Part shown: piece by piece, positions 1 through 64,000 of the stretch
How positions within the stretch are numbered: the first letter of the stretch is position 1
How the letters are laid out: every line of letters begins with the position of its first letter
Origin: Schmidtea nova
Taxonomy: Eukaryota
Direction of reading: 5' to 3'
Length of the DNA stretch: 64,000 nucleotides
NCBI GenBank assembly: GCA_044892505.1
Contig: CM097882.1
Span: 219,294,001-219,358,000, forward strand
Notes under the pieces: model-generated
What the model was told of the DNA's origin: nothing
The model's database searches: none
The model's input: the letters and a program-made list of their open reading frames with translations, nothing else
Translations under genes and position numbers: made by a program

Positions 1-37
1 TCCATAGTTAACCAACCACCATCTTATTTAGAACACT

Positions 38-673
38 ATGGTGAAACTAGAGAATTTCCAAGAGAAGCCGATGATCGCGCACCCGATAAAGCTAGAGGAC
101 ACCATCCTTCGTAAGAAACGGCGCACCCGCTCCGTCATCCGACACAATACGATCATAAACGTCAGAGGAGAAAACGAAGCACCTCGAGAGGTGACAGAAA
201 TATCACGTCGCCACCTACGACGGTGGATGAGGGCCCATATGAGCTCAGCCGCTAACACCCCAGCTTGCGCGTTTGGACTACAGCTGCGGTGGGAAGGGGA
301 TACTGATTGGGTACTCTCCTCGGATCATAGCAAGCCGGAGAACCCCCGATGGTTCTATCAATTCTGCGATGAGTTACAGCAACCCCGCTGGCTGCTAAGT
401 ACCGGAACGATGACCGGAAAAGAGCTACACAAACTCGGATACACGCTGCTAGACAGGCCTCGGTGTCGCTACACTGAGGAAGTCTTCGCTTATTCCAATG
501 CGCCAGGAAGTGTTTCCGTGGAACAACATCCCGAGCCCAAGGAGCTTCGCCTCTGGGAGGTGTTTATCTACAAAGATAAGCTGAGTTGGGACCCAGCCCC
601 AGAAATGTATTGGGAGAATGGAATCCGTCGTGATGAGAATACCAGCGATCAGGAATTAAGACCCTTCCTCTAA
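38..673 (+). CDS. Orphan ORF A (211 aa) of an unidentified repeated element
   Basis: Intact ORF, visibly GC-richer than the flanks, followed by AATAAA (~721) and a GT-rich tract. A disrupted homolog lies at 46888-47395 (RWEGDTDW vs RWEGDPSW; PRWLL; LLDRPR vs LLDKPR; WENGIRR vs HDNGLRR). Confidence 0.6.
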   Translation: MVKLENFQEKPMIAHPIKLEDTILRKKRRTRSVIRHNTIINVRGENEAPREVTEISRRHLRRWMRAHMSSAANTPACAFGLQLRWEGDTDWVLSSDHSKPENPRWFYQFCDELQQPRWLLSTGTMTGKELHKLGYTLLDRPRCRYTEEVFAYSNAPGSVSVEQHPEPKELRLWEVFIYKDKLSWDPAPEMYWENGIRRDENTSDQELRPFL

Positions 674-808
674 ATCGCAAGGAAGTCGATCATTCGAAGA
701 AAGATGATATGTGTGTTAAAAATAAATGTATTCAATTTTTGGGTTTTGTTATGACTTTGTGAGCATGAGGTGATCTAAAAGTGAAACACCTGTTTAATAA
801 TAAAGATA

Positions 809-1429
809 GTGACGGAGAGAACAGACAAACCGTACATAACCCGATTAATGATACATTTTTCAGAAATGAGTGAACATTCAACTAAGAACCACAAACAAGA
901 GGCCAAAGAACATAAAGCACGATCGCGAGTCCTAGAAAACCGCTTGAGACAGCTCAACGACGAGCATCATCGAATTAAAACCACGTGGTTCAACCCAGAA
1001 AGGGTTAAAACCATCCTACAAGCCAGATATAGGGCAGAGCGAACAATCGAAGAGCAGGCGAGGGAGGTAACAGCCCTAAAGATGGAGCTGTCGAATTACT
1101 TGAGGGCATCAACCAAGGAGTTTATCACCGAGCAATTACGCCCAGTGATCAGGGCTAGCACCTTTAATCGGTGGGTCGACACAATATCGATGACGACAAG
1201 CACCCAAACGGAAATAGAAACCATCCCAATCACAACTACCCCAACGTCCCCAATAATTCTGGAAGGCTCGAAACGAACAAAGAGACGGAATCGCCTGGGA
1301 GCGAAGAAGCGTAGGGAAAGACGCGCATATGCAGATCGCGTAGGAATCGAGGTAGACTTGCTCAGTGGTCTATCCGAGCAAGAACTACTAAATGTAATCA
1401 GGCCCTCTGTATTATTAAACTATAAATAA
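809..1429 (+). CDS. Orphan ORF B (206 aa): coiled-coil-like N-terminus, STQT motif, Arg-rich C-terminus
   Basis: Intact ORF with AATAAA at the stop and a GT-rich tract downstream. Disrupted homologs at ~47640-48190 (+) and ~7255-7790 (-). Confidence 0.65.
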   Translation: MTERTDKPYITRLMIHFSEMSEHSTKNHKQEAKEHKARSRVLENRLRQLNDEHHRIKTTWFNPERVKTILQARYRAERTIEEQAREVTALKMELSNYLRASTKEFITEQLRPVIRASTFNRWVDTISMTTSTQTEIETIPITTTPTSPIILEGSKRTKRRNRLGAKKRRERRAYADRVGIEVDLLSGLSEQELLNVIRPSVLLNYK

Positions 1430-1559
1430 ATGTATAAAACGAATGATTCGACTTGTCTTGTTTGTGTGTGGAATGTCTGAGAATTGAATGTAACTAAAAC
1501 CCGGATTCATGAAGAACTGTAAATGCGCTAAGATTAAAATACCCTAGGACAAAAGGAAA

Positions 1560-1830
1560 GAGCATAAGTGGGACCGAAAGAAAGCCACAGACACCTTCTA
1601 TCGGTAGTGGTGGACCCGTGAATAAACAAGGGAATAGTAGCCGAAAGGTTGCTCACCTGCCTTGTCATTTCACAACGTTGACACAGCACCAACATGATGA
1701 GTAGTTAGGGATACATCATGGGTGTCAGCGGGGGAAATGTTTTTATGTTGGCGAGATCACCCTAACGTATAAAATCATAAGGATCTCAGTTGTCAATCCA
1801 ACCAACACACCAGCATTAAATTCGATTTCT
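1560..1830 (+). other. Conserved block downstream of ORF B, apparently non-coding
   Basis: Aligns by eye with 48310-48570 (cttctatcg..agtggtggacccgt, ttgctcacctgcct, accaacatgatg, cagcgggg, accctaa). Stops occur in all three plus frames of this otherwise intact copy. Confidence 0.5.
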
Positions 1831-2145
1831 ACCTTTGGTTTCCTCTACACGCTTCCTCCAAAAATCTTCTAGTTGTTTGAAAAATTCTGTTTATGCTTGA
1901 AATTTATCTTCGACCACTTTTGGCCTTGACAATTTGTCTTCGACCAACTGGGCAATTTGCTCTCAGTTTATATACTACTTTTTGTTGTCAACCCGTTGGC
2001 CTAATTGGATCTGTCGAAAAATAAATAATTAAATTTGTTTTACCGCCGACTAATTAAGTTTCTCTGCTAATGGGTTTTCGTCTCTTCCCGGAGCATCCTT
2101 GCTCATTCAATTTATTTCGATAATTAAATGATTTTATTGATGCCC

Positions 2146-2191
2146 CGGGTTTCCCACATCGCTCGGGTTTCCCATTGGCTCGGGTTTCCCA
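2146..2191. repeat. Three copies of cgggtttccca
   Basis: Copies at 2146, 2164 and 2181; possibly subterminal repeats of a DNA transposon remnant. Confidence 0.6.
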
Positions 2192-2753
2192 TAAGGCGAT
2201 TAATTATTTTTAATTAATTTGTATTTTCTTAATTTATCTTTCTGGGGACCCCTTTTTATTTTTATATACCCATATTTGAATTCGTTTCATCATTTGGCAT
2301 CCTCCCATACCAGTTTCCCCTGTTGAATCTTTATTTTTGAATTTTATAAATCTTTAATTAATGTTTGCACTTCAATTATTATTTTTCCAATTTTCGTATT
2401 TTTATCGATTTGCACATAGTTTTTGTGCTTTTTAATATTTTATTTCAAGTCTTTTCAGCCAACCCCAACACATTTAAGAAGTTAGTTTCAAAAGCTTTTT
2501 TCCTGATTAAAAAATAACCTTTAGATAAAGCTATCGGTTTGAAAGCTAAAGTTTGATGCCGTGAAAATGTATGTAGGAATATTTACAATTTAATGAAATA
2601 CTAAGAATGATTTATACTAAAATTTTAGAAGCTCGTCTTCCATATTAAAAACTCACGGACTGTGTATTAGATCAAACAGGAATAATCGATTTTATAATGA
2701 TTTTCTTGTTCACCATGTATCTAAAACTTAAAAATGTGCAAATTTTATTTTGA

Positions 2754-2891
2754 NNNNNNNNNNNNNNNNNNNNNNNNNNNNNNNNNNNNNNNNNNNNNNN
2801 NNNNNNNNNNNNNNNNNNNNNNNNNNNNNNNNNNNNNNNNNNNNNNNNNNNNNNNNNNNNNNNNNNNNNNNNNNNNNNNNNNNNNNNNNNN
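2754..2891. other. Assembly gap (N run); further gaps at 27273-27426, 51912-52227 and 52472-52845
   Basis: Runs of N in the sequence. Confidence 0.99.
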
Positions 2892-3547
2892 CTGTATCGA
2901 AATTTGACTCATCGTGCTCTATGCAAATTGAACAAAGACAATACACAACATAATAAATTTAATAAAAATCAAAACAAAAATTTGGCTTACAAATATAGTC
3001 AAAAACACTTTCAAATTTGATTTGCACTTCCATTTAATAGGGTGTAACCCAAAGAGAAATAGCATTCATGATTATACTTTGATTCATACTTTGACTTTGT
3101 TGGTTCTTTCACCTTTTAATATTTTATATTGACATGTTTTATCTTTTTTTCTTCGACCAAGTGACAACTGGCTAATAATTGCCAATTACTTAAAAGGGGT
3201 CCCCTTTCTTTTTTCTACATGTAATCTAATAATTAAATAAAAAAACAAAGACAATTTGATTAGAACGGCACCTCTTGCCTGTAATGCTCATCGTCTTCTT
3301 TAAAATTAAAAAGTATTTTATTATTTTATTGACAGCTCGGGGTTTCTACACAGCAATTAAATTAATATGTTTTTCTATTTTCATTTGTATTGATTAAATA
3401 ACTTTTCTGGGTTACCCAACATTATTTTTTTATTATTACCTTCGTATTTGTCTGACTATTTGCCATTCACTCATACGTTTCCCGCGAAAAATATTGATTG
3501 ATCCAATTTTTAATAAAATAATAAAAAGCGCCACTTATATAACCTTT

Positions 3548-3929
3548 GTACTATATATTTCAACAGACTGCCTGTCATCTTCAGGAAAAAAGACATCCAG
3601 AAAAAACACTAAGTATAATTCAATTTATTAAAACAAATTATAAAACATAATTACATTAATTTTAAATATTATTTTAAAAGTAAATTTTTAATTTATTTAA
3701 AATAAATCCAAAATCTTTAAAATTTATTAATAATCAAAATTTTGTTAATAATTAAAAAAATAATTTTTGGAATAATTTCTAATAAATTAAAAATATGCTT
3801 TTAAAATAATATTTAAATTTTATGTAATTATATTTTATAATTTGTTTTAATAAATTGAATTATACGTAGTGTTTTTTTCTGGATGTCTATTGCCTGAATA
3901 TGAAGAGAGTCTGTCGAAATATATAGTGC
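3548..3929. mobile_element. Foldback/MITE-like element with ~140-bp imperfect inverted arms
   Basis: Left arm gtactatatatttcaacagac...agacatccagaaaaaacact..gtataattcaatttattaaaacaaattataaaa is mirrored by ...aataaattgaattatacgtagtgtttttttctggatgtct...gtctgtcgaaatatatagtgc. Confidence 0.75.
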
Positions 3930-4223
3930 GGATGTTATGAGTGGAATTTTTCATTAATTATATCTTTGCATGCTTATTTATGTATTTATTTTAATTAATG
4001 TTTGAACTTTATTTATTACTTTTAAAATTTTGCTCTTTTTGTTCATTTTCACACGGTTGTCTCTGCTTTTAACTTTATTTTTCTTCGCCAATTTAAACAA
4101 CCCAGCATATAATCATATGTCGGTAACTCTAAGTTCTAGATTTCTGATTTTTTTCATTAGTAAAATATCATTATTATCTTAATGTTTGGATTGATTAATT
4201 ATACGGTGTTTTGATTTAGAGCC

Positions 4224-5135
4224 ATGTTTAATAACACACCTAAACCGTATAATGAGGTAATAGGTGTATTTATTTTTTAATTGGAAAATTTTAAATTAAT
4301 CTATATCTTTTTAGGTTGCCTGTCTTTTAGAATTGAATACCATTTAGAAAGAAATGAATTGCATGTCCTACAGATCTTTGGTGAAAGTCTTCGAAAGAAA
4401 AACAGTCAAGCTATTCTTAATCCTTTTATCGTTATTTATATATGGCCAGATAATATATGGCCAATGAAAACAAGTGTAATAAAAAAAACAAATTCTCCAA
4501 GATGGGACGAAGTGATCGTGTATGAACAATTCGATTTGGTCCAAATGAAGAGTAAGGCGCTTCATTTTAAAATCCAAACTTGGCAACAATTTAAACCAAA
4601 TGAGGTCATTGGTCACGTTGTACTACCTTTAAGGGTTATTAGTGGATTTCCAAAGGGGTTATTTGAAATGAACTTTGTAAAAAATTTACAGCCTGATTTG
4701 CAAATTAATCGTGGAGCAATCAAGTTGATTTTACTTTATAAAGACAATGAAAACGAAATCATCGTTACAATTCTGAAGGCTAATTTGATTTATCCGACAG
4801 CCTTTATAGCTGACCAATGTCAAGTATTTGTTAAAGTTTCAGTTTTCCATCCGAACATGCTCATTCAAAATAAGTTTAGTAGCATTCAGCGTGGCTCGTT
4901 CGAACCGGCTTGGAAAGAAAATTTAACTTTCAAAGTCCAACCGGAGAATATTTCAAAACTGTCTATTATAATTTCAATTCGCGAAGAAGGATTTTCGAAA
5001 GAAGGAAAATCGTTTGCTTATGTTGAATTGGGCCCAGAGCATTCAGAATCAAATAACACGCACTTGCGTACAATTATTAAAAAGCCTAACAAAATGGTTA
5101 CGCAATGGCATCAATTGATATCGAGTATTATGTAA
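4224..5135 (+). CDS. Tandem C2-domain synaptotagmin-like protein; join(4224..4263,4315..5135); upstream exons possible
   Basis: C2A (GCLSFRIEYHLERNELHV...TSVIKKTNSPRWDE) and C2B (RGAIKLILLY...FEPAWKENLTFKV...VTQWHQL). A 51-bp GT-AG intron restores the N-terminus; the track's TTG start lies in this intron. Confidence 0.8.
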
Positions 5136-5225
5136 TTTTTATTTCAAAGAGAAGATGAGTTTCTTTCTTTTTTGAAAATGAATTATTTTTTTATTTTTAA
5201 TTATAAATATGTTTGCTCATTTGAA

Positions 5226-5664
5226 AGCGACGGGCGTTGTGTATAAAGGACAGGGACGTAATCAGCGCAAGCTAGTGACTTGCGCTTACTAGGAATTCCT
5301 GGTTCAAGTGGAATAACTTCAATCCACTATTCCTAACACGATAGTGATTTAGTAGGTTGCCAGGCCATTTCTAGCTATGAATTAAACTCGCTGTTACTGC
5401 CATTGTAGCAGGACATATAAGGGCATTACAGACATGTTATTGTTCAATTTCATTTAGCTAAACGCTATCTATTCCTCTAAGAAGTCAGCATTTGCGTTAG
5501 AACACAAATGTACTATTTAGCATGTTAGAGTCTCGTTAGTTAACGGAATTAACCAGACAAATCGCTCCACCAACTAAGAACGGTCATGCACCACCACCCA
5601 CCGAATCAAGAAAGAGCTATCAATCTGTCAATCCTCACAGTGTCCGGACCGTGTGAGATTTCCC
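5226..5664 (-). pseudogene. 18S rRNA: 18S rRNA gene fragment (3' half), decayed
   Basis: Reverse complement of conserved SSU segments (gcgacgggcg.tgtgta.aaagg.cagggacg; ggaattaaccagacaaatcgctccaccaactaagaacgg; caatctgtcaatcct). It has substitutions at normally invariant sites and a ~13-nt deletion near 5409. Confidence 0.92.
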
Positions 5665-6479
5665 ATATATATATATACATAATTAATAATAACTGAAAAG
5701 TCAGCTCTTAGGTCTTTTGAAGACTTCATTAATATCATATTAGTATGTCTTTCTGAACAATCACCAATGTTATGATTAAACACTAACTAAATATAGGGAT
5801 TATAATGAGTATAGAGATGTGAGACCGCTGGTAAACAATGAGTTTTCCTCCGTATCTCTGTATAATTTTTTTAAAGAATGTTTGTTCATCAACGTTTATT
5901 TTAAGTGTATTACTAATGTGTAAAAGTTCTAATGATGGTTTGTGTACTACTCGTTTTAGTTTAGAAACTTAACCACTAGCTATTTGCTGCAACGCCACAT
6001 TAATAAAATAACTAATGGGTAGATACTCGCAGACTTATCACTGTTTCCAGAACTATATTTGACTGAGTATCTCAATGGGTTCAAGGGCTATCAATAAAAG
6101 ACATGTGTTCAATTCATTTTACGGTCTTCTTAATTTCAATGCTAAATCACAAACCATATTTTCCATAAGAGATTAATATAAATATTATACATCGACACTT
6201 GTTATTCTAACTATTAATAAATTGCTAAAATCACTATTTTCGAAATAATTTTCAAATCATTTCAAGTTTAACTAAAGATCTTTGTTGATGAAAATTAATT
6301 TTATTAAGTTTAATTAGGGCAATGTAAATAAGATATTAATAATATTTAATTAAGATAAGCAATTATGACAATCACGCAGGTAAAGACAAATAAAATTCAC
6401 ATTCATTATGTAGATCATAAAACAATTAATCTAATGTTAAATCAACTTGATTCGGCATTAGCGTCTTAAATTGATTCAA

Positions 6480-6850
6480 TAGACGAGATTCGCATCGACA
6501 CTTATTGTGAAATCTCTCTGATTTACTGACCCTTGCCTCTTGGTCATTATCGTTACTTGAATTTATTCTTCTGCTGGAAACATTTCCAACAAATTCATTG
6601 AGTTAAGTGAACTAATGGCCGCTGGCAATCTGTGCTCAACACAGAGTTTATTGACTTCACGAACCCTCTTCTGGATCGTGATTTGTAAAGCCCGTCGCTA
6701 CATAGCATCATTTTAGCTCTGTGTTCTCATTGTTTGGATTTGATTCTGATCGTTCTTCTTTTTCTTGACACAGAACCACGTTGCATCCATAAGTCTGCAT
6801 AGTTGAATAAACTTTTTGAGTCTTCGTTTAAATTTTTAGTTTTTCTTTAC
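6480..6850 (-). pseudogene. Distant ORF B-like remnant
   Basis: One frame with a few stops reads FKRRLKKFIQLCRLMDATWF..., compared with LENRLRQLNDEHHRIKTTWF in ORF B. Confidence 0.35.
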
Positions 6851-7254
6851 CAAAGATTCGTTTTCTCGATATCGAAATAAATCTTTACATAAAGCATCAA
6901 AATGAGACAAAAAACAATCTACCTTGTCATTTAAAACCGAGATTCGAGAGTTTTAAATTTTGCATCAGAAAATTCCATTGGTGAAGAGTTCGGAAAAAGT
7001 GTTGGCGTATTGGTGAGAATTTTTATTGCACTTAATTCAGTATGTGGCAAACTTCACAAACATAAAAAATGAATTTAATCCGCTATGATAACCGTGAAAT
7101 TTCCCTAGAACTATTTCACGTTGTTGATGTACCATACAGCGCATATCAAGCGAACTGGTGAGCGACCTGGATGATCACTACTGGATGATTACACTACGCT
7201 AACTGGGTATAAATTATAATTAAACAAAAAACAAAGTCAAACATCACATTTATT

Positions 7255-7790
7255 TATTAAAAACAGTGGGATAAATAGTTTCTAACGATTGCTCTTCCGT
7301 CAATTCGCTGAGCCAGTCGACTTGTACTCTGAGTTTGTCCAAATAAGCCCATCGTTTTACGGCGCCTAGCTCTCATACGGTTACGTCTTTTTACTTTCGT
7401 ACTCGTCGATGGTTTGTCGGCACAAGTACAGTTTGACTAGACTCTTTCGTTTCGGTAGTCCCGGCTAGATCAGTTTGCATTTCTTTTGTCATTGGCGCTT
7501 TGTTGTCACATTTCTTGAACGTAATTAAACGGATCACATATTCTACTAAAACGGAACTCAAACATGCTTTGAATTCACATTTTGTTCTCTGCAAGTTCCA
7601 ATGCCTGGTCATCGATTGTCCTCCGCAACCGCTCAATCTTTTAGAGACTACCTTTCATATTGACAGGCAAAATATAAGTTTTCCGGAGTCCCTCATCTCA
7701 TAGGCTTGTCTGGCGATTACTGCTTTGAGGTTATGGTTCTCTTGTTGTATCTCTCTGATCATTTGGTGGATCTTGCCCAACTTATTCCTT
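7255..7790 (-). pseudogene. Frameshifted ORF B homolog
   Basis: KEMQTD...KRRNRMRARRR, then after a frameshift RWAYLDKLRVQVDWLSELTEEQSLETIYPTV, compared with RRAYADRVGIEVDLLSGLSEQELLNVIRPSV. AATAAA and a GT-rich tract follow on the minus strand. Confidence 0.7.
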
Positions 7791-7929
7791 GGATCTCACA
7801 TTTCTATTGGAATAAACGAAATTTAAATATTTACCCACACATATTCTCAACATTCTAATTTTTTAGATAAAAATCACCTATGAAGTCCAATGTGCCTTGC
7901 AATACCAGCCATCTTCGCAGATGACACAT

Positions 7930-10900
7930 CTTCCTTTTGGTGGGTTGTTGACTGTCAATATGACCTTGACGTTGCTAAGACTCACATCAACAACTCAACA
8001 GATAAAACATTAGATTAACCATCTTGTTGCCCGTCACAATGTAACGTTGATAATGCAACAAATGTGTGGGTATTCGCAATCACTGAGCGTCGAAAAATCG
8101 AAACTATGATTAACCGAATATCTCCTGGGTCCAAGGGCTACCGATAGAAGGTTTAATGCCCCTTTTGTCCCTTCTTCAATAATTTAACTACGGATTTCCA
8201 TTCTAAATTGGCAAAATGAAATAATTTCATTAATAAAAATTTATTAATTAGTCCCATTCAATCATTTTACACAGTATTATCCAAATACATAAGAATATTC
8301 GTACTTTCATTTAATTCGCAAGCTCATACTCAAACATATTACCACAATCTCAATTCGGGGGTCAATTATACATATTTTCGGGGATACTCAATCATTATTT
8401 CTATCTACATGGTTAGTATTTTTGGAATTTTTTTCCCAATTATTATGATTTTACTATTTAAAATTCAAGTTAACTTTATTCATAACCTAATCCTATTGTC
8501 TATCTTGCTTGCCTAATAATCTTCAAAATTTTATTTAAATATAATATTTTAACTTTCAAAAATCTGCCGAGGCCCTAGCAACGGGTAACGACGAAAGTTC
8601 TCTCTATATTCAGTCTGATTTCTTAAAATTTGTTACGAATTTGACGTACTTTATTGTTATTTTTGGATGCAGAATTATATTTCAAATTAGGAAATAAAAC
8701 TTCGTTTGTCCTGTCGTGGGAATTACCTACGTTCCCCCGATGAAAGGATTTACTATACACATGAGAATGCAAATTTAAAGAACTCTGATTGGTCGGCTTA
8801 TATTATGGGAATTTAAATCCCATAATATACTTATCGATTCTCAGATAACTATTCTTGAACGAAAAATTCTTTATTACTTTGCAAAAGTCGACTGGTAAGG
8901 CAACTTAAATTTTTTAATTTAACGCCTTTCATTTATGCTCTAGATATTAGTACCAGCTAGGCTATGTGGAAGGAATTCTCAACCAAGACATTCGATAAAC
9001 ATGAAAGTAAACCTAATAAATATTTTGTTATCTCACAATTGTCAATTTTAATTTTAGAATAGAAGATATCTTACAATTGCCAATTTTTATTTTAGATTAG
9101 AAGATTTATGAGCCTTTCTGCTGGAATTTTGAAGTTTACTCTTATGGATCTAATTTTTTCACATTTTTCGCTTGTGATATTCGTTCATGTTGTGAGTGGT
9201 TATACAAAAAAAATAAAAGTTTTCTAATTTTGTTCTGACATTATCAAAGTTTTTCAATTATATTTTCTTTACACTTTTTATGTCGGAGTTTCACTTTATA
9301 CAACACTGAAAGCTGTAATATGGAATTGGTTATTCGGACAAGTTATGGATAATTCCTTTCTTATTAGGACTCAGTTTTATACGAAATTGATTTTTATTCT
9401 ACTAAAAGGATTTAGTCTGCTAGGGACCTTTCAATTGGTCATATATGATTTTAGCTCGATATATTCAGCTGCGTATTATCTTTCTGATGTGGGTAAGAAA
9501 CTAGATTGCCTTTGGATGAAATTGTTATTACCAGGGGGTATTGAGAGCTGGGGAAAGGGCTAGTGTTGGTGAAGCGAATTAACTTGAATACAATTGTAAA
9601 TGAACTGTTTTTGGTGTTTCATATTGTTGATGTATCATGCTGCTGAGGTGGGTGGTGCATGGGGGAGTGCATGGAGGTTGTATCAATGTATACTGTGATA
9701 TACCAATTTATATTCTCGAACAATTTCATAGGTTTACTGTGGGTTTTCTATGTAGTGTTTGTATGCAGGGATTGATATTGCGACAATAGGTAATTTACAA
9801 TGGATATGATTATGTGAGCGCTCATGGAGTATGTCTGGATGTACGATGCAGATAGGTACCATTGAGTGAAACAATGTATTGTGTGTGTGTTGGTAACTGA
9901 ATGGATTGTGTGGGGTAATATCAAATATAGAGAATGTTATTGAATGATATGGGTGTAATTTAATGTAAAGATTGTTTTATTGATTGTTTTGGGTTTTTGG
10001 GTGGGGAATTTATGAAAAGGGGGTTTTATATATGAAATAATTTTCTAATTTTTCGGAAATAATAAATTAAATTTAACATTTACCAAATTTTATAGATAAC
10101 TAAATTGGGAATTTTATGAAGTTATATATTTATAAATTGATTTTTACGATTTTATAAAATAATAATTTGACTTTAATATTTATAAATTTTCCTAAAATAA
10201 TTAAATTCAGAATTTTATGAATTCGTACAATGATAAAAATATTCGATTTATTATTTTCTATGTAAATTAGGAGACATTTAAATTAAAATTTTTATATAAT
10301 TCACAAATTAATAAAATTCCATATATAATAATTAATAAACATTATAAATTAAAATTTCCTAAATAAATAAAATAAAATTTGTCCACAGCTATACAAAATT
10401 TATAATAAAATTCTTGATTTGTAATTTTTCACAGGAATTTGAATCTACTTGACTGAAATTTTTAGAAGGTTTATAAAATTATAAAAGTTTTAGATTTAAG
10501 ATTTTCCTTCAATTACCATTCAAAATTGATTCTTTGTATCATAGTGTTTTCGATATCAAGTGTGGTGAATTTTAGTTTCATTCAAACGTGAATTCTTCGA
10601 ACAGAGTGCGCGCGAAGTTTTCGAGACAACTCACCTGAAAACTTCAGATTCCCAAAAGTAAAGTTCACTTGAGTAGATTATTATAAACAATTTTCGAATT
10701 GCTGAAGTTTAATTTAAATAAATCAATAGTTATTCGCATATTCTGTCACGATCTGAATACTTTTATCGATTGTTGAGCATTTACTTTGAACGATTTTCAT
10801 AGTTTCGACTTTCATTCGACTTGTAAGTTCTGATAAGATGAAAGGTTGTATATGAGAGCGAAGGCGAATAACGAGTTTGATATTTTTGTGCTGATAAAGT

Positions 10901-11950
10901 CAATTAAAATATCTATTGCAGAGTAACAAAGGCATGTTTTTTAGCCTGCATAATAGAAAAAAATTGAGAGCCTCACATATGTGTTTTGGAATTCCCGCAA
11001 AACCTTCGAATTCTGCAAGTTAGAAGCTGATTGATTGTTTCAGAAATTTCCAAAAATTTCACTTTCGCAGAAATTTCCCAAAATTTTCGAGCAAATTATT
11101 TTTTAAATTCTCGCAAATTCTCCATAATTTCTCTGCAAATTATGTACAAATTCTGTGAAAATTCTGATTCTCTCCATTTTGATGGCGCTATTTATCTAAT
11201 TTTCTGCATGTTATTTCCATTGAGGTGTTGGGCCAAAACTGCAAATTGTTTAAATAAAGCGGTAAAACATAAAGTAGAGAGCGCGCAAGATTCTAATTTA
11301 ACCAAAACATCAAGTAAAATCGAAGTAGTTAAGTGAAAACACACCAAAATATTAAAGCGGGCAAAGCGCACTAACAGGTAGAGAACGCGCGAAGTTCTAA
11401 TCTACAGCCCATAAACCAAAACATCAAGTAGAACAAATATTGGTTAAAAGAAGAACGTTTAAATAGCTAGAATAGGCGGAAAACACATTGAAGATCTCTT
11501 GGAGAACGCATTCACGTTATAAAACCTCGGTTGTGGAAATTTAGTATGTTTGCAGAAGGAAGATTACGATTTTATCTTAAAAATTTGTAAAATTATAAAA
11601 GAAAATGATTTTGATAGAAATTGCAACAAATTAAATCAAATTAGAATAAACTTTAATTCAAAAGTAAAATTTTGGATTAAAAAGAAATTATTTAAAGTTT
11701 TATGAAAATTTGATGTAAAATTATTAATTTAGTTTTGCGGAAAATTGTTGAAATTAATATCAAGAAAATTAGAAACTCCTTCTAGAACGATTTGTTTTAA
11801 TTCCTCAGTGGAATTAAAAATGCAAAAAAATTTATATATATACCGCCATCAAAATGAAGAAATTTAATGCTATTTTTGCAAAGGATTTGCGGAGGAATTT
11901 TGTAGCTAAAGATTTTGAGGTTTTTACCAGGGAAATTTTAACAACGAATC
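7930..11950. repeat. Left copy of a diverged ~4-kb repeat unit; inverted partner at ~14800-18303
   Basis: 7935-8160 is the reverse complement of 18090-18303. gatgcagataggtac.attgagtgaaac (~9845) is inverted near 16290-16320. taccgccatcaaaatg (~11841) is inverted near 15000. Boundaries are approximate. Confidence 0.6.
8799..8829. promoter_or_regulatory. Perfect 12-bp hairpin/palindrome next to an inverted CCAAT box
   Basis: tatattatggga-atttaaa-tcccataatata, with ctgattgg just upstream. A degenerate copy lies at ~17403-17430. Confidence 0.4.
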
Positions 11951-12599
11951 TCTTACTACTAATATACCAGTGTGACTCTACCAGAATATTACGAAAGAAG
12001 ATTATTTGTGGTCGTGAATCTAATCATTCGTAAGAAACTTGATTTTGTTCCCTAATTATAAAGGCCCACGAAATCATGCCCTCGCTACCCGGCCTAGGTA
12101 TTTTTCTTTATTTTAACCTTAGTCTAATTGTACTATATGATATTTTATGTATTCTTTTATGAAAATTATAATTTTTTATATTCAAACTTTTATTAAATTA
12201 GGTTACATTTTCTCAGTTACTAATATCACTTTATTGTTATTTATCATATATATATTTATATTTTTTTATGTATTTTAATAGGCTATCCTGGCATTTTAAT
12301 AGGCTTCCAACTAAACGTCCATATCTCCATTTGTACATGAATTTTCACGATGAGTAGTCAGGTGATGTTTTGGACTTTGATGAAATTTATTCAATTTAAA
12401 TGTTTTCAATTTAAATGTTAAATAAAACTTATCTTATTGTTGTTATTTTTTGTTTATTTTTATTTTTAATTTAACAAAATTTGTTCGAAAAAGTTTTATA
12501 CGCGTATGTGCGGTTTGGAAATCATTTTTAGTTTTTGTGCGGGATGACAATATTGCATTACGGTTGGTGGTTTTTTTTTTTTTTTTGAACTATACTTCG

Positions 12600-14130
12600 C
12601 CTGTTTTGCAGGGTTGATGATCAATTATTGAGAGCTATCTTTAGTCGGGGATTGATTGTGAATGATCAGTGGTTTAGCATTATCCCAGAGGCGTTGTTGA
12701 GCCAATTATATCACCGGTAAGGATTACACATCGTCAACAGATCTGCCCAACACATGTGAGGAGTTAAGGGTTATAGATCGATGCTTTTCGAATACTCGTG
12801 GAAATTGCATAGGTATCCGTAATGTAAATATAGATGTTTGTATGTGGTTGTAGTTGAATAGGACGAGATATAATGACTGTGTGTTATATTGTTTCTGTTG
12901 TGTTTGCGTGTGATGTGTGGATAGATGAAGGGAACAATTGAGTGCTTGTGAGTGTGGTTAGACGTACGATGCTAACTAACGTGTCTGTGTGGAATTTTTT
13001 AGTATGGTTTGTTCGTGTGTATGTGATTGTTGAATGTTATTGAATGATACTGTGCATGTGTGTATATTGTGTTTTAATTAGAGGTTGCTTGTGTATTAGT
13101 ATGGATGATGCTATTGACTGAAAAGGGTGTGATTTTTTGCAATGAGTGATGTATCATTATTTTTAAGATATCGTGGGGGTAGTTATAATATAAATTATAT
13201 AAAATATATAAAATATTTTTTAAACTTAATATAATAATAATACTTTTTAAATTAAAATAATAATAATAATTTTTATAATGCTTTTTATGAATTTTTAATT
13301 TATAATTTTATGAAAAATTAACTAATGATAAAAATTTTTTTTTTTTATTTTTATAAGATAGGTTTTTGAATTTAACTTTTTATATTTTAGAATATATATA
13401 TATATTAATCAAAAATTTTCTATAAAATTTCGAATTCAGATTTTTATAAAATGGTAAGAATTTTTAGTATAATAATAAAATTTCGATCTATAAATTTTTA
13501 TGGGGTTTAATATATCTTTTGATTTGCAAATTCTCTGGAATTTTATGAAATGATAAACTCTTTTATATATTAACAATATTAGGAAAGTTTTTGGTTTATT
13601 ATTTTTCCATTTTAAAATTTTTTGCAGTATAATAAAAAGCAAATTTTTATCCTTGATCAAAATAAAATAATAATAAATTTTTATCCGTAAATTTCGAAAT
13701 CCAAATAAGCATTTAACCTAAAAAGTTTTATATACTGAATAAAAATAAAATAAAAATAAGTTATAAATTTTTCAAGAATATTTTTAGATATCGAACAAAA
13801 TGAATTTCGGTTTTGTTGAGCATGAATTTCCCAATTAAAGCGCGCGCGAATTTTTCGGAACGCTTCACTTAGGAATTTCAGGCTCTCGAAAACGAGGTTC
13901 ACAGGAAAAACTTATTTAGATAATAATGAGTTTAATTCAGATCAAATCAATACTTGTTTCACAATTCGTTTCATTCTGTGAGCATTATTCTAGCCTTGAG
14001 CATTATTCCGAACAATTTTCTTTTCCTCATTAGCATCTGTTTTTCTTGCGTTTTCTCATAAGATGATCGTCGTTGAGAGTGTGAAGGTGAAGGTGAGTAC
14101 GAGTCGATTTTTTAATCAGTAATATTTCCT
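12600..14130 (+). repeat. Diverged direct copy of the GT-rich / AT-rich / GCGCGCGAA part of the same repeat family
   Basis: Shares gtacgatgc and gaatgttattgaatgata with 9840-9950. 13840-14110 parallels 10605-10880. gatatcgtgggggta (~13168) is inverted at ~16165. Confidence 0.6.
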
Positions 14131-14799
14131 ATTTTAGATTTCAAGTCATGAATTAGAAAATGTTTATGTTGTATTACGAGATTGCTTATGTAGATAATAA
14201 AAATATGCTACTCTATTATAATAAAAATCATTAATATAACAAATCCTTGCTCTTGGCCATACCACGATTCCCCAGTTGGGATGACGAGATTATGGATGTA
14301 TGAGCCTCACCTCAAAGTGGAAATATGGGCTGGCCGATTACCAATCAGACAACGATCCACCCAGGCTACTAACAGATCCGCACAACGCAATGCTGGACGG
14401 ATCGTCAGAAGATATGGGAGAAAAAAATTTATTTAGTTTTCATAATTTTATTTAGATAATTTTTCTTTCATGAAAGTTTTTAATATTATGGGAATGTGTG
14501 AATTATACATTTAGAAAATTCAAAAATAAATCGAAATAAAAGGAGTTTAATATTTAAATAATACCATATCAACATATTAACATTAAATAAAATAGAATAA
14601 AATAATAGATGCATAATAAAGCGCGAGGAATGGGATGATCGACAGGCATGATTACCGACGATCCCATACCCCTCGAACAAGTTTAAAGAGAGAATAAAAA
14701 TAAAAATAAAATAACCCTTACATTCCAAGCTCAAATTTTCTCAAATTTATAACAATGCGGCTTCCGGACGTTCGTAAAGAATTTGTAGTGTCCTTTTCG

Positions 14800-17700
14800 G
14801 CTCAACGGTGGAGGAAAAGATTCTTTTAAGAAGATTTTTTTTAGGAAAATTTCTGGAACGTTTCTTTGAAATCTTTTGAGACTTTCTTTATTTTTACTAA
14901 AGATTTCTCTAATCTTTTTGAAAAATTTTCTCGCAAATTATGAATAGGATTTTAAAAAAAAATTTCTCTACAAAGTTTTCCACAAATTCTGAATTCTGCC
15001 ATTTTGATGGCGGTATATATACCATCAAATTTTCTCTATCTTCGGTAGTACAATAAAACAAATTGTTCTAGAATTTTTTCTTAATTTTTTCTAAATTAAT
15101 TCTAATGATTTTCCGAAAATTAATTCCATATTTTTGTATAATAATTTTTTATAAACTATAAATAATTTATTTTAATTCAAAATTTTTATGTTTGAATCGA
15201 ATTTTGTTCGATTTGATTTAATTTATGATATTCGATCCATATTAATTCTTTCTACTGTTAAATGTGAAATTTTGTGATAAATTCACAATTTTCTTCTAAA
15301 ATTTTGTTAATTTTTCTGTACGGAAGGTTTATGACAAAATTCTGCTCTTTATGGGCATTTTCCATGGGTTTTTTGCCTATTCTAACTTTCGACCATTCTG
15401 CTTTTAATTTTTCTCGAGATTTCAGTGAAAATATTTATAAATTCGCAGTTAGCGCGTACTCTACCGGTTGATGTGTTTTGATTCCACTTCACCTTTTGGT
15501 GTTTTTCACTTAATTGTTGGATTTTTAATGGATGCTAGGGTTAAAAATGGAATCTTGCGCGTTCTCTACTTATGGGGTTATCGTTTTATTAAAACAAATT
15601 GTGTTTTGGCCCAACATAAAATACTCGGGGGCCCGCAAAAATTGCGTCCCGCAATTTCTCAGAGGGGTTAAGAACCAAGACTAATCAAAGGTCAAAAGGT
15701 TGTACATTATACACGAGCTACTTGGTCGTGGAATCTTGCGCGTTCTCTACTTATGGGGTTACCGTTTTATTAAAACAAATTGCGTTTTGGCCCAACACTT
15801 TTATAGATATTATGTTATGTAAAAATGATAATATAAAAATTATAAATAAAAATTTTTCCTAGAAATTCTTATATCAAACGTGAAAAATTATAAGTCAGAA
15901 AATGTATTATTATATTAAAATTTTATTATTTTATAAAATTCTAAATTTGAAATTTTGTGGAAAAATTTACAATTAAATTGATTATTTTATATATGCATCT
16001 TTAAAATATAAAAATTTGAATCCAAAATTTTATTATCATATTATAAAAATTAGAAATTATATTATTATATAATTTTTATAAAATTATAAATTTAAAGTTT
16101 GTATTATAAAAATTATTATTAATTTTAAAAATATTTTATATATAAATATATATTATTTTATAAATACCCCCACGATATCGCGAAAATCATGATACATCAA
16201 CATTTGCAAAACCTTACATCCATTTCATTCATTAGTAACAACCATATATATTGCCATACAAAAATTCATTCGAACATCAACATACATACTATATCGTTTC
16301 ACTCAATAGTACCTATCTGCATCAAAACCCATAAAATACACACCCAAAATTTATTTAATAACATGCGTTTGCATCATACATCCAGAATTCCTACAGGCAC
16401 TCACTTAATCTCACCCATCACTAAATTACTTATTTCACCCAACAATCTATTCAACATACAATCACATGAAATTATAACAATAGAGTATCTGTCTCAAACT
16501 TACAATAGTATATATATACACACAAACTTGCAATCACTCTCCTGAAAAATTTATAATATATCCATCAAAGCAAACATACATGTCACCACAAGATTATTAC
16601 ATTTTACATCATTAATACATCACATGACGTAACAATCCCTATTGTGAACTATTTCCCATCCAAACATCATGTCGCACAAAATTCATCTCAGTAATGTGAC
16701 CGAAACTTCTCACCCACCCTGATAACCTACCCCATGTGTAAAGGGAAGTTATTTAAATGGAAATTGAGACTCAATGTAACCCCAGAAGATATAATCTATC
16801 TGATAGGAAATTGCGGATCGAAGAATTTATTTTAGTGTAAAATACCATTACATTATATACCTATTTTGGTAGGAAGATGAAAGTTCGATCCTACAATAGT
16901 TATACTCCGAAAATGTTCTAACGTACAACCTTGATAATCACATTTTGCAGATTAAAAGTTAAAACTCGATTTAATTTTTCTTTGACCACAATAATTATGA
17001 AATTTATAATCACAAATTCATCTCAACAACACTACAATCCTAATTATCACACTTTACCAACCGAAAATTAAAAAGACATAGAGCAAGTTAAGATATATTT
17101 AAATAAATATATTACAATCATCCTTCAAATAACAAAAGCAAATGGAAAAAAATAAATTACTCCTTTGAATTTAAGATCAGTAGTAATTCCAAAATTAACG
17201 ATTTTTTTTTGGAAAATTTCCAAATTATAATTGGCTTGAGAAATTGAGATCAAATATCCTGAAAAGTTAAAAGATAGAATTAATGAAACCTTCAAATTAT
17301 ATTATACTTACTATTGCATATAAATCTAAGGTCGAAAAATACCCAGGATTTCCTAGAAGAAATATTTGGTAAACGAAAAAGTGATATCAGAAATCAATAA
17401 ATTATTATGATAATTTAAAATCCCATAATATGAATTATCCAATGAAAATCATTTAATTTTGAAATTCATTTATATAGTTCATTTTAAAAATTCGAAATTT
17501 ACCGTTTCAAAGAGTAAGGGAACGGGGGAAAACCTAATTTTTTAATATAAAATTAAAAGTACTATCTCCTCGTCTTTGCCTGTATGAAAATTTTGAGTTA
17601 TGACAGACCCACATTTTCGATTTTGCGATTGACTATAAATCGTTGCCGTTGTCAAGGACGCGGCAAAAATTTGAAATTTATAATGTTGAAATTTTTATAA

Positions 17701-18303
17701 AATTTGTATCACAAATGCATAACAAGATAGACACTAGGTATAAGGGATTAAAATTCTTATTGAAACTTTAATAAAAGGAAAAAAGCTGAAATAGAAAAAT
17801 CTTAATCAATGATTATAAAACATAATTACGATCAAATAATTATTCCCGAAAAATATATGTTTTCGGTTGAGATTCAGCTCTCCGAATTGAGTTGCGATGA
17901 TATCCTTGAGTGTGAGCTTACGAATAAAAATGGATGCATGAAAACTCCTGTGTTTTGAGATGATACCGTGTGTAATGATTAATTGGGACAAATTAATAGA
18001 TTTTTATCGATGAAATTATTTCATTTTCCTAATTTAAATAGAGATCTGCAGTTAAATGGTTAGAAAATGACAAAATGGGCATTAAATCTTTTATCGGTAG
18101 TCCTTGGAGCCAGGAGATATTCGGTCAATCATAGTTTCGAATTTTCGACGCTCACTGATTGAGAATACCCACCCATTTATTGTGTTACCAACGTTACAGT
18201 GTGACGGGCAACAATATGGTTATTCTAATGTTTTATGTTTTGAGTTGTTGATGTGAGCCATAGCAACGTCAAGGTCATATTGACAATCAACAACCCACCA
18301 GAG
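14800..18303. repeat. Inverted copy of the 7930-11950 repeat unit
   Basis: See the 7930-11950 entry. Contains an internal ~80-bp duplication (15550-15620 / 15730-15800). Confidence 0.55.
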
Positions 18304-18309
18304 GTATTA

Positions 18310-18845
18310 AAACAAATTGTTCTGGAAGGAATTTTTGATTCCTTTCAAACTTAAATTTTACAATTTTATGCAAAACTAAATTAATATTTTTGCATTAAAT
18401 TTAAATTAAACTTTAAATAATTTATTTTTAATCCAAAACTTTATTTTTGAATTAAAGTTTATTCCAATTTAGTTTAATTTGTTACATTTTCGATCAAAAT
18501 GGTTTTCTTTTATTTTTTTACGAATTTTTAAGACAAAATCGAAATCTTACTGAAGAAAATATGCTAATTTTTCCACAGCTGAGGTTTACATATCATGTAT
18601 GCGTTTTTCTATACATGCTTCAGTTAACCACTTTGGTTTTACTTGATGTTTTGAGTCAGGGATTTTTGAATTTGAACCTTGCGCGCTCTCTTCTTGCTAA
18701 TGCGCTTTGGTCCACTTTAATTTTTGGCGTGTTTTCATTTAACTACTTCGGTTTGAATTGATGTTTTGGTTAAATTAGAATCTTGCGCACTCTCTACTTG
18801 TTGTGGTACTGCTTCATTTAAACAATTTTTAGTTTTTGCTAACAC
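18310..18845 (-). repeat. Additional inverted copy of 11225-11790
   Basis: ttgatgttttggttaaattagaatcttgcgcactctctact is the reverse complement of agtagagagcgcgcaagattctaatttaaccaaaacatcaa at ~11273-11313. Confidence 0.75.
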
Positions 18846-19476
18846 TTTATGCCTTTTCTGACGTTATATACCTCGGTATGCTTTCCTTGATCAAATCGGA
18901 TGTAGTTTCTTTACTATCACTCGGAAATAGTGCACACTCGAAACAATTAAGGGTTATATTGTTTCTGTAACGGCCCTTTTAACAAGCTTCTGATTCTTGG
19001 TAAAGGAATATTCTCAAATCTTCACTTTTAATGTCCCGTTTTCCCTTCGATCTGTATATATCATATTCTATGTCGTTTGGTCACTTATACTTTTATTTTG
19101 TATTAAAATTCATATAAAAGTAAGTATAAATATTTTATCAAAATTACCAAAAAACACTAATAAATGAAATATTACCACTTTTTAATGCAAAGGTCATACT
19201 ATCAAATGAGAAATCTTATAAGTTTAAAATATAAAATATGTATATATTTTCATTTATGTCAACATTTAACTTATGTTTTAATTTTTACAGACTTTGTAAA
19301 TAATATTATAATTTTCAAAAAATATCTTTTTAAAACAATTTTAAATTATGAAAATACAATTTAGTATTTTTTGATTAACACTCAAAAAATTTTAATTTTC
19401 TCTGTTCTAAATGTGTTCTTTTGTTTATTCAACTTATTGTGATGAAATTAAATGCTGATATTTTAAAATGGAATAA

Positions 19477-20127
19477 ATGTTTCAAAAATTATTCGTTCTA
19501 ATATTTTCCTTAATTTACGCAATAAATTGTAACTTTCTCGATATTCCAATCTTAAAGGAAAATCCATTCAAAAAATTAGCAGATTATAATAAAACAGACA
19601 TTACTAACAAGAGTTATATCAATGATGAATATGACGTATTAAATCCTTTAATTAGATGCTCTTATTTACCATATAGTTTCATTTGGTGTGAAGAACCATT
19701 TGGTAATCGTTTTTATTTTTCTACTAACTTTATTGTTTCCATAGATTTAAATGGTAATATTACGAAATATAATTTATTGGGCTATGGCTGTAAGAATTGG
19801 TTCAGAGGAAAATTGACAAATGATGCACTGACTAAAATTGTTTGCCACGCTCTAAAAGACATTGAATGCAGTGGAAATAGAACTTTTTTTCTGGAGAATT
19901 ATCCCTGTATAAAGTTTTCCGGTCATTATTTTTTATCGACATTAATATGTTCGATTTTGCTTGGGGTTATGGGCATTGATCGATTTATTTTGGGCCACAC
20001 AGGGACTGCAGTTGGGAAGGCTTTAACGTTGGGAGGGTTCGGAATATGGTGGATAGTTGACATCGTGCTGTTGATCGAGGGTGATTTGATGCCAGCAGAT
20101 AACAGCTATTGGATGCCGTATTATTAA
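19477..20127 (+). CDS. TM2D2: TM2 domain-containing protein 2; join(19477..19702,19745..20127), 202 aa
   Basis: Signal peptide plus the TM2D2 signature CIKFSGHYF...LG..GIDRF.LGHTGTAVGK.LTLGG.GIWW.VD..LLI.G.LMP.D.S.W. Contains a 42-bp in-frame GT..TACTAAC..AG intron. Confidence 0.93.
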   Translation: MFQKLFVLIFSLIYAINCNFLDIPILKENPFKKLADYNKTDITNKSYINDEYDVLNPLIRCSYLPYSFIWCEEPFGNRFYFSTNFIVSIDLNGNITKYNLLGYGCKNWFRGKLTNDALTKIVCHALKDIECSGNRTFFLENYPCIKFSGHYFLSTLICSILLGVMGIDRFILGHTGTAVGKALTLGGFGIWWIVDIVLLIEGDLMPADNSYWMPYY

Positions 20128-20239
20128 TGAGTTTTTTATTTGTCGATTTAATGAATTATTTATTTTTGTTTGATTAAGATTTTTGAAAGTTCATTCTACT
20201 TTTTTTGCAAATATAAAATCGATTTTTATCTTTTTAGAT

Positions 20240-20521
20240 CAGTGGTTCCCAAAGAAGTTCCCAAATATTTTAATATTTAGTTATTTGTAGTAATTGTGTG
20301 CGTATTAATTTGCTCTTATGTAATAGTGCAATACAAAAGTAGAAATTATTGTCAAAAATAGAAACCAAGCTCGTTTATTTAGTGCATCCTCTTAATTATG
20401 CTTAAATATGTGCTTTTAATAAATATATAAATCAAGGTTTTTACGTTTTATTTTTTGTGTGGGTTGCGAAAACTACGGTTATTATAATGGGTCTTGGCTT
20501 GTAACATTTCGAAAACCAATG
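20240..20521. mobile_element. Decayed hAT/Charlie-type MITE
   Basis: Left end CAGTGGTTCCCAAA; degenerate right end ttcgaaaaccaatg, preceded by gggttgcgaaa. No clean TSD. Confidence 0.4.
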
Positions 20522-20689
20522 GTTACTTATTTTTTTGCGCACTATTACCCGCCATGATTTTATTTTTGTTACATCACAATAAGAAATGTGCCTAAAGACT
20601 TTAAAACCTGTTATATAAGAAGTTTTTAAATTTGAAAAATTAAATTGTATTTAAGGAAGAATTTAACCAATACAAAACCTTGAGGATTT

Positions 20690-21147
20690 TCCTCTAGCCA
20701 TTCTTTCTCATCTGCGAAAAGTATGAGGCCGAATATGAGCGTCGCTTTGAAAGCATGGGTTGGACAGTGCAAGAGAATTCACTACACACATGTTAGCCCG
20801 CACTGACTACCTGCATTGTAACAAGCTGGAAATGCCACAGTGAGATTACAGCTAGGAAGGTCAAGAGTAAACAAGAATGCATTCAAAAAATTATTTAAAC
20901 GCATGTATTTGACCAATAATCATACATAAACCTCCGGACATGACCAGTGCCGAGAAAAGTGCCGTGCAAAGCTTATAAACCGATATTGTATGATACTAAG
21001 AATGGAGCCGTCTCTCCCAGAATTCACAAAAATTTTGGGCACACTGTCCACGAGTGGTATTCAAAATTAGTGTCTGAAAATGGTAATGCTATTTATACTA
21101 ATTTCAGATCATTTAATTTTTTTGATACATTAAAACAAACGTTTTGA
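20690..21147 (+). pseudogene. Decayed orphan ORF (one frame, several stops)
   Basis: GC-richer island reading FFLICEKYEAEYERRFESMGW...PRKVPCKAYKPILYDTKNG...HEWYSKL. No family recognised. Confidence 0.35.
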
Positions 21148-22966
21148 AACTTTTCATTTAATTTATTTAAAATTTAAATATTCTAATTTTTACTAAAATA
21201 AATATTGATTTACGTCTAAAATTTAAGCTATTATTTTATTAATTTTTTTACAAAGTTTCTATTTTACCTAAGTTTTGACTACTTTAATTTTAAATTTTAT
21301 TATTTTTTACATTTTATTGTTATATTTTCTAGATTTATATTATTAAAATTAAGAAAAAATTTTATAATTACCTAATTCTTTTGGAGTATTTTTTTGTGAA
21401 TTGTTTTATTTATATTTTTCTTGTTCTTACTTCGAGCAATTATTCAATTTAATTTTAATTATTTTTTCTTATATGTTGTTGATTATTTTTGTTTACTTGA
21501 TGTTTAGCTCAATTATTTGAGTATACTTCGTGCATAGCCGTTATATGCTGGGTTTGTACCCGCTACCCAACACCACTATAGAGATATGGGCAAGGTTAAT
21601 CAGGTTATACTATTTACCGGTGATTTACTAAGGCTACTTGATTGATAATGACTATTGTTGATGTCCAAGATTTTTAGATCTCAACGTGCACTGGTGTAGA
21701 CTATAGTATATAATAATAAAATCAAGTTTTGAAAAATTTATTGAATAACAAAATTTACCGAATTGACAATCTTCAAAAATCAAAATTTATCAACCACGCT
21801 TTCAAATCTTTACAACTGTTTTAGAAAGTTTATTTAAAAGATATTTTGTGCGTGTCCTACTGTGTGTTTGTTATCCACGTAAATGTGTTATATTTATTTT
21901 AGTTACAAAAATTTTGTGTTGGACGTTTTTGTGCTGACCGTGAATTTTGAGTTCTCGCAGGATTACCCTTTGAGAAAATTTATGTCGCAAATTTTGGCTG
22001 AAATTAAATTTCAGAAAAATTGTGTGCAAATTTAGAAAATTTTGGCTTCCTTATATACCAAAACTTTTCATAAAACAATTAAAATAATTTCATTTTGATA
22101 TTTTCTCGATTATTTAGTTTTTCGAAAAAATTTAATTTGAATATAGAGAATAAAGCGATTGTTAATTAAAAAAATATTCATTTTTTAAAATGTTATGTGT
22201 ATTATTTTGTTTTATTCGTAGTACACTTGTTAAATTTAAATTCAATTTTTGTACTATGTTACCCCGTCAGTCAAACAAAATTACGTCGCGCTATATTTTT
22301 GACCAACACTAGTATTTTTCTCAGATTTTTCTTACCTTACTCATGTTTTATTTTTGTAGTTTCTGTTTGCATTTTGATATTTACTTTTTGTGTTAGATCT
22401 TTTATTATTTTGATTAATTTATGTACTTTAATTAATTGGGCACTATACTTTTGTTTTTGCTGCATTTAAACAAATTAATCAGTATTTTAGTTTTTGCACA
22501 ATAATTATTTTTATACAAGTTGTATCCATTTTATTTTTAACTGGAATTTTCCAAATGGATTTGTTAGAGAAATTAAAATCTATTTTTAAAATTTGGTGAA
22601 TAATATTCCAATTAGAAATGTCTATAAAGCCCGTTCTTAGATTTTTAGATATTTCAAAATATTGATTTATTGAAAAGCAATGACGGTTTTAAAACCTTTA
22701 TTTATCATAATAAATTTAAACTTTAGTCTTACAATTTTTATAATCCAGATATACTTTTAGTATTATACATTAAAATCTAGAAATCACCTAATTTTTTTTT
22801 GAAATTTATAGCAAAATATGAAATTATTTAAAAATTTTTATTTAAATTAATTGAAACATAAAATATGTTTCATTTTAGAAATATAGTCAAAGTTAAAATG
22901 ATTTCTGAAAGATATATAAATTAAAATATTTGTTTAAATAATATTAATTGCTAGCGTGTTTGTAAA

Positions 22967-25900
22967 ATGGATTTTTTAGATATATTTGATGATGGTCAAC
23001 CCGAAGTTTTAGTTGAAAAGTAAAATGAAAAATTATTTTTAAATATAAAAGTACTTGATTTTAGCAATGACAATGCTTCACGAAAACGAAAACTTGACGA
23101 TTATTTAGAAGAATACGTCGATAAAGCTTCAGATATCGAAGAAAAAAAAACCAAAGTTGATGTTTCCGATTTTAAAAATCCTTTAAATGAAATTCTTTTA
23201 AAAACTATTCACATTAAAAATTGCATTCACGAAGTGGTTTATCCGAAAAATATCACATATAAACCATTGAATAAAAGAAATCCAATCCCAGCTAAAGAAT
23301 TCAGTTTTACCCTCGATTCATTTCAAAACCAAGCTGTCCAGTGTATTGAAAACAATCAAACCGTTCTCGTATCCGCCCACACATCTGCCGGTAAAACTGT
23401 TGCAGCTAGGTAATGATTTTTATTAAAACTACAATTTTTTAAAAATTGATTTAAATATTAATTATAATTAAAAAATAGCTACACAATTGCTTTATGCATC
23501 AAAGAGAAACGACGAGTCATCTATACGACTCCGATAAAAGCATTGAGTAATCAGAAATATCGAGAATTTAAAGAAGAATTTGAAGATGTTGGTTTATTAA
23601 CCGGTGACGTTACAATCAATGGCAACGCCAGTGTATTAATTATGACAACTGAAATCCTCCGGTTGATGCTCTATCGTAATTCATCGATTATTAAAGAAGT
23701 TGCATGGGTTATATTCGATGAAATTCATTACATGAGGGATAAATCTCGAGGAGTAGTGTGGGAGGAATCAATTATATTGTTACCTCCCTCAATGAGAATG
23801 GTATTTCTGAGCGCTACTATACCAAATGCTCGCCAATTTGCCCAATGGATAGCCCATTTGCATAAACAGCCTTGCAATGTCATCTATACCGATTACAGAC
23901 CGACGCCTTTGCAACATTACATATATCCAAACGGAGCCGATCGAATATATCAAGTTGTCAATGAGAAAGGCGAATTCCTCGATGACTATTTCAATGAAGC
24001 AATGGCTGTGTTGAGGAAATCCGGCGACAATTCCAAAAACGACATGGAAAACCTAGGCCGACGTGGCGGAAATAAAGCCATTGAGTCACACTGTGAAACG
24101 CTGATTAAGAAGGTTTTCGATTTGAAAAAAGATCCAATTATCGTGTTTTCATTTTCGAAAAAATCCTGCGAACAATACGCGAAGATGTTGAGCAAATTGG
24201 ACTACACGTCAAGTTTATTGAAATTTAATTGATTTCCCGTTGTTGATAGTTATCATTAATTGATTCAACAGAGTCGGAGAAAGAGAAAATCGAGTTGATA
24301 TTTTGTAACGCCAGAAATACTTTGCCGGAAGTTGATAGAGTCCTGCCACAAATCGATGCAATGCTGAATCTGGTACGGCGGGGAATCGGCATTCACCACG
24401 GAGGTTTGATGCCGGTTTTGAAGGAAATCGTTGAAATTCTATTCTGCGAAGGCTTGATTAAATGCCTATTTGCTACGGAAACCTTCTCTATGGGTCTCAA
24501 TATGCCCGCTAAAACTGTTATTTTCACATCGGCAAATAAATTTGACGGTGTAAACATTCGGATGGTAATTTATTTGCACCTTCCGCATGACTTGTAGAGT
24601 TTTATTGGCCTACTTTTGGATTCTAGATTACATCGGGTGAGTACATTCAAATGTCCGGCAGGGCGGGTCGTCGAGGTCTCGATACGAATGGGAATGTCAT
24701 TCTGATGCTTGACAGGACAATCCAAAACGAAGACGCAAAACAAGTGATCAAAGGTGCAACGGAACCGTTGAATTCGTCATTTCACTTGACCTACAACATG
24801 ATTATGAACCTGATGAGAATAGAAACAATCAGTCCGGAATATCTGATGGAGAATAGCTTCTTTCAGTTTCAAACATACGCAGAATTGCCCAATTTGATAG
24901 CCGGTAATGATGATGATTATTGATTTATTGTATTGGATTCTATTGTAAATAGGACTCGGAGAAAAAGAGAAACTATTGAACGAGATCTCTCTTACCAACC
25001 AAGAATATCTTTCAATCGGGTCACATTATCGGCTGGAGAAATCGCTCAATTCCGTTAGGGAACAGATGTGGTCCATAATAAGGAATGAGAGCACTTATCG
25101 GCCATTTCTTATTCCTGGTCGACTGGTTCATGTAAGTTATATTGACTTTGAATAACCACCTAGTTTTCCGTCAAAGTGTAACGTTGGTACTGCAACAAAT
25201 AGGATGACATTATAAATACAACTGATCGTCGAATCAATTGAAACTATAATTGACCCAATGTCACAGGTGGGTCCAAGGGCGACCGACAGTACAATGTTTT
25301 TTACGTTGATTTCACTAAAAATTATAAATTAATTTATAATCTCCATAATAAATCTCAATTTTTTTACTGCAAAGCAATTGCTTCTCAAATGGCTTTTCGC
25401 TTTTCATTCTATAAATTATTGATACTCTCTCTAAAACCTACATGTGACATTTATTGAACTTTTTCATTTTTCGTTTTAATGTCTAGTATTAAACAGTATG
25501 ATCTAATTGGATATTAGAGTTCCTTCACAGTTTTCGACAATTATAATTCAACAATTTTAGACCGTATATTTTTACAATACTAGTTTTTCAAAGCCTTAAA
25601 AACAATTTTCTCAACCGCTTCAATGCCAATAGATTAATAAATCAATTATTTGAAAAACAGTCTGTTTATAGTATCATCAGGTCCAAATTACTGCAGAAAC
25701 AAACAAGTTCCGTTACGCATCCACTTTCCCATAATTTTAAACAATAATTTTAAACCTATTTAATTCTATTGGCCTGCCAACAAGTTTTACTGCAGCTATT
25801 AGTAAAACATTAAAGAACAACTTTCTTGAAAAAAACTTTTACAAACGTTTTCCTAGTATTTCACAAACAAAAGTCAGCGGAAATCATGACAGATACATTT

Positions 25901-26608
25901 AGGATATTATAATTATTAATAATTCCATTTCCAGGTCAAATATAATGAAAATGATTTCGGTTGGTGTATTTTGGTATCAAAATTACAAAGTGGAAAATTC
26001 AAATCAAAGTTTGTCGAATGTATTGTTCCAGTGGCACACGAAAGCATTTTTGCGAAAGAATTATCAATGGCTACTCCATCACCAAAACACGAAATGCGAC
26101 CCGACGGAAATTTATTTGAAATTCAATTGAACAATATTTATGAATTATCATCAGTTGTGATTGATTGTTCTGATATATTGTTGAATTCATTGAGGAAAAA
26201 TGATGAAGCAAGAAAAGAGTTTCTGAATAAACGAAATAGTATCATTGCTCGATTTAACGAAATTCTTTTGGTGGATTTGAAAAAAGATCTTAAATGTAAA
26301 CCCGATAAAATCAATGAATTTGAACAGGTGAGCTTTATTTATTAAAAAAATAGAAAACAGATTTATTTATTGTTATATTGAATAATAATATAATATTATA
26401 ATAACTTTTTGATATTAATTATTTATAAAAATTAATTATTTTTTATTGTAATTTATAATAATAATAATTAATAATATAATGATAATAATTAAAAGTATAA
26501 TAATAATTATAAAAAAATAATAATAATAACAATTATAATAATACATAACACAGCAGACATGGCAATAAAATAATTAAAAACAAACGCCAATACAAATATA
26601 TATTTTGC

Positions 26609-26703
<95 letters not shown>

Positions 26704-28452
26704 GGCGTTTGTTTTTAATTATAATAATAATAAAAATCATAGTAAAAATTATTTAAAAAAATTATAATAAAAATTATAATAAAAATTATTAAAAAAATTA
26801 TAATAAAAATTATTAAAGAAATTATAGTAAAAATGATAATAAAAATTATTAAAAAAATATAAAAAAAATTAATAAAAAAAATTATAATAAAAATTATAAT
26901 AAAAATTATTAAAAAAAATATAGTAAAAATGATAATAAAAATTATTAAAAAAAATATAATAAAAATTATAGTAAAATTATTAAAAAAATTATTAAAAAAA
27001 TTATAATAAAAATTATTAAAGAAATTATAGTAAAAATGATAATAAAAAATATTAAAAAAATATAAAAAAAATATAAAAAAAATTATAAAAAAAATTATAA
27101 TAAAAATTATAATAAAAATTATTAAAAAAAATATAGTAAAAATGATAAAAAAAATTATTAAAAAAAATTATAATAAAAATTATTACAAAAATTATAATAA
27201 AAATTATTAAAAAAATATAGTAAAAATGATAATAAAAATTATTTAAAAAAATATAATAAAAATTATAGTAAANNNNNNNNNNNNNNNNNNNNNNNNNNNN
27301 NNNNNNNNNNNNNNNNNNNNNNNNNNNNNNNNNNNNNNNNNNNNNNNNNNNNNNNNNNNNNNNNNNNNNNNNNNNNNNNNNNNNNNNNNNNNNNNNNNNN
27401 NNNNNNNNNNNNNNNNNNNNNNNNNNAAAATTATTATAAAAATTATAATAAAAAAATTATAATAATGATTAAAACAGAATAAAAACAAAAGATCTGCTGA
27501 TGCCTGAATAATTGCATTTATTATATTTTTAAAAATGAAATCACGCCAGAATCATATCAAACTGTAAACTAATTGTCAAACTCATTCAGAAAATCAGAGA
27601 AATACAGACCCAAATTGAAAGTCATCCCATGTTTAAGCATGAAAATTCTCTAGAACTGATAAATTTATATCACAAAAGATTAGAAGTGAGAATTATAGAA
27701 ATGGAAAAAAATGTCTTAACACAAATGTCTTTAGTATGAAGGAATTATCGAAAAATTGAGAGCAGAAATCAACAAAAAAGTTTCTCTCATTAAAATGGAC
27801 GAGTTAAAATGCCGAAAAAGAATTCTGAGAAGATTTAAATTCTGCACCGATACCGATGTGATTACGATGAAAGGTAGAATTGCCTGTGAAATCTCCACAG
27901 GCGACGAAATAATGCTTACGGAATTGTTACTCGACGGGGAATTTTCCGCCCTCACTGGAACGCAATTAGTAGCCTTCTTGTCGTGCTTCGTATTTGAGGA
28001 ATTCGTTAAAGAAATAATCGAGCCTCAAAATGATCTCGACAAGAGTCTAGAGAAATTGAAAGAACTCGCGAGACATATTAGTCGTACGAGTAAGGAATGC
28101 CGATTGGATGTATATCCTGCTATTGACGAGAAAGCTTATGTGGAAAGCTTCAAAGTCGGATTGATAGAAATCGTCCGAGCGTGGGCAAAAGGATCGACTT
28201 TCTTAAAATTGTGTGAAAACACAGAAGTCTATGAAGGGAGTATCATCAGATGCATTCGACGGTTAGACGAGTTGTTAGGCCAGCTTTATGAGGCCTCCAG
28301 AGTTATCGGGAATATTCAGTTAGAAAAGAAATTCGGAGAAGGTATGCATTTGTCTGCTTGCTTATCATGTTCTTTACCAATTTATTTCAGCTTCACAATT
28401 GATCAAACGTGGAATCATATTTTCATCTAGTCTTTATTTGAATGACAAATAA
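22967..28452 (+). CDS. MTREX: Exosome RNA helicase MTR4; join(22967..23019,23065..23409,23479..24212,24272..24564,24627..24903,24953..25131,25935..26327,27590..27685,27735..28341,28391..28452), 1012 aa
   Basis: [62 protein letters not shown], arch/KOW (PGRLV..V...DFGW), [27 protein letters not shown] and the C-terminal [13 protein letters not shown]. All introns are GT-AG and the exon sum of 3039 nt stays in frame. Confidence 0.95.
25160..25290 (-). repeat. Fragment of the 7935-8160 / 18090-18303 repeat inside an MTR4 intron
   Basis: tgtaacgttg.ta.tgcaacaaat...gaaactat.att.acc...gggtccaagggc.accga matches 8030-8150. Another fragment lies at ~5980-6105. Confidence 0.6.
26612..27460. repeat. 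(TA)n microsatellite (26612-26697) and AT-only minisatellite (aaaaattataat-type units) in MTR4 intron 7
   Basis: Seen directly; interrupted by an N gap. Confidence 0.9.
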
Positions 28453-28612
28453 TTTATTTAATAAAATTTATCAAATTCAGTTTTTTGTTTTTTTCATTTA
28501 TCCTATACAACATGTTTAAAAAGAGAATTTTTATCACTTTTGTTTCAAAAAAGGTCTAAAAATTTGTTTTAATTAATTAATTTTTGTTTTAACTTATATT
28601 TTTCACCAGTGT

Positions 28613-29590
28613 TGTCCAAGATGTGTTTCACAAGAAAGATCTGAAAACATTTAAAATTAGGTTTTATTACCGAGTTGCATAGAAAAACAAATCTACTTAA
28701 ATAAATGCTACTTAGAAATGACATTAAAATCTAATCAAAAAATCGGAAAGATTAAAGATGATTGACAGCGAATTGAGAGTGTATCTATCTAGCAACGGGA
28801 TTTTGAGTTTTTTTAGTGTGCCTAATAAACTACTCCTTCGAAACTGGGGTTTGCAAAACCGTGTTTCTTATAAAACCGGGATCTTAAAGAAAAAAATAAA
28901 ATCGCCAATATAGCAATACCTTCCTTAGAAAACGCTATTAAATAAAGATTATTTCATTTTTATTTTTAATTCAGATACAAAATTAACTAAAACCGGGTAC
29001 GATTTATTAAAATAGTATAAATAAGTAAAATATTGATAAGTAAAAAAATGTTTACAGAAAATGTTACTCTTTCTTTTATAAGTACTAAAGCATTTTTCGA
29101 CGTCCAAGATGTGTTCCACAAGAAAAATCTGAAAACATTTAAAATTACTTAGGTTTTGTTACCTTCGAGTTGCATAGAAAAACAAATCTATAACTTGTTT
29201 TTCTTTCTTCACAATGCTACTTAGAAATGACAAATCTAATCAAAAAATCGAAAAGATTAAAGATGATTGACAGCGAATTGAGAGGGTACCTATCCAGCAA
29301 CGGGATTTTGAGTTTATTTAGTGTGCCTAATAAACTACTTCGAAACTGGGGTTTGCAAAAACCGTGTTTCTTATAAAACCGGGATCTTAAAGGAAAAAAA
29401 TAAAATCGCCATTAAATAAAGATTTTTTTCAGTTTTATTTTTAATTATAATTTAGATACAAAAAGAACTAAAACCGGGTACGATTTATTAAAATAGTATA
29501 AATATAGATAATTAAATAAATGTATACTGAAAATTTTTCTCTTGCGAAAGAGTAATTCTTTTATAAGTACTAAAGCATTTTTCGACTTTT
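28613..29590. repeat. Imperfect tandem duplication of a ~490-bp unit covering the 3' end of the hAT relic
   Basis: gtccaagatgtgtt...agcaacgggattttgag...aaaaccgggtacg...gtactaaagcatttttcga occurs twice (~28613 and ~29102). Confidence 0.85.
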
Positions 29591-30481
29591 CACCAAGACG
29601 ACTTCTAATTTCATTGAAATAATTTTGTGATATAGAAAAGCTTTTTTCTGAGTCCGTTGAAGTTGGTTTGCATTGAAAACCACTTAAGAGCATTGAAAAG
29701 CAATTCTACTTGTTTTTTCTTTGTTGCTTTGAATAAATTACATTCTTCTAAATGTGTCAACATTAACAATATCTTGTGATATTTGCAACATCATTATTCA
29801 CATTTGTTATGGTAATCTCACATTCCTCACCATCTACCAAACTTTTTGGTTCTGATTCCATTTGAAAAATCTTTTAATCTTTTGCCAAAATTAAGTATTT
29901 CCGTTTTCGACAAATATGGCAGAGAATGATTGATTTGGTTTTTGCATTTTGATTTTTCAAATATTTCGCCTAAGGTACTAAATTAATATTTCTACGTTCT
30001 TGAACCCTGTTTTTTAATGAATTGAATAAACATTTTTCCTGATTTCCACATTTAGCTGATCAATTTTATTCAATATAAATTTTATTATGGTTTTGGTTGT
30101 AGCGTCTTTTTGTCCCAAAGCTTCCACTGCTACTTGAACGGGTGACAAAGCATCACAAATCTCTTTAAACATTATTTCAGAAATATAGAGCATATATAAT
30201 TTTTGTAAATCATCCATTGTTTTTTTTACACAATCACTGAGTTTTAAAAATCGTTGGATCATAAATAGTAAAGTATTCCAAAGAGTTTTAGAGTCTAAAA
30301 TTAGTTCAATCTCAACATTGAACGTTTGTTTTACATACTGATGTAAAATTGTGTGCGTAAAGGGGAACGCTTGAAAAATGTTTTAACCTTGCGAACAGAA
30401 TTATTACATACTTTGAATGAAATGTCAGAATATTCAACTTCATAATGTTCTTCATTTCCGAGTTCATCAAAATATTGGATA
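29445..30481 (-). pseudogene. hAT transposase relic, C-terminal half
   Basis: MIQRFLKL...LSPVQVAVEALG..DA, and the dimerization domain KPTSTDSEKSFS......IRSRLGEKSKNAL. Confidence 0.8.
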
Positions 30482-31640
30482 TGTTGAGGTTCCAAATATT
30501 TGCTATTTGCAATCTCAACTTGTTATTGGGGTGATTCGTATATAAATATCAAAAACAAAGTTTGCTTCAAAATTTTATTAATACAATAAAATTACTTTTT
30601 ATTCCGTTTACAATTAATAACTCAAATTCTTTATCACACAATTTTTTTAAAAAGAAAAAGTCGTGTCAAATCAATTCTTGTAATTGAACCTATTGGGTGA
30701 CTGCTATGTAGTGCGTGCTATATTTTATTTGTGGATCCAATGTTTCTGATCCGGGTTTTAATAAGTTTTTCAAGATTTCCTTGAAAACTCGATATTGCGC
30801 AGATTTTAATTCTTTAGTTTAAAATTAGATTTTAAAGCTATGCAATTTTTTGGGCGTTTTTTCTGATTTTTCCATCAGCTTATATAGTAAATTTTTATCT
30901 TGTTCGCCAATCATATAATTATATTAAAATATTTATATTTCAATCGGTCTTTTTAACCATCATATAATTATATTTATTAAAATATTTATATTTCAATCGG
31001 TCTTTTTAACCGGATTTTGTTTATTTTATCTGGCTCAATATCTAGAATAATATCTAGAATTTACATCTTGTCGTTTTACAATTTGCCGTTATCTAAAATT
31101 ATTATTTTTTATTAAATAAATATCTAAAATTTACAATTTGCCCTTTTTAATATATTATTATCTAAAATTATTATTTTTTATTAAACAAAAATTTATTATC
31201 TACAATTTGCCCTTTTTAATATATTATTACTTCACATCTCATGCACTGTCATATTTTTATTTATACAGATATATTACCTTATAGATTTTTACACAAATAT
31301 ATATATAAAATTCAAATGATAATATACGGAATATTTATGAAATTCAAGTACAGAATAATTATATACACTTCAAATACAGAATAATGACACTCATATACAA
31401 AATTTAAAAGTATATTAAATAATAAAGTTGTGATCACATAAACATAGTCATATAGTGATTATTTGAGGCTTTGTTGGCTTTGATTGAAGAAGGGTGATTA
31501 TTTGAGGCGATTGAAGATGGAGTCTGCATTATTTTCGGACTGGGTTTCTGCATATATATTAACCCTGTATCGATTAGGCCCTGTCCTGTAATATTTGTTC
31601 AGGGTAAATGCTTGGATGGGCTTCCCTCGATCATCCAACA
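30482..31640 (-). repeat. 3' LTR
   Basis: Direct repeat of 43238-44396 with the same 12756 offset at both ends; contains internal tandem duplications. Confidence 0.97.
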
Positions 31641-33450
31641 TTCCTCCCAGGGCCGTCAAAGTAATGTCCTCATTACCTTTTTCGCTCAGGACCATTTCAA
31701 TTTCTTTATCCTTTAATTTCATTACTGTTCTCTTGAATCCTTTCTTGATTGCAAGATTTAGGGTATCATCTTCCTCAATTCGTCTTCCGAAATGGGTACA
31801 TAATTGTTTTTCCGTTATCTCTTTTTGGTCGGCACCTATAATGAAGCTAGGTTCTTCCTCCTCTTCTATTTCCATTTCAATGTCTGGTTCTGGTCCTAAT
31901 TCGTCTTCTGCTTTTATTTTACTCTCCATTTCTTTTGTGAAGTTTTCTTCGTCGTTTTCCTCAACTGAAAAATACTCTTCGTCCGAATCTAAATCGCATA
32001 TGTCTTCTCTTTCTTTGTATTTTTGTATTAGTTGCGGTTTGTTTTTAATCATTATTTGATTTTCTGGTGGTCCTTCTTCTTTTGTAATCATTAGGTCATC
32101 ATCACTATCTTCATGTATTGTTTCTTCCATATCTGAATTTTCATCCATTATTATACTTTCTTCTTCGCTTTCCTTCAACTCTTCCATACATGATTTTCTG
32201 TTTTGCATCTGGTATAGGTCTCCTTTCATTTCGATATCGTCTGTTATTGGTGTATCACTTTGTAATGATGTTGAAGCTGCTGAATTCCATTTTATTATAG
32301 GTTCCCATTTGTCTTCTACTATTCCATATATTACCTTTAATATTGTTGTTGTCTTTCTGGCAGAAAATGGCTCACTTTCTACTAATGCTTCATTCAGTCT
32401 CTTATCTTTGTACCATCTCTTATGGTATTTAATCACTTGGTAAGCTAAATTGGATAGCTTAATTTTGAGTGGATCCACGTTTTTCACGAATGAGCACATA
32501 AATTTATCTCCGGCCATTTCTCTCATTCCTGCAATGTTGTCTAGACCAAATGTTAGCATTTTTAATTTATCTATCATGTCAAATCCTATGATTATTTTTC
32601 CCCACAACAGCTTTCTGATATCCAATAGCGCCTGGTACTCATCTTCATTTCCGACGATACTTTCTTTATTAATCATTGTTTTTTCTGTGCAGAAGTTTTT
32701 TATCTTCGTTCTTGGGGTTATCTTTTTGTTGTATATAATTTCACCGTTGTACTTTCTTATACATACTTCTACTGGTCGCTTGTTGTCATTTTTATCAATT
32801 GCAAATTTTGCATCCATGAACATAATTAGTTGGTGTCTCTCTTCTGTGGATAATTCATTGTGTGTGAAAGGTATTTTTTCATTTATCCAGCTTTGATTGT
32901 ACCAAGGTTTTGAAGGGATTGGCGGCATTGATTGGAATGGATTTGATATCAGAGGGATATAGAGTATCTCGATTCCTATGACACACGGTAAGTTGTTCAT
33001 TTGGATTATGAGGTGATTAAAATCGTCTGGCATACTTCTGTTGTTTGTAATTGTTTTGATGATGATTGAACAATTACTTGTTGTGATTATTGGTACTTTA
33101 TGTTGGCAAATTGATACCTCGGTTTTTGTCATGTGGAATAGGATTCTATGTGGTATTTTTTTCCCTTTGATTACCGCTTTGTCGACATTAAGATGTTTTT
33201 CAAATGTGCCGATTAGGTCTTTTAGTTTTGTTCGTCGAGCTTCATTAAATTTGATAATGTGTAGTTCTCTTTCTTCAATTTCCACTTTCATATCATTTGG
33301 GATGCATACTTGGTTTGGGAAGCTTCTGATTGTGATTGGATTTCCATCGGTACATATTTTGTTTTGTAGGGTTTTGTAAAAGTTTAGAGGATGTTTGTTG
33401 ATCATAGCCACATAGTTCATAGGTCGAGAATAATTTGGCTCTGATTGCAT
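31498..33450 (-). CDS. ORF3 (650 aa from ATG 33450): degenerate REXO4/ISG20-like DEDDh exonuclease domain, acidic tract, C-terminus encoded in the LTR
   Basis: LIMFMDAKF...EVCIRKYNGEIIYNKKITP..KIKNFCTEKTMI...LL.GKIIIGF..LKML...KLSNLA follows the REX4/ISG20 pattern. The track's extra 50 N-terminal aa come from the 45-bp repeats. Confidence 0.75.
   Translation of the reverse strand: MQSEPNYSRPMNYVAMINKHPLNFYKTLQNKICTDGNPITIRSFPNQVCIPNDMKVEIEERELHIIKFNEARRTKLKDLIGTFEKHLNVDKAVIKGKKIPHRILFHMTKTEVSICQHKVPIITTSNCSIIIKTITNNRSMPDDFNHLIIQMNNLPCVIGIEILYIPLISNPFQSMPPIPSKPWYNQSWINEKIPFTHNELSTEERHQLIMFMDAKFAIDKNDNKRPVEVCIRKYNGEIIYNKKITPRTKIKNFCTEKTMINKESIVGNEDEYQALLDIRKLLWGKIIIGFDMIDKLKMLTFGLDNIAGMREMAGDKFMCSFVKNVDPLKIKLSNLAYQVIKYHKRWYKDKRLNEALVESEPFSARKTTTILKVIYGIVEDKWEPIIKWNSAASTSLQSDTPITDDIEMKGDLYQMQNRKSCMEELKESEEESIIMDENSDMEETIHEDSDDDLMITKEEGPPENQIMIKNKPQLIQKYKEREDICDLDSDEEYFSVEENDEENFTKEMESKIKAEDELGPEPDIEMEIEEEEEPSFIIGADQKEITEKQLCTHFGRRIEEDDTLNLAIKKGFKRTVMKLKDKEIEMVLSEKGNEDITLTALGGMLDDRGKPIQAFTLNKYYRTGPNRYRVNIYAETQSENNADSIFNRLK
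31641..31650 (-). other. Polypurine tract
   Basis: Minus strand reads ...CTGGGAGGAA immediately before the TGTTGG start of the 3' LTR. Confidence 0.6.
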
Positions 33451-33465
33451 TGTTGATTGAAGACA

Positions 33466-33606
33466 CAAGAATCGGGATATTGATTGATAAGTTAGTAAAT
33501 AATAAAACACTAAGAATCGGGATATTGATTGATAAGTTAGTAAACGATAAAACACTAAGAATCGGGATATCGACTGATAAGTTAGTAAACGATAAAACAC
33601 TAAGAA
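33466..33606 (-). promoter_or_regulatory. Three 45-bp tandem repeats carrying branch-point and 3' splice-site motifs
   Basis: Minus-strand unit tgttttatcgttTACTAACttatcaatcaatatcccgaTTCTTAG. TACTAAC at plus 33491, 33536 and 33581; AG at 33510, 33555 and 33600. Confidence 0.6.
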
Positions 33607-33886
33607 TATAGATTGATAATGAGATCGAGATATGATTTTACGACTTGATTTGTGATTGGATTGAAAATTGGAACGATTTGATTGGGAGTTGGTTTGATTG
33701 TTTTGATTGTGCTGAGGATTTGATGTAAAACTGGCTTTATTGGGTTGTTTGTCAAATGGGTGACTTGTTTTTCTAAAAATAAAATGTAAATTTTTATGTT
33801 GAGAGCGTATTTCAGGTTTAACCTTATACGCTATTTTCTAGATACAGATATATGTGATTTTAATATATATTATTGACCAATTTAAC

Positions 33887-36800
33887 TTATACCAATGTGG
33901 ACCTCGAATATTCACCTGGTATATATTTAGCCAAATGGAAATGCCCTGGTACATTTCTGACCAGTTGGCTCCGATACCGCTGCCTTTTCCATTTGTACTT
34001 TTTATAAATTTGTACGCTAGTTATTAAAGCTAAAACTGCTAATGCTATTATTGATGTTGTGATGACATAAAAAGGCCAATGTGGATTTTTATCTTTTTTA
34101 CGAAATGCTTGTAGTTCCTCTAAGTTATGTATCACTATTGGTCTTCCTTGCCTTATTTTGATAGGTTCTTGTTTTTGTTTTTTGGCATTGTATTGTTTTT
34201 GGAGTTTGGCTATTCCAGTGCTTGTTGGTATTTCGTTTGTATGTAGTGTGGTATTTAGTCTATTATTTGATGTCGTTGTTGTGCTTTTTATTCTATCGGG
34301 TGTTATGTTTTGGTTTTTTATTATATCCTTGGGTAATTGTTCTGTTTTTATCTTTTTGCATCTCCATGTTGTTGTATCTGTGTTTCTCTGTATGCAGATT
34401 CTATATATTGTATTAGGTGTTAGTTTTGTGAAATTAATATAGTTTCCTCTTTCGATTTCGTTGGTTGTTCTGTCGTCCTTTCCTTTTATCATCTTTGGGT
34501 TTTTCCCATTCGTTGTTTGCATGTATAAATCAATTACTCCTCTATTTATGATAAATGCTCTAACTTCGTTTGTTGATATTTTTATTAATACTCTGTCAAA
34601 TTCTATTGTTTCGGTTGAGCCAACAATTGTTATGATTGTTAAGAAGATAGCCGATATTATTAGTTTGTTATGAGATCTTAGATTATACTTGTGAGGTTTA
34701 TCTATCGTGACCTCGGCTTCCGCCAACTTGCATCTGTTGACATGTACTACTATTGGATCCTCGTTTTTATGCTTTTGTAAATGTAAATTCTCATTTATTA
34801 CTTTTACTACTTCATATGGACCTTTATATGGTCTTGCTAATTTTGTTGTCTTTCCCTTTCCTACTTGTGGTGACATAAGTCTAACCTTATCACCTACTTT
34901 AAAGTTGTGTGGTTTACTATTTTTGTCGTAGTCGGCTTTGTATTGTTCTTGTCTATATTTGACTTTTAGATTGGCTACTTTATACACTTCTTGCAGTTTT
35001 TCCTGCATTAGTGTGACATAATCTGGTGCATCTAAATATTGTGATACTCGAGGTTCAAATATTGTATCTATTGGTGTTGCTGGCTCTCTTAAAAACATTA
35101 AATAATAATGCGAATATCCTGTTGTTTCGTTTGGAGTGATATTATGAATGTATGTGCATTGACTTATGTATTCGTCCCAATCATTTTGATTTTTTCCTAC
35201 AAAAACAGCTAGTCTGCTTAGTAATGTCCCATTAAATCTTTCTACTAGTCCATCAGTTTGAGGGTGATACGCTGTTGTGTTGATCTTTTGCATGTTAAAA
35301 ATATTAGCTACTCGTTTTATTAATTCACTAGTAAAATTTGTTCCTTTATCTGTTAATAATCTTTTGGGTGTGCCTATCTTGAAAATAATTTTTTCTATAA
35401 GCAATTTAGCAACTGTTTCTGCTGTTTCGTCTTTTGTTGGAAATGCTTCTGCCCATCTAGTAAAATAATCACTAAATACTAGTATATGTTTATTCCCATT
35501 AATTGTAGTAGGTAATTTACATAGAAAATCCATTGCACATAGTTCCATTGGTGATGTTGTTGCTGGAATGGGGTGTAACGGCGCTTTTGTTTTTGTACCT
35601 GTATTTTTTCTTGTTGCACATATTGTACACGCGTTACACCATCTCTTAACATCTTTTTTTAATTCTTCCCAGTAATATTTTTGTAATAATCTACTTGCTG
35701 TCTTTCTAGATGATAAGTGACCTCCTAATGCTCCATCGTGATATTGTAGTAGGAGTATTTGTCTTAATTTCTGAGGTACTACTATTAATTGCTTACCGTT
35801 GAAATCTTCTATTACTACTAATTTCTTTGATATTTTATATTTTGAATTGTTTTCTTTTCTGATTTCATTCCTTATTTTATTGATCTCTGGGTCTTTCATC
35901 TGTTCCTCATTTATATCTATTGGCTTTTCTGCTACTAGTGCAAATATTTCAAGTGCTCCTAATTCTGGTATTCTTGATAGTGCATCTGCGTTTTTATTTA
36001 TTCTACCTGGTTTATATATAATTTTTAGGTGCATGTCTTGTATTTTCATTGCCCATTTAAGTAATCTACTTGATGTATCTTTATGTTTCCATAAGCCTTC
36101 TAATGGTTTATGGTCTGTTCTTATTATCACTTCAGTTCCGTAGATGTATGGTTTGAATTGTTTTAGGGCAAATACTATTGCGTAACATTCTTTTTCTATT
36201 GTTGAATACCTCAGCTGTGCTCCTTTTAATGTTTTACTGGCATATGCTATTACGTAATCTTTCCCTTTCTCTTCTTCTTGGCCTAATACTGCTCCTACGG
36301 CTTTCCCGCTGGCATCCGTCATTACTATAAATTGTTTTTCGAAATTTGGGTATCTTAACACTGGTGCTGTTATCAATCTTTCTTTTAGTTTGTCGAATGC
36401 TTCTTGATGTTCTTTTGTCCATTTCTTTTGTATCTTGTTAACTTTATTGTTAATTTCTTGTACTATTAACACGTCTTTGCATTTTCCTTTTGTTTTAATT
36501 CCCTTTGTTAGTTCTATTATAGGTGTTGCTATCTTTGCATAATCTTGTATGAATTTACGATAGTATCCTGTTAAACCTAAAAACCCTTGTACTTGTTGTA
36601 CTGTTTTTGGTATTGGAAATTTCTTTACAACTTCTATTTTTTCTGGATTTGGTTTTATCCCTTCTACTGTGACTATATGCCCTAAAAATAGTGCCGAAGA
36701 CTCTGCCCATTTACATTTGGTTGGTTTAATTTTTATCCTTGCTTTTCTTAGTCTCTCAAGTACGTTTGTTATATCTTTTAGATGTTCCTCGAATGTCTTT

Positions 36801-39800
36801 GATGATATTAATATGTCATCCATGTAAACTGCGCAGTGTTGTACATTTACTAATATTGTGTTCATTAGACGTTGAAATGTGGCTGGCGCATTAGTTAATC
36901 CGAAGGGTAATCGTGTGTACTCATATAAACCATCTTCAATAACAAATGCTGTTTTCTCTGCATCCCCTTCTTCCATTTGAATTTGCATATACCCCTTATT
37001 CGCATCAATGACTGAAAAATACTTAGCATCCCTAAGTTTATCATATTGCTCTTGTGCTTTTGGGAATGGATATGAGTCTTTTACTGTTACATCATTTAAT
37101 TTACGATAGTCAATGCACATTCTTATTTCTCCATCTTTCTTTTTGACGGGTACAATGGGTGATGCCCATTGTGAAAAACTTTGTTTTATTACACCTGCGT
37201 CTTTTAATTCTTTAATTTGTCGCTTTATCTCTTCTCTTAGTTTATATGGTACGCTATATGGTCTTTGTTTTATTGGTCTTGCATTGCCCGTATCTATTAC
37301 ATGTTTGATTATGTCAGTATCTCCTAAATCAAATTCATGTTTTGCAAAAACATCGCTGTTATCATCTATTAGTGTCTGTAATTGTGCTTGTTGTGTTATT
37401 GTTAGGTATTTATTATTGATTTTCACTTTGTCGTATGATTTTATACTATTTGTCTTACTAGGTTCGACCACTCTTTTGCCGTTATCATTTATCACACTTG
37501 TCTCGCTGACTTCATACGTTTTCTCTAATTTGCCTTTGAATAGTTTTCCCAATTTTGTGCCTTTGTGTATTTTTATATTACTTTTTTCATAATTCGCTAT
37601 TCTTAATGGGATTATTCCCTTTTTTGGAATTACGCATTCATTAGTTAACATTATATTTTGTGTAATTGCCGTTTCTGGCTCGAAAATAAAAGTGTCCTCA
37701 CTTTTGACGTTAACTTTTATGGGGATTATATGATCACACTCATATTCTAATTCGAATGCTTCTAATGCAACAACTTCCGTGAACTTGGACTTATGTTTGA
37801 TAGCTTTTCTTTTAATCGTGTTATCCGTTAAGTCTATGATGCAGTTATTCAGCTTGTTGAGTATATCGATCCCTAGTATACATATGCTATTGCATTCTTG
37901 TACTACTTTAAATATGTGGTGTATTACTTGTTCTGATGTTTCAACTACTAATTCAATATCTCCTTTTAGTGGAATGTAGTGTGCTGATAGTGTTACTACT
38001 TTATCCGTTGTTTTCATAATATTTCTCTTTTGACCATCTGTAAGTTGATCTTCCCTAATCAGGGACGTTGCTGCTCCAGTATCTACTAGTGCATTTATGA
38101 TTATATTGTTTATAATTATTTTAAGTCTTGGCCTTGCTTCGTTTGCTGTCTCTAATTGCTCCATCATTTCGACTTCCAAGCTATAACAACCATATATTTT
38201 TTTGGGTTCACAGTAACAATTCTTACTTTCTCTAGGAATTTTAATCTCTATATTTTCTTGTAACTCTTTTAATTGTTCTCTTTGGTTTTCGTATAGTCCT
38301 TGTTGTGGTGCATTTCCTTCATGTGATATCTGCGTTTTAACTATTTCCTCATTGTTTTCATCATCTATCAATATTTGCCTTTCTTCATTCCTTTGGATTT
38401 TTATTAAACGTATTTCTTTATCATGTTTTGCCGTAATCAGGTATTTGGCTACAAACGGGCATAAACATGCTAGTAATTTATATGAATTTCCGAATACTTG
38501 TTTCAGCTGTCGTAGTGATACTAAAGAAGAACAAACCATTTTTAGTAAAGCAACCGTATAGTAAATTCCCAAAATTGTAGAGAACATGTTTCCAAGGACT
38601 GCAAAATATCCCCATATACTATATAATACTTTATATGCTACTTTTTTGAAATATTCTTTTGATAACAACACGTCAAAATTGTAATTTCCTCCGTAACTTC
38701 CTTCGATAACTTTGTTTACCATTATTGACAGTATTCTTTCTTTTTCGTTTGGGAATAACATGTGTTTTCTTGCACTTTCTATAGCTTCTCTCGTATATAT
38801 GCCATTGCTATCCATATCGTTGATTTCTTTAAACTCCAATCTTTTTTCAAGCTCTATGAGTTCTAATTTGAGTGGTTTCATCGCCTCTTTCCTATCTGAC
38901 ATAGATATCCACATTTCGTCATTTATTTTGTATAATGGATCTAATAAATTAGTGCATTTTTCTATTTTTCTTGGTACATATGTTTTTTCTGTTAGTATTC
39001 TAGTAATTGGTTGAAGGTATACCCTTTCTCCTTTGTATATTACTGGTAACTCATTTGTGCACTGATTGTTTGTTGCCAATGATACACTAACAGGTTTGCA
39101 TTGAAATGTCTGTATCACTTCTCCTACTATCCTGGCAAATGTTCCTTCTTCTGAGAAGATTATTGGTGCCATCAAATCTGGGTTTGTTACCACGACTGCC
39201 ATTTTTGTCCTTAATATTTCTCTGTTGAGTTTGCAATCGCTCATGATTGTTGATTGATATACTTTATCTAATTGCACTAGTTGATTATGATAGAAAAAAT
39301 CTATTTTATTGTTGAAATATGATGCGAGTTTGACGTCGAATTTATTTACTTTTTGTTTTGCATCTTTGACTTCTTCTCTACTTATGTATATTCCTTCATA
39401 ATTAGTTTGTATTATTTCCTTACCACATTTTACACTTTTCCTTTTTCTAACGAACCTCATTGCTTCGTTTTCAGATTCTGACATATATATTGTTGGTGTA
39501 TCTTTTTCTTGTACAATTGTTGTTTTTCTTTTTTGATCTCTCACTCTTTTTGAGTCTACATCTGTGAACTGTTTCCCTTTGATTTCTCTAAATTTTAATG
39601 ATTTTAATTTTGTTAATTGGCAATCGTATTTATCTATTTTATATATTAGCATTGATTCTCCTGTATCGCAATATGATTCTTCTAATGTACAAAATTTGTA
39701 TATCATCATTTTCTTTGAGCTGCTGTCAAATGATGCCTTGAATTTTCTTAGTTCTACCATGTAGTGCCTTCTTACTACAACATTACTGAGTTTTTCACCC

Positions 39801-41695
39801 CATACGGTATACTCTCCTCCTTCACAATAACCCCCTTTTGATGTCCATCCCACAATATTTACGTCCTGTCTCATCTTTGCTCCTATTCTTGCTTCTAGCT
39901 CGATTCCTTTGTGACCGCTATATTTAGCTTTCTTTGTTTTAAATGCCTCTTCACACTCCATTGGTGATAATATTACTGCTTCTGGTGTCCATGTGGGTTT
40001 TAAAACTGTTCTTGCCCCAGCATGGCATATATATGCTTCCTCCTGATACTTTATGATGCACTCTTTAGCTTCCGTATGAATAAAATCTGATTCTTGATAA
40101 ACATGAAACATTTGAGGCTCTGACATGATTAATTTAGTTGGATTTGCTTCTGGGCAATTTTCGACATCCAACAATGAATATTTTTGTCCCCATTTTGGCT
40201 TTTGACAATCATATGCTATTATTGCATTGCTACCCTTAATTAAATCTAATAATAATGTTATTATTACTATTACTGTGGAGGTTATCGATTTGTTTTCTGT
40301 TTTCTGTTTTATTGTTGTTTTCTCTATTAATTGTTTTATTACTTTATCTGTATCACTTTCTTTGTTTGTCGTATCCTCATCATATAATATTTTCCATCCT
40401 CCTTTCATTTTTATCCATGGTATTGCTTCTACCTTCAATTTTTTATACATCATCGTTACCACGTTGTCTAATTGTCCTTTTGGATTTTCCTTTATAATTT
40501 TTTTGTATCTTGCAGCCAAGTATGCCATGGCCGTTATTATTCTATCTTTATCTATCCCTGTATTAAACAGGATCTTTAATACTGTTTTTTCATCTGCTTC
40601 TTCTGTGGCTAGTCTTTTGGTATCTTTTTTAATTAGTTTCATTTTTTCTGTTATGTTTTCTATGAGTACCGTTGGTCTTGTTTCTGGAAATAGCTTAATA
40701 TCCATGACTTTTATTATTTCTTTTATTTTATTTATGTCGTTGTTGTCATCTTGGTATTCTAGTGTTTCATGTCTTTGTTTGTTTGCGATTTCTTTTAATC
40801 GTTCCGCTGTTTTTCTATTGTCCGATTTTTCTATTATTTCTGATTTTCGAGGTCTTCCTCTACCTCGTTTTGATGTTTCTGCATCTTTTGTTTTTGCTTC
40901 GTCAGCTATTCTTTCTATTGTTTCTTGTAGGTTACTATATTTTTCATCTATAGGTTTAAATATAATTTCTTCATCCCTTGCTGATTTCTTTGTTTCGCTA
41001 GGTGATTTATCCCATAGCCTAAATAATCTATCAAAATCGTTTTCTTCATTTATACTCAGTTCAACCGACGGTACTGGCGTCACTATCTCATCGACCATTC
41101 GTTTTTCTATTGTGGCTACCACAATATTATCACTTACTGGGTTTATCCCATAATCGATTAAATACTCGTCACTCAATAATTCTATTCCGTTAAAATATAA
41201 TTTTATTACATCTTTCTCTCCTATGGTTCCTGGCCATTTGGCTCTTACCGTTCGTTTTAATTTGCTCACTTTAGTGCAGGGATGTACCCTTTGTTTGTTT
41301 CTGGAAAAGTAGTTATCGTTTGATTCAATCGTTACATTTAGTGTTTCATGCAGTCTTTCATTTTTTCTTATATATTCTCCATAACATTTTAACATCTCTT
41401 TTATTTCTATTTCTAATTCAAATATTTTCGTTATATTTTGCCTCTTTACCATCATTGGTATCAAATTTCTAAGCTTATCTAATTCAATCCCATTAACTTG
41501 TATTTTATTGATTATTCTCAGTGTTTCGTTATCATCAAATGGTTGTTTATACAATATCTCTTTAAATTCTTCTATCAATTCTTTTTGTTTATTTTCTTCT
41601 GTGAGAAATATTTCATCTGCTTCTCTAATTTCTTTTAACTCATCATTATCGATATCTACTTCATTTGTAAAAGTACTAAATTCATTTATAGACAT
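33887..41695 (-). CDS. pol: 2602-aa polyprotein: UBL, AT-hook, Bcl-2-like, signal, chuvirus-like glycoprotein, TM, aspartic protease, RT, RNase H, integrase, signal, FN3-like, TM
   Basis: LVDTGA (D at 38083), YMDD (36815-36826), TDASG...TDHKPL, H-H-C-C zinc finger, DDE core, GPY module. Accessory domains are detailed in the findings. Confidence 0.95.
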   Translation of the reverse strand: MSINEFSTFTNEVDIDNDELKEIREADEIFLTEENKQKELIEEFKEILYKQPFDDNETLRIINKIQVNGIELDKLRNLIPMMVKRQNITKIFELEIEIKEMLKCYGEYIRKNERLHETLNVTIESNDNYFSRNKQRVHPCTKVSKLKRTVRAKWPGTIGEKDVIKLYFNGIELLSDEYLIDYGINPVSDNIVVATIEKRMVDEIVTPVPSVELSINEENDFDRLFRLWDKSPSETKKSARDEEIIFKPIDEKYSNLQETIERIADEAKTKDAETSKRGRGRPRKSEIIEKSDNRKTAERLKEIANKQRHETLEYQDDNNDINKIKEIIKVMDIKLFPETRPTVLIENITEKMKLIKKDTKRLATEEADEKTVLKILFNTGIDKDRIITAMAYLAARYKKIIKENPKGQLDNVVTMMYKKLKVEAIPWIKMKGGWKILYDEDTTNKESDTDKVIKQLIEKTTIKQKTENKSITSTVIVIITLLLDLIKGSNAIIAYDCQKPKWGQKYSLLDVENCPEANPTKLIMSEPQMFHVYQESDFIHTEAKECIIKYQEEAYICHAGARTVLKPTWTPEAVILSPMECEEAFKTKKAKYSGHKGIELEARIGAKMRQDVNIVGWTSKGGYCEGGEYTVWGEKLSNVVVRRHYMVELRKFKASFDSSSKKMMIYKFCTLEESYCDTGESMLIYKIDKYDCQLTKLKSLKFREIKGKQFTDVDSKRVRDQKRKTTIVQEKDTPTIYMSESENEAMRFVRKRKSVKCGKEIIQTNYEGIYISREEVKDAKQKVNKFDVKLASYFNNKIDFFYHNQLVQLDKVYQSTIMSDCKLNREILRTKMAVVVTNPDLMAPIIFSEEGTFARIVGEVIQTFQCKPVSVSLATNNQCTNELPVIYKGERVYLQPITRILTEKTYVPRKIEKCTNLLDPLYKINDEMWISMSDRKEAMKPLKLELIELEKRLEFKEINDMDSNGIYTREAIESARKHMLFPNEKERILSIMVNKVIEGSYGGNYNFDVLLSKEYFKKVAYKVLYSIWGYFAVLGNMFSTILGIYYTVALLKMVCSSLVSLRQLKQVFGNSYKLLACLCPFVAKYLITAKHDKEIRLIKIQRNEERQILIDDENNEEIVKTQISHEGNAPQQGLYENQREQLKELQENIEIKIPRESKNCYCEPKKIYGCYSLEVEMMEQLETANEARPRLKIIINNIIINALVDTGAATSLIREDQLTDGQKRNIMKTTDKVVTLSAHYIPLKGDIELVVETSEQVIHHIFKVVQECNSICILGIDILNKLNNCIIDLTDNTIKRKAIKHKSKFTEVVALEAFELEYECDHIIPIKVNVKSEDTFIFEPETAITQNIMLTNECVIPKKGIIPLRIANYEKSNIKIHKGTKLGKLFKGKLEKTYEVSETSVINDNGKRVVEPSKTNSIKSYDKVKINNKYLTITQQAQLQTLIDDNSDVFAKHEFDLGDTDIIKHVIDTGNARPIKQRPYSVPYKLREEIKRQIKELKDAGVIKQSFSQWASPIVPVKKKDGEIRMCIDYRKLNDVTVKDSYPFPKAQEQYDKLRDAKYFSVIDANKGYMQIQMEEGDAEKTAFVIEDGLYEYTRLPFGLTNAPATFQRLMNTILVNVQHCAVYMDDILISSKTFEEHLKDITNVLERLRKARIKIKPTKCKWAESSALFLGHIVTVEGIKPNPEKIEVVKKFPIPKTVQQVQGFLGLTGYYRKFIQDYAKIATPIIELTKGIKTKGKCKDVLIVQEINNKVNKIQKKWTKEHQEAFDKLKERLITAPVLRYPNFEKQFIVMTDASGKAVGAVLGQEEEKGKDYVIAYASKTLKGAQLRYSTIEKECYAIVFALKQFKPYIYGTEVIIRTDHKPLEGLWKHKDTSSRLLKWAMKIQDMHLKIIYKPGRINKNADALSRIPELGALEIFALVAEKPIDINEEQMKDPEINKIRNEIRKENNSKYKISKKLVVIEDFNGKQLIVVPQKLRQILLLQYHDGALGGHLSSRKTASRLLQKYYWEELKKDVKRWCNACTICATRKNTGTKTKAPLHPIPATTSPMELCAMDFLCKLPTTINGNKHILVFSDYFTRWAEAFPTKDETAETVAKLLIEKIIFKIGTPKRLLTDKGTNFTSELIKRVANIFNMQKINTTAYHPQTDGLVERFNGTLLSRLAVFVGKNQNDWDEYISQCTYIHNITPNETTGYSHYYLMFLREPATPIDTIFEPRVSQYLDAPDYVTLMQEKLQEVYKVANLKVKYRQEQYKADYDKNSKPHNFKVGDKVRLMSPQVGKGKTTKLARPYKGPYEVVKVINENLHLQKHKNEDPIVVHVNRCKLAEAEVTIDKPHKYNLRSHNKLIISAIFLTIITIVGSTETIEFDRVLIKISTNEVRAFIINRGVIDLYMQTTNGKNPKMIKGKDDRTTNEIERGNYINFTKLTPNTIYRICIQRNTDTTTWRCKKIKTEQLPKDIIKNQNITPDRIKSTTTTSNNRLNTTLHTNEIPTSTGIAKLQKQYNAKKQKQEPIKIRQGRPIVIHNLEELQAFRKKDKNPHWPFYVITTSIIALAVLALITSVQIYKKYKWKRQRYRSQLVRNVPGHFHLAKYIPGEYSRSTLV

Positions 41696-42988
41696 TTAAA
41701 GCTTTCTCTCAATAAGTCTTCCATATTGCGTTTTAAATTCTTTTAATTCTTCTCTTAATATGTTTATTTCTTTATTTGCTGATTCAAGCTCAGCGCTATT
41801 TACCTGCTTTATCTCAGGCTCATTTTTAAATCTTACTCTTATCGGTGAATCTGCTCGTGGTTTATTACATACCTTTGCTAGGTGACCATACTTTTGGCAA
41901 TTGTAACACTTTATTTGTCCATTAAAATTCACTTTATCCCTACCCTCATTATTATAAGTATTTCGCCTCACTGGGCTATCTTGTCTATTTCTCGAATTAT
42001 CTCTATATCTATTATCTCTTCTATTATATTCGAAGCGACTATCTCTATTATTTCTATTATATCCACTGTAACTGTTATAACCAGAACGATTATCTCTAAA
42101 ATTATCTCTGTTGTCTTTATCATTATTTCTGTCAAAACGATTGTCTCTAAAACTATCTCTATTATTATTCCCTTTATAGTTATCTTTAAAATTATCTCTA
42201 TTTCTATTATCAAAATTTTTATTTCCTGAACTGTTAAACTTTCCCTTGTTTTCAGGTGATTGGCTTCTATTAGGACTAAATTTTCTTCTATTATTAACAA
42301 AATTCAAATATAATTGTTTCATTTCTTCCCAAGGGATACTATCATCTTTATTTTTCAACTCAGGTTTTACCTCAAGTTGCTTTTCAATTTCTACAGCGTC
42401 TATCTCTGGTCTAAATCGATCTCTTTGTATTGCTTCGATACGTTTTGCTTTTTGTACTAATTCATTTAAGTCTTCATATTCAATCGTAATTAATGCTTTG
42501 TATAAATATTTTTGGATTCCGTTCCAAAACTGATCCTCGATTAACCTACTAGTGTGATCTCCTGCACCAAATGCCTTTTTTGCTAATTCTGTTATCGTGT
42601 ATATATATTCACCTACTGATTCTCTTGCTCCTTGGTATCTACTTCTAAATTTTTGAACATTTATTTTTTGTAAGTCTCTATCTATTACTATTTCTTTTCT
42701 AAGGTTTGTAACTAACTCTTGATAATTAATGCCTTTACATGCTAAATTATTGTATGCTTGTAATGCATATCCTTTTAAATATAATGGAATTCGTTGTTTT
42801 AATTCATTTGTTTTCCATCCGCAAGCCTCTGCATATTGTGCGATTTCGGCAAAAAAGTCGTCGAACTTTTCAGGGTCTCCTTTATATGATTCTATTGGTA
42901 GTGTTTTTATAAAATTATGATTACTGTTGATGTTGTCTGTATTGCTGTTACTTCAACTATTATTGCTGCCTGTACTATTATTACTCAT
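41696..42988 (-). pseudogene. gag: gag (430 codons) with an in-frame TGA at codon 12
   Basis: ATG 42988 MSNNSTGSNNS*SNSN... followed by an open capsid-like region (YKGDPEKFDDFF...W...RYQGARESVGEY), an RD/N-rich tract and a zinc knuckle CYNCQKYGHLAKVC. Confidence 0.88.
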
Positions 42989-43217
42989 TTTGTATATTAC
43001 CTTATTTCTTAACTTGTGTAATATTTCAGATGGCTTATCTATAATAACTTTCTTTATCTTTTTACCTATTTTGTTATTGTTAACCTTATATGTTTGTATA
43101 TTTTCGAATTTCTGTTTTGGTCAATAATATTTATATAAATATATTTTCCCGATATATATTACAATATCCCTCTGATCGAAATTCCTATCCCCCAATTGAT
43201 ATTATGATATTTTATTG

Positions 43218-43235
43218 TCCCGGTTCGCGGCACCA
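43218..43235 (-). other. Primer-binding site, most similar to tRNA-His
   Basis: TGGTGCCGCGAACCGGGA, 2 nt after the 5' LTR. The TGGTGCCG start matches His-tRNA 3' ends; the tRNA identity is inference. Confidence 0.8.
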
Positions 43236-43237
43236 AA

Positions 43238-44396
43238 TGTTGAGGTTCCAAATATTTGCTATTTGCAATCTCAACTTGTTATTGGGGTGATTCGTATATA
43301 AATATCAAAAACAAAGTTTGCTTCAAAATTTTATTAATACAATAAAATTACTTTTTATTCCGTTTACAATTAATAACTCAAATTCTTTATCACACAATTT
43401 TTTTAAAAAGAAAAAGTCGTGTCAAATCAATTCTTGTAATTGAACCTATTGGGTGACTGCTATGTAGTGCGTGCTATATTTTATTTGTGGATCCAATGTT
43501 TCTGATCCGGGTTTTAATAAGTTTTTCAAGATTTCCTTGAAAACTCGATATTGCGCAGATTTTAATTCTTTAGTTTAAAATTAGATTTTAAAGCTATGCA
43601 ATTTTTTGGGCGTTTTTTCTGATTTTTCCATCAGCTTATATAGTAAATTTTTATCTTGTTCGCCAATCATATAATTATATTAAAATATTTATATTTCAAT
43701 CGGTCTTTTTAACCATCATATAATTATATTTATTAAAATATTTATATTTCAATCGGTCTTTTTAACCGGATTTTGTTTATTTTATCTGGCTCAATATCTA
43801 GAATAATATCTAGAATTTACATCTTGTCGTTTTACAATTTGCCGTTATCTAAAATTATTATTTTTTATTAAATAAATATCTAAAATTTACAATTTGCCCT
43901 TTTTAATATATTATTATCTAAAATTATTATTTTTTATTAAACAAAAATTTATTATCTACAATTTGCCCTTTTTAATATATTATTACTTCACATCTCATGC
44001 ACTGTCATATTTTTATTTATACAGATATATTACCTTATAGATTTTTACACAAATATATATATAAAATTCAAATGATAATATACGGAATATTTATGAAATT
44101 CAAGTACAGAATAATTATATACACTTCAAATACAGAATAATGACACTCATATACAAAATTTAAAAGTATATTAAATAATAAAGTTGTGATCACATAAACA
44201 TAGTCATATAGTGATTATTTGAGGCTTTGTTGGCTTTGATTGAAGAAGGGTGATTATTTGAGGCGATTGAAGATGGAGTCTGCATTATTTTCGGACTGGG
44301 TTTCTGCATATATATTAACCCTGTATCGATTAGGCCCTGTCCTGTAATATTTGTTCAGGGTAAATGCTTGGATGGGCTTCCCTCGATCATCCAACA
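43238..44396 (-). repeat. 5' LTR
   Basis: Direct repeat of 30482-31640; no difference found by eye. Confidence 0.97.
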
Positions 44397-45000
44397 GATA
44401 TCACAATCAGATTCATTGAATTCGTTTGTTTCTATTCTTGCTTCACTATTCGAGAAATGTCTGTAAAGCCAAGATGTACTCATGGTTCATATATAGGATA
44501 ATTTCATCTTCCGATTCTTTTCCAAATTTAATATTTACTGATGCTCCGTCACATGTGACCACAATATCAATCAATTAGTTCCCTCGTTATTTATGAAACA
44601 CAACTTCAGTGTATGTGAATTAAACGCAAATTTATAAATTCTAAATCGGAATTATAAAGGTTCAGGAATCTTCTGTCCGTAAGCTTGTCCACTCATCAAA
44701 AGTTGATGATAATTTTTTGAATTATTTTGATTTGATTTTTGCCTTAAGTTTATTTTTAATTATGGATCTGGGTCATTTATTGATTCACGAATAAAGATGG
44801 ATCTAGTAATTTGTCTTATCGACTAACCATCTAGAGCAGCTAATCTGGATATGATTTCTTCAAAGCTTGTTCGTGGCACAAACTGCAACAAATTAGATTG
44901 AAGACAGTTTTTTTTGAAGTTTTGGCTTTTGGCCCTACATTGACAGTCTCTTTTAATAAATTGTCGATTTTTTTAAATGTTTTTTTTAGATTTTTAGATG
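44397..45000 (-). pseudogene. hAT transposase relic, N-terminal half (split from 29445-30481 by the Gypsy insertion)
   Basis: Minus strand reads SFEEIISRLAALDG, FINLRLIHIH and IVVTCDGASVNIKFG, matching the TDGAS motif of this hAT group. Confidence 0.7.
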
Positions 45001-45525
45001 GGATAAACATTACCATGAAATAGTCAACGATAAATAATTCGTATAACTCACAAGTGTATCGCTCTAAAACGTGGGAAATATGTTAATCTTGTTTTTGACA
45101 ATACTCCTAAACACTTTTTGAAATGATAAATTTAATACGACATTGAGAAATAAAATCAGGTTGCACCAAAGATAAATCAAAAATCAAAAATATTGTTGGG
45201 TTAACCAACACCCTAAAGCAAACATTGAAAAAGAAATAAAATCAATCAATTAATTACCCACAAATCCACGAGAGCAATTACAAATTGCCACGAAAACTAG
45301 AAAAAAACAAATGAATTGAGAAATACTTTAAAAAACCAACATTGGAGTGGAATTATGACAGAAGTGGAACCTGACGGACACTTCAGCCAATTATAGAAAA
45401 TAAATAATACTGCAATTTAAAATACTTGAGAGCCAATTAAAAGAAAAACAAAATGAAAATGAAAATGAAAAGAAAACAACAACTTAAAAGCACTCAAGAA
45501 TGAATTATAAAACCATAGACCTAAT

Positions 45526-45581
45526 CTGATTGGTTAAAAATTAGTGCGGAAAAAGTATAAATACCACTGGTAATTTCAGTC
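45526..45581 (+). promoter_or_regulatory. Possible Pol II core promoter ahead of the second orphan-element copy
   Basis: ctgattgg (inverted CCAAT) at 45526, tataaata at 45556, tcagt (Inr-like) at 45576. TATA-Inr spacing is somewhat short. Confidence 0.3.
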
Positions 45582-46887
45582 AGATAGATATACCTGAAAG
45601 TCAGTTTGACATAGTCATAACTTACCTAGTGTAAATTTGCATCTTGTAAAGCTCATTAAAAGAATAAAAGATAATTTATGTCTTGGGTTTTCTATCATTA
45701 TTAAACTGTGTTCGGTTGATCATCCCGGTAATGTGTGAAAGTGCTAAAATCATTAAGGGCACTTCCCGACGGTCTCCGGAAACGACGGGTGAAATTTTGC
45801 CTCTCGACGCAACGCCTTATGGGTGTTGGCCGGTGCGGCGTACGAGCGCATATATCATGGTGAAAGGGAGAAGGGTTTGCACATAGTGACCATTTAGAGA
45901 GTAAAACTTTAGTGTCCACAGGAGGTAAAACATCTATTAACAAGCTTTATTACTATGACCATACAAGTAAAATATACACTCGCAGTTCGAGGTTGCAGGA
46001 ATATATATGTCATCACATGCAGGGGTAACATGGTCTTGACGATTTCGACAGGGCATGAGACAATTTGAGAGAATAGATACCACCAGATTTTGACCCGTAA
46101 CAACAACGCATGCACAGCACGAATAGACGATGTAGTGAAATTAGAGTACTCATAGATTCACATAGAATGTTTGCACTGAAATGTTGAATGAATGATGATT
46201 GCTAGTGAATGATGGATGACGATGCTCCACTATTGTTTCGTCTATAGGAATTTGATATGAGTTGAGTGTTTAGTTCCACGAATGATGAGTGATAGTGTAG
46301 TGCAATGGATCTGGTGAATAAAGTAATTCACCACCAGTGTGAAACGATGCATTGTAGATTTGAATTTGATCCAGCATACAAAAGTAATTAAGGAAAATCA
46401 ACGACTATAAATCCGATTGATCGATAGAACAATAGACAGGTGAAAATTTAGAAATAATAATGGTTTCCTAACATGAATAGCGATGAGATAATTTTCTGAG
46501 TTAACCAGCAAGGGAATAACAGCTGTTGAATGCAATTCAATCTTACAGGTGACACTATAAAAATTAAATCAATAGACCGAATGGTGTAATTAACCAGAGT
46601 ATGAATGAATGATTTAGGAAAATTATCGACTACAGTGGGGTGAGGTTGATGCATGAAATGACTGAGTGAAATAATATAGGGGTGTTGCAGTATGACGTAT
46701 TGGACAAGAGAAGTCGATTGAAGTAAAATGAAGTGATGATGACCGGAATGGGGACGGGACATATCCAAACCCGATGTTGATAATCGCGCAACTAAATACC
46801 ATAATCTATTTATATCTAGCGATATTCATGGGGAATCCGTCAAAGCTAATGCGGACTAAAACAACTAAATCTCATCGAAAGAGTAAA

Positions 46888-48570
46888 ATGGTCAGCGCAT
46901 TGACTCAATCGGTTAAAGAAATTCCAGCCGATGTTCTGATGAAAATGACTCGACACATGCGTCACTGGCGGCGCGAGTTCCAACCATCTGAAGAGACCGA
47001 CCTATGGGGTCGTAATAAAGTAGAAATCCGATGGGAAGGTGACCCATCCTGGCCTAGATAGTGAGAAAAAGACAATGTCAGGAACCAACCTTGGTTCATA
47101 AAGCTAGGTGATAAAATTGGCATTCCGAGGTGGTTGCTTCATTTCCATCCGATAGCGACACAACAGTTACAGAATATTACTAGATAAGCCTCGCAATATG
47201 CGTACTGGGGATGAAATCCAATATCCAAACCTACCCGGGGGATTCCAAGAGGAATGGAGTTCGCGATCCCCTTGGGCAACCTCAATTCGATTCCAAGAAA
47301 TCTTTCTTTCTTCTACCACGATAATGGATTGCGCCGAGAAGACACCGATTTCTCCCAATATTGGACGAATATGGTAACCGTGGAAGAAAAATGAGAAAAT
47401 CAAGCTTGAACTATCATCAAATTTGTGTTTGGATGTTGTGATTCAATAAATGTATGATACCACTGTGTTTGGGTTAATTGAGTTTGTTGTGGGGTTGACT
47501 GAAAGTATGTTTGAATAAATAATTAAGGGGATAGTAGATACAACATGGGAGAAATCCATGAAGAGTAGACTAGACCGGGCGGGCCAAATAGTCGCGCATT
47601 TTTTCAGACCCTACTTTTATGTGCTTTCCTAATAGAACAACTCACAATGAAAGACTACCATAAGCGAGTCAACTTGGACGACGACGGACAGTTGAAAAAA
47701 CGAATTCGATTACTTAAGAGCACAATTCATCGTCAGGTGAATGAGATCGAGAGGATAAAAAAACTTGGTTTAGTCCGGAACGCACCAAGGAAATATTAAA
47801 GTCTAAAGACCGTGCCGTACGGGCAGTAGATAATCAGACGAGAGAACTAGCCACCACAAAATTGGAGATGAATAGATGTCTAAGAGCTATGACCAGGGAG
47901 TTCATCGAAACTCACTTGAAAGATCAAATACGGACTAACACGTTCGAAAGATGGGTGCCATCACAACTCGTGAGCACGAAAACACAAACCGAAACAATTG
48001 AAGCAACAGTAGCAAGGAGCGATACCGAGGTTACTACGGTGCAGGACTCCATGGTAGGGCGAACAAAGAAGTGAAATCGATTAGGCACGAAAAAGAGGCG
48101 GGAACGCAGAGCATTCGCCAATCAACTAGGCATTGAGATAGATCTGTTAAATGGTCTCTCAGAAAGGCAGTTGGTAAAAGATAATAAATACAAATGTTTT
48201 TTTCGGATAAATATATGTATTGTATTAAAATAATTTGTTTTCGAGTATGCGTGGAAAGTATGATGAAATAACTTGTGATGACTAAATAACTGGATAAGGA
48301 TAATCGTAGATAAAAGGGACCAAAAGAAAGCCACAAAAGTCTTCTATCGACAGTGGTGGACCCGTAGCTTTAATAGGGGAATAGTGGTCACCTAGATTGC
48401 TCACCTGCCTTATTAAACTACAACGCTTGGTGCAGTACCAACATGATGCACAAATAGGGGCAAGTCATGGGCATCAGCGGGGAGATATCTTTTTATCTAG
48501 GTGGGATTACCCTAATGTTAAGATAAAAAAGAATCCCGTGTATGACATCGTACCAACAAACCAGCAATAT
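46888..48570 (+). pseudogene. Second, decayed copy of the ORF A - ORF B - conserved block cassette
   Basis: Same order and strand as 38-1830. ORF B part reads TWFSPERTKEIL...EMNRCLRAMTREFI...TNTFERWV...STKTQT...NRLGTKKRRERRAFANQLGIEIDLLNGLSE. Confidence 0.85.
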
Positions 48571-49448
48571 TTGACCTACATAAATATTGAATTAGAGGTG
48601 CAATTGCAATGAAATGATAATAATAAAATAAATTCATATTAATAAATATCCAAAAGCAGAAAATCGATATAACTTAAATACCAAAATTTATTTTAAATAT
48701 AATCAAATCAAACACTCACTAAATTTCCTCACATTCCCCGTTTCAAAACTAGATTTCTTACTGATTATTATTTCGGTATACCATAGACTTGTAAATAATC
48801 TCCTTCTGGAGAATCTTTAAAGTAAAGCGTAAATATGAGCATAAGGCCTTCTATTGGCAGCAGGAACTCGTAAGAAAGATTACAAGGAGGAGTAGTTATG
48901 GCAACGAAGCTCACATGCTCATTGAATTCTTGCACCACTGTGTACATTATTTACATAGATTACCAAAGAGTAATTATGGATACACGAGTTAGTGAGTTTC
49001 AACATTTTGATGATGGTGTGTGTATTGCCGTAATCCCTAGAAAAAACAAGTTTTAACTACCCATTTACCAGAACTCATATGATCCCAATTCGGGTAAAAT
49101 AACACCCAAAAATTGTGAATAAGGAATCATGAGAGATGGGCTCGAAATAGTACCTGACCTTCTCTGCTCAAGTTCGTTTTGTTGATGTTCTTCAAAATGG
49201 TTCTTTAAAATGGTCTTGATGAAGTTAAATAGTTGCGCCTGAAATCATTCGGAATCGGATAATGAGAGCTGCAATAAGAATTTTATTCTCTTCAAGTTTC
49301 CTGATCCTAAACAGAGTATAAATTCTGGAATCTTTTCAGTGTATGTAACCAAAAGAAATTGTATAGTAATTTGAGTAGGGAAACCTTTCAGAAAATATAG
49401 TCAGATCCCTACCCAAATTTTTCGAAGGACAAAATTTATATAGGCTAA

Positions 49449-50319
49449 TGTTGAATGATGAGGGTAGGCCCATCGAAAAATTCACCGTGAACAAATACTA
49501 TCGATCGGGCAACAACAAATATCGGGTGAACATATATCTAGAAAAAAGTAATTAACCCCTCCTCCGTCGGTCTACAAACAATGCAAAGCAAATTCAATCC
49601 TATTATCAGACAATCTTCTATCATCCTTATGAACATTTTATCACAAACATTTATTATCAATTATTCCTCAATTATCTATGTGATGAACCAGGCTATCTTT
49701 CTTAATCATCCTTATGAACATTTGATCACAAAGATTCATGTGGTTAACTGAATAATTGTATTATTAATCAATTTTGGGTTATGTTAATTATTGTGTTTTA
49801 TTATTAATTTTGAGGTATTTTATATTATTTTCTAATCATGTGAAAATAAATTGGGGAAAAATTATTATTTAAAGTGTAAATACACAGGTGTTAAAATCCA
49901 TATGTTGAATATACAAGTATTAGGAAAAAACGGTTAAAATCAATATGTTGAAATCTTAAATAAATAAATAATAAAAATTTCAATTTAAACAGTAATCAGA
50001 ATTAGTGTAAAAGGAGAGCGCAAAATTAGTTTAACGACCAAAAAATTTTTAGTTAACCTTAGCTTAAACTGACTCTCTTAGGTACAAATCCTGAAGAGTC
50101 ATTAAACTGATCAGTTGATCAAAATATAAGAATAATCTTTGAATTTTGTAAATTTTTGAAACGTGTAAACCAATTTTTCTTTTAATTGAACTTGATTGTA
50201 AATTATCTTGGTAAATATTGTCATTTAAATATATCTTTGAAAACATTATTGTCTTACTTATTTATATAGGACACTATCCCAAGTTGAGATTGCAAATATA
50301 AATATTTGGAACCTCAACA
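49449..50319 (+). mobile_element. Solo LTR (871 bp) of a sister family of the 30482-44396 element
   Basis: TGTTG...CAACA ends. The last ~40 bp are near-identical to the big LTR end (aagttgagattgcaaat..aaatatttggaacctcaaca). The start encodes an ORF3 C-terminus homolog. Flanks CTAA/ATAA form a TSD with one mismatch. Confidence 0.85.
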
Positions 50320-52272
50320 ATAATTTCGAAACATAAACCTGAAAAAAGGCAAGATCCCTCGCAAAATTTTCGAATCTTAGAAAATTTCAAAGCATTACTT
50401 AGAAATGGGGAATTGAAGAACACTACTGAATCTTTTGTAAGATGCATGGGTGTAGAAGCCAAAGTAGATGTAAACGCTAGATCGCAATTCGGTTAAATTA
50501 AGAAAGGAATAAAAAACAAATAGAACACAATTAAAGAATAAATTTGACCAATCCCGGTTAAGGTAAGGCGAAGCACAAGATGTATTCTATCGGCATAGAT
50601 AATTATTAGGTATGGATACAAAGTTCGATAAGCGACCTTACTGAAGTAGCCTATTGACAATAGATATACAACTCGAACGTGGACGCGTCCAGTCACACGT
50701 TCATGAGTATATATTATGGTATAACAATGGAGGAGTCTAGGGAGTTCTATCTGATGACTGTTTACAACATTATGCACCATGGAAATTCAAGATCAGATAC
50801 CTGTCGTCAATCCGCAAATGCTATGAAAATTAAAAAAGAAAGTGAATAAATCCTTCTATCGGCAGCCACGAAGCCAAAGGGAGAATACAAAGAGGAGCAA
50901 ATGTGGAAATTTAACTCATCCGTACAGTTCTAACATATCTACAAGGTAGTAAATATTGGTACATAAGTGAAGTCTTTCTTTATTAAATTCTAAAGTCGGC
51001 AAAGTCATAATAACTGTCATCATAGTAACGTTTACATTTAACAACCCATATACCAACAATTCGAACGTTTTAAAATTGAAAAATTCAAGTTAAAAAATAC
51101 CAGAAATAATTTATGAAAGAAATCAAATATAAGTAAAATACAGTACATTTATTTCTATTAAAAAAATTACGATCAAAACTAAATTTAATCAAAATATTTC
51201 AAGTTATAAAACATGAAAAACTACAACTTTTCTTATAATTTTGGCTTCAATATACCGACAACTGGTTTCTTCAAAAATTCTTTCCAGTATTTCGGTCTTT
51301 CAAAAACTTTTTTAGTTTCTAACATAGCTTGATATAAATGCTCATAGACCTGAAAATTTTAAATGAATTTTTTAATGATGATAATGACAAATACAAATTG
51401 TTTTGTCGTTAGCAGATTTTATTAAAATACAATAATAAGGTAAGTGTTAAGCCTTTCTCGGCAATGTTTATTAAATGAAATATTTCGATCTTAAAAAATA
51501 TCCTGATCCCTCCAATACGAAATTCTTTTCAAAATTTTAAAAAATCGTATAGAGAATCCAAGTCTTCTCATTAATAAAAAAATCAAAACAATAAAAATAA
51601 TTCTTTCTTTTATTCTATATATGATTTTTAAAATTCTTTTAAAACCGAACGCTCTAATTATTGAAAATTAATAAATAAAAAATTTTAATTAATCAAAAAA
51701 TTTCTGAAAAATTTTAATTTTAAGTTTATTTATTCTATCTCAAGAAAAAATCTTAATTTGTTTTAATAATTATTTTAAATCAGAATTCAGGAGAAAGAAA
51801 ATATCCAACAAGAAGTAAGAAGTCAATTGGAAAGAATTTCGTATTGGAGTGATCAGAATATTTTTAAGATCGAAATATTTCATTTAATAAAAATTGCGGA
51901 GAAAGACTTAANNNNNNNNNNNNNNNNNNNNNNNNNNNNNNNNNNNNNNNNNNNNNNNNNNNNNNNNNNNNNNNNNNNNNNNNNNNNNNNNNNNNNNNNN
52001 NNNNNNNNNNNNNNNNNNNNNNNNNNNNNNNNNNNNNNNNNNNNNNNNNNNNNNNNNNNNNNNNNNNNNNNNNNNNNNNNNNNNNNNNNNNNNNNNNNNN
52101 NNNNNNNNNNNNNNNNNNNNNNNNNNNNNNNNNNNNNNNNNNNNNNNNNNNNNNNNNNNNNNNNNNNNNNNNNNNNNNNNNNNNNNNNNNNNNNNNNNNN
52201 NNNNNNNNNNNNNNNNNNNNNNNNNNNACCTTTGATCTTTTTTTATTATTATTATCAATAATTCTCATAATG

Positions 52273-52471
52273 ACTATAGATCAAAATTTTTTTTTTTATA
52301 AACAATAACACAATATTTCGGCACAGCCTTTATCAAGTGTGTATTTCTATCGTTATATTTACTTAATCCTAAAAGGATTAAGTAAATATAACGATAGAAA
52401 TACACACTTGATAAAGGCTGTGCCGAAATATTGTGTTATTGTTTATAAAAAAAAAAATTTTGATCTATAGT
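52273..52471. mobile_element. Perfect palindrome (98-bp arms, 3-nt spacer), foldback MITE family
   Basis: actatagatcaaaa...acttaatcct-aaa-aggattaagt...ttttgatctatagt. A related copy lies at 55509-55639. Confidence 0.75.
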
Positions 52472-55190
52472 NNNNNNNNNNNNNNNNNNNNNNNNNNNNN
52501 NNNNNNNNNNNNNNNNNNNNNNNNNNNNNNNNNNNNNNNNNNNNNNNNNNNNNNNNNNNNNNNNNNNNNNNNNNNNNNNNNNNNNNNNNNNNNNNNNNNN
52601 NNNNNNNNNNNNNNNNNNNNNNNNNNNNNNNNNNNNNNNNNNNNNNNNNNNNNNNNNNNNNNNNNNNNNNNNNNNNNNNNNNNNNNNNNNNNNNNNNNNN
52701 NNNNNNNNNNNNNNNNNNNNNNNNNNNNNNNNNNNNNNNNNNNNNNNNNNNNNNNNNNNNNNNNNNNNNNNNNNNNNNNNNNNNNNNNNNNNNNNNNNNN
52801 NNNNNNNNNNNNNNNNNNNNNNNNNNNNNNNNNNNNNNNNNNNNACTTATTCAACATCATTTAGTGCATATGATCCTGAAATTTAATCACATGGCATTCA
52901 TAAGTTCATTAAACATTTTAAAATTTAATTTATTACTGGAACAGAGAGATAAATATTTTATTGTGGTTATGAAAATTGTAAAATTCATAATAATTTTATG
53001 ATATTGCAAAGAAAATGTTATTCGAATTCAATTTGGAAACATTTGAAATTATTATTAGAAATAATTCCAAAATTTAATGGAATAAATCTTGATGTTAATT
53101 AGTGGTTAAAAATATTTAAATTAGTCTTAATATAGTTGCTGGAAATTTTTATTTAAAGATTTAAAAGTTTCAGAAAGAGAAAGCACAAACACAAATACAT
53201 ATAAACATTTACATATTTTTACCTTTGAACTATGAGACAAAAGAATATTATATATTTTTATAGTTAATATGTTGTGATTTATTTATTGTGTTTAATATTA
53301 TGTCGTTTATTATTATGTTGAGAATAAATGTATGATGAGGGAGAAATTGTAGTGCCCAAGAGAGTCTTACAATACTAGTGTGCAAACACTCGGGGTGTAT
53401 GCTATGTAGTTAGGTGCCTGTATATGTGCTTGGGTGCGTGTGTATGTAGTGTATGCAGTCGATCAACAAGATAACAAAATAACAAAAATATAACACTTTA
53501 TTTTTGACTAATAACTTTAATAGCACGTACTTACTATATTTTCCTTCGGTTTTACAATCGGTTTCTACCGTTTCACAATAATGGGTTACTACCGAACCTT
53601 GGCTTTTGAATAGTGGTTTTCTGAAAGAATTTGCTTTTGGATAATTTTTCTTTTTCGGTCTTTCAATTGATTATTACAATTTCGCAATAATAGGGTTCTG
53701 CTGGGAAAGACTCTTGAATAATAGTTTCCTTCAGAACTTTGGTTTTGGATAGTTATTTTCAGCAAGAATTTGATTTTGGATGGGAAAAGAATTTTGGAAA
53801 TGAAAAACTATATACAATTTTGAATTTCTCTGATAAAGATTTCGCTCGAAAGACTACCAACGCTAAATCTTGTAATGCTAGAGTTAGTAAATCAGAATCA
53901 GCAACTAATTCGTATTTTTGTTTTCTAATTGTTTTTCGTTCTATTTTTTGTTTTTTTCGATATTTTCCTTAGCAATTTCTTTACGTTCGATCAATATTTC
54001 TATCCGTTTTATTATTATTTCTATAGTTTCTTTTTTCTTTTTTTTGTAATAGATTTTTCATTTTGAATTTAATTTTTTAATAATTATTATTATTATTATT
54101 TAAAGGCACAATTGCCATAAATCAACTAACTATCAAAAAAAGAGGGGGAAAGAACATCCACCAGGCTGCCCCAATGATAAAAGCGCCGAACATATTAATA
54201 ATGATAATAAAAATAAAAATAACAATAATATTAATATAACCTTTACATAAAATAAAAATAATAAAAATATACGGCATTAACACACACACATATATATATA
54301 TATAATATTCTTTTGTCATATAGTTCAAAAGTAGAAAGATATAAAGCTCTTACTGCTTTTATTTTGAGTTTGAACCAGTAAAGACATTTTTATGATGAAG
54401 GCTATAAGTTGAAAGTAATTTATGTTAAAACCACGGAAACTGAACGACAATTCGTCGAAAACAAGAAAAATTATTATCTTAGAAATTTTAGTGAGTCGTA
54501 TACTCTGAAAAATACAGTAAATAAAAAAATCACTTGAAGTGCTACTAATGTGATTCGCCATTGTAAGCAAACATTTATTTACAAATAGAATTCATTAATA
54601 AAAAATACATTTTTTGCTATTGTTATTTGATAATAGAAATTTTTGAAAATTAATATAAGTCGTCGAAAAATTAGAGATAATTTAAATTTTTTTCTTTATT
54701 ACATTCTGACAATCAATGACAATTTTGTTTTATATTTAACAAGAAATTTCAGTGCTACAAATAATTTGAAAAATCAATGCCGAAAATTCGTATGAAATAT
54801 AAAGTAAAATATTCATCTTAAGTCGAAAAAGAAATGAAAATAAACAAAATTGAAATAGTGAAAAGACACGATAACTTTATTAGTTTAGCTTATAATAATG
54901 AATTGAGAGAAATTAGAACGTCATTGTTGTGAATAATGTTCATTTTTGAAACCTTTTAAAGTTGTCTTCTTAAGATACTTACACCATCAGAAATCTAGAT
55001 AACAGAAAAAACTGGATAAAAGTTAAAATTAGTTTGTTCCTGGATTTCGATAAGTAAAATAATGAAAAAAACAAGACTTCGAAAATAGAGTTAAATCCTA
55101 GCAGTTGGTCCAACTAAGGATCTGGTTCATTCATTTTTATGAATATTCATTAAAATAAGTTTACTTTGCTTATTCGTTTATAATAATTAT

Positions 55191-55763
55191 GGGTCAAGGA
55201 CATTACCCCCTGTCATTACTCCCCGCTCTGTATTTCTGGGGTAAAACAAATAATATGACAAAAAATATATAGCACATAAACCAGATATAGGCACATGTTT
55301 TTGGCTGAATCCCGTGAGTATACTATTCTACAACATGATCAAACACTATTTATTAAATAATTATATGCATTAACTGAAAAATAATTATATAAATTGGCTG
55401 TTCACAAAATACTCCTACCACATGTTTCCTAGATTAAAAGTAATTCAACAAAAGAACAATTTACAAGAAACTATTTAGTTAACTATATCAATAATTTCCA
55501 TAACTGTATGACTATAGATCAAAAATATTTTTTAGTTTTTAAGTACACAATAGTTCAGAATTCTAAATACACACTTGATAAGGCTGCACCAAAATATTGT
55601 GTACTTAAAAATTAAAAAAAATTTTTTGATCAATAGTCAAAAATTAAGAGATCAAAGGTGAAACAAAAAGAAAATTATTTAGTTATTTATTGTGTTTATT
55701 TATTATATATTGATAAACCGGGGGGGGGGGGGGTAAATGACAGAGGCGTAATGTCCTGTTTCC
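55191..55763. mobile_element. Non-autonomous Mutator-like (MULE) element with a nested palindromic MITE at 55509-55639
   Basis: TIRs gg...ggacattaccccctgtcatt / aatgacagaggcgtaatgtcctgtttcc. 9-bp flanks aataattat / tataattat match at 8 of 9 positions. Confidence 0.7.
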
Positions 55764-56242
55764 TATAATTATGTATGTTTTCCTATAAAAATCTATAAAT
55801 AAATATTGGACTTTAAAACGGACATTTATTATTCATTATCTAATTTAATATAGGCAAATTCTACTCTTTCTAATTCATAATGTAATTAAATTGCAATCTA
55901 TGAGAACAAATTAACTTTATTTTCAATTTCCTATTTACAAAGTAACTAACCAGTGTTCAGATTGCATTTGCTTCTACTATGTGAACAATTCACGGCTGGC
56001 AATGGAAAAGGTCTTGTCACCTGGAATTTGGTTCAATTACCTTTAACGAACATTTGGTGACAATTAAGCTTCACGGAACTAATAAAACTTCTAAGGAATT
56101 CATAAAAATGGTTTAAATTAAAAATTGACCTATAAAAAATAAAGGGCCTGTTTGTGGGATATATTAGGAGTTATTTTAATAAAAAAATATGTTTATAACT
56201 AAGAACATGGGGTGCAAAATAGAAATATAAATAAAAAAATAC

Positions 56243-58306
56243 TTGTCCATTGGAAACTCCCAAAGGCGAATTTATCATAAAATCAGAAAACCCAAAAGAA
56301 TCAACCAAACTAACAGCGTCTGGTTTCAATTCATGACACAGTTGAAGGATTGTTTGCTTAATAATTTCACCGGACTTCGATTCACGAACATATCCATCTA
56401 GTTGGACAATGATTTATTAGTATTCTTTACAATATTCTTACTAACATTGATAAAGAATTCCAAGATGTTTATTTAAACACCATAAACCATAGAGAGCACT
56501 TAATCGTTGAAGAACTGGTGCTAGTTGTCTAGGTATAGTTGGACAATGTACAAAACGATCAAACTTTTGTATTATGTATCTCTAAATTATTTTAGAGACA
56601 TGTCAAAATAATTTTTACCACGAGCAACTAAATACAAATGTTTTTCAGAATTTAAATTAGTTGTCATCATTATTAACCCTATACCAGACAAGCCTACCTG
56701 AAGGCGGACTACATTAATAACACAATTACACAATATTTAAAAAATATTAAACAATAGTAGGCCATCTAAAATGTTTGTTTTCGTCAACTCTACATATGTA
56801 TATAAATTTGAATTATATCGACAAGTTCATTCAAGGTTTTTGATGTTGGAATTTTCAAAAGTGAAAAAAATAAATTAAGAAAAATTGGCCTGCTAGAGGG
56901 TTAATATATAATTGAGTCAAATTAAATGACCTATTGTACAAAACATTAATTAACCCCTTTTTTGTTCGTAGATTTAAGATTCTACTTCTTTTGGATTGGG
57001 TTCTCCTCGATTTTGTGTATACTTGATGTGGAAGTATAATTATGATATTAATTAATAATTGTTTATTTTAAATTGTTTTCACAAATGAACTCTAATTTGT
57101 AAATTATTCGACATATTAAATTGCTTGCCATGAAAAAAATGTATCATAGATTTAAAAAATAATAATTAAAAGGTACGAAGTCTGGACTATAAAGAGGATG
57201 AGACAATAACTCAATATTAGAAATTTTCGTTTTTTAATGTAAAGACTAAAAATCAAATTTGTTTTTTTAAATGATGTGCAAAAATTCATGTAAAACCATT
57301 TTCGTAAAAATTATTTTGATCTATAGTTTTTATATAAAATAAATGTAAATATCTGAAATAGAAAAAATTAGATCCAATATGTAAAAAAATAAAAAATGTA
57401 AATATAACTCAATAGTGTTTAATTTTGACTTTTACTGAACACTATCTTTATGCAGAATCACTAAAATTTGATAAAGTTCAGTGAAAACATTGGACGCCAT
57501 ATCGAAATGTACACAATATAATTTTATATTTTCTTCAAATGGAAAAAATTCAAAATTTATACTTTTTCAATTTCGAAAAACCGATGACTACTTTTTATTA
57601 CTGAATCTATTCTATCTTCATTGTTAAACAATTGTTCAACATTGTTAGGATATCTCAACGAGTTTCATTTATCATCAATGGTATGTCGCCAAAAATCTAT
57701 CATATTTAGAATTTTAAAGAAATATGCGCATGTGTCTTTAAGCATAAAATAAAGTAATATAAATAAATATGTGACAACAAGATGACAAACCTCATGAAAG
57801 ATGTGTGATAGGAACATAAAACATCAACTTTATCAGTAAACTCTTCAATCTGATTTTATTTGTAGATCATTTATACTTATATCATTTATTTGTTGATTTT
57901 ATTTATATATCACATAAAATTCTAAATAGTGTAAAAACACGAATTAATATAGGTAAAAATGTTACCAATAAAAATTTTTAAAACATATTTTATTTCTTTT
58001 ACTTAAATCATATATAGCCTTTTCTATTAACCACCCATTCGGCACTCGACGCTTCTTATTTAGACAAATAAATAATATGAACTTGAAAAATAATATATAA
58101 ATAATATTTAGGATTAATTATTTCAAAATATCTAAAAATAAAATGTCTTACTTCGATATAACATAACGATAGATTTTTACAAAAAAATATTTGGCTATTA
58201 TTTCGTGCCTCAAATTTGCTATCTCCAGCCCTTACTCGCTCATCTATTTTCTTTAATGACTCGATTAAGAGCTTCGAAACTAACCAATCATATGCAACTG
58301 TCCATT
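56243..58306 (-). CDS. ACOX3: Peroxisomal acyl-CoA oxidase (ACOX3-like), partial; exons 58152..58306, 56446..56581, 56243..56397
   Basis: Spliced translation AYDWLVSKLL...SKFEARNNSQ...LSLCYIE|RYIIQKF...LAPVLQRLSALYGLW.L.KH..ILYQ|YGY...ILQLCHELKPDAVSLVD...DFMINSPLG..NGQ. GT-AG junctions are phase-compatible. The 5' exons and the last exon were not resolved. Confidence 0.85.
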
Positions 58307-59020
58307 CTTAATAACACATGTGAAAGTAATTTTACAACAACTAAAACAATAATATAATATAAAATAAATGTAGTTTCTTTCAATTTATTTACATAAGAGT
58401 TTAAAATTGAATAATGTTTAATTTCCAGATAGTTAATATTAAATTCTTTACTTTGATTATTAGATGACAATTAGTCCAAATATTTATGAACTTCACACAA
58501 ATTTATGTCCAACGTTTTTTAAAAACTAAACACTAAATAAAACAAAAACAGTCCCGAAAAATAAAAAAATTGCCTTTAGTGAAAATTGAAAGCTTTATCA
58601 ATTGAATTTTTACTATTTTTTGAGAATATAGAAAATTTGACATGTTTAAATATTAATTAGATTAAATTTTAGATGATTTATCAAAAATTATAAAATATTT
58701 ATATTATAATTATATTATAAATTATTTAGTATTCATACAATTGGCCAAAAAGAATTATTTTCTTGAACTTTTCGGTTATGATTCATTTGGTTTGCTTGAG
58801 CTGCAGTTCATTAAACTATTTACATACCAATACAAATCAAAAGATTCGTTTTTTGCCAATTTTTAAAATTTTTATTTTATTTATACACAAACAGATTATT
58901 AGCCACAGAACTTCGGGTATTTATTGAATCCATAAAATTTGTAATTTACACGGTTTTTAATCAGAATAATATTTAAACAATTTATATCGTTAATTTGTTT
59001 AAATATTATTGTATTTAAAT

Positions 59021-61152
59021 ATGGCTAATATGGCGACCACGATTGAAAATTTTATCAAGCCATCAGAAACATATGACATGGATTCAGATGTGGAAGGTTT
59101 TATCTTAGAGATGGAATGATTCTTTGAGATGACAAATATTGTCAATGAATACAGAAGCAAATTCGTCAAAGCTTTTCTCTCAATCAATCCAACGAAGAAA
59201 TATGACTTGATAAATGAAACTCTGTATTATACAGAAAGATTAAGAAATACTTTTGTTAAGAACAGAAGTCTCATAGACGATCTCAACGAAGCTCTAAATT
59301 ATCGCCAAGGAAATAATGCGGCCGAAGAATTATGTACAAAATTGAGAAACTAGCAAAAAATTATTTTGAAGCATAAACTTGATGAAGAAGAATTGAAGAA
59401 ATTTCTGCTTTTTAATTAGCTCGACGATAAAGAAGTTAAAAGGGATATAAAATTATTTGACATTTAACATTTAAAATTATTTGACGAACTAAAAGAAAGA
59501 TTAAAAGGACACGATCTAGTTTCAAAAGAAATTAATGTATGTTATGCTGATGTAGCTGCAATGAATAAAACCCAACGTTATGCTGATGCTGTTAAAAAGA
59601 GTTTTCCAAGAAATGGTTATGTTAACATATCAAATAGAGAACGAGGAGCTAATCCAAGATTCAAAAATGTATCTACTAGAGAACATCAACCTATTTCAAA
59701 CGGATGGAAATCTAAGAATAGAAGTAATCCTTATAATACTAGTGAATTTCATTCACGAGATCGTACTTGAAAAAATCAAATTATGCGATTTTGGGCGTGC
59801 CACGAAGAAGGCCATAAAAGATCTGAATGCCCCAATATCTGATGTGCTCATTGTAAAAGATCAGGACATTTCAAACATTAGTGCCATGATTTATTTCCAG
59901 AAAGATTACGAAAATTCTTGAAATCAGTTGCTGCATTCGGTGATGAGGACCCAGAGGCTGAATTTGAGTACACAAACGGGAATGCTCCAACACATGAGGT
60001 GATCGGAGCAATAAATTAAAGGTAATTAATGTAATAGTTTGAATGATAATTGTTGTGATTGTGTTTATAAAACTAATATATATAATTTGTATGGATAACC
60101 CACCTATAACTTCCAATGAAATAATGTTTTTAATCGTGATAAACGAAATGATATAATAGTTTACGATAAAATGCAAGGAAGACCAAGTGTTAGCGTTATG
60201 ATTAGTGATGTAAATTTTATATGTCTATTAGATACGGGAGCTAAAATAAGTGTGATTGATTATAATATTTTTTAAAAACTTGGTAATTTGAGTATAAAAT
60301 AATTAAGATGCGCAAATGATAGCCCAATTGACATTTGCGGTAAAACTATATTAAATGTAAAAATTGATAAAGTTCTTGAAATTAAAAAAATAGAATTCGT
60401 TGTATCCAAAGATATAAACCCACAGAGGTATAGATTTTCTTGAAAAATTTGGAATGCAATTAAAAATAAAAAAACGAGAAAACGAGATAAATGAAATTAT
60501 GGATAATTCATTTAATAATAACATGAATGAAGAAAAGGTAGTAAATAATTTAATTTCCACATTTGACAGATTTTTTTATGAAACATAATGGGATGTTGGA
60601 AAAACAGAACTTTTAAAACACGAAATACTTACTATAGGTAGTCCAATTGTAATAAACCTAAGGTGACAACCTTGACATTTAATAGAAAAAATTGAAGAAA
60701 ATATCCAGGAAATGTTGAAATATGGCATTTTATCAGAATGTACATCTCCTTGAAATTCTCCATTAGTATGTGTTAAAAAGAAAAACAGCAAAAATATGAG
60801 AATATGTTTGGACTATCGTGCTTTAAATAATGCAACAGAAAGACCAAATTTTCCCATTCTAGATACAGATGAATTTTTAGATATTCTTGACGGGGCTAAA
60901 TTGTCTCGAGAATCGATCTACGCAATGCTAATTATCAAGTAGAACTTGATGATGCTTGAAAATTGAAAACAGCATTCTCCACAAAAAGCAAGCAATACTA
61001 CTTCAACAGAATGCCATTGGAATAGCAGCCGCACCAGCAACATTTTAAAGACTTATGAATTTGGTTCTTGGAGAATTAAATTGGTATGGAACAATTGTAT
61101 ATCTGGACAATATCCTTATATTTTCAAAGACGTTGAATGAACATTATAGAAC
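59021..61152 (+). mobile_element. Decayed Ty3/Gypsy element (gag, two zinc knuckles, protease, RT N-terminus), truncated by the next element
   Basis: PBS-like TGGCGACCACGA at 59031 (Arg-tRNA-like), GHKRSECP / CAHCKRSGH, LLDTGAKISVI, SPLVCVKKK...RICLDYRALN, VYLDNILIF. Many stops and frameshifts. Confidence 0.85.

Positions 61153-64000: not shown

Follow-up and report, generated by a model that had tools for sequence, protein, structure and literature searches.

An env-bearing Ty3/Gypsy element of Schmidtea nova carries a two-domain accessory protein with a conserved, apparently dead REXO4-type nuclease fold

A 64,000-nucleotide stretch of Schmidtea nova contig CM097882.1, referred to here as the window, raises the question of whether a retroelement has taken up an RNA exonuclease fold and kept it after its catalytic residues were lost. 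A preliminary description had placed such a domain at 32320-32835 within a Ty3/Gypsy element. The minus strand there does give a stop-free stretch of 172 aa, part of a longer frame that holds the stated domain, and this frame (ORF3) lies, as proposed, inside an LTR element with protease, RT, RNase H and integrase by Pfam. The element covers 13,915 bp of the minus strand and has the following parts:

30482-31640, minus strand: 3' LTR, 1159 bp, TG...CA, identical to the 5' LTR
43238-44396, minus strand: 5' LTR, 1159 bp, identical to the 3' LTR
30478-30481 and 44397-44400: 4-bp target-site duplication GATA, flanking both LTRs
43218-43235, minus strand: primer-binding-site-like 18-mer with TGG at its start
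31641-31648, minus strand: short polypurine tract before the 3' LTR, inside ORF3
41696-42988, minus strand: gag with a zinc knuckle
33887-41695, minus strand: env-pol polyprotein, 2602 aa, in frame right behind the gag stop
38288-40276, minus strand: env, Monjiviricetes-type fusion glycoprotein (PF24664, E = 6e-89)
34727-38140, minus strand: protease, RT, RNase H and integrase in Ty3/Gypsy order (Pfam)

The two identical 1159-bp LTRs and the target-site duplication indicate that the insertion is recent. Gene order on the minus strand is gag, then env, then protease, RT, RNase H and integrase, then ORF3, and the features of a GAG-ENV-POL Ty3/Gypsy errantivirus are present (LTRs, primer-binding site, the order from protease to integrase, and env between gag and pol). 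Against a table of tRNA types, the primer-binding-site-like 18-mer scored 9/12 to the Phe/His class. Gag and env-pol share one frame, with a stop between them and an early stop inside gag; the terminal gag stop is followed directly by the env-pol ATG (41698-41693, minus strand). The early stop, at 42955-42953, is the 12th codon from the first ATG of the frame, so this copy may not be autonomous and its own activity is doubtful. A decayed coding remnant (29500-30480 and 44397-45100) is the apparent insertion site; by eye it presumably resembles a hAT-type transposase, and Pfam gave no match on its 30017-30382 portion.

ORF3 and its surroundings comprise the following features, with residues counted from the ATG at 33450:

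31498-33450, minus strand: ORF3, 650-aa accessory gene (ATG at 33450, stop at 31498)
33463-33607, no strand given: 45-bp tandem repeat, 3.2 copies, with acceptor-like AG sites, immediately before the ORF3 ATG
32941-33426, minus strand: double-stranded beta-helix (cupin / 2OG-Fe(II) oxygenase-like) domain, aa 9-170
32293-32829, minus strand: DEDDh (ISG20/REXO4-type) pseudo-exonuclease domain, aa 208-386
32814, 32808, 32568, 32367 and 32352, minus strand: catalytic columns D213, K215, K295, F362 and T367, respectively
31834-32193, minus strand: acidic low-complexity tract, about aa 420-539

The ORF3 ATG is the first downstream of the pol stop. The interval from pol to ORF3 contains acceptor-like sites and is free of other ATGs, and from this arrangement we infer that the ORF3 message is spliced. 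The final 47 codons are inside the 3' LTR. Elsewhere in the window, a remnant at 49448-49594 (plus strand) encodes protein 55% identical to this LTR-encoded end and is probably a piece of a related LTR.

By computation, ORF3 is a compact two-domain unit consisting of a cupin/2OG-oxygenase-like barrel and an ISG20/REXO4-type DEDDh fold, with an acidic tail behind; neither canonical metal site is present, and the protein is conserved across divergent relatives. A model of aa 1-400 reached a pLDDT of 89.9 and a pTM of 0.89, compared with 75.8 and 0.71 for the barrel modelled alone from a different alignment of 47 rows, a difference consistent with the two domains packing together. Pfam returned no family at E ≤ 1 for the ORF3 protein and none for either domain submitted separately. 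Weak Pfam matches in the last 120 aa (E 0.03-0.05) were dismissed as noise. PADLOC found nothing on ORF3 and gave generic DEDDh matches for two intact relatives.

That the second domain has the REX4/ISG20 DEDDh fold, as first described, is almost certain. A single-sequence search with the window protein reached only E ~0.001, to ISG20L2/ISG20; given this weak match, we base the assignment on the family profile, the Atlas search and the predicted fold. The profile (71 rows) matched ISG20L2 (E = 3e-32), ISG20 (4e-23), SDN1 (9e-17) and Pan2 (1e-4) in the PDB. The top three Atlas matches were RNase_T clusters (scores 0.91-0.93), with 'RNA exonuclease 4-like' among the top names. ISG20 was also the best match to the model (Foldseek E = 1e-8; Z of 18.7 and rmsd of 2.3 Å over 160 residues on full alignment), and the prospect that structure searches would reveal no DEDDh fold was thus not borne out. 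Pfam RNase_T gave a divided answer, since the window protein had no match at E ≤ 1 but 33 of 72 relatives matched PF00929 at E ≤ 0.01. The ORF3 domain is 18-20% identical to ISG20/ISG20L2, and its capture from a host REXO4 is plausible.

We checked the register of the catalytic columns with a profile built solely from 35 intact relatives. It matched the window domain over the same five columns at E = 3e-34 and 113.6 bits, against 12.2 bits for the best of 500 shuffles and the reversed sequence, and had no match in any other frame or place of the window. A basic insertion of 12-13 residues precedes ExoIII in the window protein, and for this reason the ExoIII register rests on the downstream helix. 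With the register taken from the sequence profile, the catalytic D-E-D-H-D set reads D, K, K, F, T, leaving one canonical residue of five. The motif readings of the preliminary description (ExoI D213-A-K215, K295 for the ExoII acid, and F362...T367 for ExoIII) are reproduced, as is its long acidic tract, with 69 D/E and 34 K/R in the 265 residues behind the domain. Its conclusion that the enzyme is dead also appears sound: on these replacements, the window domain, of net charge +7, has very probably lost canonical activity.

Searching 1.84 billion representatives yielded 72 relatives at E ≤ 0.001. The alignment contained the query and 71 of them (72 rows), P0073 being left out as it matches the LTR-encoded end only; P0064 was also omitted from the family profile. 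All five catalytic columns are covered in 55 of the 72 rows, and 17 fragments were set aside. The complete set of residues is present in 35/55 rows (16 DEDHD and 19 DEEHD), every one with the ExoIII His, while the other 20 keep two or fewer and none keeps three or four. Independent loss at each site would predict about 36 rows with three or four residues, although kinship and the choice of a dead query bias this count. P0064 itself has a dead-type nuclease fold followed by a C-terminal RING finger, a putative fusion that may be a gene-model artefact. No relative was found in prokaryotic genomes; among longer forms (1732-4945 aa) no fusion was found, which is weak evidence. A GIRDL-type motif is specific to the family. 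Of the 73 proteins in the set, 72 begin with Met, and both domains are often covered by a single predicted protein, a pattern that, among relatives known here from proteins alone, would fit intronless mobile genes. Neither gag nor env-pol of this element matched any of these 73 proteins at E ≤ 0.05, so that comparison provides no linkage to retroelement genes.

Is the dead form a decaying relic, that is, a once-active cargo gene drifting to loss? Dead rows do sit on longer branches, and the nuclease ORF3s of rotifer elements show no significant departure from neutrality (PMC5408684). Set against these points are the high-confidence fold and a frame that stays open for 650 codons, inside an element whose LTRs are identical. 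The two closest relatives, moreover, carry the same D, K, K, F, T as the window protein and are 62% (117/189) and 53% (100/189) identical to it across the nuclease-fold domain, but only 34% (48/142) and 23% (33/142) across the acidic region; from this difference, together with the common substitutions, we conclude that the dead domain is constrained. Loss is also targeted to the columns of the pocket, and the 20 dead rows preserve the scaffold: R247 (19/19), D270 (20/20), G308 (20/20), R310 (20/20) and W382 (19/19) are retained, whereas S228, D291 and L292 persist in only 3/20, 4/20 and 3/20, compared with 34-35 of 35 intact rows. Retention of the scaffold with loss of the pocket therefore suggests a pseudoenzyme that is being maintained and not one in decay, and the pattern would fit selection on the fold with the pocket released. 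A relic is accordingly a reading to which we give the least credence.

The same columns bear on whether the domain might still cut with a switched active site of the kind suggested for Maelstrom. Active-site switching has been described for a DEDDh derivative (PMC2628886), D213 and D291 remain, and H343, which flanks the insertion, is common to the window protein and its two closest relatives. The dead rows, however, hold no new invariant set of His, Cys or acidic residues apart from D270 at a helix start, and two metal-ligand positions are occupied by lysines, making a non-canonical nuclease very unlikely.

How often the change of state occurred was addressed with a tree of 48 rows, chosen from the 55 for barrel coverage and with the active-site columns removed. 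It contains five changes between intact and dead, only two of them forced by strong branches. A single dead clade was rejected with all rows (p-AU 0.016) but no longer so after two long rows were dropped (0.11). In the domain-only tree of all 55 rows the deep nodes are weak.

The barrel, a domain absent from the preliminary description, matched a prolyl-4-hydroxylase with a Z of 10.9 (rmsd 3.6 Å, 153 aligned residues), and all 50 listed rows of the fold search are of the double-stranded beta-helix class, with likeness to prolyl hydroxylases, AlkB proteins and cupins. The top ranks are tied and favour no one subfamily. Foldseek placed cupins at E ~2e-4, with viral AlkB-type domains also among the fold matches, and Atlas gave no usable match to the barrel domain. 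The HxD/E...H metal triad is absent: none of 47 rows has both parts, with segments placed by inference from secondary structure. An active AlkB or hydroxylase role was ruled out by the missing triad. The barrel thus appears to be metal-less even in relatives with an intact nuclease, and in the window protein both domains look like pseudoenzymes. Vaccinia C16 N-terminal domains were among the fold matches of a model of ORF3 aa 1-195 (E = 2e-3); these domains are inactivated 2OG-oxygenase folds that the virus uses as binders.

Conservation in the barrel (H106 in 41/47 rows, E/D161 in 43/47), and the better retention of N52 (15/15) and R61 (14/15) in dead rows, would suit a protein in which the nuclease fold is only a structural partner, with no nucleic-acid role, and function lies in ligand or peptide binding by the barrel or in the tail. 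The lower confidence with which the barrel folds alone points the same way. In the tail variant of this reading, a motif resembling a phospho-FFAT site would tether the protein to VAP at the ER:

31957-31977, minus strand: phospho-FFAT-like motif EYFSVEE behind the acidic run, a lead only

This has the core as defined in PMC7705450, of seven residues with S/T as the fourth, preceded by an acidic tract, and VAP binding is putative. Such motifs occur in 5 of 44 tails against 0.2-0.4 expected from shuffles (0.4 for block shuffles), a count in which the pattern was fixed after four of the five cases had been seen and three of the five are close kin. The other 39 tails have no motif and several intact relatives have almost no tail, and we regard a purely structural role for the nuclease fold as unlikely.

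Our best guess, held tentatively and by analogy, is that ORF3 acts as an adaptor on the element's own RNA. An ancestor would have acquired a REXO4-like nuclease, which in most lineages presumably remains an active 3'-5' exonuclease; in the window lineage, cutting would have been lost and a binding role retained, for which the barrel and nuclease surfaces away from the old pocket would be chiefly responsible. Translated from an mRNA that is spliced or subgenomic, the protein could bind the element RNA or its RNP and aid the survival, nuclear exit or delivery to assembly sites of unspliced genomic RNA. As the weakest step of the scheme, the lysines of what was the metal pocket may, in this sub-lineage, still bind an RNA phosphate.

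The RNA shield of the preliminary description would be favoured, for the window sub-lineage only, by K/R in the ExoI Glu column, the +7 domain and the basic insertion before ExoIII. K/R occupies this column in 14 of the 23 rows without Glu. Glu-to-Lys is an easy substitution in AT-rich DNA, so the recurrent Lys need not mean selection. We also considered and rejected the proposition that dead forms are more basic: the difference (p = 0.003) was gone once the active-site columns were removed (mean +2.9, against +4.3 for intact forms; p = 0.24). Decay of the pocket and the lack of extra basicity argue against a family-wide 3'-end shield acting through the old pocket. Varying pocket residues across dead clades and the unraised charge outside the active site would likewise count against the adaptor reading.

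A second part of the earlier proposal was a decoy or antagonist of host RNA decay or silencing, in which the dead nuclease would imitate a host DEDDh enzyme and occupy the partners or substrates of that enzyme. The DEDDh ExoN of arenaviruses suppresses innate immunity; the intact/dead split without intermediates would fit a switch between destroying and sequestering a trigger; and a probable Bcl-2-like segment in the same element suggests host-modulating cargo. Since the pocket decays in dead forms, and identity of 18-20% to ISG20/ISG20L2 makes mimicry of a specific host partner surface less likely, we rate a decoy as rather improbable.

The Bcl-2-like segment is one of two additional parts of the polyprotein:

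40388-40588, minus strand: probable Bcl-2-like segment spanning BH1-BH2, before the env signal/anchor
34022-34663, minus strand: post-integrase extension with a hydrophobic segment, fn3-like stretch, Thr-rich stalk and transmembrane segment

BH1 through BH2 align without gaps over 67 aa (Pfam E = 1.1e-5; 26.3 bits against a cut-off of 31.4), and PDB matches are nearly all Bcl-2/Bcl-xL (best E = 0.11), so a Bcl-2-like domain probably precedes env. A literature search, with most subscription papers outside its reach, found no report of such a domain in these elements. A hydrophobic segment behind it (polyprotein aa 470-488) could double as env signal and tail anchor. The post-integrase extension looks like a small type I membrane protein from its predicted segments; its fn3-like stretch is weak (E = 0.15) and it had no PDB match. 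About 370 aa of polyprotein before the Bcl-2-like segment (40589-41695, minus strand) have no family assignment, and within the first 299 aa there are an AT-hook-like motif (E = 0.09) and a weak SUMO-like match (E = 0.011).

The domain of ORF3 shares its DnaQ-like RNase H fold and the spacing of ExoI-III with DEDDh enzymes of the ISG20/ISG20L2/REXO4 type (PDB 1wlj, 7yw5), from which it differs in the replacement of four of five catalytic residues, the barrel fusion, the GIRDL-type motif and its location in an LTR element. The claim that no such Ty3/Gypsy cargo was known holds only in part. In rotifers, Juno/Vesta LTR retrotransposons encode ORF3s of the DEDDy type whose residues are intact (Rodriguez et al. 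2017, PMC5408684), and nuclease cargo as such has therefore already been published. Juno/Vesta and the window element share a DEDD-superfamily nuclease as an extra ORF after pol, and the DEED variant of the rotifer proteins is also present in 19/35 intact rows here. Juno/Vesta ORF3s are, however, RNase D-like, DEDDy-type and intact, in mostly env-less elements, whereas the window ORF3 is DEDDh-type, dead, barrel-fused and in an env-bearing element. Our literature search, which reached few subscription papers, found no report of cargo that is DEDDh REXO4-type, barrel-fused or dead.

An exonuclease-like domain may be present in C. elegans BEL/Pao Cer elements, which the literature search did not bear out. 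Elements of the NERV clade, which belong with the GAG-ENV-POL errantiviruses, have one continuous gag-env-pro-pol frame. For this clade, Sacco et al. 2022 reportedly give as accessory ORFs either a small hypothetical one or a Upf1-like helicase, and the hypothetical ORF could overlap the ORF3 family. Among Ty3/Gypsy errantiviruses, the gag-env-pol order is on record from nematodes, bryozoans and flatworms (Chary and Hayashi, PMC13524379). These resemble the window element in this order and in a class III-type glycoprotein; the main text makes no mention of an exonuclease ORF, and a term search of the seven supplements, with long cells truncated, gave no match.

CERV of C. elegans Cer1, needed for gRNA export (PMC10309623), occupies the same position in its element and also has a pseudoenzyme domain, but its folds differ from those of ORF3 (a pseudo-GTPase and a ring-forming M domain). 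Its likeness to the adaptor reading would thus be a functional analogy alone. Reuse of the DEDD fold for RNA binding or viral immune evasion is known from Maelstrom and EXD1, both catalytically altered, and from arenavirus NP ExoN. The first two are host proteins and the third is active and Zn-binding, and none has a barrel of the ORF3 type.

That ORF3 contains a conserved pseudo-nuclease within a two-domain accessory protein we regard as real. Hardly any accessory gene of an invertebrate LTR element has been characterised, and CERV is among the few with a mechanism. The ORF3 family supplies natural active and dead versions of one two-domain protein, and a non-cutting role of the nuclease fold is therefore directly testable with unaltered proteins. 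Were ORF3 to protect or route element RNA, or block silencing, it would explain the persistence of env-bearing retroelements in animal germlines and indicate which host pathway such elements have to overcome. A bolder reading, which we consider possible but doubtful, is that of a widespread, undescribed accessory family of invertebrate env-bearing Ty3/Gypsy elements. Its members would combine a metal-less cupin barrel with a REXO4-type nuclease that exists in discrete active and dead forms and has switched form more than once, and would be deployed against host RNA surveillance. If true, the element, with its Bcl-2-like module and post-integrase membrane protein, would amount to a 'complex' retrovirus-like agent of invertebrates, equipped with captured genes for host control in a design resembling that of lentiviral accessory genes.

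The rest of the window contains three host genes with few introns, all on the plus strand: an MTR4 helicase (23024-28430), which has a long AT microsatellite and a 12-bp array inside it at 26455-27471, a TM2-domain gene (19477-20127) and a C2-domain gene (4281-5135). Two diverged copies of one repeat (32-1913 and 46918-48569) hold two ORFs each, with no convincing Pfam match, and two decayed Ty3/Gypsy pol remnants lie on opposite strands within 59468-63698. A perfect 98-bp inverted repeat is located in a very AT-rich block (52273-52471), and several dispersed inverted-repeat pairs at 7938-18839 are MITE-like.

Follow-up and report, generated by a model that had tools for sequence, protein, structure and literature searches.

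A compact Burro-like Ty3/gypsy element of Schmidtea nova with env ahead of protease in one frame and a predicted second membrane protein

In planarian Burro elements, env lies between gag and pol within one reading frame, and the Env of Burro/GYPSM1 matches mononegavirus fusion proteins (text of PMC6431247). BURRO1 RNA is described as being under PIWI control (PMC8532177, in the part dealing with this element). GAG-ENV-POL elements with a gB-type env occur in nematodes, bryozoans and flatworms; these elements are not monophyletic, and in GAG-ENV-POL errantiviruses two transmembrane (TM) segments flank the ectodomain (main text of PMC13524379). The preliminary description of the locus reported here was not aware of env inside a polyprotein having been described; the arrangement is already in print (PMC6431247, PMC13524379, in the sections compared here), has been since 2019, and is no discovery. 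What remains new at this locus is a predicted second surface-type protein, absent from the texts checked, and a likely pseudo-exonuclease.

The element, its domains and its relatives

The window (the whole 64,000-nt stretch of S. nova DNA that was analysed, to which all coordinates refer) holds on its minus strand an element of 13,915 nt, LTR to LTR, with the following boundaries.

43238..44396, minus strand: 5′ LTR, 1,159 nt, TG...CA, zero mismatches to the 3′ LTR
30482..31640, minus strand: 3′ LTR, 1,159 nt, containing the final 143 nt of ORF3
44397..44400, no strand: target-site duplication of 4 bp, twin copy at 30478-30481
43218..43235, minus strand: primer-binding site (PBS) of 18 nt, complementary to the 3′ end of the host tRNA-Phe(GAA)

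The TG...CA LTRs, the target-site duplication and the tRNA PBS are those of a Ty3/gypsy (Metaviridae) LTR element, as is the order protease, reverse transcriptase, RNase H and integrase (PR-RT-RH-IN), with a gypsy-type RT and RH and a GPY integrase; the Ty3/gypsy lineage proposed earlier is thereby supported. Since the two LTRs are identical (0 differences in 1,159), the insertion appears to be recent. On both flanks (window 29800-30481 and 44397-45200) the minus strand carries what we take to be the decayed remains of a hAT-like transposase, uninterrupted across the insertion. Elsewhere in the window are a second, decayed gypsy element (61531-63698, minus strand; RT, RNase H and integrase fragments) and host exons (4464-28430, plus strand) encoding a C2 domain, a TM2 domain and an MTR4/Ski2 helicase; a search with the MTR4 exon gave nothing closely related, the best match being 54%. 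The primer tRNA, tRNA-Phe(GAA), occurs in 240-bp tandem arrays from G000:C1:566906066 onward (locus L146), and a 20-nt piece of it has 2,595 matches genome-wide.

The ORF at 41695..33887 on the minus strand is stop-free over 2,602 aa, and the order of its Pfam matches bears out the claim that env stands ahead of PR-RT-RH-IN in a single frame. The family product is longer: one chain of ~3,030 aa in the order Gag-Ubl-Bcl2-Env-PR-RT-RH-IN-membrane protein. Its enzymes are the following (residues are numbered in the 2,602-aa ORF).

37847..38140, minus strand: aspartic protease, DTGA, D1205; Pfam RVP at aa 1186-1283
37256..37828, minus strand: PR-RT spacer, conserved in relatives, at the position of Burro's dUTPase-like domain
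36035..37147, minus strand: reverse transcriptase (YMDD) and RNase H; Pfam RVT_1 at aa 1517-1675, RNase H at aa 1759-1887
34727..35779, minus strand: integrase (H2C2, core, GPY); Pfam integrase at aa 1973-2145

The PR-RT spacer has no Pfam dUTPase match. Ahead of env lie gag and an accessory region.

41699..42988, minus strand: gag, capsid-like with one CCHC knuckle, the N-terminus of the family polyprotein; zf-CCHC E 2e-4
41096..41353, minus strand: likely ubiquitin/SUMO-like domain, aa ~115-200; matches P0002 766-841, small-set iE 7e-7
40394..40588, minus strand: likely Bcl-2-like domain, aa 370-434; Pfam Bcl-2 E 5.1e-5, under the cut-off

The Retrotrans_gag match of gag in Pfam is weak (E 0.026); by phmmer, gag matches the Gag of the database proteins P0002, P0008 and P0004. 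Residues 766-841 of P0002 themselves match Pfam ubiquitin at E 4.4e-5, under the cut-off. The weak Bcl-2 match recurs in P0128 and in both sister families introduced below, and the region gave no usable match in the ESM atlas. An AT-hook-like motif, also present in P0127, occurs in the accessory region (window 40841-40870, minus strand; Pfam E 0.15).

A further reading frame follows the polyprotein.

31498..33450, minus strand: ORF3, 650 aa, ISG20-like DEDDh exonuclease fold and an acidic C-terminal half

Matches of ORF3 to ISG20 and ISG20L2 are weak (E 2e-4 to 6e-3), and Foldseek gave the same top ISG20-type matches on a poor model (pLDDT 37.7), which we treat as supporting only. The ORF3 of a sister family has a clear ISG20-type match (E 2.6e-7) with the catalytic motifs in place. 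By eye, the catalytic residues are mostly missing from the ORF3 described here and from its two database homologues, and the protein is therefore likely a catalytically dead pseudo-enzyme. Acetyl-CoA carboxylase matches in the ORF3 search were rejected, as they stem from a chimeric tail of P0121.

Among the 120 homologues listed, seven carry the env family, and on rescanning six of these seven have env before the protease in one ORF. P0077, labelled env-after-IN in the tree, yielded no env on rescanning. The genome also contains two sister families, about 50% identical in RT and 36-37% in env, that likewise have env before PR in one ORF. Their ORFs (loci L142-L145) extend to about 3,390-3,400 codons on the same plan, with a doubled helical and Ubl module, and their ORF3 exonuclease has intact-looking catalytic motifs. 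In an RT-RH tree (FastTree; 119 of 124 rows, the five without a 300-aa RT-RH match being excluded, and no Burro or Smed sequences), all eight env-before-PR rows and one fragment beginning near PR form one clade with an SH-like value of 100. P0003 (HBK71150.1), an env-pol polyprotein belonging to this clade, is assigned in its database record to a Flavobacteriaceae MAG; its source is probably a mis-binned animal contig.

Predicted membrane proteins and a proposed model of polyprotein threading

Hydrophobic segments of the ORF fall at aa 468-495, 1037-1059, 2343-2364 and 2539-2565. The first two enclose the envelope glycoprotein.

40223..40285, minus strand: predicted internal cleavable signal, aa 471-491, a hydrophobic run and then a small residue
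38621..40222, minus strand: fusion glycoprotein ectodomain of HSV/gB (class III) type, Pfam PF24664
38519..38587, minus strand: predicted env TM anchor, aa 1037-1059; equivalent segment in 6/6 env-bearing homologues

The Pfam match (Monjiviricetes_fusion, E 6.2e-89) spans aa 474-1136 of the ORF; the ectodomain has no sequence match in the PDB. By PF24664 and by its similarity to Smed_errantivirus_3, env classifies as HSV/gB-type. A small residue stands two places ahead of an (A/V)YDC motif in 10/10 sequences, and such a residue after a hydrophobic run, kept in every sequence, is what would be expected of a cleavable signal.

The other two segments belong to a region past the integrase.

34610..34669, minus strand: predicted second internal signal, with a counterpart at this point in P0001-P0004, P0012 and the two sister families
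34340..34615, minus strand: predicted fibronectin type III (FN3) domain, then a Thr-rich stalk; AF2 beta-sandwich, mean pLDDT 67.5
33887..34081, minus strand: predicted TM anchor, then a basic tail of 37 aa with S/T-x-V at its end, from hydropathy and C-terminus comparison

We predict a type I membrane protein with an FN3 fold and a PDZ-like C-terminus. With the model of its ectodomain, VIA-align returned a best Z of 8.2 (rmsd 2.8, 80 aligned) and a list dominated by FN3 domains, although a Z near 8 may reflect a common arrangement; the ESM atlas gave a weak match to FNDC9 (0.91). Pfam had no match in the post-integrase region or in ORF3, and a profile from the FN3-like segments of relatives (seven segments, one a spurious tail match) scored a non-significant 7.0 bits on the domain, equalled or bettered by 2 of 500 shuffles. 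The C-terminal S/T-x-V is presumably a PDZ-type motif: the chain ends in Val in six of the eight clade members with a C-terminus, two of the eight being the sister families, against 12/112 control proteins, and in S/T-x-V in 4/8 against 2/112. The type I layout recurs in six distant relatives. The literature searched yielded no description of a post-integrase membrane protein, though Repbase, figures and further papers may have one.

The signal, the env TM, the post-IN signal and the final TM are repeated in the four homologues that extend past the integrase and in the two sister families. Together with the Pfam order and the invariant signal pattern, these hydrophobic segments support the topology of signal, ectodomain, TM and pol put forward in the preliminary description, which we infer here from hydropathy and motif conservation. 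Our preferred reading, held with good confidence, is of a compact Burro-like Ty3/gypsy retroelement whose single ~3,030-aa frame would pass the ER membrane four times and be cut by signal peptidase and its own protease. The polyprotein would be made on the ER, its Gag-Ubl-Bcl2 part staying cytosolic. By way of the first internal signal, which would then be cleaved, the Env ectodomain would enter the lumen; the Env TM would put PR-RT-RH-IN back in the cytosol, and the second signal and TM would leave the FN3 domain outside and the PDZ-type tail inside. Once chains cluster at the membrane, the element's protease could free the Gag products and enzymes. RNA-virus polyproteins offer an analogy for release by a protease at the membrane. 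With Gag and Pol initially tethered beside Env, such a scheme would make it easier for enveloped particles to bud and for the element to spread from cell to cell; processing, co-packaging and infectivity are predictions from sequence. Two points weigh against it. Several hydrophobic segments have basic residues on either side, so that the charge rule is clear for the last TM alone, and a single frame would give Gag, Env and Pol in a 1:1:1 ratio, which does not account for a Gag excess.

Selection bears on what Env may be for. In pairwise comparisons with ~90%-identical subfamilies, dN/dS is 0.04-0.05 for env, as low as for the integrase, 0.01-0.04 for RT-RH and 0.06-0.08 for PR, and higher for the env-PR linker (0.10-0.13), the accessory region (0.15-0.17) and the post-integrase part (0.41-0.60). 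Purifying selection thus acts across the family, env included. The strongest alternative is that Env serves an intracellular or cell-contact role, as an assembly scaffold or in cell-cell fusion, in an ordinary retrotransposon that makes no free infectious particle. No report of a particle was found in the literature searched, and intact ORFs and copy number are, in the main text of PMC13524379, no proof of a gypsy-like life cycle. The low dN/dS of env counts against this alternative, as do the signal and TM anchors, which persist in relatives whose env is 36-37% identical, and the second surface-type protein, which is also kept; we consider it possible but unlikely.

The four-pass reading can be carried further, as a tentative proposal that we do not expect to hold in full: the clade may represent an endogenous retrovirus, complex and enveloped, whose four-pass polyprotein is cut into two surface proteins among its products. 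One would be a fusogen of class III, the other an FN3 attachment protein from beyond the integrase, with a PDZ-type tail that steers budding to cell junctions; the Bcl-2-like domain and the ISG20-like pseudo-exonuclease would serve in counter-defence. Should the post-integrase membrane protein prove to act in attachment, it would add a new kind of component to those available to retroelements.

Sibling copies and the private stops

Searched at the DNA level, the genome yielded 40 matches with 91-100% identity, from 40 of 430 candidates scored, and 39 other copies were compared. Continuity of the frame in other copies, proposed in the preliminary description as a check, was found from env to PR: of the 37 copies that span aa 1000-1215, 22 have no break there, and the breaks in the remaining 15 include none common to two copies. 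Break density in the env-PR linker is nonetheless slightly raised, at 3.1 per 1,000 codons (15 events) against 1.4-2.6 elsewhere, which counts against the polyprotein model. The frame is open over 3,050 codons in 3/39 copies of one set and 7/20 of a second; counted from the first Met, the three open copies encode 3,033-3,034 aa. By hand count, open frames of 3,054-3,082 codons contain 28 of the 150 matches that were scored. The gag ATG at 42988 is retained in 34/34 and 14/14 sibling copies (48/48), and no stop occurs at the gag junction in any of the 51 siblings whose sequence includes it. The analysed copy differs from its siblings at two codons.

41696-41698, minus strand: in-frame stop private to the analysed copy, in 0/36 and 0/15 siblings covering the codon; makes the apparent 2,602-aa ORF
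42953-42955, minus strand: in-frame stop private to the analysed copy, 11 codons past the gag ATG; in 0/34 (1 gapped) and 0/14 (5 gapped) siblings

Because both stops are absent from the siblings, the length of 2,602 aa is a defect of this one copy, or an assembly error. Of the plan first drawn up for the locus, the frame with env before PR stands; in the family that frame is longer than 2,602 aa and takes in gag. Starting at the family ATG, the analysed copy would yield no Gag, and sibling proteins probably served to copy it. That both stops are assembly errors, and the locus an ordinary open copy, would suit their being private and the identity of the LTRs, a sign that the insertion has had little time to mutate; but 36/39 siblings are not fully open either, most of them with private breaks, and copying of defective LTR-element templates in trans is common, so that we think this improbable. 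Least credible of all is the start of env-pol at 41695 with gag as a separate ORF, for instance with a programmed stop or re-initiation setting the Gag:Pol ratio: an ATG directly follows the stop in the analysed copy and the LTRs are identical, but none of the other copies covering that codon has the stop, a second private stop lies early in gag, and a single ORF holds both gag and env in P0002, P0004, P0008, P0010 and both sister families, so that this reading is refuted for the family.

Some subfamilies (loci L080-L105) are 99-100% identical in RT/IN yet 82-89% in the accessory region, and others have an ORF3 ~64% identical and a different LTR; this apparent mosaicism suggests recombination. 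An ORF3-only non-autonomous derivative was ruled out, 15 of the 20 loci being near-full-length siblings and five partial. With its small size, recent activity, numerous open-frame copies and strongly selected env, the family makes questions about Burro-like elements approachable, among them how the polyprotein is threaded and cut, where excess Gag originates and whether particles exist.

Comparison with described elements

The Platyhelminthes GAG-ENV-POL errantiviruses share with this element the GAG-ENV-POL order, a gB-type env and intact multicopy members (main text of PMC13524379). The nearest env is that of Smed_errantivirus_3, whose domains I-II share 175 of 246 residues with aa 525-772 of the present ORF (71%, by eye, the env segment alone being compared), against 31-38% env identity between Smed_errantivirus_3 and the other five Smed families (PMC13524379, same text). 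This env similarity points to a planarian host. The published table gives no PBS for Smed_errantivirus_3, whereas the element here has a tRNA-Phe PBS; and the words 'polyprotein', 'fused', 'fibronectin' and 'accessory' do not occur in the main text of PMC13524379, whereas we find a single ORF, a post-IN FN3 protein and ORF3.

Burro/GYPSM1 elements likewise encode one polyprotein with Gag-CCHC, env, PR, a spacer, RT, RH and IN (text of PMC6431247). The Ubl/SUMO-like and BCL2-like domains that the same text places between gag and env correspond here to weak, recurrent matches below the cut-off. Burro elements exceed 30 kb and encode 4,873-5,140 aa, as against 13.9 kb and ~3,030 aa with one CCHC here; their cargo of MATH, BIR, ankyrin and midasin domains has no Pfam match in our element; and the Burro description, in the sections compared, says nothing of a membrane protein after IN or of an exonuclease, whereas a post-IN membrane protein and an ISG20-like ORF3 are predicted here (PMC6431247). 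Lacking the giant size and the cargo, the element is Burro-like and not a Burro.

Nematode NERVs reportedly have a continuous gag-env-pro-pol ORF. They resemble the present element in having env before pol in a metavirus and differ in their nematode hosts (Sacco et al. 2022, as cited in PMC13524379). Rotifer LTR elements share a 3′-5′ exonuclease-like ORF after pol, but theirs is a DEDDy exonuclease ORF3, in contrast to the ISG20/DEDDh-like protein here, from which most catalytic residues are missing (PMC5408684, in the part on ORF3). In infectious errantiviruses of the Drosophila gypsy type, env is a separate 3′ ORF, whereas in the S. nova element it lies inside the polyprotein.

Follow-up and report, generated by a model that had tools for sequence, protein, structure and literature searches.

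A predicted class III env within the polyprotein of a high-copy Ty3/gypsy element in Schmidtea nova

The element and the identity of its env

Analysis of the window, a 64,000-nucleotide stretch of Schmidtea nova DNA, points to a recently inserted Ty3/gypsy element whose env, predicted to have a class III fold and placed between Gag and protease, probably lets particles enter other cells. The element occupies positions 30482-44396 (13,915 bp) on the minus strand. Its env is an in-frame part between gag and protease and not a separate gene. The principal features of the element are as follows.

44397..44400, other copy at 30478-30481, no strand: target-site duplication GATA, from the sequence
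43238..44396, minus strand: 5' LTR, 1,159 bp, TG...CA, 0 mismatches and 0 gaps against the 3' LTR
43218..43235, minus strand: primer-binding site, 18 nt, complementary to the 3' end of host tRNA-Phe(GAA) plus CCA
41699..42988, minus strand: gag with one CCHC zinc knuckle (zf-CCHC E 2e-4; Retrotrans_gag weak, E 0.02)
38426..40222, minus strand: env, predicted class III (gB/chuvirus-type) fusion protein with ectodomain, membrane helix and cytosolic tail (profile, AlphaFold model, Foldseek)
near 38531-38587, minus strand: env membrane helix, with the cytosolic tail beyond it
37847..38140, minus strand: aspartic protease (PR), DTGA (PF00077 E 1e-6)
36671..37147, minus strand: reverse transcriptase (RT), YMDD (PF00078 E 7e-36)
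36035..36421, minus strand: RNase H (PF17917/PF17919 E about 1e-37)
35261..35779, minus strand: integrase (IN) zinc finger and core (PF17921 E 1e-18, PF00665 E 1e-9)
30482..31640, minus strand: 3' LTR, identical to the 5' LTR

The PR-RT-RNase H-IN order, the TG...CA LTRs, the tRNA primer site and the short target duplication are those of Ty3/gypsy elements (Metaviridae), in agreement with the carrier named in the first-pass annotation, which was also right in supposing a non-arthropod host. The LTR match of 1,160 bp includes one flanking base common by chance. A 4-bp target duplication was present in all three other copies with both ends read; the copy-end test passes only copies followed by T, and no target preference is claimed. 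The whole element was covered as contigs by two sequencing runs of unspecified kind from one study, which are silent on expression; no RNA run was among those listed as containing the element.

The env stretch is a 599-codon open frame on the minus strand, running exactly from 40222 to 38426, the span given in the first-pass annotation. Env accounts for residues 492-1090 of a longer frame of 2,602 aa (33887-41695), in which PR, RT, RNase H and integrase follow. The glycoprotein motif pattern described in the first-pass annotation was borne out, apart from small slips. The listed motifs are in frame, starting at 40222 (IIAYDC), 40180 (YSLLDVENC), 39832 (GYCEG), 39100 (CKPVSV), 39055 (NELPV), 38803 (GIYT) and 38614 (WGYFAVLG), and YLQPITR is present in the translation; the slips are that no cysteine stands just before GEV and that CKPVSV is flanked by gaps of 5 and 7 residues where 4 and 5 had been given. 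A Pfam search matched env to PF24664 (Monjiviricetes_fusion) with an E value of 6e-89 and 299 bits against a cut-off of 27, over model positions 4-648 of 653, a match well outside what chance would give; the same family was found in none of 14 control genomes. The cysteines had been described as intact, and each of the 14 in the ectodomain occupies an alignment column that is conserved in 90-100% of 106 relatives.

An AlphaFold monomer of env, computed from the alignment of 106 sequences, reached pLDDT 88.9 and pTM 0.67 and has a long central helix at residues 299-346. Foldseek against the PDB returned herpesvirus gB in every match listed (best E 4e-15, TM about 0.40), and against viral models the best matches were G proteins of chu-like and related negative-strand viruses (TM up to 0.65, 16-21% identity). 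The env fold as modelled is class III, since the AlphaFold model matches herpesvirus gB and chuviral G. Together with PF24664 this predicted fold bears out the earlier assignment to a chuvirus-type class III fusion protein; the profile and structure searches that had been proposed as its check retrieved PF24664, herpesvirus gB and chu-like G. The sequence trace to gB is weak (E 0.013; identity 9-12%), chu-like G is 16-21% identical, and a single-sequence PDB search with env gave no match. Unlike gB and chuviral G, with which it has the predicted fold in common, the env analysed here is encoded within a polyprotein.

Most relatives have a C-G-x-H/W pattern at the first likely fusion loop, and the env of the window departs from it: its loop reads CHAGART and lacks both the C-G seen in 84 of 100 relatives and the Trp that the two sister families described below have at this loop. 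A scan of the env stretch found no N-X-S/T sequon and no R-x-K/R-R site; an ectodomain free of N-glycan sites occurs in two of 104 alignment rows.

Relatives, copies and selection

Two sister families were identified in the same genome. Their envs are 36-38% identical to that of the window family, and ubiquitin-like (Ubl), Bcl-2, env, pol and nuclease ORF follow in the same order in frames of about 3,390-3,400 aa (nine of ten fetched loci in the expected orientation). A HMMER library search revealed 1,154 env relatives, the best of which are polyproteins with env before protease; env followed by protease was seen in 12 of the 16 top polyprotein relatives scanned. Stand-alone relatives are 22-28% identical over their full length and embedded ones 26-41%.

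A quick maximum-likelihood env tree was built from 16 embedded rows (four from the own genome and 12 from the library; P0009 and P0019, in which a protease was not seen, are classed as embedded by rank and upstream domains) and 35 stand-alone hits, 34 of them random. All 16 embedded envs lie on one side of a branch against the 35 stand-alone envs (SH-aLRT 100), which argues for old inheritance and not new capture, and this clustering was equalled in 0 of 500 shuffles. The tree is midpoint-rooted, with no named chuvirus among its rows, and gives no direction of transfer between viruses and elements. The starred pairs agree between RT and env trees of 10 rows. The first-pass annotation had envisaged an independent env acquisition; these sequences do not support a fresh capture by this element, whose env clusters with the other polyprotein-embedded envs and apart from the stand-alone relatives.

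One library protein, P0104, has env after integrase with DUF5641 upstream and falls among the stand-alone envs. Another, P0011, is a gypsy env-pol polyprotein of the embedded clade that NCBI lists as a hypothetical protein from a Flavobacteriaceae MAG, and is likely animal DNA in a metagenome bin. P0006, P0007, P0008, P0010 and P0016 have two or three protease-like stretches after env.

The family is present in many copies, in the hundreds. From 3,821 first-look candidates in the 1.25-Gb own genome, 73 copies were scored; all are 96-100% identical, 67 are open across env and 26 lie in stop-free frames of 3,054-3,082 aa. The primer-site 15-mer occurs 3,028 times in the genome, and 2,587 occurrences fit a longer tRNA pattern, leaving up to about 440. 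These 2,587 genome-wide matches are to the 3' pattern of tRNA-Phe, the primer tRNA of the element family, and from 566,906,064 of G000:C1 (L120) tRNA-Phe(GAA) genes are repeated in tandem every 240 bp, forming a very large array.

Comparison with three diverged copies revealed strong purifying selection on env, with dN/dS of 0.035-0.037 at dS 0.38-0.40, as tight as for RT/IN. The corresponding values are 0.13-0.15 for the Bcl-2-like part, 0.16-0.22 for Ubl and 0.40-0.72, from few changes, for a protein encoded after integrase, so that dN/dS lends weak support to a function of the latter. The selection measured is that on the element family and not on the window locus.

Across the family, a single frame runs through gag and env-pol. 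The window copy is interrupted by three in-frame stops, all outside env.

42953-42955, minus strand: in-frame stop at gag codon 12 of the window copy
41696-41698, minus strand: in-frame stop directly after gag, private to the window copy
33838-33840, minus strand: in-frame stop in the accessory ORF, at a site open in six of seven other copies and not readable in one

Among 28 copies with the same preceding 24-mer, the stop at 41696-41698 occurs in one, which is the window copy. With two stops before env and one in the accessory ORF, the window copy cannot make the polyprotein, and its copying likely relied on proteins from sister copies. Compared with two close copies, 27 of its 3,014 codons carry private changes (14 silent, 11 missense and two stops). 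By our estimate about 4-7 LTR differences would be expected had the private changes arisen after insertion, and none was seen, which suggests that the copy was already damaged when it inserted and depended on sister copies for its proteins; LTR identity could alternatively come from gene conversion. Along the element, the degree of identity to other copies shifts abruptly, a mosaic that suggests recombination between subfamilies or co-packaged genomes. In 700-bp steps, window 31000-43000 was observed to be 86-99% identical to L023/L024 and 75-98% to L035/L036, and in the same comparison the accessory ORF is swapped in one subfamily.

Proteins and domains accompanying env

Analysis of the regions flanking env revealed the following additional features.

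41096..41407, minus strand: ubiquitin/SUMO-like (Ubl) domain (PF11976 E 0.002, PF00240 E 0.04, below the Pfam cut-off)
40844..40882, minus strand: RGRGRPRK stretch, from the sequence
40361..40693, minus strand: Bcl-2-like domain, BH1/BH2 part (PF00452 E 5e-6, below the Pfam cut-off)
40217..40273, minus strand: hydrophobic helix (hydropathy 2.08)
33890..34660, minus strand: second membrane protein, predicted from hydropathy, in frame downstream of integrase
31498..33954, minus strand: accessory ORF, a separate 3' ORF with an acidic tail and its end inside the 3' LTR
33467-33607, minus strand: three 45-nt repeats in the accessory ORF, from the sequence
32296-32898, minus strand: ISG20/ISG20L2-like DEDDh exonuclease domain (ISG20 E 0.006 alone; ISG20L2 E 9e-12 with a three-sequence profile)

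The Ubl-like stretch has a similar counterpart in the sister families, in which two ubiquitin-like repeats apparently precede the Bcl-2-like domain (L071:5602-7329, L073:5466-7175), compared with one in the window. The RGRGRPRK stretch is presumably AT-hook-like. A five-sequence profile of the Bcl-2-like domain matched 94 PDB sequences at E<=0.01 (best 6e-5), and the 60 of them that were listed are all Bcl-2/Bcl-xL. The hydrophobic helix between this domain and env likely has two roles, anchoring the Bcl-2-like part at its tail and acting as an internal signal for env.

The post-integrase protein consists of a signal-like helix (34604-34660), a small ectodomain, a Thr-rich stalk, a membrane helix (34013-34069) and a tail ending in S-T-L-V. 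Its plan recurs in the sister families, where the protein ends in T-F-V in four of five copies read, and in library proteins P0006 and P0011. An FN3-like label for the ectodomain is a lead only: ESM Atlas gave 0.87 (line at 0.9) with FN3 as all ten best family matches, a Pfam search gave no FN3 match, and a PDB profile search was not significant for FN3 (E at least 0.09), with 7 of its 15 rows being receptors known for FN3 domains. A single-sequence fold of this protein failed (pLDDT 44).

At the catalytic columns of the exonuclease (D-x-E, D, H, D), the window family keeps only the first Asp, and the two sister families keep D-A-E and H...D. Judged by these residues, the ISG20-like nuclease is catalytically degenerate in the window family and retains its residues in the two sister families. 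The literature searched does not describe a post-integrase membrane protein in gypsy elements or an ISG20-like ORF with live and dead versions; Grohme et al. 2018, Sacco et al. 2022 and Repbase lay beyond the scope of that search and may describe either of them. The second membrane protein and the apparent live/dead ISG20-like pair in sister families of one genome would thus be small additions not found described.

Proposed mechanism and comparison with known systems

In the reading that we favour, entry of particles into other cells, the family would produce one polyprotein of about 3,030 aa in the order Gag-Ubl-Bcl-2-Env-PR-RT-RH-IN-tail. Four hydrophobic helices would thread it through the ER, with Gag/Ubl/Bcl-2 and the enzymes on the cytosol side and the Env and tail ectodomains on the lumen side. 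Signal peptidase would cleave near IIAYDC to release the N-terminus of Env, and the cytosolic parts would be cut by the protease that the element encodes. Because the enzymes would hang on the Env tail and Gag would end in a membrane anchor, all parts could gather at one membrane and bud together. Env trimers would fuse the particle with the target membrane without a furin cut, and the Bcl-2-like part would protect the producing cell from death. The topology and the cleavage are drawn from hydropathy, and the scheme as a whole also from domain order and established knowledge of class III fusogens. Since a Gag:Env:Pol output of 1:1:1 would be wasteful, splicing or another control may exist.

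The same Env might instead act within the cell or between touching cells, through ER/vesicle budding or local cell-cell fusion and not in free particles, and we give this a minor but real share of probability. The atypical first fusion loop and the absence of an N-glycan site in the window family, both of which count against entry by free particles, and the forced equal amounts of Gag, Env and enzymes fit such a role, and strong selection shows use and not place of use; free particles are favoured by the complete ectodomain with its 14 conserved cysteines, by the long central helix and by the strong resemblance to the glycoproteins that free viruses use for entry. If this gypsy lineage had recently and independently acquired a chuvirus glycoprotein, this would account for chu-like G proteins being the best structural matches among viruses and for the Pfam family common to both, yet such a capture is very improbable in view of the low identity to stand-alone relatives, the position of the embedded envs on one branch side, the agreement of RT and env trees and the closeness to a published planarian family (below); section 10 of PMC13524379 also argues for an ancient origin. 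Even less credit can be given to a domesticated, syncytin-like host fusogen or an inert endogenous viral fragment. The window copy does combine a broken gag with an open env, but the identical LTRs, target duplication, primer site and hundreds of copies are those of an element, env has no start or promoter of its own, and the measured selection concerns the family and not this locus.

A further reading, which we consider unlikely, is a two-protein entry machine derived from one polyprotein, in which a gB-like fusogen would be joined by a host-derived FN3-like partner for attachment or targeting, a Bcl-2 mimic and a dead ISG20-like decoy. The post-integrase partner would end in a PDZ-type S/T-x-V tail, and the ISG20-like nuclease would have been turned into a dead RNA-binding decoy in this lineage. 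If true, a 14-kb invertebrate retrotransposon would divide the labour of entry in the manner of a herpesvirus.

The capture of env and the gag-env-pol layout are already published, and the element is a new member of a known family. It was earlier stated that errantiviruses use F-type env; this is contradicted by Chary and Hayashi (eLife 2026, PMC13524379), whose chuvirus-like BEL/Pao baits recovered gB-type env in many gypsy elements and who give GAG-ENV-POL order for Platyhelminthes, Nematoda and Bryozoa. The window element has the features of these GAG-ENV-POL gB-type errantiviruses, namely a gypsy pol, env before pol and near-identical copies. Its counterpart in that study is Platyhelminthes_Rhabditophora_Smed_errantivirus_3, which has gB-type env, gag-env-pol order and a span of about 14.5 kb, similar in size to the element here. 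By hand count, 175 of 246 residues of its env domain I-II are identical to the window env (71%), and the table of PMC13524379 places the other five Smed families at 31-38% identity to Smed_3, figures that by themselves point to a planarian host. The loops of Smed_1 and Smed_2 (CGKWSHT, CGKWSHS) are those of the two sister families in our genome. Smed_errantivirus_3 differs in its host genome and in having three copies listed, compared with far more here. The consulted part of PMC13524379 lists no tRNA type, whereas the window family is primed by tRNA-Phe, and a word search of its main text returned no Bcl, ubiquitin, exonuclease, fibronectin or polyprotein.

The giant planarian gypsy Burro/GYPSM1 has Gag, a Ubi2/SUMO-like part, BCL-2, env and then PR in one frame (Arkhipova and Yushenova 2019, PMC6431247). 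This layout is as in the window element, the Burro env has mononegavirus fusion-protein matches, and both carry accessory ORFs. Burro is, however, >30 kb with 4,873 aa, against 13.9 kb and about 3,030 aa here. The window element gave no Pfam match to MATH, BIR, RING or ankyrin at E<=0.1, and its single zinc knuckle is a further difference from Burro. A dUTPase-like stretch is described for Burro between PR and RT, where a Pfam search of the window element gave no such match. The Burro section of PMC6431247 names no post-integrase membrane protein or exonuclease. The window element is Burro-like in layout, not Burro in size or cargo.

Anakin elements of mosquitoes (Dezordi et al. 2020, PMC7642597; PMC10084718) have the PF24664 glycoprotein family in common with the window element, but they belong to the BEL/Pao superfamily and carry env after integrase, as P0104 does, neither of which applies to the window element. 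Rotifer Juno/Vesta (Rodriguez et al. 2017, PMC5408684) resembles the window element in an exonuclease-like accessory ORF 3' of pol. The Juno/Vesta ORF3 takes the place of env and is of the RNase D-like DEDDy type, its residues intact, whereas the window ORF is ISG20-like DEDDh, stands alongside env and is degenerate.

The family described here is thus compact, high in copy number and recently active, with the Burro layout at under half the size. In PMC13524379, cell-to-cell movement by gB-type env is inferred and not tested in flatworms; a compact high-copy family offers an easier system for asking whether gB-type errantivirus env moves elements between cells.

Observations were also made on the remainder of the window. 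Related GC-richer stretches at 1-2000 and 46400-48500 (76-84% identical over short pieces) gave no Pfam match and are likely another repeat family. Long hairpin-like inverted repeats occupy 3601-3877 (138 nt at 85%) and 52273-52471 (98 nt at 100%), in part next to runs of N, and an AT-rich satellite with a 12-bp unit is present at 26600-27200. A second gypsy pol at 61531-63698 (minus strand), frameshifted and with RT, RNase H and integrase pieces, runs off the window. Host sequences on the plus strand include a C2-domain exon at 4281-5135, a TM2-domain gene at 19477-20127 and, at 23024-28430, exons of a Ski2/Mtr4-type RNA helicase (DEAD, DSHCT E 6e-48) that end about 2 kb from the 3' LTR of the element.
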